DNA of 63,384 nt, counting the filler, from Asterionella formosa (taxonomy: Eukaryota): assembly GCA_002256025.1 (NCBI GenBank). It is 15 parts of 15 records of this genome, joined end to end, with 100 filler letters (N's around TTAATTAATTAA, not from the genome) between each part and the next. Parts side by side here need not be neighbours in the genome. Positions count along the whole stretch, not along the records: positions 4,246 to 8,383 come from NKIB01013682.1; 14 more parts are not named here. One strand, given 5' to 3'. Both the position numbers and the translations under genes were made by a program. The notes under the pieces are model-generated. The model was not told where the DNA came from. It made no database searches and worked only from the letters and a program-made list of their open reading frames with translations. Below are positions 1 through 63,384 of this stretch, piece after piece; the stretch's first letter is position 1; every line of letters begins with the position of its first letter.

Positions 1-1796
1 TTGCCTACCTTCAATGTCGGGCTTACCCTCACTGTTTGATATTCGTTCCTTTTCGATTGCGTTCTGTTGTTCAATATCAACAAGAAGCTCTCTGTAGTAC
101 TTCAGTGTTTCATCATTCCAGCAAAACGTCAACCCATTGACTTGGCATGAACTGTTTCCATTAAGGTTATTGCGTCCATTTGCAGATCCGCCAATCAAAA
201 CAATTTCTTTATAGGTAGTGGCATTAAGGAACTGTTCAGGAATATCAGTATCTTCATCCATATCTCCATAGAGATACCGAAAATTTTCAGGGTGCTGTTA
301 ACTAGAAATTTACCGCAAACACTCAGGAAAGTATAGGCCTCTGTGCTGGGATGAATGGAATCACGAACATGATGGGTGCTATGAAGAAGACACTTTCCTT
401 GCTTGTTGAGCTTGTGCTTGAAGGATCTTACTGGACCCAGAAAGTAATGATCGTGACTCTTGATTCCTGCCTGTTCGGAAAAAGCTGATAGGAGCTAATA
501 ATAGGATGAAAGCCCAGTAGTACTCGTAGAAACGATCACAAGTGTCCAGGTAAACAAACTGGTACAGAGAAGTAACCCAAAAATAAAATAGGATTTATTA
601 TACTCCGTAAAGTTGGTTTCGGTTACACCAACTAACAAAGAGAAGAAAATATGCAAACAAATATAATCAAAAAACACACAATAAGGCGGAATCCAAATAA
701 ACTTACTCAAAACTGAACAAATGAAATGGTTCAATGTCAATTGGAAGTAATGCATACGTTTAATGCACATTCCTCCAAATGTACGGTCAAAGTACTCTTT
801 TCTTTCCTTAGCACTTTTTACAGATAGGAAATCAGTTCCTCTATGAGAAAATTCTTCAACACCATTCCAGATGCAATCCGCCAATTCAGAATCATCCTTA
901 ACGGCAAGAGCGATTTTGGGATGACGTTTCAACAAGAATGAAATGTACAATCTTGCATACCATGGACTTGTTGGTCTTGATATTACAACACTACTTGGCA
1001 CACCTGTTTCAGCAGGATGTTGGTAAGACTGTAAGGACAATGAAAGTAAAAATGGTTGGTAACGATATCAAAAAAAAGGTGATTTGAGGAGATTCAAATA
1101 TGTACATGAACTTACCTGGGTGTGACAAAATTTTCTAGAATGAAATATTTCACCAACTACTTCGGTTGCATAAGAGGAAGTTATCGATGAAACTATATCC
1201 CTTTGTCTTGTATAAACAGTAGTGGCAAGGCTGGAATCTTTGTATCCACTGATAGAAGAGTTATTCAGGGAAATTTTGCGTTCCAATTGTGCAATCTTAT
1301 TATGAAGTTGTTGAACATAAAACAACAACGGAAAATGATGCTTCTGATCAATCACTATTTCATGACTAAGGCGGAACTGTGATATATATTTGAGATCGTC
1401 CCCATTATCAAGATGAAACTCGATAATATTTGTCTTTGGTTTATCAGTGTCTGGTGAATCATCACTACTCCTTCTTCCTTGAATGGGTTGATAAAAGGCG
1501 GCACCTTCTTGTTGTTACCAGGAGAGGACAGTTCTGACAAAATATCATCATTGTCAGAATCTGAATCTTGATGATGACCTCGCTGCTTTGTTGAAGCAGT
1601 TGTATTTGTTACAAACTCTTTGTGCTCATGAGACAATTTCGTTCCAGGAGTAACCAAACGCCTGCTATGTTTGACATGAGTAGGAAGACTTTTTTTCGAG
1701 TCTTTTCATCCTGGTTACTGTTGCGGTACTTCTTCTGAGCCGAGACAAGTTATCTTCTCTAGAATTATCGCTTCTTTTTATTCCTCTACCGGACAT
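1..1796 (-). pseudogene. Degenerate coding region of unknown function, probably a transposon accessory ORF
   Basis: Protein-like blocks in successive minus-strand frames (MSGRGIKRSDN..., ...RHPKIALAVKDDSELADCIW..., ...CWNDETLKYYRELLVDIEQQ...) broken by stops and frameshifts; same strand as the transposase fragment at 2575-3150. Confidence 0.35.
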
Positions 1797-2357
1797 GACG
1801 ATAACAATGTACAGGGGTCAAGGTAAACGGGCCGCTGATGCTTTAAAATCAAGAATGAAACAATAATAAAAGAGAAAAGTCTGATGTTATTTTTGGCGCG
1901 CCAAGATTAAAAAGGAAGGGAGTTGGTCTGCCTCTTAGATCATACAGAAATGTTAATTTATCATTCACTTTCCTATGTTATAATCTGAGTATTTCGGCAT
2001 TATATCATAATAATACACTTCAAGTGTTTTCATTCATGTTCAAATACCTACCGGTAGTATTGATCAATACCATAGCCAAACTTGAACGTAAATACAGTAC
2101 CGAAAGGAACATAGTCGAAATGTACGGTACCCCCTGGTACCAGGGTAGTTCCTGCTTGGAAAACGGTGACGTACGAGGTCCTGTTGCTGTACTCTACTGA
2201 GCATCATGTAAGTTCCAGTATTCCTCCATCATGTAAGTACCAGTAAAATTTGATGATAGGTATATGTACCTATGATACATGGTGTCCACTGTCCACTATA
2301 TAGGATATGATAACTGGAAGTATATGGGGTACCATATTCGAATTCCTGTTAAGTATT

Positions 2358-2512
2358 GTATATTTTATCTAATCATAGTACATACTGGTAGGGTATTAAA
2401 TGTTCCTTCAAAAAAAGTACTAGACATACAGAGGTGTATGTTATACACACTTTTTGAAGAAGAGGAAATGTTGAGATTTTGTTAAAAAATTTATAACGGT
2501 AATGCCTTCTAT
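2358..2512 (+). repeat. Dispersed ~155-bp repeat, second copy at ~37036-37190
   Basis: tattttatctaatcatagtacatactggtagggtattaaatgttccttcaaaaaa...gaggaaatgttgagat is near-identical on two different contigs. Confidence 0.9.
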
Positions 2513-2574
2513 GTTATGAATCACTTACAAAAACAATTTTTCGTGCCAGGGCAAACTGCCTTGTTTCATATAAC

Positions 2575-3150
2575 CTTTTTAAAATGTCCTGCTTTAATCG
2601 ATGTAATTGTCCGTTGACACGCTTTCTGGGTCGTTTCAATTTGTCTTTCAAAAAAGACTCCAACTATCCACCAAAGAAATTAAGAGGAGATCCGAACTTC
2701 CTAATCAGATGAGGGTTATGTTTCATTCCATGAAATTTTGCAATTCGTAAGCCAATTTGAGATATCATTTCCCGTTGGGGACCAATCATACCAATCTTAG
2801 TAACTGACATAAATCTCTTTACGCTTTCCTCTAAAATATCAATACATGTTGATGTATATTGTGGTATGAATAAAGTGTCATTGATAAATACACATTACCA
2901 TAACAGCAATGTGAAATCCTTTTCTAGGTGCATGTTCTCTGAGTCCAGCCATCATTACAGCCACCCATTGAGAAAATAGTTAACAGACATAATCCGGGAA
3001 TTACTTGCCCTGACATTTTCGACAAAGCTGTCATCCCAGATCTGTATGACTACAATTTCGATTGTGAGACTCAGATGGGGATTTGTTCTTCCGAAATTTG
3101 TAGATACACAGATAACACCATTGCAATGTGCGAAAAGACATTGCAAATTG
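2575..3150 (-). mobile_element. Plavaka/CACTA-like transposase C-terminal fragment, degenerate
   Basis: Translates as GLRIAKFHGMKHNPHLIRKFGSPLNFFGG*LESFLKDKLKRPRKRV, matching the KFH...H...I..FG...N...E...K.P block of Plavaka-type transposases; homologous to 23970-24830 on the opposite strand. Confidence 0.6.
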
Positions 3151-3835
3151 CAAATGATGACCAAGTCAGGATATGAAAAGGGTAGAATAAAAATGAATTA
3201 ACATATAATAATAAATTGAGCGCTCCTTCGAACATGCTGTGCTGGTCAATACAGAGTCGTGAAATTATCACTCCACAATAGTAGTAAAAATGGAGGTATA
3301 CCGCTACATATAGCTAGTACAGCCGGCACTAATAGTAATAGTAGTATGGCCACTTCATTCAAAGATAAGACAAATGATTTCTTCTTGTCTACTCTCATCC
3401 CTAGTTACACTGACATTTCCTTCTTTCCTTGAATGAATCGATGCACTACCGCAATACATAGTTTCATTATGTATTCCAGGAACTCGATGTTTTTGCATGC
3501 AATGTCGACAGTGACCATATGCATAGAATACACGGTTGCTACAACTTCGATTATGAGACTCAGATGGGGATTTGTTCTCCCGAAATTTGTAGTTACACAG
3601 ATAACACCATTGCAATGTGCGCAAAGACATTGCAAATTGGAAATGATGACCAAGTCAGGATATGAAAAGGAAAGAATAAAAATGAAATAATATATAATAA
3701 TAAATTCAGCATAACTCCGATCATGCTGTGCTGGACAATACAGTATCGTGAAATTATCACTCCACCATAGTAGTAAAAATCGAGGTATACCGCTACATAT
3801 AGCTAGTACAGGCGGCACTAAGAATAGTAATAGTA
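3051..3835 (+). repeat. Imperfect direct duplication of ~295 bp (3051-3345 and 3540-3835)
   Basis: gagactcagatgggg...ggtataccgctacatatagctagtac occurs twice, about 489 bp apart. Confidence 0.9.
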
Positions 3836-4145
3836 AAATAGAGCAGAATCAATGTTTTCCTATCATCTATGATATGGCTTGCATTTGTAGAAGTCTCACA
3901 CTAACTATAATGATTATGTAACTACTAAGCATGCATTGGATTCTATTAGATCCATTCAAAATCAACATCGTCATCAATGTCCCGTTGATTAATGCGATCA
4001 TTATAATTAATATTCTTTTCAGGAACATTTGGTTAAAGTGATTCAACAAATTGATGCATATCCTCTTTACTTACGTTGGGAAATGAGAAGTATGAGTGTG
4101 GGTAGATGATATTTGTGGTGGGAGTAGCAATTCCACTAGGATTCC

Positions 4146-4245
4146 NNNNNNNNNNNNNNNNNNNNNNNNNNNNNNNNNNNNNNNNNNNNTTAATTAATTA
4201 ANNNNNNNNNNNNNNNNNNNNNNNNNNNNNNNNNNNNNNNNNNNN
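4146..4245. other. Artificial contig-joining spacer (44 N + TTAATTAATTAA + 44 N). The same spacer occurs at 8384, 12620, 16855, 21090, 25325, 29559, 33793, 38026, 42256, 46486, 50715, 54939 and 59162
   Basis: Identical 100-nt structure 14 times; TTAATTAATTAA places stops in all six frames; the pieces between spacers fall in length from 4145 to 4123 bp. Confidence 0.99.
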
Positions 4246-4360
4246 CTTCAGATTATGAAATAGTGGAGCAGCCTTCAGATAAATAGTTGAACAACCTTGT
4301 GATAATTAGTTGAATGAACTCCAGAATATTATGTAAACAAATTTAATACATTAACTGAGC
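4246..4360 (-). repeat. Repeat-family sequence abutting the CRN 3' end, related to ~58985-59045
   Basis: Minus strand ttaatgtattaaatttgtttacataatattctggagttcattcaacta versus ttaatgtgttaaatttgtttacgtaattttctggagctcattcaacta at ~58995. Confidence 0.7.
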
Positions 4361-6406
4361 TATTTTCATATTCGGCAATTGAATATTTGAAGGAAATAAG
4401 ATTCCTCACCTGTAAGGGCACCCCATCAGTCACCTTTAATATTTCTTTGCCGTCATTCCGTGTAGCCACTTCATTAAAGGCAAGCTTAATTTCTGCCAAA
4501 TTCATTTTGCAAGGGTGATCATACTCCACAAACCCTTGATACCTTTCCCTGAAGGCAATCTCGTTGCTTGCGGAAGCTGAAATGATGGAGACAATGCGGC
4601 TTCCCTTCAATATACTGTCGATTACACTAAAAGGAAAGGGAAGCGTACCCAGATCAACATATTTGTTTAGCTCTGGTCGAGCAAACAATCTGTTGATCTG
4701 ATCGAAAACTAGGACCCATTTCTTGTTCATATGTTGAAGAATCAAGTCAATGGCATTGACAAAAGTTTTCAGATCTCTCGAATTTTCGATATCATTTGAA
4801 CAGATCTTCCACTTGAGAGCCGGTAAGGAAGTACCAAATGATCTACAGATTGCAGTGTACAACTCGTCCACATCATTCCATTGTTGACAGTCTGGAATGA
4901 AAGTTACGAGGTACCTACAGCTGCTGTTATATTGCAGCGTACGAACCAAGTTGACAAGTGAGTGCGACTTGCCAATTCCATGCGGTCCTTTGATCATGAT
5001 TCCAGTCCGACGCTTTTTCTTGAAGGCATCTTCAACCACTTTCATCATTTCCTCTACAATTTTAGGGCGATATAAGATTCCCCTACTTTCGCAGTCGTCG
5101 AACCGCACCGGTTGGACATTTTCAATCCAGTAACTTTCAGTTGGGGAAAAAGCGGGTAAAGTAGGATCAGGAGGAGGTAAAGTAGGAGCAGAAAGAGGTA
5201 AGGTAGGGTCAGAAGGAGGTAAAGTAGGAATAGAAGGACTTTTTTTCGGATCAATCATGTAGATATGCATTGTCTTGGGAATTCTTCGCACTTGCTGATC
5301 CGCCTCCAAGCGCTTGAAATGAACGTAGAGCTTCTCCTTTATAAGAAATATTAAGGACGAGGCTTCCTCCTGGTCAAAATCTTGATTCCGCTCCTTCTTC
5401 AAGTCATCAAATTGAAGTTTGAGCCTTTCGTCTAAAACCTTTATTAAGGAGGCTTCCTTCTGCTCATCATTTTGTTTCTGGCGTTTCGTCGTTCCTTGGT
5501 CTTTTCAACAGTAGCGAGTATTTGTATGGGATAAATGATACGAAATGATACGTGAGTATTAGGAGCTGTGACCTACAATACAATAGAAGGTATTCCATGA
5601 GATCAAAACACGTACCAATATCAGGTTGGATGACCACGATCACAAACGCAGTGTCGTCGCTAGTCCCCCAATTCAGATGAACAACCGGACCTCCAGATCT
5701 CAGGGTTGGATCATCAGCTCCCTCAGAGACCGGCACTTGAGTTCCAGGTGGGTACACACGGAGCTGCGCTGAGGAAGCACCTTGAAGATTGTCACCACAT
5801 TCAATCTTCACAGCTTTCATCAAGTCAGAAATGACATCATTCTTCTTCAACGTGACATAAACTGGCAATAGTCCTGCGTTTCCACGGAACAACTGGAACC
5901 AAACCTTCATTGTTGTCGACATGATGGTTGTGGGTACCATTAAGGAGACTTCCTCCTGCTCATCATTTCGTTTCTGGCGTTTCGTCGTTCCTTGGTCTTT
6001 TCAACAGTAGCGAGTATTTGTATGGGATAAATGATACGAAATGATACGTGAGTATTAGGAGCTGTGACCTACAATACAATAGAAGGTATTCCATGAGATC
6101 AAAACACGTACCAATATCAGGTTGGATGACCACGATCACAAACGCAGTGTCGTCGCTAGTCCCCCAATTCAGATGAACAACCGGACCTCCAGATCTCAGG
6201 GTTGGATCATCAGCTCCCTCAGAGACCGGCACTTGAGTTCCAGGTGGGTACACACGGAGCTGCGCTGAGGAAACACCTTGAAGATTGTCACCACATTCAA
6301 TCTTCACAGCTTTCTTCAAGTCAGCAATGTCATCATTCTGATTCAAAGTAACTTTAAAGGGATCTAGGGCTGCGTTTCCAAGAAACAACTGGAACCAAAC
6401 CTTCAT
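4329..6406 (-). CDS. Crinkler (CRN)-type protein, 615 aa: two ubiquitin-like N-terminal domains + Pro-rich linker + P-loop NTPase. Exons 6406-6112, 5996-5616, 5500-4329; C-terminus probably truncated
   Basis: Two 115-bp phase-1 GTACGT...AAAAG introns (6111-5997, 5615-5501) join three track ORFs into one 616-codon frame; N-domain motif VWFQL...D.I.DLKKAVK......L......QLRVY; Walker A GPHGIGKS, Walker B LVFDQ, SASASNE, TDGVPL. Confidence 0.8.
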
Positions 6407-6432
6407 TGTTTTCTAACTGATGGTGGTGGGTA
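5456..6432 (-). repeat. Tandem 496-bp duplication of the CRN first exon plus its intron
   Basis: Donor sites at 6111 and 5615 and acceptors at 5997 and 5501 are exactly 496 bp apart; the two introns read identical. Confidence 0.95.
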
Positions 6433-7349
6433 CCTGGTTGGGAGTACAAGACAATGAAAGTGAGAGGAGAGGAGAAGAGAAGAGGAGAACCTTCTGTCAA
6501 TCATTCAACAAGGGTGAGGAATGTTGTGACTGATTTGAAACATCATGATACCGGTACCGGCATTCTTCTACCGGTATTTGCTTTCGTTGCTGTCATGGTA
6601 CTCTTGTCATCGTGGACTTCTACCAGTATACATAATGCACTCCGCTCATTTCCCTGGGATTTCCGGGAAAGTCCGAATATTGCGAATATTTGTCCGTAAA
6701 TATTTAATCAAACCGGTAGAATTTTTTTCCTCGTTTGGGGAGTACATTCTACCTCATCATTATAACGAGGTTAGGGTTAACATTGATATTTTACAGGGCG
6801 AAAATTCTTTCCATTGTATTGTTATCAACCATCATGCCTTGTGAATCAAGAATACCTCCTGTAGCAGATAAGTGTGTACAATATAATATAATAATAAAAT
6901 CATCATGACAAGGACAAGAGGACCATGATAAATACCTCGGTACCGTAGACTATCTTGCCGACATCACACGGTACCTGGTATGGTAACTGGCACAGTCATA
7001 TGTCGCCATATTCATATGCATTTGACCATGTTTCAGTTGGTGGTTTGGTTTGGAGGTAGGGGTGGTGATCTATGTGAGGGTTTATCATGATACCCCAGAG
7101 TAATAAATATTTTTAATTTACCGGTAGTAAGTCCCGGTATATCATGTGATTTTTACCTTGCATACTGAATACGTATGGATACTGACGACCGGTACCAGGT
7201 ACCCAGTACGATGGTATGTACACAATTTGAACAAAAGTTACCTACCAGTGCAACAACGCTCTATTGCTACATAATGAACATAACGGTAAGCAATTTTTAA
7301 ACCTCTTATCATTAGAATGCTGGAAAGCTAGCTGTATACCTGTACCGGT

Positions 7350-8383
7350 ACGCGTGTGTTTCGTCCCTACAATGGAAGACGAGTGGTACGAAGACCAATA
7401 CTGCGCATCAAGCAACGGAACGGAGCGCTGGCTTGCGGACACTGGGGCTACCACGCACATCACTAGACTGACAAATACATGACAAACGTCGAAAATGTAA
7501 ACGTCTCGGTCATTGTCGGTGACGGTAAAGAGGTGGTATGCACGAAACGAGGTGATATTCTGATTACCAACAAGACGTGTTCCATGTTACTACGCAAGGT
7601 ACTCTACACTCCTCACTTCCACAAGAATATCGTCAGCATCGGGCAATTTGTCAAGAACGGAGGGTGCGAGGCACGCATGAAGGGGTCTGAGTTGAGTCTA
7701 CATAAGGAAGGGTACGACAACGAACTAACCTTTTCTTGTGAGGATCAAGGCGTCCTTTACTACTTCAAGGGAAAACGTACCCTACAGTCCGAAACGGTCT
7801 TGTCTATTCACGACTCGACAACAAACCGTACACCTGATCCTACTCCAACGAATACCAAGACAGTGACGCAACTTCCTACGGCATAAACTACCAAGAAACC
7901 AACGCAAATTGACATCAACGAGGCCCACGACAAATACGGCCACATCAGCGAGGCATCCCTTCGCGCAACGCTAAAGTCCCTCGGTATTGAACCTACGGGC
8001 AAGATTCAGTCGTGTGAAGGCTGCGCACTAGCTAAGGCAAAGGCCAAAGCGGTACCTAAAGTCACGACCCTCAAGGCCTCTACTCCTGCTGAACGATTGT
8101 ACGTGGACATTTCAGGTCCCTACGAGAAATCTCTAATTGGAAGCAACTACTGGATTCTATTCGTGGATCAGTACACAGGCAAGGCATGGAGTTATTTTGT
8201 TAACAAGAAAAGTCTTTTGGCGAGCATCGCAGATGCCCTATTGACTACACTCAAGTCAGCGGGCTATGTAGTACGCTTCCTACGCTGGAAAATGCCGGTG
8301 AAAACATGACCAGTCTAAGTATCGTCTGCACCACGCAGGGTATTCAGATTGAGTATACTGCCCCCCATACTCCTCAACAGAAC
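7350..8383 (+). mobile_element. Ty1/Copia pol fragment (protease, pre-integrase zinc finger, integrase), disrupted
   Basis: WLADTGATTHIT; HDKYGHISE...CEGCALAK; LYVDISGP...FVDQYTGKAW; IEYTAPHTPQQN; frameshifts near 7470 and 8290 and an in-frame TAA at 7884. Confidence 0.92.
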
Positions 8384-8760
8384 NNNNNNNNNNNNNNNNN
8401 NNNNNNNNNNNNNNNNNNNNNNNNNNNTTAATTAATTAANNNNNNNNNNNNNNNNNNNNNNNNNNNNNNNNNNNNNNNNNNNNCACTTGTTGATACTTGC
8501 CCCTATGCTCCCGAGAAAATAGCAAAGAATGGCACTTTGTCGACAATTCAGATAGCCATCCAAACAAGGAGTGCTGACACTTTGAAAATCAAATCCGGTT
8601 GAATGAGCCCGAGAACATTTGCTTTAATGTTGGAAGATTTTCTGGGTTGAACCAACTACAGGTGGAGGGGTCGAGCTCAACTATTACAGCTTTATCAACC
8701 CCCAATGGCTCCGTGCCCTTAATCAACTTCAATATTATATAGATATAGATATTATTGAAT

Positions 8761-9008
8761 TGTTTCTTAGTTGGTTAGCTCACCTGAACAATTAAGGTTG
8801 GCGCAAAGTACATAGTGATACGTAGCAGTACAGTAGAGTGGTGACTAGTCATTATAGCATGCAGGCATTGGCAATAGAGTGAACGTGTCTGTTAGTTAGC
8901 AATACCGTAGTGAAAGCATGAAGTGAGTCCTCAATCTCGCTCACTCTTTTTACAATTAATCCTTTTAATAAATCTTTCCTTTTTTCCCCTTTATCTAAGT
9001 AAGTCACA
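8761..9008 (+). repeat. Possible LTR upstream of the CoDi gag
   Basis: Bounded by TG...CA, contains AATAAA, lies 340 bp 5' of a gag; no second copy in the window. Confidence 0.3.
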
Positions 9009-9349
9009 ATGTCGGAATTCACACAGCGATTTTGATTTGGTTTATTAGACCCATTGTAGGAAGCGAGAGCGATGCTAGAGGAAAGAGGATAAAGCAAGCA
9101 AAAAGGAACCAAATGGTGAATGAATTTTAGCGATGCGATGTTGCCAAAGTGTCGATATTTCCGGATACACCGGCGACGACTGGAAGCGGGCTCTGGAAGC
9201 ACATGACAACCGGATAGAGGAAGGGAATCCTTCTCGATCCCTAGCGCAGCGAGTGGCCAAAGCAAGACTGATCATCTCATCAGGCATTAGCGAAACGTGA
9301 AGCCCCTCATGCACTAACATGATATTCATATATATAACAGAACGACAAG

Positions 9350-10470
9350 ATGGCCAAAGTGCCAGTTGCTCCGATTGTGAATGAAGGTCCACCAATTATG
9401 TTGATAGGCATTGAAAAAGTACTCCAGGTGATTGGGTTTGAATCAGAAGTCGAAAGGGCCGGCATCATGCAGGCAGGGATGGGCCGATTCGAAGATTTCC
9501 GTTACCTTGTGGAGAAGGATATCCACAATATGTCGGATGAGTTTGCAAGCGTACTCAGGCAAACGGACGGATTGTCTTTGGACTAGGACGCACTAAGAAG
9601 CTGACTGGTGCTATGCATTGGGTACTACAGAACTGTCATAGAGCGAGCGACATTTCAAACCATGAAAATTTTGATGAAGAAATGATGTATGAGGCCCTCC
9701 GTTTGGCTCAAATTCGTAAATCCGACATTGAATTGGTTACCACCAACTCAAAGGCAGCTGATCCAGGAAAATTCAAGGATGAATGTAAATGGCGTGAATG
9801 GGAGAAGGCATTCATTAACTACTTATCGGTCAACCCTGGAGTAAATGGCATTCCACTGTCATATGTTGTGCAAGAGCTAGAAAACCCCACCCCAGGAACA
9901 GAGTATGCTACATTCAATGAATGGATGATCAATTGAGCATTGGTTAATGGGCAGTATTACATATCCAATAAAAGGCAAGTGCACAATCTTATGACTGCGT
10001 TCTTGCAAGGAGAGAACACTGAGAACTGGATATGCAACATTGCCAAGTACCAAGATGCCATGCATGACATGATTGCGTTGCATCGCCACTATGCTGGTGA
10101 AGGAAACAACACTAGGAGAATAGCTGATGCAAAGTGGATCCAAAATACCTTGCACTTCAAAACTGAACAAGCTCTACCATTCAACAAGTTCCTACATTCT
10201 TTACAGCAGATGTTTACCATTTTTTTCGGAAGAAAATGAACCATTAACTGAGAGAACCAAAGTCGATGAGCTTCTTTCAAAAAAGGGAACTCTGTATTAG
10301 CGGCAGCATTAGCACAACTAAGGTATCAGTTGAATACAGATGGGATCACTTTTACTGTTGCTGTTAACCATTTAAACTCTGAGATTTCTCAAACTCCGGA
10401 TTATCAAATGTCTAGAAAAATTAGTGCAGTTACTACTGGTGGCCGTCGTGGTGGTAGTGGCGGGCGAAAC
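9350..10470 (+). mobile_element. Diatom CoDi-type Copia gag, degenerate and 3'-truncated
   Basis: GRIVFGLGRTKKL...MHWV; DPGKFKDE.KWREWEKAFINYLS..PGVNGIPLSYVV; several frameshifts and TGA at 9934; ends in a Gly/Arg-rich tract. Confidence 0.8.
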
Positions 10471-11886
10471 AGTGGGTTGTTGCCCCTGAGTCAACAAGCC
10501 AGCTTTCATGTCCACTCTCTGTGACAGGGCTCATGGCTTCCAATGAATTTTTAGCAAAAACTTCCTCATCCCACATCCCTTCTGCTCCATGGCTTGTTTT
10601 GTCCATCTGGTAAATAATTTCTTTCTCATCAACTATTCCTCTGCTCTCATCTTCGTCGACATTGTCACATTCTTCCTCATCACTTGTCTCACACAAATCA
10701 GCCCAGCTCATGGTCTTTTTCTCTACTTTCTTCTTTTGGCTTTCACTTGTTGGATCTTGTTGTATTTTCTTGGTTTTCACTTATTTCTCTCATGTTATTC
10801 AAGACACTTCTCTTCTTCTTGTTACAGTCTGCAATTTCTTCCAAAAGTTCAATTGCAAATTTATTTGTCAAAATACTCTGTTTTAGCTTCTTGATTGTTC
10901 TTGACATCATCCTCCCGGATATCAGCTCCATGGATTGTCATACCAACAAACATACCAGACTCTTCCTTCTTTTGACAATCTCTTGTAATGTGTCCAAATC
11001 CACTGCAGCTGTAGCACTTCACATTTGGTTTTTCAATGTCTTTCTCTCCACTGTTGTTGCTGTTGCCATTGCTTATGCAGTCTCTTGCTCTGTGCCCTTG
11101 TCTTCCACACTTGTTGCATTTACCTTTGAAGGGTCTCCAGGCACCTTTTCCACTTGTAGTATTCAGAGCCAGTTGCTTTCCGCTTTCCTTGTTCTCTCTT
11201 TGATCTTGAATTTTGCGATTTTGACGATTTTTGAATGGCTCCACAAACATCTCATAATAGCCAATGATCTCAGCAATGAAGTCCTTATTGTCAAATCCTT
11301 TTGTACCAATATTTCCATTTAGAGTTGTAATCACTGATTCATACCTTTGTTTTGGTAGTCTTGCTAATTTGGTTGCTTGCATTTGCTCTTCGCTGTGTCT
11401 TGATCCATTTTCGCACTTTTCCACTTCTCTCTTCAATTGTTCCATTTCAACAAACAAAAGGTAGGGATCACCTATGTCTGATTTCATGTAACACTTTTCA
11501 AATTTGGTTGTTGCCTTTACCAAATCTTTTGTCTTCTTTGAGCTGTACCAGTCCTTGAGAGCTTGAAACATTTGGTATGCTGTTTCATATGATTCAATGA
11601 TTGCAAAAGTGTCACCTATGCATGACACAATAAGAAAATGCTTTGCTTCATCATCTTGTCTCACCAACTCCATCTCGTCTTTTGTCAAATCTTCTTTCTC
11701 TGCTCAACTTGGAAGAACTCCTTCTTCGATGAGTAAAACCTTCTTGTAACCCTTTGTTGCAGCAAATACCTCAGCCTTCTTGAAAAATTCTTGGGGTTCA
11801 ACTCCCCCTGTTGTAGTGTCAGTTCCATAATAGGGAATGACCTTAACTGACTCCAGGACTGTTCCAGTCTTCTTTGCTTCGCTCAT
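10470..11886 (-). mobile_element. Ty1/Copia gag-protease, degenerate, truncated just after the protease active site
   Basis: gag helix block AYQMFQALKDWY; two CCHC knuckles CNKCGRQGHRARDC and CYSCSGFGHITRDC; WLVDSGATTH; internal stops at 11704 and 10861. Confidence 0.9.
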
Positions 11887-13064
11887 CCTTTGCACAATCA
11901 CTTTGTGTCTTTGTGTCCTTAACTTCCACAAGCAATAGTTTTTAAAAACGTGTTGAGATGTTCCAGATCTCCTTGATAGTACTTACATGTCCAGTGTCCA
12001 GTACTACTAGTTCTCCACTAGCTAGTTTTTCCAACAACACTTTAATCTAACTTTTAAATTTGCCTCTTTCAATGTTGTGATTACTTCAGATTAATTTTTC
12101 TATCAATCTTACCAAATTCTATTGATCCTGCCAAATTACTTGATCTTGCCAAATTGATCTTGTTTCACAAATTTTACTTTCTTGGATTTGTTCTTCACCT
12201 CAATCCACTCTTTCTCATTGGTCGATTTCATAGGATTTGCAATTCCAATCATCTCAGTCTCATCTGTTAATCTTGCATGTTGGACTTGATCTGTAGGAAC
12301 TGCTATTCCGTTTACGAATCCCACATATATTTTCCTGAACTGACCTTCTTGTTCCATGGAATTCCTCACCATGACTGTCGGTCGTGCAGACTGTGCAGTC
12401 ATTACAGTACTAGATATACCGGTACCAGGTACAACTGTCTGCTAACTGTAACATAGTCGTTTATCCTCAACAGGCACGTGATGACCCTACATAGAAATTT
12501 ATCAGAACTGTTTCCAAGCAAGCAGTACATGATCTCTTTTTCGAGGAGCAACCATTGAAAGAAAATGGTGTGGCTAGCTTCGAACATATTTAGTTCGGTC
12601 CTCGCATTGGCACGACAATNNNNNNNNNNNNNNNNNNNNNNNNNNNNNNNNNNNNNNNNNNNNTTAATTAATTAANNNNNNNNNNNNNNNNNNNNNNNNN
12701 NNNNNNNNNNNNNNNNNNNCTCTTCCTCCTCCTTCTTCTCTTCCTTCCATTCTTCTTCTGACTCTGAAATTTGTTCTTATTGGTGACGGAGACGCTCGTG
12801 CAGCCTTTGAGAGGAAGGGAAACCCTCGCTTGATAGTTTCCTTTGACCAAAACAGGACGACGACATCGTCGAAATCCAAGAGGGATGACGATCAATGTAT
12901 TGAGCAGGTTGATTGATATGTAACAATATGCATAGAGCACGCAAGTTCGGAAATGAGGAACCAAGTCTTGAAATGCCATTTCGGAAATAAGTCTCGAAAT
13001 ATCCCGGGAAATTAAATGTAGTCATTCAAATTGCACTGTTATTTCTAACTGTAAAAAATTTGTG

Positions 13065-13094
13065 TTTGTGTTGACCAAATTTGGTCAACACAAA
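13065..13094. repeat. Perfect 30-bp palindrome
   Basis: tttgtgttgaccaaa|tttggtcaacacaaa. Confidence 0.95.
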
Positions 13095-16000
13095 GCAACA
13101 TAAATTTTGGGGTTATGATTACAACAATTTATGTTATTTTTATTTATCATTTTTTAGCGCATTCTTCCTATTCTATTTCTAGAGTTGCCGTAATTGCGCT
13201 CCATGGCCAGTATAAGGTGGGGAGATGGAAAGGTTGCATTTCTCTTGTCAGCCAGAGAATGGGATGATTAGTGCAGTTTGGGTTAAAGATTTCCATTTCT
13301 GCCCCACTTCTGGTGATACTCTCAATTTGAAGTCTCCATAACAATTGGTGATTCCAGGGCTTCCAACGCATTGTTTTTAAATTTTTTATCACTCAAATTA
13401 TTGCATTTTGCAGCACATCCAGCTCTGGCGCAATTTCTTCATCAGTGATTTCTTATTTCTCTGTCTTCTTCTTGATTTTTGTTGATGTTTAACATATTGC
13501 CATTCTTGTACTATTCTTCTTGCTGCACTCACTGTAGTGAAAAAGGAGTTAAACGTCTTCTTTTCTTTCTCTTGTGGCTGACTTTGCCTGGTTCTTCTTT
13601 TGTTTGCGTTTTTTTGATATCATTGCCATGGATTCCCCAACTGTGCGTAGTGTTTGTGTGAAACGCCAAATCGACATCCATGCAATTGCTGTTTTACAAC
13701 TCTCCGCCCTGCATTAATCTTTGTTTGCTTTTCCATCTCCTCCTCTTTCTGCAATCTATTTCTGTTGGATTTCATTACATGTGTGATTTGTTCTTTCTTT
13801 GCTTTGTTCGCCGCTTGGATAGCGCCTTTCGTCATGGTGAGTCGGTCTTTTTAGGAATTTTTAACTATCGGGCTCCGGAGGTCCCTGTGGCTTACGTTAC
13901 TAAATTCTGTGATCAGCACTGTAGTTCTGTGGTATGGTAGCCTTTCTTAAACTCGTCTTTATACTTGGCAAAAGAATGAAAAAATTTATGTTATAATACA
14001 CATGATACAAAAAAACTATCATCAGAGCGCGCCCACTATTATCAATCGCTATTCCTTCAATCAAATGATACTTTGGAGTGATTGCCTTTGAACGAATCCG
14101 ATCTCATTGGTTTCCCTTCAAGGGGTCCTTTCCCTCAAATGAGTTGCCAAAAATCATGGAAAAGGATGGAATGTAAATACCCCACAAAAAGAATTTTCCT
14201 GCAATTGCTGTGATCTGGAAGTGTGGCCGAATTGTGAATGGTGTCCAGGTACATACTCCGGATCACCATGATGTGTTGGAAAATTTTGCAAACATGTGTG
14301 CAACGGCTGGATGGCTAACAAAGTGTACGATGATTTATTTGCTTTATTTAAGTCCCAATCAAAGAATTGCTTAATTCTGTTCAAGGCAATATTCAAGCAC
14401 CCCAATAACAGTTGTTGTACTATGCAAAAGCAGAATACCCTGTCACCTTAGTCTAGAATGGTGGACAAAAGTACTGTATACTATGATACGAAGAATCACC
14501 TAAAAACTGAAAGTCATCCTTATTTTACCTTATATTACGACTCCAATTATTTTAGTTACATGGTAATGTTGAAGCAACTACATCGGCAAATAGAAAACAT
14601 CTTGTTCGTGTGATGCATTATATAATGACAATCATATGATCGTATACATTCGATTATTCATCTAATATGTTTAACAATTATCGTCATAGAGAATATTGTA
14701 AGTATAAATATAATGTATGTTTACTATCACACTACGAAACAAAACTCCCTATTCCCTGCCGTTTTTACAACCCTAGCGATGTTTTCTCAGAACTAGGGTT
14801 AAGCCGTGGCTGCAACCTTAACAAGACCTGCAAGTTTGATTCTCGCAGGGCATGGAATAGGTAAGTCGAACTAATCAAACGAAAAGGAGAGATCAGTGGG
14901 TCACTAAAAATAGTCTAAATTTATAATATTCAGCACACCAAGAGTAGCTGCCATGGCGCTTCGGATGGACTTCTGATATAGAAGAACATTAGAATTTACC
15001 AAATTCTTCCCTGAAAATGGTAGGTGTTTGCATCGGATTTGGTGAATTGTGCTTATTTCGCTGTCCCATCAAGATGTTGACTTTTTACAAATTTTCACAA
15101 TTTCTATTTATGACAAAAGAATATTTCATCACGGTTTTGTCAATATTTTTTAAATTGTGACATATGCAATTTGGTTGCTCAGAGCAGCCAATTTACGAAC
15201 TTCCTCAATCTAACGACTTGCTGGTAAGCGATTTTTGTGTGCGTGTGATTTTTGATATTGGATTATGGCACCTAGAAAGTGCTTACCCGCTGCACGGAAA
15301 CTGATACCCCTTATTTCTCCGGGCAGCCGAAGTTGGGAGGTTTAGCATTCAAAATTTCAGTATGAAGGTCAAAACATGCTATTAGTCACCTATTTGTACA
15401 TGTTAAGTGCTTTATGCTATGTGTATTGTGCACAGACCTCGCTGATTATTTTCAATTATCTCGCAAAATTCTAGTTTGCATGCTTCGCAGACTTTTTGCA
15501 AAGTTCGCGAAATTCACGTACTTTTTGAAAAGTGCACGCACTTGTCATTTCGTCAAAGCGAGTTTGAGGTCTGATAAGGCATTAAACATCCATGGGCAGC
15601 ACAAATTTATCTACCAGTAGCTCAGTGTAAAGGTATAATTTATCACACTGAGAGAAATTGAACAAACAGACCTTTAAAGAGCACGAAATTCACAAAAGAC
15701 CTCAACAACCGCGAAACGCAGCATAAAACCGCAAAAGAACGGGAAACCAAGATATGCGATTTTTTGTGCATTCGTCTCCGGCTTTTTATGGTCTTTTTAC
15801 GTTCTTTTGCGAAGTCCGCGTTCTTTTGCGTACACAGTATTTTGAAAGGCGTGATGTGAGGTCAATTTTAGATAAAACACAGTCTTGGTAGGTGACTTTT
15901 TGTACTTTGGAGTTTCCATCAACATTTTTATTACCCATGCATCAAAAATTTCATCATGTACTACTACCAACTGGTGTTGTTCCTAAAAAATGACTCTATG

Positions 16001-16471
16001 ATAATGTGGTCTCGACCTATGCATAAATCGAACTAATACAGCTACCATGGTATGGTACCTATTTCCAGGTACCTGGATTGGGGTATACCAGTAGCCTAGT
16101 ATATTCTCTAGTGAGTTTTTGAAGGATGCCGGAAATGAAGTGACGCAAAGAATGTAGCATTGGTTAATGAGTATAAAGGGTACTAGTGATATGGAAGTAT
16201 CTCAAAATGCTGTAGCTGTGTTGTCTTTGACTACTTCCCCATATTACATTTTCCTTGTCATGATGATAAATATGATGACTTCTTCATCCAACAAATTATA
16301 CTTTTAGAAACTACAATCTACAAATGTACTATGCTAGAAACTAATGAAACATTTCAAAGTCACAGGTACTAAACAAGCATTGCTGGATTTATGTGTACCA
16401 AGGTTCCTAAAGATATGCTAAAAAATATATATATGTATCCATCCTCCCTCCTCCTCCATCAGCCATATTAC

Positions 16472-16854
16472 TTACTCAATATCAAATCCAGTGGAAGCCA
16501 TGGTGACTGCCAACTTCAACTTCTCCTTCAAATCCTGTCGTGTCTCATACATTGGTAAATCAATTCGATTGAAACAAGTACTGGAGCAGTAGAAAAGAGG
16601 AGAGTGCGGTGAGCAAAAGGTACATTCATTCAGCAGCAAGGCGAGTGCAACAACAATACATGAGAGACTTACTGAGCTCGAGGATAAAGACAGACATTCA
16701 CTCCTACTCCATGAATGGTAAATTTCCGAACATTTCCATCATTTCCTTGCAACACTCCAAATCCTCGACTTGGAACACCACTGGTTCCTGTCACAAATTG
16801 CAACAATCGCGCCTTGGTTTCCCGATCAAATTCACCAACAACCTCCCAAAACCA
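16472..16854 (-). CDS. HECT-domain E3 ubiquitin ligase, 3' end (5' part beyond the contig edge). Exons >16854-16673 and 16580-16472
   Basis: [32 protein letters not shown]...YPRAH^[35 protein letters not shown]; removing the 92-bp GTAAGT...CAG intron restores the catalytic AHTCFN motif. Confidence 0.96.
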
Positions 16855-17019
16855 NNNNNNNNNNNNNNNNNNNNNNNNNNNNNNNNNNNNNNNNNNNNTT
16901 AATTAATTAANNNNNNNNNNNNNNNNNNNNNNNNNNNNNNNNNNNNNNNNNNNNTAAGGAAAAGAACTGCCCTGCAGGCGTATTTTTGGTTATTTTATTA
17001 CCGGTAGTGACAATGGAAA

Positions 17020-17200
17020 TGATACCCGCGTGAAAACGTCAGTATCACTGATACTGTTTTTGGAGGGGGCAAAAAAAGGTATCAATTTTGTATCAATGAT
17101 ACAAAATTGATACTATCAAGTTACCATTGCTGATACCGTGTTTTGATACCAACCGTCACTTTTTGCCCACAACCCGGAAATGATACAGCAAATCCGGAAT
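17020..17200. repeat. Cluster of TGATAC/GTATCA motifs including a perfect 17-bp inverted repeat (17079-17113); likely DNA-transposon subterminal region
   Basis: gtatcaattttgtatca-a-tgatacaaaattgatac plus several more GATAC copies; similar GTATCA clustering at the Harbinger end 41145-41290. Confidence 0.55.
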
Positions 17201-17802
17201 GATAAGAACGACCCTTTTTTTTACCGGTAGTAACTGGTGTTGCAAGGAGCACCACCACCCAGGTATCATAATGTTACCTGCGAAGGAAATACAAAAAGTG
17301 CGCAGACCGGTAGCGTTGGAATTACTTCGATAAAAAAGCATACCACCCTGGCGGAGTCTTCATGGTACCTGCAAGTTGCGGAAAATGAGAAATTTTCCTT
17401 TGTTTTCATCATAGTAAAAACCGTCTTCTACTGCAACTCCCTGGCTGCTAAGGTGTATACCGGCATTTTGACTGAGGCCCTTCAGATTGGCCTCCTCGCA
17501 GAACCGTTCGTGCCATACCTGCGGCAGGGGTCAATGGGAAAGCCGACATAATATACCGATAAATGGTTTTTTCTGGGGTATATATATATATAGTTATTTA
17601 TGCTTGCCTTCAGGAATATTGAATAGCTAGACTCTACTACAGTTACATAGGTAGTGCTTACGCGGCAGCTATTATTACACCGGCCGATATATATATGTGC
17701 GGTAGATATTCAGCAATTTAATAAGAACGAACATGATGGTGACCGTGAACACGACCACACGGCACCAAAGAAGCCTATCGTACACCCCACTCCTCAACAA
17801 CC

Positions 17803-18684
17803 ATGACAATATCCCAAGTTATTTTTGGATTCTTCTTTGTATTCCGTTGGTCCCAAGGATTTACCTTGTCACCTATATTATTTGGAAAATCCTTTTCTCT
17901 GCGTGCTGCGAACGAAGGAAAAAATGATAAGCGCCAAACATTTTCACGAATCGTGTCAACAACGTGGTCCAAGGACGAAAAGAAGCGCTTCTTCGGGGGG
18001 TACGAATTCGGCTCCATCACAAAGGGCTTACTGGGAAAGACAGCTTCTACAATAAAAGGGATCACTGGTAACGATGAGTACAAATTTGGGGACCTGACCA
18101 AGACTGTCGTCAGTAAATTCACAGGAAATGACGACTACCATTGGGGGGATATTACACGTGAGCTCACGAGTCGTGGTGGGTCTGTCATTTCAAACTTTAC
18201 GGGCAACGAAGTATACGTTGTAGGGGATGTTTCAAAGGAGATTATAAGAAGGGTCAAAGATGGCGAATATAGGATTGACGATGTGGTACTCTTGTTCAAG
18301 TTGTTGATGAGATTTGGGTTTGGCCTGTCGCCGGTGTCGGGTGAACTTCCAATCAAATTGCTATTGGAAGTGATGAATTACTCACTAGCAACAGAAGTGG
18401 GAGAAAGGATGTTGGAAGCGCTGGCAACAGCTTTGGATGAACGCTTTAAGGAGGCACTAACAGGAGATAAGGGTTACAAGCTTGGTGATCTCAGCAAGAA
18501 GGCAATTATGGAGTTTATTGAAAAAACGGATGGCGAATACGAATTTGGTGACATATCAAAGGCAATTTCAAGAAAACTAGCAAACAATGACTTCAAATCA
18601 TTTGGAGGCAGCGAGAGTATGCATCCAAAACTGTTGGCAGAACTTGAGATGCTGGATAAAGTTACGCCACCAGTAGTTAGTTGA
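17803..18684 (+). CDS. Uncharacterised 293-aa protein with YxxG(D/S)xx(K/R) repeats and a probable signal plus plastid transit peptide
   Basis: Intact intronless ORF; hydrophobic N-terminus ending SQG|FTLSP followed by a Ser/Arg/Lys-rich stretch; six repeats (YEFGSITK, YKFGDLTK, YHWGDITR, YVVGDVSK, YKLGDLSK, YEFGDISK). Confidence 0.85.
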   Translation: MTISQVIFGFFFVFRWSQGFTLSPILFGKSFSLRAANEGKNDKRQTFSRIVSTTWSKDEKKRFFGGYEFGSITKGLLGKTASTIKGITGNDEYKFGDLTKTVVSKFTGNDDYHWGDITRELTSRGGSVISNFTGNEVYVVGDVSKEIIRRVKDGEYRIDDVVLLFKLLMRFGFGLSPVSGELPIKLLLEVMNYSLATEVGERMLEALATALDERFKEALTGDKGYKLGDLSKKAIMEFIEKTDGEYEFGDISKAISRKLANNDFKSFGGSESMHPKLLAELEMLDKVTPPVVS

Positions 18685-18855
18685 TGCCTACAGATCCTTT
18701 ATGCTGTTGCTATATTTTAGCTTTTTCTATGTAAGTTGGGAATGGAAAATGTGAAAGAACACCAATGAAATTCTTTGTTCCTGTAGACTGCGAACTTGTC
18801 AAAATGATATCAAAGAGGTCCTAAAGTACTGCATTTGGAAAAATAGGTGCATTCA

Positions 18856-20552
18856 GCAAGTTGCGGTAATTTTGCTGAACTAAGGATTTAGCTGTCTTTA
18901 TTCCATATTAAATTGTTCATTTAAGCATTGTTGATTCATAATTCAAAAATTAAACAAAATTGTCGTTCATCATTGTCATGACTTTGTCAATCAGCAAAAT
19001 TGTCATGATGTTTACCCGGTACCTGGGACACAGCTACATTGCCTGCAGTTATTGTATGGCCTACATATTTTATGTATGAGGAATGTCAAACAATAAGTGT
19101 GCTGTCACGTGATACAAGAAATTGAATATTACTCAAACCATCAATAAAATAAATAACTGAAGTTGCATTTGACCCGAAACCAATTTTAATAGTGGAGCAT
19201 TGTCGAAACTGACTCCTATTATAATGGGAAAAAACATCGAAAGGGACAATAGATATAGGGTAGTAATCTGTAATGGACTAATAATTTTGTGGACTATTTT
19301 ACAGGCAAACTCCGCTACATTTTGTATGACCAAGGGTACCTTGTACCAGGTACTACCAGGCAGAGTAAAATGCTACTATTTGCATATATGGCTGGGTGCA
19401 TCCTAAAATTAGGTACTAGGTAGCTACTGTACTAGCCACGAGCGAGTAGTTTAACAAATATTTTTAGCTTCAGTAAAAATTTGAACATAAACAACATACA
19501 TATGAATAAATTTTATGTATACATTTCAATAATTTCAACATCCAATCACTTTGTTGTCGTGGTTGAGTTCATTCATGATGAACTTGAAATCGAAGTCCAT
19601 TGCACAGCAATGGCTGTGAAAGTGTTGTAGTAGCTTAATTGTAACTCCTATAGGACCGTTTGTGAGGCATTCCTGTACAGTTTCAACTCCAGATAGCCCA
19701 CTGTCAAGCTCAAGAGCTCTTGCACGTGAATTGGTTGGTCATGTAGGCGTATATTTGCCGTGGTGCTTAACACAAACTAGGTCATAAATGAACCAAATCG
19801 TGTGTTCCCACGCAGCTTGGTGCGTTTACTGATAGCGCTTCTCGTGGCGATCATGTTGATAAATCAAGCGGCGCAGGAGGTTGTAAAATTGTTGAGTAAA
19901 TCAACAGAATAATACCGACATGGTCAGTGTGATTTTAAAATGGTTTTTTAGGCGCAAAATATTATTTACAGTAGGGTCAGGTTTTTGCTAATTCAGGCTA
20001 CCTCATAGCCCCAAAAAATTACGCCCAGCCATCTATAAAGACTACTCCATACAGATTAAGTTTATATTCATAATAGTTAGTAGCACCACTACCGGTATTT
20101 CAATTGATCCTAACCATTACCAGTAGGGTACATGGTATGTTAAATCCAGAACAGAGGATATGGAGTTCTTCACCTTGGCCAGAAAAAACTAATTTTGGAG
20201 ACTTCAGGAAATTCCATGCATTTCCTGAAATTTCCTTATGCATTTCCTTATGTTTCCTGAAAGTCATACTAGGCATTTCCTAAAAGTCATAGTAATATGC
20301 TTTGTGTTCTCATTTTTGTAATTAGAAGAATTCAGCTATTTATTTTGCTGAATAGTGCTAGTACTATGAATAGATGATGTCTTTTATTTTTGAATAAAAT
20401 ATGTCACTGTCTGGTAACATGTTGTCCGTTTCAGGAAAATTACAGCAACTTGCAGGTAGAACAACCAGATGCGGTCATTTTGCTTAAATAAACAATTTAT
20501 TATCTGATAAAGGCAGCTAAATCCTTTGCCCAGCAAAATTACCGCAACTTGC
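18856..20552. mobile_element. Putative non-autonomous DNA transposon bounded by ~72-bp inverted repeats
   Basis: 18856-18927 gcaagttgcggtaattttgctg...aaggatttagctg...ttaagca is the reverse complement of 20481-20552 with a few mismatches; no long internal ORF; target-site duplication not evident. Confidence 0.65.
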
Positions 20553-21189
20553 AGATATCACAGGCAAAAATAATTGTTATAAAAATTTTTTTTTTTAAGT
20601 TTGATCAATCATGCTATGATAATAATCATCACTTTCTGATGTACCAAATTTATTAGAGTAGTCTAGGCCTAGTTTACCTGAAAAAGAAGTGCCAAGTACT
20701 GGTATTAGTGATATTACAAACAGTTGAATCGAGGTGCTTACTGGTACTCCAACACATTCTCTCCTCTACATAGATACAGCGACCGGTATATTATACTGGT
20801 ACATGGATCTGTTCCTAAATACTGGTAAGCCCAAGTGCAATTGAGGCGGAGAGCAAAATGGCCCCGGAAAATTTTTAAGAGCCGCTGACGCAATTGTTTT
20901 CGAACAGAGGGAGCACCAGAAAGGAGGACCAGGTACGTGTTCTCCTTACATACATTTTGAATGTCCTTCACATTCCTTTCGCAGGTATTGAGTACAGTTA
21001 CGTAGCCACCAGAAAGCTGCGGAAACGAGAAATTTAGCTATGTTTTCTCGATAGTCAGAACCGTCTTTTTCCGCAATCACAGCAAGTATNNNNNNNNNNN
21101 NNNNNNNNNNNNNNNNNNNNNNNNNNNNNNNNNTTAATTAATTAANNNNNNNNNNNNNNNNNNNNNNNNNNNNNNNNNNNNNNNNNNNN

Positions 21190-23917
21190 CCACCAACGCT
21201 CAGAGCTTGATCTCAAACCATATAGTGCTTTTCGGATGAGAATGATTGATCCCCTCAACTCCTCTCCAAATTCTGGTCCAGCACGGGAGTATACTAGCTC
21301 ATTAGTGTATGCATTGACGTAAGCATTTCCAACATCGCCACAAAGCAGCTTCAAGTTCTGCTTGTGTGCAATCACATGTAGCATTCTAACACTTATGCCT
21401 TTCACAGTTGAAGAGTAAATATTGTTGTCAAGTGCGTCAACTAGATGTCCGCCAGCCACAAGTCTTGCCTTGCGCCGTAGATCTTGTTTGACGTCAAAGA
21501 TCACTGTCAGTGTTGTCCATTGATATCCGACTCCAGGGTTAAAATCTGGCTTCTTAAATTCAAAACATTCCATTTTGACAAGTGAGGAGATTTCATGTTT
21601 GATTGCCTCTTGCCAGAATGTGTTTCCACTTTGCTTGTCCAATTCCATTGCATGGGTGACATTTCGTGGGACCTCAACGCCATACTTGAGAATTTGCTTC
21701 CTAATCTTAGGATGCTTCTTCTTTCTTATGTCGGCACGCCTCACTGTGTACACCTGATCACATCCATCAAAATGAAGCTCATATAACCTTGCAATTCTTC
21801 GGACAGCTCGTTTGATGTCTCGAACTATTTTCTTTGCCCATTGCATGACTCTATCCAGGCGTTTGGAACGACTGACATTATTGTCTACAATGTATTGTGC
21901 TGTCATGTTTGGATGGTCAAGCTTCAAGTCCTGAAATGATTCCCAGGAGACATTTTCAGTATCCCAGTGCACCTCCAACTCAAGTTGCCCGGCCTTCCAG
22001 CAATGCGCTCGAATATCAGTTACCCTGGAACCATTCATCTTTGTTGCCTCTGTATGCTCTTCAGCTAGCTCATTATTGATCTCATCACACATTTCAATGT
22101 CGTGTGTTGCGTCAAGTGGATCAAAGTCGAACTGAACATCATCGGTGTTGGATGGTGGATTTTTTGATATGTTGTTGTCTACTTCTGTTGTAGTGCATTG
22201 CTTGTTGTCTACTTCTGTTGTAGTGCATTGCTTGTTGTCTACTTCTGTTGTAGTGCATTGCTCCTCTTTCCCCCCCTGCTCCTCTAGACCCTTTGATGTT
22301 TCAATGATCTGAGGAGTAGGAGCAAAATGAACTAGACAAATAGGATCGTGATCCTCTGGTTCATCTAGAGGTTCAGGAATAGGACTGGTGGGAGCGTTCC
22401 TTTTGTGTTTACGATCCTTCATTTTTGTTATTCTGGCCTTGAGCGTAAGGTCACCATAAGGTACCTCATCACTGTAAGGCTCAGCTGAAGTTTCCTTTCG
22501 TGGTCGAACAATATTACAAATGAGTTCAACACCTTTTTCCCAGTTACCATCAGGACATGTCCAAATGCGATAAGTTAATGCATCTCCATGGTTCCATGCG
22601 ATACCAACAAACCTTCCTAGAAGAAAGTTTGGGTTGGGGTACTTGGCGGTTGGCTCATAGTAATAGATTGCTTGCCAGAAGGAAAATCGAAACACAGAAA
22701 TGTCTGGAGTTCTTCCGTAAAGTCTCTCAATGGGAGTCCTCCAATCCAGTCCCTTATGTGCTGAATGATTTAGGCAATCAATAACCCACATCATGCAATA
22801 GCACCAGAACGTAAGTGCTGGAGCTTTTGCCAAGCGTAGAGATAAAATAGTTCAAGATTTAATGTCTCGGATCTTGAGCTCTGCCTGGTTCTGGTTTTGG
22901 TTGTGTGTGGGACAGAATGGATTTGTTTTGTGATGTTTTCCCAGCTTGTTTTAGTCCACAATATGCCAGACTGAGTTTGAGAGTTATCAGTCAACAAAAT
23001 GTTGGGAGCTCCAACCTCACGTACAAAATCCTGGTATGCTCCATGTGAATGTGCCTCTCTAAACATACAACGTGCAAACAGAAATTGCGATGGAATATGA
23101 ATGAAGAGTTGCACACATGAGTAGTTCCGGATGGACTTGATAGATGAGAAAAATGTATCCGAATCTGTCCTGCCATCGAGTCGATTAGGATGAAGAGGAA
23201 TTAGACGCTTCTTTCGATGCTGTCTGGGTGCTTCTCTATTCTCCATTTCAACTGTCTGGGTGCAGAGCTGTGTTGTTGCTTCGAGTGTCTTCTTGGTTAC
23301 AATCTCAGTTGAATTTCCAAGACGTTTCTCCCATAGAGTTGGCTCCTCTTCAACAATGCTTCCGCGTCCCCTCCTAGATGACTGCTTCAACAACTCAGAT
23401 GAGTTGCTGGGAATTCGTGGTGTCAACCAATGAATTGTGTGGGAGTTTGCTTCTTCGATTGTAGGTAGGCAAACATTGAATGTAAGAAGTTTTTCATCAT
23501 CAGTGAACAATAGTTTAATCTGAATGTTGTCAACCTCAATGCATTGCAAACCGCTATCCCGTTCAGAAATGTCATGAACAATAACATTATTGTGCCTCAT
23601 CACATGAGTGTTGATCAGCAGCGCTTAAAGGCTGCTCCCCCCAACCCAAGTAAATAAGTTTCTTTTGTTTCTGGATGTTCATAAGCAGTGACTGCATTGA
23701 CAATTGGAAGAGTAGGTCCATCCATATTGGCCCCCCAACCATACAGTTTTGCGCTCTTGCTCACTTTTTCCAGAACTCTCCATCCAACTCCGCCAATGAC
23801 CTCAAATTCAGTTCCTCCATCAAGCACAACCCTTGCTGCTTCCCCCGGAATGCGTCCACGTCGGAGTACTGGGTTGCGACGTATACTATACTTCGAACAA
23901 AGTGCTAGATATATCAA
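21190..23917 (-). mobile_element. CoDi-type Copia pol (protease, integrase, chromo-like segment, RT), frameshifted, runs off the contig
   Basis: VVLDGGTE; TDSDTFFS...LLTDNS; GRTPDISVFRFSFW; FDVKQDLRRKARLVAGGH; GDVGNAYVNA; KALYGLRSS; Copia order INT then RT. Confidence 0.95.
22172..22262 (-). repeat. In-frame 30-bp tandem repeat, three copies (QCTTTEVDNK), in the Copia INT-RT linker
   Basis: tgttgtctacttctgttgtagtgcattgct three times. Confidence 0.95.
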
Positions 23918-23969
23918 TAGTCATTTGGAAAGGTAAAGCGATCGTGATATTCCAAAATTGTCAAAATAC

Positions 23970-24830
23970 TACAGATCTGGGATGACAGCTTTGTCGAAAA
24001 TGTCAGGGCAAGATGGGTTCAGAGAACATGCACCTAGAAAAGGATTTCACATTGCTGTTATGGTTATGTATATCTATCAATGACACTTTATTCATACCAC
24101 AGTATACATCAACATGTGTTGATATTTTAGAGGAAAGGGTAAAGAGAGGATTTATGTCAGTTACTAAGATTATGATTTGTCCCCAATGGGAAATGATATC
24201 TCAAATTGGGTTACGAATGGCAAAATGTCACAGAATGAAACATTACCCTCATCTGATTAGGAAGTTCGGATCTCCTTTTAATTTCTTTGGTGGATATTTG
24301 GAGTCTTTTTTGAAAGACAAATTGAAACGACCCAGTAAGCGTGTCAACGGACAATTACATCGATTAAAGCATGACATTTTAACAAGGTCATCTGAAACAA
24401 GGCAGTCTGCCTTGGCACGAAAAATTGTTTTTGTAAGTGATTCATTACATACAGAAAACAAACAAAAGAAGATGAGTAGAGAAAATACCATCAATGTAAC
24501 TGAGGGTATTTCAACAGAAATTGATTTCGAAGGAATGATTCCGGATACAATGATGTTGCCTAGTAGGTCACCTGATAATTTGGGAATGTTGCCTACTAAC
24601 AAGATCCATTCCCAAGCCCTTCCTGTTAAAGTTCAAGTCTCTGCTTTATCATCAAATGGTCTATGGACTATATCAGGTGTCCCTAATAAGATTGGGCATG
24701 TATCACAGAGTAAGGATTCACCTTTGTCTTTATTGATTCATCCTGATTTACCGAAGGGGGCCAACTACGTAAAGAGCATTGCGAATTCAGCAATAGAAAT
24801 AGCAAGAATCTTTGGAGTGTTTTTGGCGGA
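23970..24830 (+). mobile_element. Plavaka/CACTA-like transposase C-terminal fragment
   Basis: GLRMAKCHRMKHYPHLIRKFGSPFNFFGGYLESFLKDKLKRPSKRV; paralogue of 2575-3050. Confidence 0.6.
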
Positions 24831-24834
24831 CGGT

Positions 24835-25025
24835 TTAATTGGCAATGCCACTGGCAGTGCTATTATCGGTGACAATACGGGTAGAAGGTTGGGGATGACC
24901 AAGCTCAACAAGAATGTTGCGAATAGCATATGCCTCTTTGCCATGATTGTGGAACAAAGCAGCTAATTCGTCCTCAGCAGCACTTGATAAAACCTCCTTA
25001 AGAATTTGACAGTGTACAAATTGTT
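24835..25025 (-). mobile_element. Copia RNase H fragment
   Basis: ILKEVLSSAAEDELAALFHN.KEAYAIRNILVELGHPQPSTRIVTDNSTASGIAN. Confidence 0.92.
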
Positions 25026-25424
25026 TGATTGCAATCTGCCCTGAATTGATTGAGAAAAACAGAACGAAATGGATCTCGAGAAATATCGCGACATGATTCG
25101 TGAGGATGCAAGCAACAACCAACCCTAATGAGGACAAAATAGGTACGGAACAAAACATTTAATATTAAATTTGAAATGCTAAACTAAATATCTATTCGAA
25201 TTAGTGTGTGTTATCGACTGCAAATCTTCGGAGTGCTATTGGGCATGAATTGATGGAGAAAATCGAAGCGATGTGGTTGTTGGCAAGTGGGTGCATGAAG
25301 CATATCAACAATCATCCTTACCATNNNNNNNNNNNNNNNNNNNNNNNNNNNNNNNNNNNNNNNNNNNNTTAATTAATTAANNNNNNNNNNNNNNNNNNNN
25401 NNNNNNNNNNNNNNNNNNNNNNNN

Positions 25425-28400
25425 CTTGATGAGCTTCCTGAACCAGCAACAGGAGGGGGACTGTGGGACCTTACAACATGTCGTCGTGTTTGGACACTTT
25501 GTCGATGATCATGCTCTGACTGAAGCACAGTACTGGTGCGATGAATTCGTTCCTCCTCTTCCAAACGGCTGCTAAATCTGGCGCTTCTACTATGAGCCTG
25601 CTGCTTGATATCATCCAGTGACGAAATGGATGGCTTGGACCTTGCTCTACCTTCAATGACAGCATAGAGATCAACGAACGACTCCTCGTCAGAATCCAAG
25701 TCTTGGATATCCTCATAAGCAGTAGCAAGCTTGATGATGCATTCCATCGACCTTTGATCGTCGTCGTCCAGTCTCATACATTCGATTTGCTTTGAAATTG
25801 CCATGTTTGTTTGATGCATTATTAATAATTGATTCAATTATTTTTGGACAAAAAATTATGTGCAGAGATGGGGCATATCGTAACGACACGGAGGAACAAA
25901 ATTAAATCACAGTGATTTAGGCCGTAAATTTTTCTTCTGCCATCAACGTTGGCTGGGTTGCAGCATTCTTGTGACTTCGGAGAAAATATCGGAACAATAG
26001 CTATGTTCTTTGATATACCAGCATACCTTGATCATCAGTCCTGAGCCCTGAGCAAATGGCCTGATGGTGATGGAATGCAACTTGCTGGTTGAACTGCAGA
26101 ACTGACGGTGCGTTGGTTCTTTGGTGTCAGATGACCCCGAGGGATACCCATTTACGACCATCTACCAATTACAAATTGTTATTATTTTAATGAACAACCG
26201 GGCATTCTTTGCTCACATCGACTACCTGGTAACTAGAAGTAAAATCTTTATATTTGTGAACCGGGTGCCTGGTACAAGGGTTCCTGCACAGCAAGACAGG
26301 GTCACCAGGAGAAGAACATTCCTTCATCCATAGAGACATCAGAATCGAAGCATCCTAAACATTCGACGACAAAGTAAACGTTGTTTAGGATGTCGATGAC
26401 GATTTCTATCATCCCTGACATTTCGGGCAAGGAAAATAAATGTTTACCAGCAGTAAACCGGGACTACCCGTACCCTGGTACTCCTGATATCGGGTACCTG
26501 TTGCCTGGTATTGTATAGTAATTCCCCTGCTGGCTTAAATATAGTTATCGTGATACTTAACAACATTTCTCCGTGGGCATTTTGACTCCCACGACATTTT
26601 CCGATTCAAATTACATGCAACCTTCGGCGTAGTCAAACGTTGTTGCTTTTTGGGGTGTTTAAGCCTGTTTTTCCAAATAAATAAAAATGCTTTTTCGAGT
26701 TTCACCGAATTTTCATTAGGGTCTATCAACAAATGCCCATAGTCCTTTATATAACCACTCCTTTCTAAATTTGGCCACTAAGATGTCACTCAAGAATAAT
26801 ATAGCTGGAGAAAACCACAAGCAATGATATGATATCAAGCAGCTGATTGACAAGGGTGGTAGTGCTTTTGGCAGCATTGGTGAACTAGCTAATGAACAAC
26901 AGGTAAAATGATGAAAACCAATAGGCATTAATGATTTGATACTAGCTAGCAGCATATGTTTAGCAGCACTTTGATGATCTGAAAGATCTGTAGGCCATTT
27001 GCTAGGCAGCAATTCGCATGCAATGGCAGTTTCAAAACATGATCCCCAAACAATCCATCTGACAATTGCAATTCCCCATGACACCTCCATCACTACACCT
27101 GTACATTGAAATACCTGGTTGTTCGTTCCCCTGTCCTTGATGCTCATCTGGTTGTAGTTTTTCTTGAAATCTCCACCATTTGGTTCCTTGTCTGATTGCT
27201 GATGTTCGCCCAGCAGGTTCCTTCCCCTGTCCTGCTGCCCTTGATGCTCCATTGTGTGAAATGTTTCTCGATATCTCCGCAATTTGGTTCCTTGCCTGAT
27301 TGCTGATGTCCGCCCTGCAGGAGCGATGTTTCTTGGACTTTCAAGAATATGCCAGTTTTCTTGTAAGTCAAGCCATTCCTCGTACTGTTGTTACAGTTGC
27401 TTCCGCAAGATGGACAAGGTATGGAATTGGAATGCTGGAGTGAGATTCTGGTTGACAAATATGTGCTTCAATATCTGGTCTGCTGGTTGTCACATGGGGG
27501 AATAGGGGGTGCCTTGGTTTGTTTGCCACTTGAGGGAACACAGACAATTGCTTCCCTCCCTCACCTCCAAGCTGCTACTAGCTGGTACATAATCCCAACA
27601 ATCAACTAGTCTGATCTTGTGAGACATCAAACAATACAATACAATACAATACAATACAAACAAGATGACAGTTGACAAGGATGACAATGACGACAATGAC
27701 AAAGACGATGATTCAGGTGATGTGTGATGATTCAATTTTTATGGTGCGTGATCTAGCAATGTTCCCTGTGCATATGCACAACTGGCTTAACCGTGTTCTT
27801 GTGATCACAGCAGGGCGAGCAACGCCTGTGAAGGTTTTTACGAACAGACATGTGAGTGGTGGTGAATCTCCGAAATTATGAAATCGACGAAATTTGCGAT
27901 TTTCACCTTCTTCATTTCTTGTCAAATCTTGGAAGCATCCAGATTATCCAGATTTAAGCTTTCTCATAAAGCCTAAGACTGAAATGGTGTACCATTGCAG
28001 CCATGATTCGTCAATACATCGAAGTTGAAAATCGAAATGCAGTGATCAACCCCTCATTTCGCTTTTGTTGATTGGGATCATGAAAATAATATTTGTTTAG
28101 ATATTAAGAAAACACACGACTTATTGGAATGATTGCTACTACTTATGAGGATATCCAAGACTTGGATTCTGACGAGGAGTCGTTCGTTAATCTCTATGCT
28201 GTCATTGAAGGAAGAGCAAGGTCCAAGCCATCCATTTCGTCACTGGATGATATCAAGCAGCAGACTCATAGTAAAAGCGCCAGATTTAGCAGCCGTTTGG
28301 AAGAGGACAAACGAATTCATCGCACCAGAACTGTGCTTCATTCAGAGCATGATCATCGACAAAGTGATCGAACACGACGACATGTTGTAAGGTCCCACAG

Positions 28401-28436
28401 TCCCCCTCCTGTTGCTGGATCAGGAAGCTCATCAAA
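25425..28436. repeat. Inverted duplication of a ~305-bp coding-like segment (25425-25729 minus, 28133-28436 plus)
   Basis: Both copies translate as AT.YEDIQDLDSDEESFV.LYAVIEGRARSKPSISSLDDIKQQ...RSHSPPPVAGSGSSS. Confidence 0.92.
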
Positions 28437-29092
28437 GCAGCATCAGCCCAGTCGAGACACTCCCCTTGAACAGAGGTATCGCTTTCATCAAGAGAACATG
28501 AAAATGAAGCGAGCGCCATTGTCGTCAGTGGATCGAGTGCCTAGTGGAGCGGCTTACCTTAAAAGCATCGATTGCTTACGATCTCAATGTTGTGTCATTC
28601 CGATTCCGGGAACCACTAGGAGATATCACGAATTTGTACTATCCGTCATCCTATTGATTGCGACAGCGATGAAAGGCGTTTCCTGCAATCTTTTGTACGA
28701 ACAGAAATAATTATTACCAGCAAGCACTGCCTACGATGTTAGCAAAAGTAGAACGCAACTTTGAGGTTTGCCCGAAAACTAAATTGTATCTTAATAGACA
28801 ATTACAAATCATGCATTCATTGATGTTGCAGAACCTTGGTAGAGTGACAACAACACTGTGAAAGAGGCGTACAAATTGTGTTCGACAAAAGCACCATAAG
28901 TTGATACTCGTCGTCAGCCATTGTTGGAGAAACACACACCAGCCATGTACATCACTATAGCGACAAGCAGAAGTGTAAATTGGTCGAATACTGACACATA
29001 TACTAGTATTGAGTCCACTACCTGAAGAAACCATGCATAGAGCTCTCACAATTATTTAAAGCTAGAGCGAGGAATATCCATCATTCGGACTA

Positions 29093-29126
29093 TTACGTTA
29101 CGTTACGTTACGTTACGTTACGTTAC
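29093..29126 (+). repeat. (TTACG)n microsatellite; a (CAATA)n tract also occurs at ~27632-27657
   Basis: About six perfect pentamer units. Confidence 0.95.
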
Positions 29127-29987
29127 TAGTTCAATTGATTTCCCCGAATACCACTACTCAATGATGAATTAACTGAACAACATGTCCATGTACTTCTTTC
29201 TGCTACTATCTGTCATTTCTTGTTCATCCTCGCGCTGGAGACCAGATGCTGACAGCTCACAAGGAGATGAGGACGACAATTTGCGTGTCGCTGACAAAGC
29301 AGAAGCATTATCATATGACACGCGACGCGACAGCATGGTTGTTGGCTTCAAGGCGGTGATACTTTGCCACGAAAGTTTTCGCGTTTGCTTTTTTGCTTGC
29401 AAAGATGACGTTTTTGTATCCGAATTGCTCTTTCCAGTAGCGTTGGAACACATAATTTTGTCGTTGGTGTGATCCCATGGATCTGGTTCCACACTGTTCA
29501 GTGAACTGTTAGACCTTGGTTGATGCAAAGCACTTTGCTTTTGTCCGATGATGTGATTNNNNNNNNNNNNNNNNNNNNNNNNNNNNNNNNNNNNNNNNNN
29601 NNTTAATTAATTAANNNNNNNNNNNNNNNNNNNNNNNNNNNNNNNNNNNNNNNNNNNNTGGAAAGATAGCCCACCCAAATCACACAGCAGTGTATCAGCA
29701 ACTTCTGATAGTCTAGTCCACAATTCCTCTCTTGAGCTATTCATTCGACTTTCAGCACAAACTGCTGCTGAAGAAAATAGATTGCTCAACACTGATGGGT
29801 GTGTAGACAGTGGCATCAACAGGTATTGTGCAAAGGTAATTTCTTTGTTACAACATATTGATCAAAATATTCAATTTACCAGGTGTTTACCATTGAGTCT
29901 TTGTTTAACAATTAATAGCATTCAAAGTGTAGTTCAGAGTGCATTGACTAGCTATGATATGATTTACTAAAAATAAGTATATCTATT

Positions 29988-30274
29988 CATTTGGGACAGG
30001 TACGTGAATTGTGCCCATTTACCCCACAATTACCACATCATCCGAAGATAATTCGTCTACTGTCACTGCCTTTGTACAACTTCAAAAACACGTTCATATC
30101 CTTATAATACTTGGTAACAGCTTCAATGCATTTTTCCCGAGAATCAAATGTGACTTGATCCATTAGATTGATGTCGGATAAATTTTCATCTCCCTCCTCT
30201 GTATTGTCCCCAATAGGTTCTGACAGCTTTGGTTGAGGAGGCATCAGAGTCAATTCGAACGCAATGATGTGCAT
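29988..30274 (-). mobile_element. Internally deleted Mutator/MULE-like transposase remnant
   Basis: MuDR-type N-terminal block VTFDSREKCIEAVTKYY followed directly, after one TGA, by the knuckle CGNCGVNGHNSRTCPK*; repeated gggggacgaaatatc upstream at 30389-30425. Confidence 0.55.
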
Positions 30275-30701
30275 GCGTTAGCACGGCAGTGTCGTGGAGG
30301 AGTCAACTAAGATTCGTGTGGCAAAAAAGTATTGGTGGTTTATACGAATATTATGTAGGCTAGTAGGGTTTAAGGGTTTATCAAAAAGAGGGGGACGAAA
30401 TATCGATATAGGGGGACGAAATATCTTTTTCCTAATTATATATATATATTGGTGCCTGGTACAACGTACAGGTTATATAGCTACAGTTACATATCATGAT
30501 GCATGATGCATGATTGTGCTACCGGTACCTGGTACGTAACAACAATACGATTGCTGGACTACATACAGGTATGAATACAATTCGATTACGGTAGGGGAGT
30601 GATGAAAGGGCTTTTATATACCTGTTAAATAATTATTCATTACAAGACCTCGCTGTTTTCTTTCCATTGACTAACGGTATTTTTTTTCTTTCTCCTTATG
30701 C

Positions 30702-31350
30702 TCTGCGTTATGTCTAAAAGTCTTTGGGAAGTCAGACGAAAACTGGGTGCATCTGTTCCTCTGGATCGATGAAGAGTTCCCCGAGTTTTGTCCAGTGTCA
30801 CTCCTACTGTCTTACATACACTGTGCTAAGATCAGGGGAGGTTTTCTTTTTTCTACAGAGGACGAATTAAAATGTCCACCGACTAATGGCATTTTTGTCA
30901 CACAGATGTCCTACAAAGTGGGAACAAACCGGTTAACTAAACTTGTTAGGGAGGTGCTTGGTTTGGAGAATCTGAAGGTTGGTATGCACATGTTCTGTAG
31001 GACTGGGTACCTGTTTGGTCGGTGGGTTGATGGAGCAGTGGAAGCCTTGATGAAATCTGCTCGACACCAGTCACTCAAGACTGCCCAGCTAGCAATTGCC
31101 CACATACACAACAATCATTTAAACAAAGTGCGTACATTCAAGTCTATATTTGTCGTCAAGGTGACTACAGCTACACTAGTATTAAACCTACCATCGGTGG
31201 TTTTTCAGTGCGAAATTTCGGAGCTTTGTACAAGGTATGTACATGATCGACTGAATGTCCCAAGGACACACACACCCAAGCTCCTTCAGTCCTGCGCACA
31301 TATGTACCCTTGCTATGAGCTACGTACGGCCGCAGAATGCCAATGAACAG
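30702..31350 (+). mobile_element. Crypton (CryptonS-like) tyrosine recombinase fragment, degenerate
   Basis: ALCLKVFGKSD...LW.D...PEFCPV.LLL.Y...GGFLF; H-x-x-R box reads GMHMFCRTGYLF; MKSARHQSLKTAQL, with the expected catalytic Tyr absent. Confidence 0.7.
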
Positions 31351-33892
31351 CTCGAGTTATTTATACCAAGTCTGGACTTGAGTCCAAAGTCTGACGCCAC
31401 CAAGTCAGACTTGATGACAAATAACCACGGTTATTATAGTAAAGCAGTATTAATAACCTGGTTATTATATACCAAGTCAGAAACACTTTTCACTATTATT
31501 CAGTGATGGGCATCAGTATAAAACAGATTGTCGCTCACCATCATTATAGTCTTACCGGTGGTACTACAGTACAGGCACCGGTATGGTAAATCCAATATTG
31601 TAGTAATCCTATCTTCCATTAAAATCGCAAAACAATCATCCCAATCCATTCCTCCTGCTCCGAAGTCGTCATCATCGTGATCGTGCTCATGCTCATGCTC
31701 ATGCTCGAGGCATAAATTCACGCCTTGTATCATTTGTCATTGTGGATTCTTTTTAGCAGGAGTGCGATGAGCCTTGGCTTTGCAGAACTTTTTCAAAAGC
31801 AACTGCTGTGAGAGCCACACCTCCTCGTCGTTGCGTTGTTGCTACGCAACCACGTCGTCTTCATGTTATCCTTTGTTGTATCTTTTTGAATGCACATTCA
31901 AATAAAAATGCAAGAAACGTCGGCCTTTTTTGCACTTTGCTACAGATGCTCCACAAGATTGCAAACATGAACCTTTCCGTTGCAGACGATGACACAAAGG
32001 TTTTCAGGCCTGTCAATCGATGAAAATTGGTTGATAATTATGACATACAAAGCGGTTTTGTGACTGCTCATCATCGCATGGCGGCTGCTCTGAATCCTAG
32101 AAGGACAGAGGAGGACATGATATCCTTTCATCATGATGCATGCAAAATGGTACTATTTTGAATCTCTGGCCCAAATTAAACCTGAAACCGGGTTCAACAT
32201 TGTATTGACACACTGCACAGCTGAATTTTCTTCAATTGAATCTGCCGTGGGGCTTGCCAAACTATAGGAGCATGAAAAAAATGATGGACAAGGAATGCTG
32301 AACAGCATTGTTCCAACATTTGTAGTACTGCCATGGGGGCTCATCCTGATGTGCAATGTGCAGAGATTCCTTACATTGCACAAGCATCTGTTCCCAATCA
32401 GATCGCTATGAAAGAGGGCTATTCTTGAATGCATCTTTTGATTGAGTTTTACCATGCAGCTTTCCGGCAACATGGACTTCAGATGCTCCATCATTTTCTA
32501 CCACTGCAAACTTTGCTAACAAAGATAATGCTTTGTGAATATTGAATTTTACTGTTACCTTCAGAGGTAAAGGAATCAATTTCCGGAGGGTTAATGAAGT
32601 GTCTGGAGATGTCAGCTGCTCTCTCTGGTGGAATCTAGGCATATGAAGTTTTTCATTGGATAGGTTCAATCAATTGACCACTGGTGGAGGGTGAGACAAG
32701 CCTGTACTTGTTGATATAATGTCTGCCGGAAAATTGCTGGGCATTGCATCAGCTGCAACACCAAACAGTACAAAAAATCATTGCTGCATCCATTGTCATT
32801 GACAATTCCTGCAAAGAAATCCAGGATTGCTTCTCTTCTCATGCATACTTGCTATTACAAAATCTTTCTTAGAGCAGTTGATTTGTTAATTTTCTCTCCC
32901 GAAATTACAAGGAGCAGAAAAACTATTTTTCGAGAGAAAAAGCACATCATCAAAGTTAGCATCAAATCATAAAGAAATCAAAAATAATGTAGATGACTGT
33001 AGAATGACTTGGCATGCAATGACTGTTAACAATAATGCAAATTTGATGCTGAAGGATTTTTGAGTATTGAGACTACCAAAATGATTTAGTGAATGACTTT
33101 AAGCGAAAATGCTATTTAAAAGAAGAAATGGCACAGTATGCATTTTTCAAAGCTCCTGAGTGGGATTCGGATTTCTTTCTATATTCTATTGGGTGTATAA
33201 TAAAATATATCTTCTTTTTAATTCATCTTAATTATATTTATCCAATTCGACGTCTTTTACTTTTGACAAGACAAATAGAACATATTGTTCCTTGCTCACC
33301 TGCAACTTGATAGCCTGATATATGTTTTTTGTAAGAGATGATACATTGATGCAATTGAATGATGATGTCACCACACACATCACACATACCGGTTGTCATC
33401 AATGTAGAATTGTATGCATCACCAACTTTCGCAACTTTGGCTACTTCAATTGCTTCAGTAATGGTTCCAACTGTGGTTTGTGGAATATGATCCTTGTATG
33501 CAGGTTTAGCTGTCAATTCAAATTCAACTGTAGGTTTGATGACACTTTTTGCCTTCACTGCAGGCATCTCAGTAGCTGATGGTGAAGATGTCAAACCTTG
33601 ATTAGAAATTTGCAATGCTAGATAGTCGAAATTTGTTGTCAGATGCTGCTCAATGTTTGTTATGGTAATCATTTTCGAATTCAAACTGGTTAAGGAATCA
33701 TCTACAACTTGCAGAATGATTGTTGATGTTTTGTTTGTCTTCAAAATGAGGGCTTCAATGCGCTTAACAACTAGCTTGATTCTTGAAAATCTNNNNNNNN
33801 NNNNNNNNNNNNNNNNNNNNNNNNNNNNNNNNNNNNTTAATTAATTAANNNNNNNNNNNNNNNNNNNNNNNNNNNNNNNNNNNNNNNNNNNN

Positions 33893-33990
33893 AATGTCAA
33901 TGCTAATGTCAATGCTAATGTCAATGATAATGTCAATGATAATGTCAATGATAATGTCAATGGTAATGTCAATGGTAATGTCAATGGTAA
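33893..33990. repeat. 12-bp tandem repeat (aatgtcaatgNt)n running to the contig edge
   Basis: About eight units in blocks with N = c, a, g. Confidence 0.92.
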
Positions 33991-34059
33991 TTTTAAATGG
34001 TAATGTAAATGGTGATGTGACTGGAAATATAACTGGTGATGTGACTGCCGGTTGAAATG

Positions 34060-34842
34060 TTAGCCATTGTGGTACTGGGGGCATGTTGAAGGCTTGAATG
34101 ATGAAAAGAGACAAATTTGACTCTCAATCCATGTAGTATAATGGCTTACTCGAGTGAATTTAATGGGTTTACCTTCTCGACCCCATCCGTCTGTAGAGGT
34201 CACAAAACCCACTTGAATATCAACCGCACTGCTGTCGCCAGCAATAAAGAGAGGTTCACCAGCTATCCCAAGACATGAATTTTTACTGGGACCATAGGAA
34301 CAGATCGTTTCTTCATCGCTAATGTTATAATGTTTCTTGCAAATGCTGTACGCCATGGCACGCTGTCTTACTTCTATCCGTTCAGATATGTTTTTATTAA
34401 ATCCATAAACAATCATTGCAGAATTATCAGCAGGCCAAGAACTGTTGTCATTTAAAATAACAATTGCAGGCAAAGCATTGTCTCTACTTGAACGAACCGA
34501 AGGAGAATTCTGGATCGTGACCAAAAGAACTGTTCCTTTCAGACTGACATTAGTAGTGGTATAGTTTCGATTCACTATAGATTTCGTTGTACCCACAGTT
34601 TGAGTATAAAAAATCTGGACGTAGCTTTTCATAAGATTATGATTCGATTTGTTGTAGCAATTAGTATAACTTAAGAACGTATCTGGCGTAATCAATGAAC
34701 CACTACAATTGTTAAACTCATTTTCTCCTTTTCGTATCATTGTTTTTTTAAAAAAAACAAATCCGTTAAGAAATTTCTTGCCTGTGGCAGTTGAGTTGAT
34801 TTTGGCAGCTCGCAACCATAGAAAGGTCAACAAGACGAGCAT
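34060..34842 (-). CDS. Trypsin-fold (S1) serine protease homologue lacking the catalytic triad
   Basis: CSGSLITPDTFLSYTNC (TAAHC position), ETICS, SCLGIAGEPLFI (GDSGGP position), QVGFVT, FTRVSHYTTWIESQIC. Confidence 0.8.
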   Translation of the reverse strand: MLVLLTFLWLRAAKINSTATGKKFLNGFVFFKKTMIRKGENEFNNCSGSLITPDTFLSYTNCYNKSNHNLMKSYVQIFYTQTVGTTKSIVNRNYTTTNVSLKGTVLLVTIQNSPSVRSSRDNALPAIVILNDNSSWPADNSAMIVYGFNKNISERIEVRQRAMAYSICKKHYNISDEETICSYGPSKNSCLGIAGEPLFIAGDSSAVDIQVGFVTSTDGWGREGKPIKFTRVSHYTTWIESQICLFSSFKPSTCPQYHNG

Positions 34843-35169
34843 AAACTAATTGGGAGGAACAATGCGAAATGGTTGGACTTAAAAAACTTTATGAAAAAAC
34901 AATCATCATTGAATTTGACGATGATGTGAAAATCGAATCTCTCTACTCTTCCTAATTTTCTCCTGGTGATGCTCTTCGCAGCATATCAGCTTGCTTATGA
35001 TTCGCTTAAGCTCGTCCCTTAGTACTTACATTCTTCATGCTGATAAATTTTCTTTTTTTGTAAACAAATAAAAATTGCAACTGATCCGAAATTTTCAGAG
35101 ATCTATGATTTTACCTTTTCTGTATCTTTTATGGCTTTTATAGTCTTGAATAACAACTGCTACTAGATT

Positions 35170-35875
35170 GCTCTTCTAACTGTTAATCGGTCATTTGCTT
35201 CATATGTAGAGTACCTGTACACACTGTACCGATCTGAAGTAAATGAATCATGTTTGCATCTCCAAAATCAGCCCAGTCCTTATCTTTTGAGTCTAGTCAT
35301 GAACATGAATCAATCTTTAGTTAGAAATGAGTTGACAGGTGTCGATAGACCAGATGTAGTCTGAGAAAAGTCTTAACAGAAATAGACAGTATTTATATAG
35401 CAGAATAATAAGCAAAAGTTAGGGATCTCCTAGTCTTCATGAAGAATCAAAGTCATGAGGATAGTACATATATTAAGTCATGAAGAATCAAGCCCTCTTC
35501 TATACCGTTAATTGGACATTTGCTTCATATGTAGAATGCTGGTACACACTGTACCGATTTGAAGTAAATAAATCTTGCTTGCATCTCCAAAATCAGCCCA
35601 GTCATTATCTTTTGAGTCTAGTCATGAACATGACTCATTCTTTAGTAAGATACGAGTAAAATACCGGTAAGTCGAAACAGAGATAGACAGTATATATATA
35701 GCAGAAAAATATGCAAATGTCAAGATACCCCTAGTCTTCATGAAGAATCAAGTCATGAGAATAGTACATAAATCAAGTCATAAAGAATCAATTCCTCTTC
35801 TAACCGATAATTGGACATTTGCTTCAGATGTAGAATGCTAGTACACATTGTACCGATTTGAAGTTAATAAATCAA
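35170..35875 (+). repeat. Diverged tandem repeat, unit ~300-325 bp, about 2.3 copies
   Basis: ctcttcta...catttgcttca.atgtaga...tacaca.tgtaccgat.tgaagt starts at ~35171, ~35495 and ~35795. Confidence 0.88.
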
Positions 35876-36539
35876 TCTATTTGAAATATTTGAATCAGTG
35901 GAAATTTGCGAATACGTACATAGATTCCTTGTCAAAATCGCTAAATATATATATAGACACTCTCAGTCGCTGAATGTATATATTTGCTAAAAATACGATC
36001 AACATGTATGCATGTACACTCTATACTCCGATTAACGATTTTATATGCTATGCATTGAATCCGTTCGACATATTCAAATCGTTTAATATATGCATATATA
36101 TATATATATATATTTAGGTTCTACATCGCTTCATGTGCATACACCAGTACTACAATCTATACTCCTATCGACGAATATGGGTCCTGTATACGACCCGGCG
36201 GCTCGGCAAATATTTGAAAGTGCAGTCAAGGAGCGGTACGCGTATGTCCAATGATGATCAATTACTGGTACCTGGTACCAGGTACCCTGGTACCCGTCGA
36301 GAATATAGAACCGGACTGTCAGTACACCCAAGAAAATATTACATGTTTATATAATGTGGCCGGCGTGGGTTTGCAAGACCTCGCAAACCAGGCCAATCAA
36401 ACAGAGGAATGCAATTCACGTTCACCAATCATATTATATTTGTGGAAGCGGGCACTTACAATGGAATTTGTTGGACAGGAGATTTTAGGACTAAAAATTC
36501 CGGCACACGACTACCATTCCGATGATGACGTTTCGGCAC

Positions 36540-36915
36540 TTAATAATTCTGATTCCGATATTTTGGCGACCGTAGAAAAGGCCGATTTTGTCGAGTTTTT
36601 GTACGACGATAGCTAAACGTTGGCTGGGTCTGACGGCGATTTAGATACATCGGTAACTTTCAAATAGCATCAGTACCGGTATATAACTTCTGGCGAGAAA
36701 CTGCAGAAAGGAACTTCGGTTTTTTACTATGCCAATTAAACAGATTTCCCCCGAATTTTCGAGTCTTTTTAGCATAGTTAAAAAACCGAAATTCCTTTCT
36801 GCAGTTTCTGACCAGATCCTATATACTGACGATATATAGAGTGGACCTACACCCCTACTTTGTCCGAAGACTGTATGTAAGCATACGGAAATGGTGTGTA
36901 TTGGTGAAAGCTCCG
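36540..36915 (+). repeat. Dispersed repeat family with an internal hairpin; inverted relative at ~49137-49495
   Basis: Shared blocks in the same order: aattc.gattcc.atattttggcgac.gt.gaaaa.gccgatt, agaaactgcag...ctgcagtttct, ctgtat.taagcat, gtattggtgaaagct. Confidence 0.8.
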
Positions 36916-37829
36916 TTGAGCGTTATACATATCTCTTTTATACGTGAAAAGTACGTGTTTGATTAGTCTGACTGAATATTATTTTTTCAACCCTACCTCG
37001 AGCTAGGGGTTCAAATGCAGCAACCTTAAGTCTTGTATATTTTATCTAATCATAGTACATACTGGTAGGGTATTAAATGTTCCTTCAAAAAAATTACTAG
37101 ACATACAGAGATGAATGTTATACACACTTTTTGAAGAAGAGGAAATGTTGAGATATTGTTAAAAAACTTATACCGGTAATGCATTCTATTCCACATAACA
37201 AAGTGATGAGGAAATGGTGATCGAGAGCCTTCTACCGGTATCAAACCAACCGGTGGGAAGAGGTTAGTCATATGATTGTTTTGCTTCTCAACTGTGGCTA
37301 CAAAGGGGCTTATGATTGGTGGTACCGTGTGAGACCGGAAGCCAACTATAAAATTGAATCGCTGTTCGTGTGCGCTGCTGCCTGCCACTCAAAGTTTCTA
37401 TACTTCCTCAGGACAAACGATAAAAATCAACCTAATAACGAGGTATGAAACAGCACTAAATATCTTTGTGCACAATGCATGCTGCAGAGGGTTTGTATTG
37501 TCTTTGCCCAATAATTTGGATTTCGAAATTAATAACATCTTTCCCTGTCATATATGCAGATGTGAGGGTTAACAACGCTACCTGTCACCCATCAATCAAA
37601 AGTGAGAGCTTAGGTAAGTTACTATACTCTCATTTCATGCTTGCTCGTTATGTCGATTGGAACATGAAGCTATATAGATTGTTTATGTCATCAGTTCGTG
37701 GCACACGTGTGGCTGGAGATGCTTTAATCGTTGCAACACTTTTGCTAACATTGATATTATTTCCTCAAAATCATACAGGAACCTTGGAGAATGTGGCTCG
37801 CTACCATTCTTAATGGAAGCAACAATCAA

Positions 37830-38025
37830 CCATCGTCTGCAAAAAAACTATCATTTTTCCATGATGCATCATAGGATTATGATCATCTGATCATAATTTT
37901 TCGTTATATCATCTAATAATTTTGATAAATGCCTTTGTAATTTAAATAGTAACCCTTTTGACTACATATATTTAATTATTATATGTATTGTTTCTATTTG
38001 ATTCCTGTATTCGAATTTCTTGGTA
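37830..38025 (+). repeat. ~200-bp dispersed repeat, probably a transposon end; inverted copy at 40534-40735
   Basis: cgtctgcaaa...atgatgcatcatagg...tttgataaatgcc...acccttttgacta...aatttcttggta matches the reverse complement of 40534-40735. Confidence 0.85.
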
Positions 38026-38125
38026 NNNNNNNNNNNNNNNNNNNNNNNNNNNNNNNNNNNNNNNNNNNNTTAATTAATTAANNNNNNNNNNNNNNNNNNN
38101 NNNNNNNNNNNNNNNNNNNNNNNNN

Positions 38126-38425
38126 GCAAACATTCGCTGTGGTTATGGCACTTACCAAGATGTGCTGGGCGGCATCTACAAGGGACAGTACAGTGGGGAT
38201 GTACGCAATGGTCCTGGCTATTACTACTGGCCTGATGGTGAAATTGATGCCAATATGTGCAGTAATGATGCTCGATGTGGAAATAGCGTTGGCTGGAGCC
38301 AAGACAGAAAGCAAGCTTGGCTTATGATTGACGGAGAATTTCAAGAATATGTCACTGTTGATGAAGGAAAAAGGATCACTGAGGATTTAGGTTTAGAGGT
38401 ACCAAAGAAACTACCCAAACCCTGA
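38126..38425 (+). CDS. MORN-repeat protein, 3' end (5' part beyond the contig edge)
   Basis: Open from the first base: RCGYGTYQDVLGGIYKGQYSGDVRNGPGYYYWPDG...GWSQDRKQAWLMIDG...LGLEVPKKLPKP*. Confidence 0.8.
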   Translation, partial: ANIRCGYGTYQDVLGGIYKGQYSGDVRNGPGYYYWPDGEIDANMCSNDARCGNSVGWSQDRKQAWLMIDGEFQEYVTVDEGKRITEDLGLEVPKKLPKP

Positions 38426-38719
38426 TAGGCCGAAAATGATATATATTGCGGCAATTGTTGGCTGTTGGATGAAGTGAGTGCTTTCAACCCATTTTTGTCA
38501 TTTTCCAATAGCTGCATTCAACTACAGACAACTCTTAGATATGTTTCTGTAAAATTGGAGTACTCATGTCATGGTGTTAACTCACTTTGAGGTCAACATC
38601 ATTGTGGAAATGTGGAGCAAAAATCCCAGCCAGTTAGCAGCAGAGTAATTGTTGCTTGAATCAGGCTCATCATGGCAACAATCCTTTGTTTATATTTGTA
38701 TCTTCATCATGTATACATT

Positions 38720-38918
38720 TGCTCTGCATTATTTGCTTCAATATCAGCCACCTGAGCATTTATTATTAGGCATGCTGGCATGCTATCAGCAAGTGTTTCC
38801 TACTTCCATTAAGAAAATCTTGTGTACTATCGACAGTAAGGGTCATACACCAATCCATATTGCCCTGCAGAATCATGCTCCAACTGAGTCAATTGAAGCA
38901 TTGCTTCGCAATGAATAG
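38720..38918 (+). pseudogene. Ankyrin-like fragment
   Basis: ALHYLLQYQPP...DSKGHTPIHIALQNHAPTESIEALL then a stop; no intact context. Confidence 0.4.
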
Positions 38919-39899
38919 AGGTAAAGATGTCCTGCTTTGTATGGGGGAAAAGATTACCAAACCTATAGGTCTTGTAGAATAATCGCAACATGGCTGCATA
39001 TCTAGCCAATGAAAGGGAGGAGTCATCCATGCACCTGTATATGAAGCCAAATATGGAAATGAGCAATGCATCACATATGCCCTGTTATTTTAATTCCTGT
39101 GAATTCATCTCTTGGTCTATTCTGTTATTTTCGCCACAATTTTTTTCATTGTTTCACTGGACAGCATTCTAATTGATTGGCTTCGAACAATCAATGATCA
39201 AAGTCCACCCCATTGCAGAATGGTGAGTCTCAAAGATAAGCATCAGCCAGTCGATTAAAATGGGACTGTCTTTTGTGCACTGTTGTTGTGTTTGTACATT
39301 GACTTGGCAACTGTCAGCCCAGAGCAGCCATGGTATGCCACCAGATATTGTCTATACGAATTTTCGAATGCGTTCAGCTATGATAACTCTTTTGCTCCTA
39401 GACACTATCTCACCACCCTTGTCATAGATTTTTCTTTATCCTCTGGCCGCACAGGCCCAGGTTACTCAATGCCTTCATCTGCAAGTTCAGCCAAGCACGT
39501 CGGTGTCAAGAAAACGTCAACCCCGATTTTTCTCACATGCTCCGTCCATCATACTTTCTTCATTGATGAAGTCGAGGTAGCTATATTGACTTGTTCAGGT
39601 GGCACAGGCTTGTGTATAGATTGATGATGCCGAAAGCATTGCTTCCTTTTTCCGGTATTTAACATCCAAGAGGGTCTAGGATCATTGGGGAGAAATATTA
39701 GGCTCCTCCTCTGTGTTTGTCCCCGCCCATTTGGCATTCTACCATTGCTTCCTCTCAATCAATACAAGTAAAATGAAAACAGTAATTAGATGAAATGTGA
39801 CTTCCGGTTTCTAATATTTTACATTGCACTACTGATGCTTGAAACTTTAAATGTGCATTCAACTTGTGCTTCTTGCATTTTTGCAGTATAGACTGGCTG

Positions 39900-40010
39900 G
39901 TGGGCAATAGGCCAAAGTGTCTGGTTTTTCATGAACATCTACAAAGTAGTGCCTTTGTCGAGTCTTTTGTCTAAACCCAACTGCTGCCAACCATTGAACC
40001 ATTCCAGATA
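39900..40010 (-). mobile_element. Short fragment of a Tc1/IS630-like transposase
   Basis: WLAAVGFRQKTRQRHYFVDVHEKPDTLAY resembles the W...GF...K.Y.VDGHE.P block containing the first catalytic Asp; probably the same family as 47345-48160. Confidence 0.55.
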
Positions 40011-40859
40011 CATCAAAGAATACACTCCTGTCGTCAAAGGCTAGGAACTAGTAAGACGACAAAGTAAATCTGATGAGACATGAAAACTATGTTACCAGAA
40101 TCACTCTGTTACTAGCTATACATAGACAGTCCTATGCTTCTATGTGCATATCGCCTGCTATGCTGCGTTTCAATTCTAGATGTATTATGTTCTTGTTAGA
40201 GAGACAATGTTACTACAGAGAAGTAGATTGTGCTGTTCTATAATGGATGTTCTTTAGCTATGATTGAAGTTGTAACACTGATTGATGCTCTGGTGAGAGA
40301 CTGGCCGGAAATATTCGTCTTGTGTGATGAGCCGTTTCGTTTTCATTGGATTTCTTTTCAAGTAGATGACAACTAATCGAAGACATATGATGCCATGAAC
40401 GACAAATGAATATTTTGTCACAAACACTCGTTCCTCTTGAGATGGCTATTTTGTCATTGTTGCAAGAATCAGAGGGAGGATTGGAGAGTAGTATGATGAA
40501 CCAAACCACATTACTTTATCTGGTACATAATCCTACCAAGAAATTTAAATAAGGGAACCAAATAGAAACAATACATATGATAATTAAATATACATAGTCA
40601 AAAGGGTTACCATTTATATTACGAGGGCATTTATCAAAATAATTAGATGATATGACGAAAAATTATGATCAGATAATGATAAGAATCCTATGATGCATCA
40701 TAGGAATTTGATGATTTTTGTTTGCAGACGGTGGCTGGCGTTATTTTACAAGACTGGGATACTTCATTGAATCTGAAGCAGGTGAGTAAATTCAATTCAA
40801 CCAATAAATTACTTCTCTTTATGCATCAATGCTCTCTTTTTGATTTATGCAAGCAATGA

Positions 40860-41060
40860 TGTTCCACCTGCAGCCAACACATCATCAAAAGGCCAACAAG
40901 CTGACTTCATTTTTGGGACCTCCTTTCTCCGCTCTCATGTTCCGAAAGAGGGGATACTGACCTCCTTTCTCCGCTCTTATGTTCCGAAAGAGGGGATACT
41001 TAGTTTCCAACAGAGCCCATTCAGTGATCATCTTGCTATTTATGCTGACCTAGTAGATGA
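40860..41060 (+). mobile_element. LINE APE-endonuclease C-terminal fragment with an internal 42-bp tandem duplication
   Basis: ADFIFGT...GILSFQQSPFSDHLAIYADL; TSFLRS.VPKEGIL repeated twice. Confidence 0.6.
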
Positions 41061-41144
41061 AGCCAATCTCTTTCAGGACTCCTCCACGGGTCCCAGCAAT
41101 GCCCCCTCGGGTATAATCTATATACAGATATGGTAAGGACCTAA

Positions 41145-42255
41145 GGGTTGTTCTTATCATTTTTTTTCGTGTATCACGGAATTTGAATTTTTTTGAAAAT
41201 GTATCAGCAACGGTAACTCGATTTGAACTGAATTTCATTCATTCCAAAAGTGTCACTGTATCACTGATTTGTGATCACATTGTATCATGGAGTAACATAA
41301 ATCTTCAACGGCAACTGGCTGGCGAAGATCATGTGTATATCCCTCCGGAATATAATGATGGTCTTGATATCAAGCAACAACAAAATATAATTACCGGGAA
41401 ACTAAATATAATTTTAAAAACACACATTTGCATGAATCATGTCGTCGCCATTTGATTTACTTGATGATAATGACGATGACAGTAGTGATCTTGATTTCTT
41501 CTTCCTCTGTCATTTAGCTAAGGAAGCAGAGGAAAAAGAACACTCATCCAAACGACAAAGGCGACGCTGTAAACGGCAGCTTCAGTCATCTGAACGACGA
41601 CGACAACGAAGGCACAAGTGGCACCACGAAAGAATCTCCTGGCAATCACATGTCGAGAAACTCAATCACGAGATTGCTTTCGAGAAGACATACAGAATGT
41701 CGCACAGATCATTCAAAAAACTCACCTCCATGCTGGAAATTCAGATTGCAGGGAATTATTCCAAATGTGGCACTTCTGAGCCCATAATTCCCGAAATTGT
41801 GGTAGCCATTGGTTTGCAATGGCTGGCTGGTGGCAGTTACATCGACATTCGTCATGCCTACGGTTGTAGCATTGCTTCACTTTATCGATGTCGTGATTTG
41901 TTCATTGATGCTGTACTAAACTGTGGAGAACTCGAAATTGTTTTTCCAAAAGAAAAAGAAGAATTTATCAAATTGGCTTCCAGCTTTGAATGCAAAAGCT
42001 CAGAGGGCATGATGAGAGGATGTGTTGGTGCTATTGACGGCTTCCTAGCCACCATCAACCGCCCGACTATAGTTGAAAGTGGCAACAACCCTGGTTCATT
42101 TTTTTCCGGTCACTACATGACTTATGGAATCAATGTCCAGGCTGTTTGTGATGCTGACTCAAGATTTATTTATTTTGGTGTAATTGCACCGGGAAAATGC
42201 AGTGACCAAGTAGCTTTTGAACGAACTTCCATTTTCGATCGAGTTGCAGCATTCA
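41145..42255 (+). mobile_element. PIF/Harbinger DNA transposon, left part; transposase ORF 41439->42255
   Basis: FEKTYRMS..SF..L; AIGL.WLAGGSY.DI; GCVGAIDG; FFSGHY...GINVQAVCD; APG..SD; candidate left end TAA|GGGTTGTTCTT at 41142-41155. Confidence 0.93.
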
Positions 42256-42989
42256 NNNNNNNNNNNNNNNNNNNNNNNNNNNNNNNNNNNNNNNNNNNNT
42301 TAATTAATTAANNNNNNNNNNNNNNNNNNNNNNNNNNNNNNNNNNNNNNNNNNNNATCATGCTCAACGATGCACAACGAGGACCAACAGTTTTTTATTTC
42401 TATTCTGGCAGGCTATTGTAAACTGTACAATCAACAATGACTAAACAATGTGCCCACAACAGCAATTACTACTAGGTGTGCTGAATTCAACTGTGTGAAT
42501 CTTCCTCCTGCATGTGTTATTCTTTGCCAGTTCAGATCAAAGAAATCTGTTGGAGCGGAAAAAATAGTAAGTGAATCGGAATTGGCGATTCTTTCGTTCA
42601 TTATATGGTGAAAGCAGAATAATATTGCGGCGGAGCAGCATAATTTTGCTTTTATACTGTCACGATAGCTAGTTGGACAACAGATATTGTCACAAACACA
42701 CATAATTTCGATATATACCCTCACAGGGTAAGTGCCCTCCCAATGGTATTTTGATGACTCACTGCTGTGTTAATTGCTTCCCTAAGGACTGCTGACATGT
42801 TCGATGAATATTTAATGGCAAACTCATCTGATGAGAGTCAGCTAGTAGATATGCAATATATGACATAATATTCTGAGAGACCAAATCTGCTCCCGCTCGG
42901 GTTTTGTGTAGCTGTGACGCAGAGAATAAGAGGAGGAGGCCTCTGTTATGCTTAGTTTTTGGAGTCTGATGCCTCCAAGGAACAAAGGT

Positions 42990-43085
42990 CTAAACACTAC
43001 CAATTGACAAAGACCGCAATAATGCAGCTATGGAAGATGGCGTCAAAGGTGTGGGAAGAACGGAACACAGCTCCTCACCACACAC
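42990..43085 (+). mobile_element. Possible LINE ORF2 C-terminal remnant
   Basis: AIMQLWKMASKVWEERNTAPH resembles the LW......W..RN...H motif at the end of L1-type ORF2. Confidence 0.4.
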
Positions 43086-45090
43086 AAAACGCTCATATAG
43101 TTAAATCAGAACAGGGGAATGGCTTAGTGGTTCGCACACATGTTGCAGTGGCAGGTTCGATTACTGCATTCTCCACCTGTCTTTTTCATGTAGTCCCTAA
43201 GGTTCCAGGGTGTATTGCTGAGGAAAAGAAAAGTCCCATTGTACCATAATGAGGAATAAAACCAGTACTAGCTAATTGTGTCCATTTATGCATTTATTTG
43301 GGCACAAGTGCGATTATTGGATAGCTTTGATGTACTACAAGATTTGATTGATAATTTTTAATTTTTTATTTCAATCAGAACAGGAATCAAGTATCAGAAG
43401 ATAATAAAAAGAAAAAACACCAATGTATTCGAGATCATCATTTGCTCCAGTACCCACTGCAGGATATGCTGAAAGAAAAAGCAGGAACAAAGTGGCGGTT
43501 TCTGGAGAAGGGAAAGTTTCTCTTTGCCGAATCAGCCCTAATTGCAATAAGTGGACAACAGTCCATTCAAAAATTCTACAGCACCACCATTCGCCAACCA
43601 AGGGAAAACACAACGAGAAACACGGTATGGCCACAACATTCTCACAGCATACAAACAAAGATCTCTACTTTCTTCACTGATTCAACGACGAGGTGAAGAA
43701 TTGAAAATGGCATCACAGCATCTTTAAGCACACACAGAAATCTACGACTCTCATTCAAGAGAGGAGTGTTACTTTCCACCCTTTCCCTGCAGACAAGCAC
43801 CCAGAGTCACCAAGTATATTGGGTTGATACTGAGGGAGTTTTGTTTCTTAAAAGTTCGAGCTAGTTTGCCAGGAAGTACTATACAGCCTCCTCCGCCAAA
43901 TAGAGAGTACCTGCAGTCTTAAAGCGCATAAGAAATTCAGTTAACATATGCAATAGACGTAAGTAGAAGAATTTAACACCAAAACAGCGACAATACATCG
44001 CCAATGGCTCGTTTTGCAACCACAAAAGGGAGGCTGAAAAGACCATTGACATGCATGACCAGCTTTTCATAAATCCAGGTGTTGGTCCTTAGAACGAAAA
44101 TACTTTTTGTGCGGAGACGCATGCTTGTTAGTTTATTTAGCTCAATCTCTTTGGTAGTAATTGCCAATATTACAGACACATGTACAGGTCAGTAAGCTGG
44201 TCAACGAAAATCAATATTCCTAATCGATGCACATGTATCGCTAGTTAGTGTTAGCTATACTTGCCTAAATATTCTAATCTAACCGAAGCACTTATTGTCT
44301 CCATCGTCCAACGTAGATAATTCATATTTCTTCTACAGAGGGCTGCTTTTAAGGACATGGATCGAGCAGGCCAATTAAAAGAATTGTTGCAACTATACAT
44401 GAGCAGAGGGAGCATCTTTTAACATTTTTAATGCTAAACAAACTGTTTATACAATATTAAGTTGATCACGTAATGAAATGTATAATGAAATAAAAGTGGC
44501 GCTGTAAATGCAAATGTAACGATGTTTTCAATTGAAGGCCCTTCTTACAAAATCGTTTTTGTTGCAATAGATTACCATGAGTTCATAACCTGTTATGAAT
44601 GAGGGTGACGAAGAGAAGAACAAGATGAGCAAAGGAATTGGACAGTTAACAAATGTAATAAGCTCAATAGGCAAAGAGTGAATAGCCAAAATGACAGGCA
44701 GACAAGCATATCTGAAGTGTTAAGGGGTACTATCATAGCCTATCCACAGCTAGAGAAGGGTAGTTCAAATTTACTAAAGACAAGACCTTAGTCTGACAAA
44801 AGCACTTTTGGAACAAAGAGTGAGAATGGCACAAAAGGAGAAAAGTGCTTTGCAGACTGAATAATACTTTTGCATATTAGTGTTAGAATTTTAAGAAAAA
44901 AGGGAAAGTATGCTTTAGACCTAATTTCCAAAGTAGAATTGAATGTTTGGAAATACTGCTTCATTGTTCCCACCAGCAAATGCATGCTCTGTTAATTCTA
45001 TTGTCACATGTTGTCTCAGAATTTCTTCAATATCTACTTTCAAAGAAGAATCATCACATCTGATATAATGATGAAAGATCCATGTTAACC

Positions 45091-46140
45091 TCAACCAATT
45101 AACAATGTTTCACCTAGCATGCAAATGGTTTTATTCCGCAACTTTTCGAGGCTGCAGCTGGAATCAGTAACGTTTTGCGAAAAGAATTTTTCAAAAATGA
45201 AGTGGTCAAGAACAAAACCACCATCCAAAGGTGATAGAAGTGCTGCATTATAAAGTGAACTTAAACTCTTGTTATCCTGTTTGTTGGTGCCCACTTGCGT
45301 AAAAACCTCCAATGCATTCACAGAAAAATCCTCCGAACATGGGTGCTGTTTATTAAAAATAATGCTATTTACGAAGCCAAGGAATTCTGGAACACATTCA
45401 GTTCTTGCGATTATATCGAATTCCATCAAATTATTAATTGCACTTTCTACTGCCTTGCTATTCTGATTCATGAACTCAAGAGGATCGGTCGAGCCAAAAT
45501 CCAAATCAATGTCTGAAAATCGGGTCACGTATAGGGCTCCAGTTTCTTGACAATGTCTCCGCCATTCATCCAGAGTGAAATCATCAGGGTTCCGATGAGC
45601 CTCAGTACTGTAAAAATGATAAAAGTTCGACAAAACTCGTGCACTGGGATATCGAAGCACTGTGGACGTTAACGCATGTCGCCTCATTCGTTCGTGACCT
45701 TCTTGGAAAGCTTTCCTCGCAGTTATCCATTGATATCGCGGAGAGATAGGTACTTCTGAGTCAGGGTGAGCAGAAACAATTGTTGGAATCGTATTGTTCC
45801 CGTTCATTTCCCTCCAACTCATGCCAGCGGGCGTCAGCGTAGAGTTTAAAACGGCATGCCCAAATATTATATTGAAATCAAGAAGGGTGTAACCCACATC
45901 AGAGTCAACCATTGTAAGGAACGCTGTATTTTTATTCAAAAGATCAATTCCTTTGGAAAAAGATGTTCCTCCTGTTTTTTCCAGATGAAAATTGAGAAGA
46001 GAAAAATCAATCTCGGGGTAAATGGAACGGCTGAACTTTATGTCGTCTACTTGGCGAGGTAATTTGATCATGAGATTTCGAAATAAAGATAAAACGACAA
46101 TTAGAAGAAAGGCAATGTATAACGCGTTGATCTTAGCCAT
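45091..46140 (-). CDS. Type II membrane (Golgi-type) sulfotransferase-family protein, ~349 aa
   Basis: Start MAKINALYIAFLLIVVLSLF gives an N-terminal anchor; 5'-PSB-like FHLEKTGGTSF; 3'-PB-like TVLRYPSARVLSNFYHF; intact ORF (the track extends it to an upstream ATG at 46263). Confidence 0.85.
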   Translation of the reverse strand: MAKINALYIAFLLIVVLSLFRNLMIKLPRQVDDIKFSRSIYPEIDFSLLNFHLEKTGGTSFSKGIDLLNKNTAFLTMVDSDVGYTLLDFNIIFGHAVLNSTLTPAGMSWREMNGNNTIPTIVSAHPDSEVPISPRYQWITARKAFQEGHERMRRHALTSTVLRYPSARVLSNFYHFYSTEAHRNPDDFTLDEWRRHCQETGALYVTRFSDIDLDFGSTDPLEFMNQNSKAVESAINNLMEFDIIARTECVPEFLGFVNSIIFNKQHPCSEDFSVNALEVFTQVGTNKQDNKSLSSLYNAALLSPLDGGFVLDHFIFEKFFSQNVTDSSCSLEKLRNKTICMLGETLLIG

Positions 46141-47344
46141 CCTACCACAGAAAACTGGTGCCTGGTAGTCAAACAACTGGTATAGGAAATGATGTTGTAT
46201 GATGTTCACTTCTGACAAAACTGAGCATCGTCGAATTTCTTTTGGCACAAGCGCAAATATCATGTATCGGTTTCTTTCGAGGCTGATTTCAGTCTAATAG
46301 ACTGGATTCAGTCTGGGTTTTCAATCCCTTGTCTCTTGCTCAATTATATGGATACTCCATTCTAAAAAATTTAATCTTTATCTAAAGAACTGTAGGTTTC
46401 TGGAGATATGCATCATGGCAATAAGCTTATAGGTTTAAAATTTCAGATATGTAAGAAGTCTGCCTGCCAAAATAATTTAAAAATANNNNNNNNNNNNNNN
46501 NNNNNNNNNNNNNNNNNNNNNNNNNNNNNTTAATTAATTAANNNNNNNNNNNNNNNNNNNNNNNNNNNNNNNNNNNNNNNNNNNNCTTTGATATCTTGAT
46601 TAGGCGTTCGTCGCCAATAGGGACATTGAACAGTCGTAGTTCGCCGCCGTCCGAAACGATGAGATCTAGATCATCGCGCCAAATGATTTCGTTGTTGTCT
46701 CGTCGTTGCCCTAGTTTCAAGAAAGGGACCAGCTTCCAGCGTTTGAACCTTCTTGGATTCATCTTACTATTCTTTATTATTGTCGTTGCAGAAACGTGGG
46801 CGCGTCGATGAACTGACAATAGGGATGACAGATGGATAATTCTGTTTTATGGGAATGGAACAAGGGATGGAAATGATAAAGGTACCGCAGGGTCATACTA
46901 TATACAGTATATACAATAATTGAATAATTTAATATAGATTTATACTATACATGAATCATGTTACGGCATTCCGGGTCAAGCCATTCTTGCTGTCAATCAT
47001 GATCCCAGTGGTCGTGTGTGCGCATTTGCAGTCATGATTCATGATGAATCGGCTTGAGCTCTTTATGGGGGTTGCAACGTGAAGATCAATATAGTAGAAT
47101 ACGTTGGCCTTAGTGTAGATTTTCTTTTGAATTTAATAATCAAGAGTAAAAAATTGTGACACATACAAAAATTTATGCAAATTCTTTGATCTATATATAT
47201 GTAGCTCTCTGCTCATTTCCCATCAAAAGGTATGTAACATCGATCTGTTGTTGTCTTTCATGTTTGTTGATTTTGCTGTTTGCTTCTTGTTTGTTTCGTT
47301 GCTCTGTTGTTTGCTATGTTAGATCGTTGACATAGGTTGCCTCG

Positions 47345-48160
47345 CAGAAAGTTATGTCGAAATCGAGAGCACAGCGGTGTGTTTTGAATTGTTTGACAAG
47401 CTTCTCAACGTTGATGGGGTCCGCTTCATGTGTTGTGTTGTGTCAACTTCGGCGTCCATCCTGTCATGTTGTTGTTCATCCAGAACTTGCCAAATCTTGA
47501 AGTATGCACATATACATTGTCTTGCTCGCCTTGAAAAATGTCTTATCCTTTTTGTTGTTAACACTTTGTCTGTTGACATGCTCTCTTGCACCACAGACCT
47601 GAAGTTCTCTTTGCCCTTTTTCCTCTTCAGAGAAACCCGACCGTAAAAATTCTTGGCGCAACCCCAAGAATAATCGATTCCCTCTCCTGCAAGTTCACAG
47701 TGACATTTCGGCGTTCGGTCAACAAGTACTCCCATTACTTGCTTCCTACCCTTTGCTAATATTCCTCTTTGCATTAGTTTTTTAAGGAGCTCATCCTTTG
47801 TGTATTGTCTTGTGATTGTTTGCCCTTCCAGTACCAAGTCATGGCGCTTTTCATCTTGTTCAGCTTAAGTCATCCAGAATGGTCCGGTGTCATCTATTTT
47901 CTGGAAAGTGAGGTCCCAGGTAACCATGTGTTTGCTTTATTATTATTGTATTTCTCAACCATAGGACTTAGTCATTCATTCCACATTTAAGCCATCTTCT
48001 TTCTGATGGTCGTGCCAACAGGAGTGATCAAATAGAAACAAGAAATCGAATTGAGGGTAGAGTACTTTGAGAACATCAATGCAATCTTTGAGCTGCAATA
48101 CCATGTGCTGATAGAACCAGTAGCCTTCTGAGTTTGCCCCATATTCGAATTCTCCAAAAA
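47345..48160 (-). mobile_element. Tc1/IS630-like DDE transposase, internally deleted and frameshifted
   Basis: YGANSEGYW...HMVLQLKDCIDVLKVLYPQFDFLFLFDHSC; TPKCHCELAGEGIDYSWGCAK; FSRRARQCICAY; KQFKTHRCALDFD. Upstream ORF 48389-48913 may belong to the same element. Confidence 0.75.
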
Positions 48161-51100
48161 AATGTGTTTTGATGATTCATCACCCCCCCCTAGCAATAAT
48201 CGTCTCCTACTGGCTTCTTTGCCTTCTACTTCTCCTTCTTGTTGTTCACTTGTCCTTCCTTTTCCTTGAATTTAATTCATCTCCTAGACCAGTCATAGAA
48301 AATTTACTATTTGAATCAAAGGCAGTATGTAGAGTAACTTCTTTCTCTAATAGTTGAGGTGAATTACTACTACCGCTACTAGATGAATTTACATGGTGAC
48401 CATCACGAAAATTTTGACCATCATTACGGAAACAAATTTCTCTTCCCATTCAGATGAATTACCATATGTAGGAACCTTAGGAACCGCTGATACTGTCTTT
48501 CCTGTAATGTAAATAAATCTTTGCCTACTTTTGACTTTCATTTGATACTCATGTCGAAATACCATCACCTTCTTGCCTGTGGAAAATGTGACCTCGTTTG
48601 ACTCCAAAGATTGATTTGGAAAAACCTTATTGAGATACCTTATCAATCTATTAGTATTAAATTGTATGTTATCGCCAAAAGAGTACTTTTCGTGAAGATA
48701 TTCCCTCAATTTATTGACCGGCAAGCAAACACCATGAATGGCAGAGTCACTGATGGCGGCCATAACGGATATTGCTATAACTTTTTGAATATCATTTGAA
48801 AACTGATTCCCCAAAAGCATTTCACTCATGACTATACAAACAAATATAAAAGCCTTCGGGGAATCACTTTTGCACAGGAGACGGCAGCAATATTGAGCAA
48901 CATGGTGAGCCAATCAAAGCAAACAAAAGGGCAAATTCCTTCCTACGGTAGGGATAAGGATAACAGTTTGTACCAGCGCTACGTGGGCTACTATAATTAT
49001 TTTTTTGATGCAACCAGCCTTACGGTTGCGGCCCCACAGATACACATTGCGAGGTCCTTTTTTCCCAAAATAATTATATGATGTACCATAATCGACACAT
49101 TACACACAAGTACATAAAATAGTTAAAGGTAGAATTAGCTTTCACCAATACGACCACTTTGCACATGCTTAGATACAGGCATGGGCCAACTTAGGGGTAT
49201 GTTCTATCTTCGGAAATGCTAAGGACCTCATTTCTGGAAAGAAACTGCAGTTATATATTGTAGAATAGTAACTATCGCAAAAATAGTCAAAAAAGGGCTA
49301 CGAAGCTTTTCTAAAAATCTACGATACACAACTGCAGTTTCTCTCTAGAAGTTAACTCTTGACGTTATAGGGTACACGGGTACTGTATCTACTTTAATCT
49401 TGATGAAACCCCGCAGATGTAGAGCAATCCTCCTCCAAAAGTCGATCCAATCGGCTTTTTCAACAGTCGCCAAAATATTGGAATCGGAATTTGTATGTGC
49501 AAAACGTTCTCGTAGACTTGCCTCGTTAATTTCAAGTATTATGCCATAGAGACTTGACCATGGTTTGTGCTTGATCCTCTGTATCCAAATTTCGGATTTC
49601 GGCAACTCATAACATCTGCATGCTGTTTGGTAGAGACTATACTGACATTACAACATTTCAAAAAGCAGGGTCATAGATGTCTGATGGGAGTGTTTCCAGA
49701 GAGGCAGGAGGCAGGAATGTACCGCTTTCTGTAGTACCTGCCTGGCCTGTTGCAGATCCACTGTCAAGTGAGGGAAGAAGGAGGAGGTGCACGCCTTGCA
49801 ACATATTCATCAGACTCCGTGGTGTTCGCTGGGAGGTGCTTGATTATGTGTAAGACTTGAGCTTTGCGATCCAGCCACTAGCCGATGATCCTTTGCTGCC
49901 AGGAGACAGAGGAGGAGCAAGTGTTGTTGTTCCATGTTGTAACCACCATGGAAGGAAGGAAGAGTGGCTGGCTGCTGGAAGTAGCCAGCAACATTGATGA
50001 CTGTTCACTGATGGTGAGAATATGGTAATAGTACAAATTATTTTATATAAATATGATATGTGATAATCACCAAACACTCCAGAAAAGGCCAACCAACATG
50101 CCAGCCCATGAAACAGCAATGATCATCCGCCCTCAACCAAAACTATGATTGGCTATGCAAATGGCACATCACGGTTTAACAGCAAAATCAAGATTTTCAA
50201 ATCTTGATTTGCTCAGTTTAAAATTCGCATCTTTTTCAGGTTCATTTATCAGAAAAAAGATGCTTGGATACTTTTTGACATCATGACACCGGATTGTTTA
50301 TCAGAACGTGCTGTGTTTATCAGAAATATTTTATTTTAGCCGCCCTAAATAAGAGCATCGCCACCGCATCGACCAAATACCAAAGCCAATTGCAGTTGAA
50401 AATATCAATACACGTCACTTGGTTGAGAACTTTTTTATCAATAGTCGAATTTTTCATATTTTTTCCCACCGCATCGACCAAATCCTAGAATAGTCAAATC
50501 TCGCGCCGAAACTTTTAGCGAATAGAAATAGCACTAGAATTTTATTACATGTGTATCGTTATTTTAATAAACCCAATTACTACCAAAAAGAAAATGATGG
50601 GACGCACTGCGTGGTTTGTGGTAGCATACCAGGGTACTCATCCATATGTATCTGCCTGATGAAATGAGCAACGATAGCGACTCATCAGATGACGACCGCT
50701 CCTACACTTCCGTANNNNNNNNNNNNNNNNNNNNNNNNNNNNNNNNNNNNNNNNNNNNTTAATTAATTAANNNNNNNNNNNNNNNNNNNNNNNNNNNNNN
50801 NNNNNNNNNNNNNNTATTCAAGCAAAATGACCGCAGCTTGCATTGCGGCTGGTACCAGGAAGTTAAGAACAAAATGTAGGAATGAATCATGGTATCATCA
50901 TCATGACTTCTCCTTCATGCTTCGTGCTCTAGGCGTCGTGTGATTGCTGTCCGGCCATGTGCAAATCGACCCGTTGGATCAAATATGGATGATAAAACCA
51001 TTCATCGCTGAAGCTTTTCTTATCATTGTCATCGTCAAGAGTTCGCTGTGGGCAGACTAGGAGCTGATTCAGCTTCCTTTCAACTACTTTTAACTATCAT

Positions 51101-51237
51101 CTAATACGTTTTCTACGGTTGATTATTCGTAAGTACCCTCCTACCATATTTCCAACGAGGAGCAAAAGAAGCAGGGGAAACACAACTCATACAAAGTTCA
51201 TTATTTTACAGTTCCAAAACATCGATCAATCATCAAC

Positions 51238-52111
51238 ATGGCCACTATTGAGATCATCAAGGAAGCGATAGTCGCTTTGAAAGACAGGACCGGATCATCC
51301 GTTCCTGCTATAACTAAGTGGCTTGAGACCGAGAAAAAGGTATGTCCTATTCGTTAAGTTACGAGCACTTTTAGTTCGAGCTGACTTTCAAAAACACACT
51401 TTTTTGTGTTTTTCTGGTTTCGGCTGAGCGCTAGAAATGGCGATTTCTTCGTCTGACATCGGAAATTCGACATCCTACTACCCAAATCTTATCACACACA
51501 TCCCAAGGTACACATGCATGGAAGAGAGATCCTTGGAAACCGATTTTGACCGTCGTTAGTCCACATTTTAGCTAAACGGAAAAATCTACGGACGAACCGA
51601 GTAGCGGCTTGTACTGCACATGGGAAGAGATATGAATCTCCACCAATAATCGTTTTGCAACCTATTACCTCTCGAACACCTCACTTACACTCATATCTAC
51701 CACCTTGCCTGATCTCATTCACAGGAAGTCCCAAAAAAGCACATTTTGAAAGCTGCCTTGAAGCGAGGTGTCGAGACTGGTGTTTTGGTACCTGTAAAGG
51801 CATCCTACAAAGTTTCCCCTGAAGTCAAGAAGAAGAAGGTCGTCGCCAAGAAGGTGGTTGTTCCAAAGAAGAAGGCATTAGCTTCTCCTAAGAAGAAGGC
51901 TACAGCTCCCAAGAAGAAGACCACTACGGCTGCCCCAAAGGAAAAAAAGGCCACCGCTCCGAAGAAGAAAACGGTCGCGACGAAAAAGTCTGTTGCTCCT
52001 AAAAAGGAAAAGAAGACTGCTCCTAAAAAGGAAAAGGTTACGGCTCCAAAGAAGGATAAAGCACCTCCCAAAACAAAGGCGGCCCCCAAACCCGTCCCAG
52101 CCAAGGAATAA
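51238..52111 (+). CDS. H1: Linker histone H1, 162 aa. Exons 51238-51339 and 51725-52111
   Basis: MATIEIIKEAIVALKDRTGSSVPAITKWLETEKK^EVPKKHILKAALKRGVETGVLVPVKASYKVS globular domain plus Lys/Ala/Pro tail; 385-bp phase-0 GTATGT...CAG intron. Confidence 0.96.
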
Positions 52112-52939
52112 ATTGGGTCCTGTAGTCGTGACATGTTGAATGACATTCCCGTGTACAACGTCCGTCATGGCCTATCGAGAAGTATTTGTGACAATTGAAA
52201 ACTATTAACTTGTATGATTCTAAGGGGATATTTTACGTTTACCCTGATTCTACATTGTCTAGGTTAGATGGGGATACCTTTCGACTGCAATATGATTATG
52301 GCTTATGATCATGTACCGCATCATTCAAACTCGTTGGGAACTGTTCGTATACGTTAGTAAGGAAAACATACGAGAAAATGTGAGCTTCAGTTTCACCTAC
52401 AAGATAGCATCGAAATTCAAATATAAGAGCTTTTGTCGATACATGCCGATGTAGGCTATCGATATCATGCGAGACATGGTGAAATCATGGACTGTGTGTA
52501 TTGAAATCGATCGTTCCGATCTCATCGTCATACCTACCGCATGTTATTTTGCGTTGCTCTAACAGCTCAACAAGTGCATATGATGGCTGACAGCTCCATG
52601 ATACATGTACCGGTAAGCAGCAACTGTGTCTTGGTAGACCGAGGGACTAAGTTAGTTTCATACCTTTGCATTGACATTTCTGTTCACCACTGCACGACAG
52701 GCATTCTCTACTACCGGTACGGCAGTAATTAGCACTATGTATACTACATACGGTAGACTAATTAAGGGTACCAGTTACCTGATACCGTTATGCTGTTTGA
52801 ACATGCATCCAGATGGCTGATGCTGAGGATACTGGTACACTGCATACGGCGGTATACGGGACTGGTGGTAGGCTACCGTAGCTTTACTGAGTCCGTGGTA
52901 GCTACCGGTACCTGGTAGTGGGAGGAGTAGCAATGGTAC

Positions 52940-53397
52940 NNNNNNNNNNNNNNNNNNNNNNNNNNNNNNNNNNNNNNNNNNNNNNNNNNNNNNNNNNNNN
53001 NNNNNNNNNNNNNNNNNNNNNNNNNNNNNNNNNNNNNNNNNNNNNNNNNNNNNNNNNNNNNNNNNNNNNNNNNNNNNNNNNNNNNNNNNNNNNNNNNNNN
53101 NNNNNNNNNNNNNNNNNNNNNNNNNNNNNNNNNNNNNNNNNNNNNNNNNNNNNNNNNNNNNNNNNNNNNNNNNNNNNNNNNNNNNNNNNNNNNNNNNNNN
53201 NNNNNNNNNNNNNNNNNNNNNNNNNNNNNNNNNNNNNNNNNNNNNNNNNNNNNNNNNNNNNNNNNNNNNNNNNNNNNNNNNNNNNNNNNNNNNNNNNNNN
53301 NNNNNNNNNNNNNNNNNNNNNNNNNNNNNNNNNNNNNNNNNNNNNNNNNNNNNNNNNNNNNNNNNNNNNNNNNNNNNNNNNNNNNNNNNNNNNNNNN
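52940..53397. other. Scaffold gap (Ns without the TTAATTAATTAA marker)
   Basis: Uninterrupted N run inside contig 13. Confidence 0.97.
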
Positions 53398-53819
53398 CAT
53401 AGTTGGAGAAACACCTGCTGCTGGTGTGCGTGCGTGCGTGCTTTTAGTTTTTTGCAGCAGGCAGCTAAAAAAATTTGGATGTCCCGGTACCGGTAGTCCT
53501 ACATACATGGCTAAAATTACGAACACAGCCAAACTACACGAGCATTCAAAGTGGTGGGTGAAGGAACAAGGCAACCCAACCCACGTTCGCCAACGGACGA
53601 AATTAACAGAAACAACCGATTCTGAAATTTGCTTGTCGTCATTGTCAATTTTCTCGTTTCGGGTCGTCTTGATTCTATGATTTTGTCATCATTGTCATTC
53701 TGACTATCTTCTAATCGTTACCTTGGCCACTCATTGAACAATTTGTTGATTGACATTATCAGCAACAGCACCGTTTATCTATAACTATACAGCAAGTATA
53801 ATTATAACTACATACCACA

Positions 53820-54375
53820 ATGAGACCTGATGTACTAAGCAAACGATTATTCCTCGCTGGATGTTTTGGATTACCTTGGCTTTGGTGTGTCCATGTTTTG
53901 TATTGGTATAGCAAAACGAGAGCGAAAGCACGAGGAGATGCTACTGCTGCTGCTGAGCAAGGTGGCATAAATTCAGAAGGGTTGTTGAGTGCTGATTCAG
54001 AAGGTATGTGATTGTATATAGTCCACTCGACTGAAATCTATCGAGATATAATACCTATCAACATTACTTTTGTTCACAAACTAAACAAACATGAATCTTA
54101 TTCTCCTTCCCCATGCATATTATTATATATAAATAAACGGACAAACGCAAATCTATTGTACCTACCGGTGCTAATCAGAATACCTTGATGATCCAGCTGA
54201 TCCAGAAGAAATATCGTTGGAAGAAAAAAAGTGGATTCGACGATCGTTTGTTGGTGCAGTCTTGGCAAGTATGGCTTGGGTGACATGGATTATTGTCTTT
54301 GAAATTATGAAAGACTCGATGAACCCAAACTGGTTTGTTTCAGCACCTGATGAAGCAGAGTTTACTGGGTGGTAG
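53820..54375 (+). CDS. PEN2: Gamma-secretase subunit PEN-2 homologue, 126 aa. Exons 53820-54003 and 54179-54375
   Basis: LSKRLFLAGCFGLPWLWCVHVLYW and KKWIRRSFVGAVLASMAWVTWIIVF match the PEN-2 pattern; the 175-bp phase-1 GTATGT...CAG intron joins them in frame. Confidence 0.9.
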
Positions 54376-55038
54376 CTGTGGACTATAGTACCATCAGTTA
54401 TGCGACACGATGGCTTACGGATAACCGCACATATTCTTTCTATAGTCAAGAACAAACAATGTGTATGTGAGAGCCGTGCATGAATTGTTTTGATATTATT
54501 TGCAATTTGCAGGAACTAGCAATAGTAGTAGTCAATCAATCAAGACAGGTACTGGCAGTCAAGTCGATGTTGCGGGAGAATGGTTGCATTTTAATCAGCT
54601 CCCATGTACCCATGAATCATCGATTTTTGTTTGGTGAACACCATGTAGTGCTACATTTATTTACACCCATCATACTTGTTGGTACACAGCATCAGCAAGT
54701 AGGCTCATGGTATGTACCAGGGAGTTTATTATCAGGTATTACATTAAATATTGAACTGCATAAAACCAATATGGATCATAGAATACATACTTATTTCAAT
54801 GATAACTTGTAATCTAGCCTACACTTCACAAGTCTACTTTTTGCTAGGCTGCTGCCAGTATTGTATGCTTTCCACAAGAGGCACTGCTGCAAAGATGCAT
54901 GTGGTGATCCTTATAGTCATGCAATAACTAAACTGATANNNNNNNNNNNNNNNNNNNNNNNNNNNNNNNNNNNNNNNNNNNNTTAATTAATTAANNNNNN
55001 NNNNNNNNNNNNNNNNNNNNNNNNNNNNNNNNNNNNNN

Positions 55039-55785
55039 TGATTGTTGAATTCTCGCTGGATCCTGGCATCAGGTACTCCTTTGAAAACAACAAGAGGAGC
55101 AAGCTTCTCTCCAGACATGGTAACACCCAACAACACTGTGCAACGCATGCTGCTACCATTGGTGCGTAAACTGATGGTTTTCGCACCTTTATCAGCTAGC
55201 GTGAGCCCGCCTGCCATATCGAAATAAATGTTTGTCTCATCTATATTTACGATACTAGCACGATGATACGACCCTTCAAGAAACTGTGCGTTTATGTACG
55301 GGAGATAATCCTGCATGACACTCAGTACATAGCGCGTGTTTTGTGCCTTGTGGGTGATACGATGATACACAATGTTTTGGGATGTGCACCAATGAGCTAC
55401 ACGCTTTTGAATAACGCTCAAGCTAGAAACATGTCCCAACAAGCGCTTCAGCTCAGCAGCAAGCAACATGATCGAACAAGCGCGATCATCACCACGAAGC
55501 TGATCATACAAGAGACGAATCGCCGCAAATTCAGTTGCACTATTGCTACGCGACTTGCCTAAATGAAAAGTTTGTTTTTTCAGAAGGAGACGCCCCTCAT
55601 CCGACAATAAACCTTCTACATCAAAATAACGATTGTCGAAATCATGAAAGTTAGCTTTCCAGCGCCGAATATTGCTGGCGCCAATGCCATACTTACGTGC
55701 AACAGCCTTGATGATGCCGGGGAGTTCCCATGCTTCATCCACGATGTCGCGCTTTTCTTGCAAGCAAGGTGAAGAACTTTCTCAT
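55039..55785 (-). mobile_element. pogo/Tigger-like transposase (HTH, CENP-B-type HTH, start of DDE_1), frameshifted near the start, runs off the contig
   Basis: VARKYGIGASNIRRW; IVNIDETNIYFDM; CTVLLGVTMSGEKLAPLVVFKG. Confidence 0.93.
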
Positions 55786-55889
55786 TTTTCACTTTTCGGA
55801 AACAGTGATCATATTAATCAATATTAGAAAAATGCGCGCCATCCTGTAGAACTAATAAAATTAACTTAGGACTAGTATAAGGGAAATCT

Positions 55890-55974
55890 CTTCATTGTCC
55901 TGGACCCTCCTTAAGTAAAATCAGTCAAATTCAGTCACGGCAGTGTACATTGGGGGGGGGTCCAGGACAATGAA
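55890..55974. repeat. Inverted repeat upstream of the pogo ORF, probable element terminus
   Basis: cttcattgtcctggaccc ... gggtccaggacaatgaag, 18 bp perfect, followed by TATA. Confidence 0.7.
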
Positions 55975-58812
55975 GTATATGGTAGGCATTCTCTATGCTG
56001 CTGCATTGCTCCTTGGCTGTTGCTGACCAACGGTTTTGAACGGGACACAATAAATAGTACTCTCTCTGTTCCGGTATAGTTGCAGCTAAACTTTAAGGCT
56101 TGGCCAATCATGAAGCGCAAGGTCCAGTCATTCTCTGGATAACAGCCCCACCTGCTCCTATAAGAATTATTTTTCGTAGAATCGTGCTCCGATTGGAATG
56201 TTTGTTCTGGACCCCCCCCCTGCTTCTACAGATGGCTTCTTTTAAGGGTGAGGATCGAGCAGGCTGGTGATTCAAAGAGTTGTTGTAGCTATACCGGAAC
56301 AGAGGGAGTAGATCACTACCAGGTACTTCGGAGTAACAGGGCAAGTTGCACCAAATTAGAAATTTAGCTCTATTTTCCTTCTGGGAAGAACTGTCTTGAA
56401 CCGCAACTGCCTCCAACACCAAAAAGGTCTGGTCACACACATTTTATGCATACCTTTTTAGTTTTGCTCAACGCAATCCCAATGATTTGTTTCATGCCTG
56501 CTGGGTGACATAGGCCAGCTTTCTATTTCAAAAATTCCTTTAAAGTCATTTAGGAAACCTTCACTATAATTGACCCATGACGATTTGCAGATTCAGTCAC
56601 TGAACATGACTTGGATTTGCAGAATATTCTAGGACTTGGCTGACTGATGAACCAGTTGAGCGAAACGACTTTTTGAAATACAAGTAGGAATTTCTTTTTA
56701 TCTTTAGTAGAGCTTGCAGACTATGAATAGCAATTGCTGAATACAAATAGAATTTCTGAATGACCCTTTGTTTGCATATATGAAATACATATTTTCAGAA
56801 TATGTATAGGACACCTTTGGTGGTGGTTGGTTCGATTCCTGCACTCTCAACCTGTCTTTTTCATGTACCGGGAGTCCTTACAAGTCCCTTTGTACCATAT
56901 TAATGAAAAAAGCTGGTATTGATTGTTTCCATTCAAACTGTGGGCAAAAGTGCAGTACATTATTGGATAGCTTTAATGCACTATAAGATTTCATTTCAAA
57001 TTTATATACAACCAGTGCCCACGATAGCCTTGCCAGCAGTATGTACACATGTAGTAAGGTATTTTTTCTTTGAATGGCTTGTTGCTGATTCCCACAACTA
57101 ATACTTGAAGTTGAGATGTGTAGCCAGGGGTTATAGTATACTATTCAACTTTGGTGCCAAAAGATTTAATGGCATCTACAAATGCAAATGCCAACCATAT
57201 GGACCGAAAAGTTGTCCATTACTTGGCTTTCCTAGGAATCCCTGAGTCCAGCAATTCCTGACCTAGCAATGGTACAGTATGTACCACCTCTTTAGCCATA
57301 ATACATTAGATTGTATAAGGCCTATGTAACATTAACCTTATAGGCTCTTTTACACAGACTATAATTGTACTTACTCTTACCATAGATACTTACACAATCA
57401 TACAAATGGTGTATGTATAGCTACATCAACCCTAAGTGGAAGATGTTCCCTTTTACATTATGCATATGACTAACATAGTACCCATGTCTGCAAATAAAAA
57501 ACATCATATTTATAAGATTATGGGCATCTTACAATATGATGTGGCACAGAATATTTTCCACATGGCACCTTTTTTGTTATATTTATGATAAATTTCTAGT
57601 AGTATAAATATGTGATCATTTCAAGTATCATACTTACAACAAACAACACACCATATAATTATCAAAACATTATGCTATGATGTACATTCTTTCATCAAAT
57701 ATCTATCTTAAAAGAATCGAATGCTAATCAAAGTGAATGTTCAAAATATGGTGAAATAGATTGTAATTTTATTATGATTAGCAATCATTTCTATCTTTCA
57801 ACCTGCTACTAACTACCATTTCGGCCACCATCCTTACACTATGCCAACACCAATTCTTGTTCTTTGATTTCTGCAGCATGATGGATAAACCTTTGGGTGA
57901 CTGAGCTTTTCCGTCGCTTCTCAAGCTTCTCACGCCAATTGCAGAAACACCAACTGTCCTCACTGTCACTCAACTTCAAACAGAATTGTTCGCCAATCAC
58001 TCATCTACCTTGTTCTGCTTTCCCCTCATATCACTTTTTGCTCGCTTATTCCCTTATGTCTTCGAAAAAACATTTGATTGCCCGTTTGATCTTTTCCATC
58101 CATTTACAATTCATTTTGATATCCTAATCATAGTGACAGTGAGAAGCAGCAAGTGGTTAGTTATGTTTTGCTTGTTCACACCACAACAGACGCATCGATG
58201 GCACAAATCAAATAATAATAAGCTCATATTATTGACAACATTTATCATTTAATTAAAATTCTTTATCAAACGTGTAGGATATACAAAGCAAACTTTATGA
58301 ATTACAAATCATACCCCCTGGTTAGAATTGATTGCCAAAGAAATAAGATAACAGATAAAAATATTTTGCATTTTTGATCTTACCTTTAACATCAATATAT
58401 TCTACTACTTAAAATTAATTTTGATCATTCATTTTTTCATATTAATGACATCATTATCAGATGATAAATATTCATTAATCGAACAAATAAGATACAAGCA
58501 TAAGACGACTTTACAAACAATACTTTCTGGTCCTCGTAAATTATGCATGATTGCCAGTAAATATATGGTCTTATGGTGGGCTGTTTTTATGTGGCCGTGA
58601 TATTGCATACCCTCCATCATCTAAGCCGCGTATTACGTGAAGTGACCATCACGTAAATAAGCCTAGTTGATTTTGAATGCATCACATGAATTAGTTGAAT
58701 ACATCAAAATACGTAGTTGAACATGTCTATATATTATCTGAATACATCACGTTAAATATTTGATCAAAGTATCATGCATGCATTCCTGATCATCACTATA
58801 TTATGTGATCAC

Positions 58813-58950
58813 CTTCACATAATTATTTGAAATACTTCACATAATTATTTGAAATACTTCACATAATTATTTGAAATACTTCACATAATTATTTGAAATA
58901 CTTCACATAATTATTTGAAATACTTCACATAATTATTTGAAATCCTTCAC
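58813..58950 (+). repeat. 22-bp minisatellite (cttcacataattatttgaaata), about six copies, within degenerate related flanks (~58630-59050)
   Basis: Near-perfect consecutive units with no intervening sequence. Confidence 0.95.
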
Positions 58951-59535
58951 GTAATTCTGTAATTTCGTTCACATAATTCTAGAATAAAGTTCACTTAATG
59001 TGTTAAATTTGTTTACGTAATTTTCTGGAGCTCATTCAACTAAATTGAAGAGTTTCATTAATGAAATAAAGCCTGCTCATTCGGAACGGCATGCGAATGC
59101 TCCTTCACTGAAAGGGTTTGCTGCAATGTCAATTGAATGTAGAGGAAGATCAGTGTGAGTTNNNNNNNNNNNNNNNNNNNNNNNNNNNNNNNNNNNNNNN
59201 NNNNNTTAATTAATTAANNNNNNNNNNNNNNNNNNNNNNNNNNNNNNNNNNNNNNNNNNNNGAAAGTTTAAGTTTGACAACTTCCTCGTTGCTATCAATT
59301 TCATCAACTGTATTCGATTAACACAGTACTAGGTTCAAGGCCTACGATACGGTCGAATACGGTAGTTGTTACAACATTGTTTCGAGATAAAAATAAAAAT
59401 AAATTAAAACAAAAGGAACAGCCATTCACATGGAAGGCTGGAGTTTCGACATTTCAACCGAGGTTTTGAACACTTTATAGATTCGAGTAGTGCAGCTGAA
59501 GGCCGCAGCCACCAATCAAGGAACCAACGAACCCC

Positions 59536-62500
59536 ATGAGCGCCACCCCAGACGCGATGACAAGCGGCAGCTTAGCGAGTGGACACGGCAGCACCGGTGG
59601 GAGAGGGCGAAGGGACAACCGTCCGCACGGGAGCCGTGGTGGCCGGGCAAGGACACAAGCGACAAGCAACAACCGTGGCATTTTAAGGGCAGCACAGAGG
59701 GCATGAACGGAAACGTATTTGAATGCTATGAAGAACAAAGTGACAGACGCCAGTACGCCAAAACGTTAGAAGCTCTAGACGGATATGTGAGGAAAACACT
59801 GAAGTACTCTGAAGACCTTGCCCCTTTGTTTGCCGACACCATGGCGGTTCCCATGGTAGACATGCCAGATGACCTAGATGACGATGCAGGACTGACCATG
59901 AAAATGATTTTCGCAGAAGAAGTAAAAACGTATGTCAAGCGCAATCATACCCTGAAGAGCAACCTAGCAACAGTGTATGCGGTGATTTGGGGCCAGTGTA
60001 GCGATGACATGAAGGCAAAGGTCAAAACACACGATGACTACAAGGACAAGACTGCCAACAACGATTGTTTTTGGCTTCTAAAACAGATCAAGTCGATTAC
60101 TTTACAGTTCGATCAGAGCAGGAATGGTTTCATTGCACTTTTGGACGCCCAGACCAGTTTCCTCAATTGTCGTCAGTTACAAGGACAGTCCGCAGAAGAC
60201 TACGTCGAGTGTTTGCGAGGATGGGTTGAGACCATCGAGTACCATGGCGGCACTGTGGCAGCAAATTACAAACTGGTACCCTTCCAGGATCAGGACGGGA
60301 ATGGGCGTAGCACTGAAGAGCGAAAGGAGATCGCATGTGAACGCACCCTTGCAATCGCTCTGATTCGAAGTGCTGACCCCACCAGGTCTGGCACCCTCAT
60401 CACTGACCTGTCAAACCAGTATGCAATGGGAATTGACCAGTACCCCACCAATTTGTTGTCAGCCCAAAGCCTTCTCGTCAACTACAGAACTCCAACGAAC
60501 ACCAGCGTCAGGACAGATACACCACGCCCCCAGCCGACTAGAAGCCCTGAGGCCAGTGCAATGACGTTTACACAACGTGGCGAAATCGCAGGCAATAATG
60601 GAGTGTTACATGATGGCATCATCTGTTACAACTGCCAAAGCCAAGGACACTACGCGGGAGACTGCCCTGACAGGCAGGAATCGACGACCTCAGGCACTAC
60701 ATTGACGCAGTATGCATACATGCTTGCACAGACCGGCGACCCTGGGATTGATCCTAAGTGGATCCTTCTCGACTCGCAGTCGACAATCTCCGTGTTCAAG
60801 AACGCCGACATGCTCAGCAACATCCGGCGTAGCTCTTACGTACTCAGGGCGCTCACAAATGGAGGCTACCAGGACTCCAACATGGTAGGAGATTTTCCCA
60901 ACTTGGGTAAGGTTTGGTACAACCGTGAATCAATTGCCAACATCCTCTCCCTTGCTGAGGTGCGCAAGGTATGCCGCGTCACCATGGACTCTGCGGACGA
61001 GCCCGCGATGCTTGTCCATAGACTCGATGGAACTGTGATGAAATTTCTTGAGCACCCCTCAGGACTGTATGTGTTTAGTTGTAACAACGATACTAACGAC
61101 AGTGTTACAGGTTATACCATGCTATCCACAGTAGCAGAACAGAAGAAACTATTCTCACGATGTGAAATTCAATCAGCCAATGCAGCCAGAGATTTGTATA
61201 GAAAGATTGGGCGGCCTGCCGAGGCGGAATTCCAATCCATCCTACGGAACAACTTGATTAGAAATTGCCCAGTGACGCCAGACGACGCCAAGCGCGCCCT
61301 CATTATTTACGGTCCAGACATCGCTGCCATAAAAGGTAAAACTACGCGGTCGCGCGCCGCTCCAAGAGCGCCAACGTTTGTGGCCGAACCGATTCCTGCC
61401 CCAATCCTGGAGCATCACCACAACGTGACGTTGTGCGCCGATTTCTTCTTTGTGCAGGGTCTACCATTTTTTCATACCATCTCACGCGGTATTGGTTTCC
61501 GAACCGTGGACCTGGTTCCCGACCGGACCAAGGCTACCATTCTACGCAAAATTCGGAGTGCGGTCCGCCTCTACCACCTACGCGGTCTACAGGTTTGTGA
61601 TGTGCATGCTGACAGTGAACTTGAGTGTGTTCGTGAGGACTTGCAACCTATCGCATTAAACATTGTACCTGCTGACAGTCACGTTGGTGAAGTGGAACGG
61701 TCCATCCGAACCATCAAGGAGCGACTACGCTCGTGTGCACACGGCCTACCATTCAAGCGTCTTCCACGGGTGATCATCAACCATATGGTGATCGATGCCG
61801 TTCGATGTCTAAACCAGTTCCCATGGGCAAACGGCATCTCAGACACCACGAGCCCCGCATGCATTGTCACGGGCGCGGCCAACCCTGAATACAACCAAAT
61901 GCGCATTGAGTTTGGGACCTACGTCCAAGTTTTTGAAGACAACGACCCATCCAACACCCTTCAAGCACGTTCCCTCGGAGCAATTGCCCTCACACCCACT
62001 GGCAATGCCCAAGGTGACTACTACTTCATGTCTCTCGCAACCGGCAAAAAGATTTCCCGACATAATTGGACGGAGTTGCCCATGACAGACACCGCCATTG
62101 CCCGCGTGGAGGCGCTCGCGGCACACGAGGGGCAGCCCCCCATCCAGGCCAGAGGCCTAGTTGTAGAATGGCGCGCCGATCACCACATTGACAACGACGA
62201 ATACGACCGGGACTACGAGCCTGCCGCACGCCAACCTATTGACGATTTTAACCCCGCGGACTTTGATGCCATCGATGATCACGAAGTTGCCGATCTGCTC
62301 CATGATGGGCCACACCCTACGGCTTTGGACGATGCACCGCTAGCCGAGCCAAACCCAGTCGAGCCGAACCCAGGAGACCCAAACACAAACACGATCGACA
62401 TTGATGACGTCGCGCTTGTCTACGATGACTACATACAACAAGAACACAACGAAAACCAAGGAGCGCACTTGGAACAAGGGGCGCCTATCGACGAAAACCA

Positions 62501-63384
62501 AGGAGCGCCTATGGAAGAGACAGCGATCATTGAAGAAGCCAATCAAGAAACGGGTTCTGACAACGACTACGAGGTGGCAGATCAAGGAGCGTTGGCGGAA
62601 GAGGAACACAGACCATATAATCTCCGACAACGCCGGGCAGCCATAAGTGAACAGTTCAAGCAGGCCATTGATGCACCGCATAGCAACAAGTCATACTTTC
62701 CACCAAGACAGTTCGTACAACGCGGATTTCGAACCACGATGCCATACGCAGACGACAACACAAGTAAACATATTTTTGGGTATGTAATGAACCAGATGAC
62801 CGCGAAGGCGGGAATAAAGAAACACAGGAAAGCGGCGGAGGCCGCCCTGATGAAAGAATTCGCACAACTAGAGGAGCTGGATGTGTACGAACCCGTAAGT
62901 GCGCACTCCCTTACCAGGGAACAGAGGACAGGAGCGCTCCGAGCCATCAATCTCATCAAAGAGAAGAGAGACGGGCGCCTCAAGGGGCGTACAGTAGCCG
63001 ACAGGAGACCGCAGCGATCCCTTTATGACAAGTCGCAGACGGCATCTCCAACAGTATCCACCGATGCACTCATGTTGTCCATCATGATTGATGCACATGA
63101 AGGAAGAGATGTCGCCACAGCAGATGTGGCGGGTGCGTATTTGAAAGCAGATATGGATGATTTCGTTGTCATGAAATTCACTGGTGAATCAGTCGATATA
63201 TTATGCAACATGAACCCAGAGCACACGAATTTTGTGTCCAACGAGAAAGGAAACAAAGTGTTGTACGTCAGGCTAGTGAAAGCGATCTATGGGTGCGTCA
63301 AATCTGCCCTACTATGGTATGATTTATTCCACAACACCCTAAAAGAGATGGGTTTTGTGTTAAACCCTTACGACTCTTGCATTG
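59536..63384 (+). mobile_element. Young CoDi-type Copia gag-pol; one frame open from 59481 (first ATG 59703) to the window end, about 1230 codons
   Basis: FKGSTEGMNGNVFECYEE gag; CYNCQSQGHYAGDC; WILLDSQSTISVF; LCADFFFV...HVGEVERSIRTIKER; LKGRTVAD, SPTV, TADVAGAYL, KAIYGCVKSALLWY, NPYDSC. First and last motifs share a frame, and the ORF track reports no stop-terminated piece in it. Confidence 0.95.

Follow-up and report, generated by a model that had tools for sequence, protein, structure and literature searches.

A probable rearranged, 3'-truncated paralogue of a Crinkler-type gene family with a duplicated ubiquitin-like header exon in the freshwater alga Asterionella formosa

Crinkler (CR) proteins owe their renown mainly to oomycete and chytrid pathogens, which use them as effectors. 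What is the nature of a Crinkler-type gene in a photosynthetic alga that appears to open with two tandem ubiquitin-like (Ubl) headers? The question was raised by a first-pass annotation of 63,384 nucleotides of Asterionella formosa DNA (GCA_002256025.1; 15 parts joined end to end, hereafter the window), which joined three open reading frames into one gene and suggested that it could represent an uncharacterised defence or conflict system. Our analysis indicates that the locus is probably a rearranged, 3'-truncated paralogue of a large, lineage-specific Crinkler/CR-type family. The gene lies on the minus strand and is composed of the following parts.

6407..6500, minus strand: 5' flank of exon 1, with the probable 5'UTR and the promoter-proximal region; homologous to the upstream region of paralogue L001
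6112..6406, minus strand: exon 1, Ubl header A; 98 codons plus 1 nt, phase 1, with the ATG at 6406-6404
5997..6111, minus strand: intron 1; 115 bp, GT..AG, phase 1; skip joint in RNA runs only, with a fall in RNA depth
5616..5996, minus strand: exon 2, 381 nt; start of the linker, then 28 nt of former 5'UTR, then Ubl header B
5501..5615, minus strand: intron 2; 115 bp, GT..AG, phase 1, letter-identical to intron 1
4329..5500, minus strand: exon 3; helical linker, PTLP repeats, STAND/ORC-like P-loop NTPase and an 11-codon foreign tail, with the stop TAA at 4331-4329

Joining the three exons by their coordinates gave 1848 nt, corresponding to 615 codons and a stop with no internal stops, which bears out the proposal that two 115-bp introns connect three open frames into one 615-residue product. 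The predicted layout of this product is two Ubl headers, a helical linker, four PTLP repeats and a P-loop NTPase. Upstream of the ATG, a CT-rich stretch and the sequence ...GGTACCCACCACCATCAGTTAGAAAACA are common to the window gene and L001. RNA depth was present in bin 6382-6470 and zero in bin 6471-6559, the RNA-free bins upstream of 6471 reflecting contig data that do not fix the transcription start.

The accompanying prediction that RNA would cross 6112/5996 and 5616/5500 held for the introns and was left ambiguous for the pairing of exons. The 115-bp GT..AG skip was found in all three RNA runs (X2, X3 and X14) and in none of the DNA runs (0 of 1, X1). Each RNA run contributed one contig, with joints at 5500/5616 in X2 and X3 and at 5996/6112 in X14, and X14 RNA depth was 79 and 198 in the intron bins versus ~1,900-9,500 in the adjoining exon bins. 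The predicted proteins P0021 and P0022 display the same spliced junction (...QPDIDQG...). Every spliced contig stops 27 nt beyond the joint, where exons 2 and 3 are still identical; because this shorter side of 27 nt is exactly common to the starts of the two exons, the contigs prove removal of this type of intron and leave the exon pairing ambiguous. Header A in exon 1 was matched with 0 differences by X2 RNA contigs (records 23 and 24). Given that the RNA evidence consists of contigs from mixed communities rich in paralogues, exact-match contigs could derive from a near-identical copy elsewhere. Overall, the locus is a real, transcribed gene copy, and both headers are likely to be carried on a single mRNA. 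Two further RNA joints, which skip 90 (5369/5460) and 586 (5362/5949) positions, were rejected as introns because of their ends (CT..TT and CT..GA); they match canonical paralogue sequence as in L001.

Header A matched the Pfam Crinkler family PF20147 with an E-value of 6.7e-5 and 24.0 bits, just below the cut-off of 24.6 bits, and header B gave no match at E ≤ 1. This family was matched at E ≤ 0.01 by 13 of 29 aligned relatives (best 3.7e-7), and the two-header relative P0127 reached 47.6 bits. The AlphaFold model of the header (pLDDT 82.3, pTM 0.74) has a beta-beta-alpha-beta...beta order, with strands at residues 2-9, 12-20, 50-53 and 89-93 and a helix at 27-37. ISG15 was the top Foldseek match of this model (TM 0.57, E 6.3e-4), together with the parkin Ubl, ubiquitin and NEDD8; all 50 entries shown were ubiquitin-like proteins or complexes containing one, with best TM values of 0.5-0.6. 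Sequence and model support the annotation's call of two Ubl-like, Crinkler-type headers, and header A is probably a Crinkler-type domain, with a predicted beta-grasp fold. The passages of a review that describe header motifs (PMC5289972) treat LxLFLAK as structural for the Ubl, and strand 3 of the window header (...QLRVYPPG) sits where the review places this motif; the literal LxLFLAK is absent from the strand (AQLRVYPPG), and its position and hydrophobic pattern fit. The same passages describe the end-of-header motif HVLVxxP as a recombination hot spot (PMC5289972), and the last strand of the window header, ...AFVIVVIQP, may be its equivalent.

The two Walker motifs of the NTPase are present in exon 3.

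4965..4988, minus strand: Walker A, GPHGIGKS, intact; G, K and S are nearly invariant in family alignment A3
4698..4718, minus strand: Walker B, WVLVFDQ, intact; W, F, D and Q are nearly invariant in A3

Pfam AAA_22 matched the window protein above its cut-off of 27 (E 7.8e-7, 29.9 bits), and NACHT, nSTAND_NTPase5 and ATPase_2 matched weakly, every Pfam STAND match falling under its cut-off. Fold comparisons were made with a model of relative P0005 rather than of the window protein (578 residues; pLDDT 84.5, pTM 0.84). CED-4 (E 4e-7), ORC/Cdc6, Avs3 and Apaf-1 headed the Foldseek list, and in VIA-align the archaeal ATPases 2qen (Z 12.1) and 2fna (Z 11.8) scored slightly above NLRs, Avs3 and mS29 (Z ~11). 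Protein atlas matches of the NTPase were to generic AAA/STAND clusters, the first being a small eukaryotic cluster in which two members have a recorded phylum. No repeat-type sensor domain was seen among the Pfam matches shown for the window protein and 36 relatives (for the relatives, the first 25 of 62 families). On motifs and modelled fold, the NTPase is assigned to the STAND/ORC-Cdc6-like AAA+ class, and the annotated PTLP repeats and P-loop NTPase are both in place.

Three repeats were mapped in the gene.

5443..6434, minus strand: tandem pair of 496-bp units (6434-5939, then 5938-5443), both consisting of 28 nt preceding the ATG, the header exon, the intron and the linker start
5359..5478, minus strand: 90-bp internal duplication of the linker helix, giving 30 extra residues relative to P0021 and L001
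5139..5243, minus strand: sequence repeat of four 21-bp copies encoding PTLPxxx heptads

The 496-bp units differ at 27 of 496 positions: header codons 1-45 account for 19 of these, the 28 nt ahead of the ATG for 5 and the opening 58 nt of the linker for 3. Header codons 46-98 and the intron contain no differences, and the 3' 400 nt of the units are 99% identical. Fifteen header codons differ between the units, and 11 of these differences alter the residue. The long upstream region common with L001 is kept by unit A only, unit B keeping just 28 nt. Both the 496-bp and the 90-bp duplications are bounded by copies of a motif encoding NDEQ(E/K)EAS, spaced at 496 and 90, and the copy number of the PTLP heptad varies among paralogues. 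The second header is the product of a copy-specific duplication of 496 bp spanning exon and intron. As a separate observation, an X3 joint that goes back 474 positions (6361/5888, with 22 foreign letters) and a loose end of X1 at 6361 are as expected from paralogues whose variable patch differs.

The idea that the double header is a feature of the family fared poorly: all four close relatives with a visible N-terminus (L001, L003, P0021 and P0022) have one header each. The L001 model comprises 700 codons with a single header exon and a 123-nt intron. L001 also has a second copy with an internal deletion, and L003 is likewise internally deleted. A search with exon 2 for close double-header relatives among longer proteins returned only the single-header P0021 and P0022, a result that carries little weight. 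Among paralogues, headers combine the A and B versions in mosaic form (P0021, P0121). Tandem arrays of 2, 3 or 8 headers occur in other, unrelated eukaryotic proteins (P0127, P0133, P0150, P0145 and P0125); in P0133 (858 aa; PF20147 E 1.3e-6), two header-matched stretches precede an NTPase-like region. P0130, P0137 and P0154 also gave multi-stretch matches but are repeat proteins of unrelated kinds, and they were not counted as tandem-header proteins.

The 3' end of the gene departs from that of the family, and a separate fragment of the family C-terminal domain is found elsewhere in the window.

4306..4367, minus strand: breakpoint 4363/4362 and foreign 3' end; the family alignment is left at 4363, with a stop 11 codons on
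14111..14461, plus strand: decayed fragment of the family C-terminal domain, its last ~119 residues with 2 in-frame stops, separate from the gene

At the break, the family reading ...YEK|GELCSILFS gives way to ...YE|NSSVNVLNLFT*. The new 3' sequence shares 87% identity with 58982-59043, a stretch that lies ~440 nt upstream of a copia ORF, and this single 62-nt match suggests a transposon origin. RNA loose ends of X14, X2 and X3 at 4363 read the canonical GELCSILFS (compared with P0032), and the window-specific 3' end is covered by X2 RNA record 17 (4306-4425, 2 differences). Searches by tblastn with relatives matched only up to the break and found no C-terminal part downstream. Full-length relatives (P0005, P0008, P0032 and L001) carry ~250 further residues, conserved across 36 aligned relatives, that the window copy lacks. 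The restriction-endonuclease unit that the annotation names as usual for CRN/CR proteins is missing from this copy, which leaves the family alignment ahead of any nuclease-like unit.

In the relatives, the C-terminal domain conserves E427, D489, Q502 and H504 (P0005 numbering) and has an alpha-beta-beta-beta-alpha-beta order in the P0005 model. It gave no match in Pfam, NCBIfam, PADLOC or PDB sequence searches, and when the 578-residue model was compared by Foldseek and VIA-align, matches to the NTPase took up both lists, those of VIA-align spanning residues 30-391. We consider this domain of ~160 residues, with its E...D...QxH pattern, to be a putative restriction-endonuclease-like domain. 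The part retained by the window copy is free of decay: its 615 codons contain no stop or frameshift, Walker A and Walker B are intact, and all four A3-invariant residues before the break (F263, H268, E276 and P301; P0005 numbering) are kept. Given this intact part and the X2 RNA over the 3' end, the truncated form may be expressed and used rather than merely dying.

The setting is one of repetition. In the DNA run X1, 6519 contig records align to 2.7 kb with a likeness of 90% or higher, and 1996 of them can be placed at two positions there. Transposon ORFs of the copia and DDE types are abundant in the window, and the protein atlas yielded no taxon for the copia frame; Pfam searches of 62 of the 89 listed open frames of at least 90 codons found only transposon domains and a trypsin, no conserved host gene was found among all 89, and Rfam gave zero matches in the window at gathering thresholds. 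Among the 120 of 143 profile matches listed, the only two eukaryote relatives named to organism were from the diatoms Amphora coffeaeformis and Attheya sp., and none of the matches was an oomycete CRN. These two share only 33-35% identity with P0005, which heads the query alignment; they make a diatom origin plausible. The header is absent from diatom relatives of the NTPase module (P0163 and P0164). A metagenome scan returned 3 loci only, and 74 pattern matches of the family profile to viral contigs yielded 0 confirmed. The gene thus has many relatives in a family that is multicopy and prone to decay, and it sits in transposon-rich DNA.

These results allow the competing readings to be weighed. 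The 496-bp duplication could in principle be an artefact of assembly from collapsed or mis-joined paralogues, given that the family is highly repeated, that so many X1 records align twice and that the 3' portions of the units are nearly identical, but we regard this as very improbable. The differences between the units are distributed in a non-random pattern, and an independent X14 RNA contig (record 16, 5855-5995) crosses the unit junction at 5938/5939 with 0 differences, at a unitig depth of 605 versus 79-198 summed in the intron bins. Moreover, one short motif marks both this junction and the 90-bp duplication, as would be expected of genuine unequal recombination. That the gene encodes an intact, functional double-header CR protein forming a defence or conflict system of its own is unlikely. 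An open frame, intact NTPase motifs, RNA for both header exons and the two-header organisation of P0133 would be compatible with such a role, but the loss of the conserved C-terminal residues, the repeat-derived tail, the single header of each close relative and the exon 2 search all speak against it. Nothing in our data points to such a system; what we find is a rearranged member of a multicopy family surrounded by transposon fragments and decayed copies. In our reading, the locus is a member of its family that has been reshuffled, not a defence system of a new kind.

A further possibility is that the headers serve as alternative cassettes, with exon 2 skipped or included to yield header A alone or A and B together and with codons 9-31 setting partner specificity. 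Since the introns are identical and in the same phase, skipping of exon 2 would keep the frame, and the spliced contigs fit either join. The concentration of unit differences in header codons 1-45 (19 of 27), the predominance of residue-altering changes (11 of 15 differing codons) and the mosaic paralogue headers are consistent with this proposal. There is no direct evidence for skipping, however, and gene conversion among many paralogues explains the mosaics equally well. Because the window copy is truncated, it is doubtful that selection favours diverse headers here, and we consider alternative cassette use quite unlikely.

The rearranged-paralogue interpretation, which we favour, suggests the following history. 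The canonical gene has two exons, of which exon 1 encodes a 96-98-codon Ubl header and ends in a phase-1 intron and exon 2 encodes the helical linker, the PTLP repeats, the STAND/ORC-like P-loop NTPase, a helical region and the C-terminal domain of ~160 residues. Unequal recombination at the NDEQ(E/K)EAS-coding motif would then have duplicated the header exon and intron (496 bp) and 90 bp of the linker. With a duplicated exon of 381 nt and two phase-1 introns, the reading frame of the message is preserved, and its product should carry two tandem headers. A second event at 4363 would have exchanged everything behind the NTPase core for repeat-derived sequence, with a stop after 11 codons. The full-length family may work as CR proteins do, with an NTP-dependent switch controlling a nuclease effector and the Ubl header providing targeting or partner binding. 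The window copy would have no nuclease function. The likeliest reading is that of a young copy in decay that is still transcribed; a less likely one is that of a truncated regulator or decoy that joins full-length paralogues via its NTPase.

At the level of the locus, the significance is modest, namely a recently rearranged, truncated copy whose second header arose by local duplication. At the level of the family, the data describe an expanded, expressed group of proteins in a freshwater alga that combine a Ubl header on its own exon with a STAND-like NTPase and a putative nuclease-like domain, and this family offers a tractable case for how modular conflict genes are built and reshuffled. It is conceivable, if improbable, that the Ubl header is a self-contained exon cassette open to addition, exchange and tandem amplification, with a phase-1 intron exactly at the HVLVxxP-like strand. 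The occurrence of zero headers in P0163 and P0164, one in the lineage's family, two at the window locus and 2-8 elsewhere fits this idea. If such cassettes were alternatively spliced, or if codons 9-31 set specificity, header arrays would diversify targeting in an algal conflict system, and the truncated copy with its two headers could in that case serve its nuclease-bearing paralogues as a regulator or decoy.

Like Crinkler/CR proteins, the product of the gene has an N-terminal Ubl header (probably PF20147-type, predicted beta-grasp) followed by a P-loop NTPase, it lacks a signal peptide, and its family is multicopy among transposons; full-length relatives, not the window copy, add helical and nuclease-like domains. 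In contrast, its host is a free-living freshwater alga, neither an oomycete nor a chytrid pathogen, its header occupies a separate exon, and in the window copy the header is doubled and the nuclease domain absent. The classical restriction-endonuclease pattern is PD-(D/E)xK, whereas the putative active site of the family reads E...D...QxH.

The NTPase and helical region share the fold of STAND/ORC-Cdc6 proteins (CED-4, Apaf-1, plant NLRs, Avs3, 2qen/2fna and mS29/DAP3), a likeness measured on the P0005 model as a Foldseek E of ~1e-6 and VIA-align Z of 11-12 across 250-290 residues. A GGVPL motif after the family's NTPase core may correspond to the GLPL motif of NB-ARC domains. Unlike STAND NTPases, the family has no repeat-type sensor (LRR, TPR or WD40) among the Pfam matches shown, and its effector would be the C-terminal nuclease-like domain, which is absent in the window copy. 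With ISG15 and polyubiquitin, the window protein shares two (here predicted) beta-grasp domains head to tail, here separated by a 29-residue linker derived from former 5'UTR and linker sequence. A C-terminal di-glycine is needed for ubiquitin-like conjugation; the window headers have none and are only ~16% identical to these proteins. The likeness is one of fold only.

In passages of the review on these proteins, which cites Zhang et al. 2016, the C-terminal effector module of Crinkler/CR proteins is most often NTPase, HTH and REase (PMC5289972), and Crinkler/CR proteins have already been reported from free-living eukaryotes, as far as the portions of the two sources on such hosts go (PMC5289972; PMC12957317). 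Among the papers listed by full-text searches, titles and abstracts yielded no description of a diatom Crinkler-type family, which the survey of Zhang et al. 2016 may cover, and a Coscinodiscus preprint assigned the Crinklers found there to an oomycete parasite. The nearest parallel in setting is AACRNL, described in parts of its report as a Crinkler-like gene of free-living animals and a selfish element amplified with neighbouring transposons (PMC12957317). AACRNL has an ADP-ribosyltransferase effector and a degenerating Ubl (PMC12957317), whereas the window copy has an intact, doubled Ubl and has lost its effector end, and its transposon link is drawn from sequence alone. What the two have in common, on those parts of the report, is a Crinkler-type gene in a non-pathogen that is multicopy, transposon-associated and degenerating in some of its parts (PMC12957317).

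Joined by coordinates, the three minus-strand exons give a single 1848-nt frame (615 codons and a TAA) uninterrupted by stops, confirming the three-exon, two-intron gene proposed in the first-pass annotation. The features of the gene, all on the minus strand, are as follows.

6406, minus: ATG that opens the frame across three exons
6406-6112, minus: exon 1 (ubiquitin-like [Ubl] header A, residues 1-98)
6111-5997, minus: intron 1, 115 bp, GT..AG, phase 1
5996-5616, minus: exon 2, including header B
5615-5501, minus: intron 2, 115 bp, GT..AG, phase 1
5500-4329, minus: exon 3, ending in TAA
5139-5243, minus: four copies of a 21-bp repeat, coding for four PTLPxxx heptads
6434-5939 and 5938-5443, minus: units A and B of a 496-bp tandem repeat
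5359-5478, minus: 90-bp linker duplication, giving 30 residues more than the relative P0021 and the metagenome locus L001
4306-4367, minus: replacing sequence at the gene's 3' end, 87% identical to 58982-59043

The encoded protein runs from header A through a 29-residue connector to header B, a charged helical linker, the four PTLPxxx heptads, and a P-loop NTPase with Walker A (GPHGIGKS) and Walker B (WVLVFDQ) motifs; the layout had likewise been described correctly. Each 496-bp unit holds 28 pre-ATG nucleotides, a header exon, an intron, and the initial 58 nt of the linker. Between A and B, 27 of the 496 positions are different: five before the ATG, 19 in header codons 1-45, and three in the linker, with none in header codons 46-98 or the intron. 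The two introns of the gene are letter-identical. The residue is altered in 11 of the 15 header codons that differ. Only unit A retains a longer CT-rich upstream region, also found 5' of the canonical paralogue in L001, which makes exon 2 look like an internal exon rather than a second first exon; within it, a 28-nt stretch that used to be 5'UTR has become coding. Copies of a short motif, the DNA for NDEQ(E/K)EAS, form the boundaries of both the 90-bp and the 496-bp duplications, and these common boundaries suggest that both arose by unequal recombination between repeats or paralogues.

We examined transcription using contigs mapped on 4246-6900 from one DNA run (X1), polyA RNA from the same sample (X14), and two lake metatranscriptomes from another study (X2, X3). 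Runs containing the sequence carry algae, lake-water or freshwater metagenome labels. The 115-bp GT..AG skip is present in one contig in each RNA run and in none from X1. RNA depth drops at both introns (in X14, 79 and 198 in the intron bins versus roughly 1,900-9,500 alongside); DNA depth does not drop. The spliced junction (...QPDIDQG...) is also found independently in the database proteins P0021 and P0022. The data show that the 115-bp intron type is spliced out; as each spliced contig stops 27 nt past the joint, the point where exon 2/exon 3 identity ends, either exon could be the partner of exon 1. It is likely, but unproven, that both headers are carried on one mRNA. An X14 record (record 16; 5855-5995, unitig depth 605) spans the unit junction 5938/5939 of the 496-bp duplication without a difference; the junction therefore exists in RNA and was not created by assembly. 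Header A is covered by X2 records 23 and 24 (0 differences), and the window-specific 3' end by X2 record 17 (4306-4425, 2 differences).

That 3' end departs from the family. Relatives 570-620 residues long align with only about two thirds of exon 3 and then extend about 250 residues further. In alignments the window protein tracks them to ...FKYSIAEYE and then reads NSSVNVLNLFT*, where relatives have (K)GELCSILFSLGKL... A tblastn search of the window with six relatives matched residues only as far as region 4344-4392, and no C-terminal part was found further downstream. Leaving the family alignment with nothing downstream indicates that this copy lacks the family's helical region and C-terminal domain. 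RNA loose ends at 4363 (X14, X2, X3) encode the family's usual continuation, GELCSILFS, and so derive from full-length paralogues. The counterpart of the replacing sequence, 58982-59043, precedes a long copia frame by about 440 nt. The missing domain has conserved E427, D489, Q502, and H504 (numbering of P0005, a full-length relative) and an alpha-beta-beta-beta-alpha-beta order in the P0005 model. We read this domain as putatively restriction-endonuclease-like; library and fold searches gave no confirming match for that identity.

For the NTPase, Pfam AAA_22 matched the window protein above its cut-off (E 7.8e-7, 29.9 bits), with weak matches to NACHT, nSTAND_NTPase5, ATPase_2, and AAA_16, and to orc1/cdc6 in NCBIfam. 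In fold searches the window protein was represented by a model of P0005 built with 36 aligned relatives (pLDDT 84.5, pTM 0.84). Foldseek ranked CED-4, ORC/Cdc6, Avs3, and Apaf-1 at the top (E about 1e-6), and VIA-align gave Z 12.1 (2qen) and 11.8 (2fna) for archaeal ATPases and about 11 for mS29, plant NLRs, and Avs3.

A profile search returned 143 relatives; a eukaryotic organism is named for two of the 120 listed, the diatoms Amphora coffeaeformis and Attheya sp., whose proteins lack a header and start at the linker helix. The window may thus plausibly come from a diatom. The family is highly repetitive, with 6519 X1 contig records mapping on 2.7 kb at at least 90% likeness. L001 (80% identity) holds a canonical 700-codon gene in which a single header exon is followed by a 123-nt intron and one large exon; an internally deleted second copy sits in tandem with it. 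Another locus, L003, carries a single header and is internally deleted. At L001 786-910, the AG that the window splices at is absent from the intron, and the following AG, 6 nt further on, preserves the frame; the unspliced frame is also open throughout (743 codons). Of the five close copies whose N-terminus can be seen (window, L001, L003, P0021, P0022), the window alone has two headers. A phmmer search with header A matched 42 proteins, five of them true relatives with several header stretches: two in P0127 (PF20147, 47.6 bits), P0133 (preceding an NTPase-like region), and P0150, three in P0145 (388 aa), and eight in P0125 (1094 aa, behind an unrelated N-terminal region). Each repeat in the last two is a header-like Ubl ending in ...YVIVA. 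Multiplied headers are thus not unique to the window locus; the literature searched yielded no account of them. P0130, P0137, and P0154 were dropped as unrelated repeat proteins. The opening 27-30 residues of P0129 (186 aa) are identical to header A and the remainder is an unrelated protein, either a chimeric gene call or the header's first part shuffled onto another gene.

The window also holds several copia and DDE-transposase frames (listed types: copia Pol_BBD, gag with zinc knuckle, RVT_2, DDE_Tnp_4 transposase).

7467-7886, plus: transposon frame
10864-11703, minus: transposon frame
21190-22851, minus: transposon frame
41436-42255, plus: transposon frame
59481-63383, plus: open copia pol frame, 1301 codons, running off the window end, in a 52% G+C region
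14111-14461, plus: decayed C-terminal-domain fragment of the family (last ~119 residues of the relative P0032, 56% identity, 2 in-frame stops)
34060-34845, minus: trypsin-like serine protease frame (PF00089, E 1.9e-9)

The decayed fragment lies on the opposite strand to the gene, about 8 kb off in window coordinates. Among the frames scanned, the trypsin-like one is the sole Pfam match that is neither transposon nor Crinkler-type (CR). Just downstream of the gene in window coordinates are one arm of a dispersed inverted repeat (2510-2943 versus 24019-24451, 93% identity) and a local ~490-bp tandem repeat (3050-3343 versus 3539-3835, 91%). Pairs of 44-N runs with 12 bases between recur every ~4235 bp through the whole window (e.g. 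4146-4189/4202-4245; 8384-8427/8440-8483), a regularity that suggests masking rather than assembly gaps; one pair sits 84 bases downstream of the gene stop, hiding part of the 3' flank, and one 458-N run lies at 52940-53397.

On the CR mechanism proposed in section 11 of PMC5289972, full-length family members would use a nucleotide-dependent, STAND-like switch to govern the putative C-terminal nuclease, and the Ubl header would act in targeting or in binding a partner. For a free-living alga, host infection is a less likely role than conflict, within the cell or between organisms, or selfish spread. The window copy cannot act as a nuclease and is most likely a young rearranged copy heading to decay. 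It may still regulate its paralogues or act as a decoy for them, given that the frame is open, the NTPase motifs are intact, and RNA covers its specific 3' end. Our confidence is high in the anatomical account and low in any function.

Header A falls just under the cut-off of the Pfam Crinkler N-terminal domain PF20147 (E 6.7e-5; 24.0 versus 24.6 bits) and header B gave no match to it, with 13 of 29 aligned headers matching (best E 3.7e-7; the two window headers plus 27 relatives from phmmer against 1.84 billion representatives). The AlphaFold model of the header (pLDDT 82.3, pTM 0.74) has a beta-beta-alpha-beta...beta order, and Foldseek against PDB returned ISG15, the parkin Ubl, ubiquitin, NEDD8, and the hHR23B Ubl (TM 0.5-0.6); strand order and matches thus bear out the beta-grasp fold anticipated for it. 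The first-pass annotation was right that the gene belongs to the Crinkler/CR-type proteins, which are a known group; its suggestion of a new system did not hold, the two-header layout being due to local duplication of an exon in a copy that is truncated. The literature searched, which lacks the primary survey of CR proteins, yielded no description of the family in the host lineage. Compared with oomycete CRNs, which carry LxLFLAK on strand 3 of the header in the account given in PMC5289972, the window header has QLRVYPPG at that position. Its final strand, AFVIVVIQP, resembles the oomycete HVLVxxP end motif, exactly at the exon boundary, and may be its equivalent.
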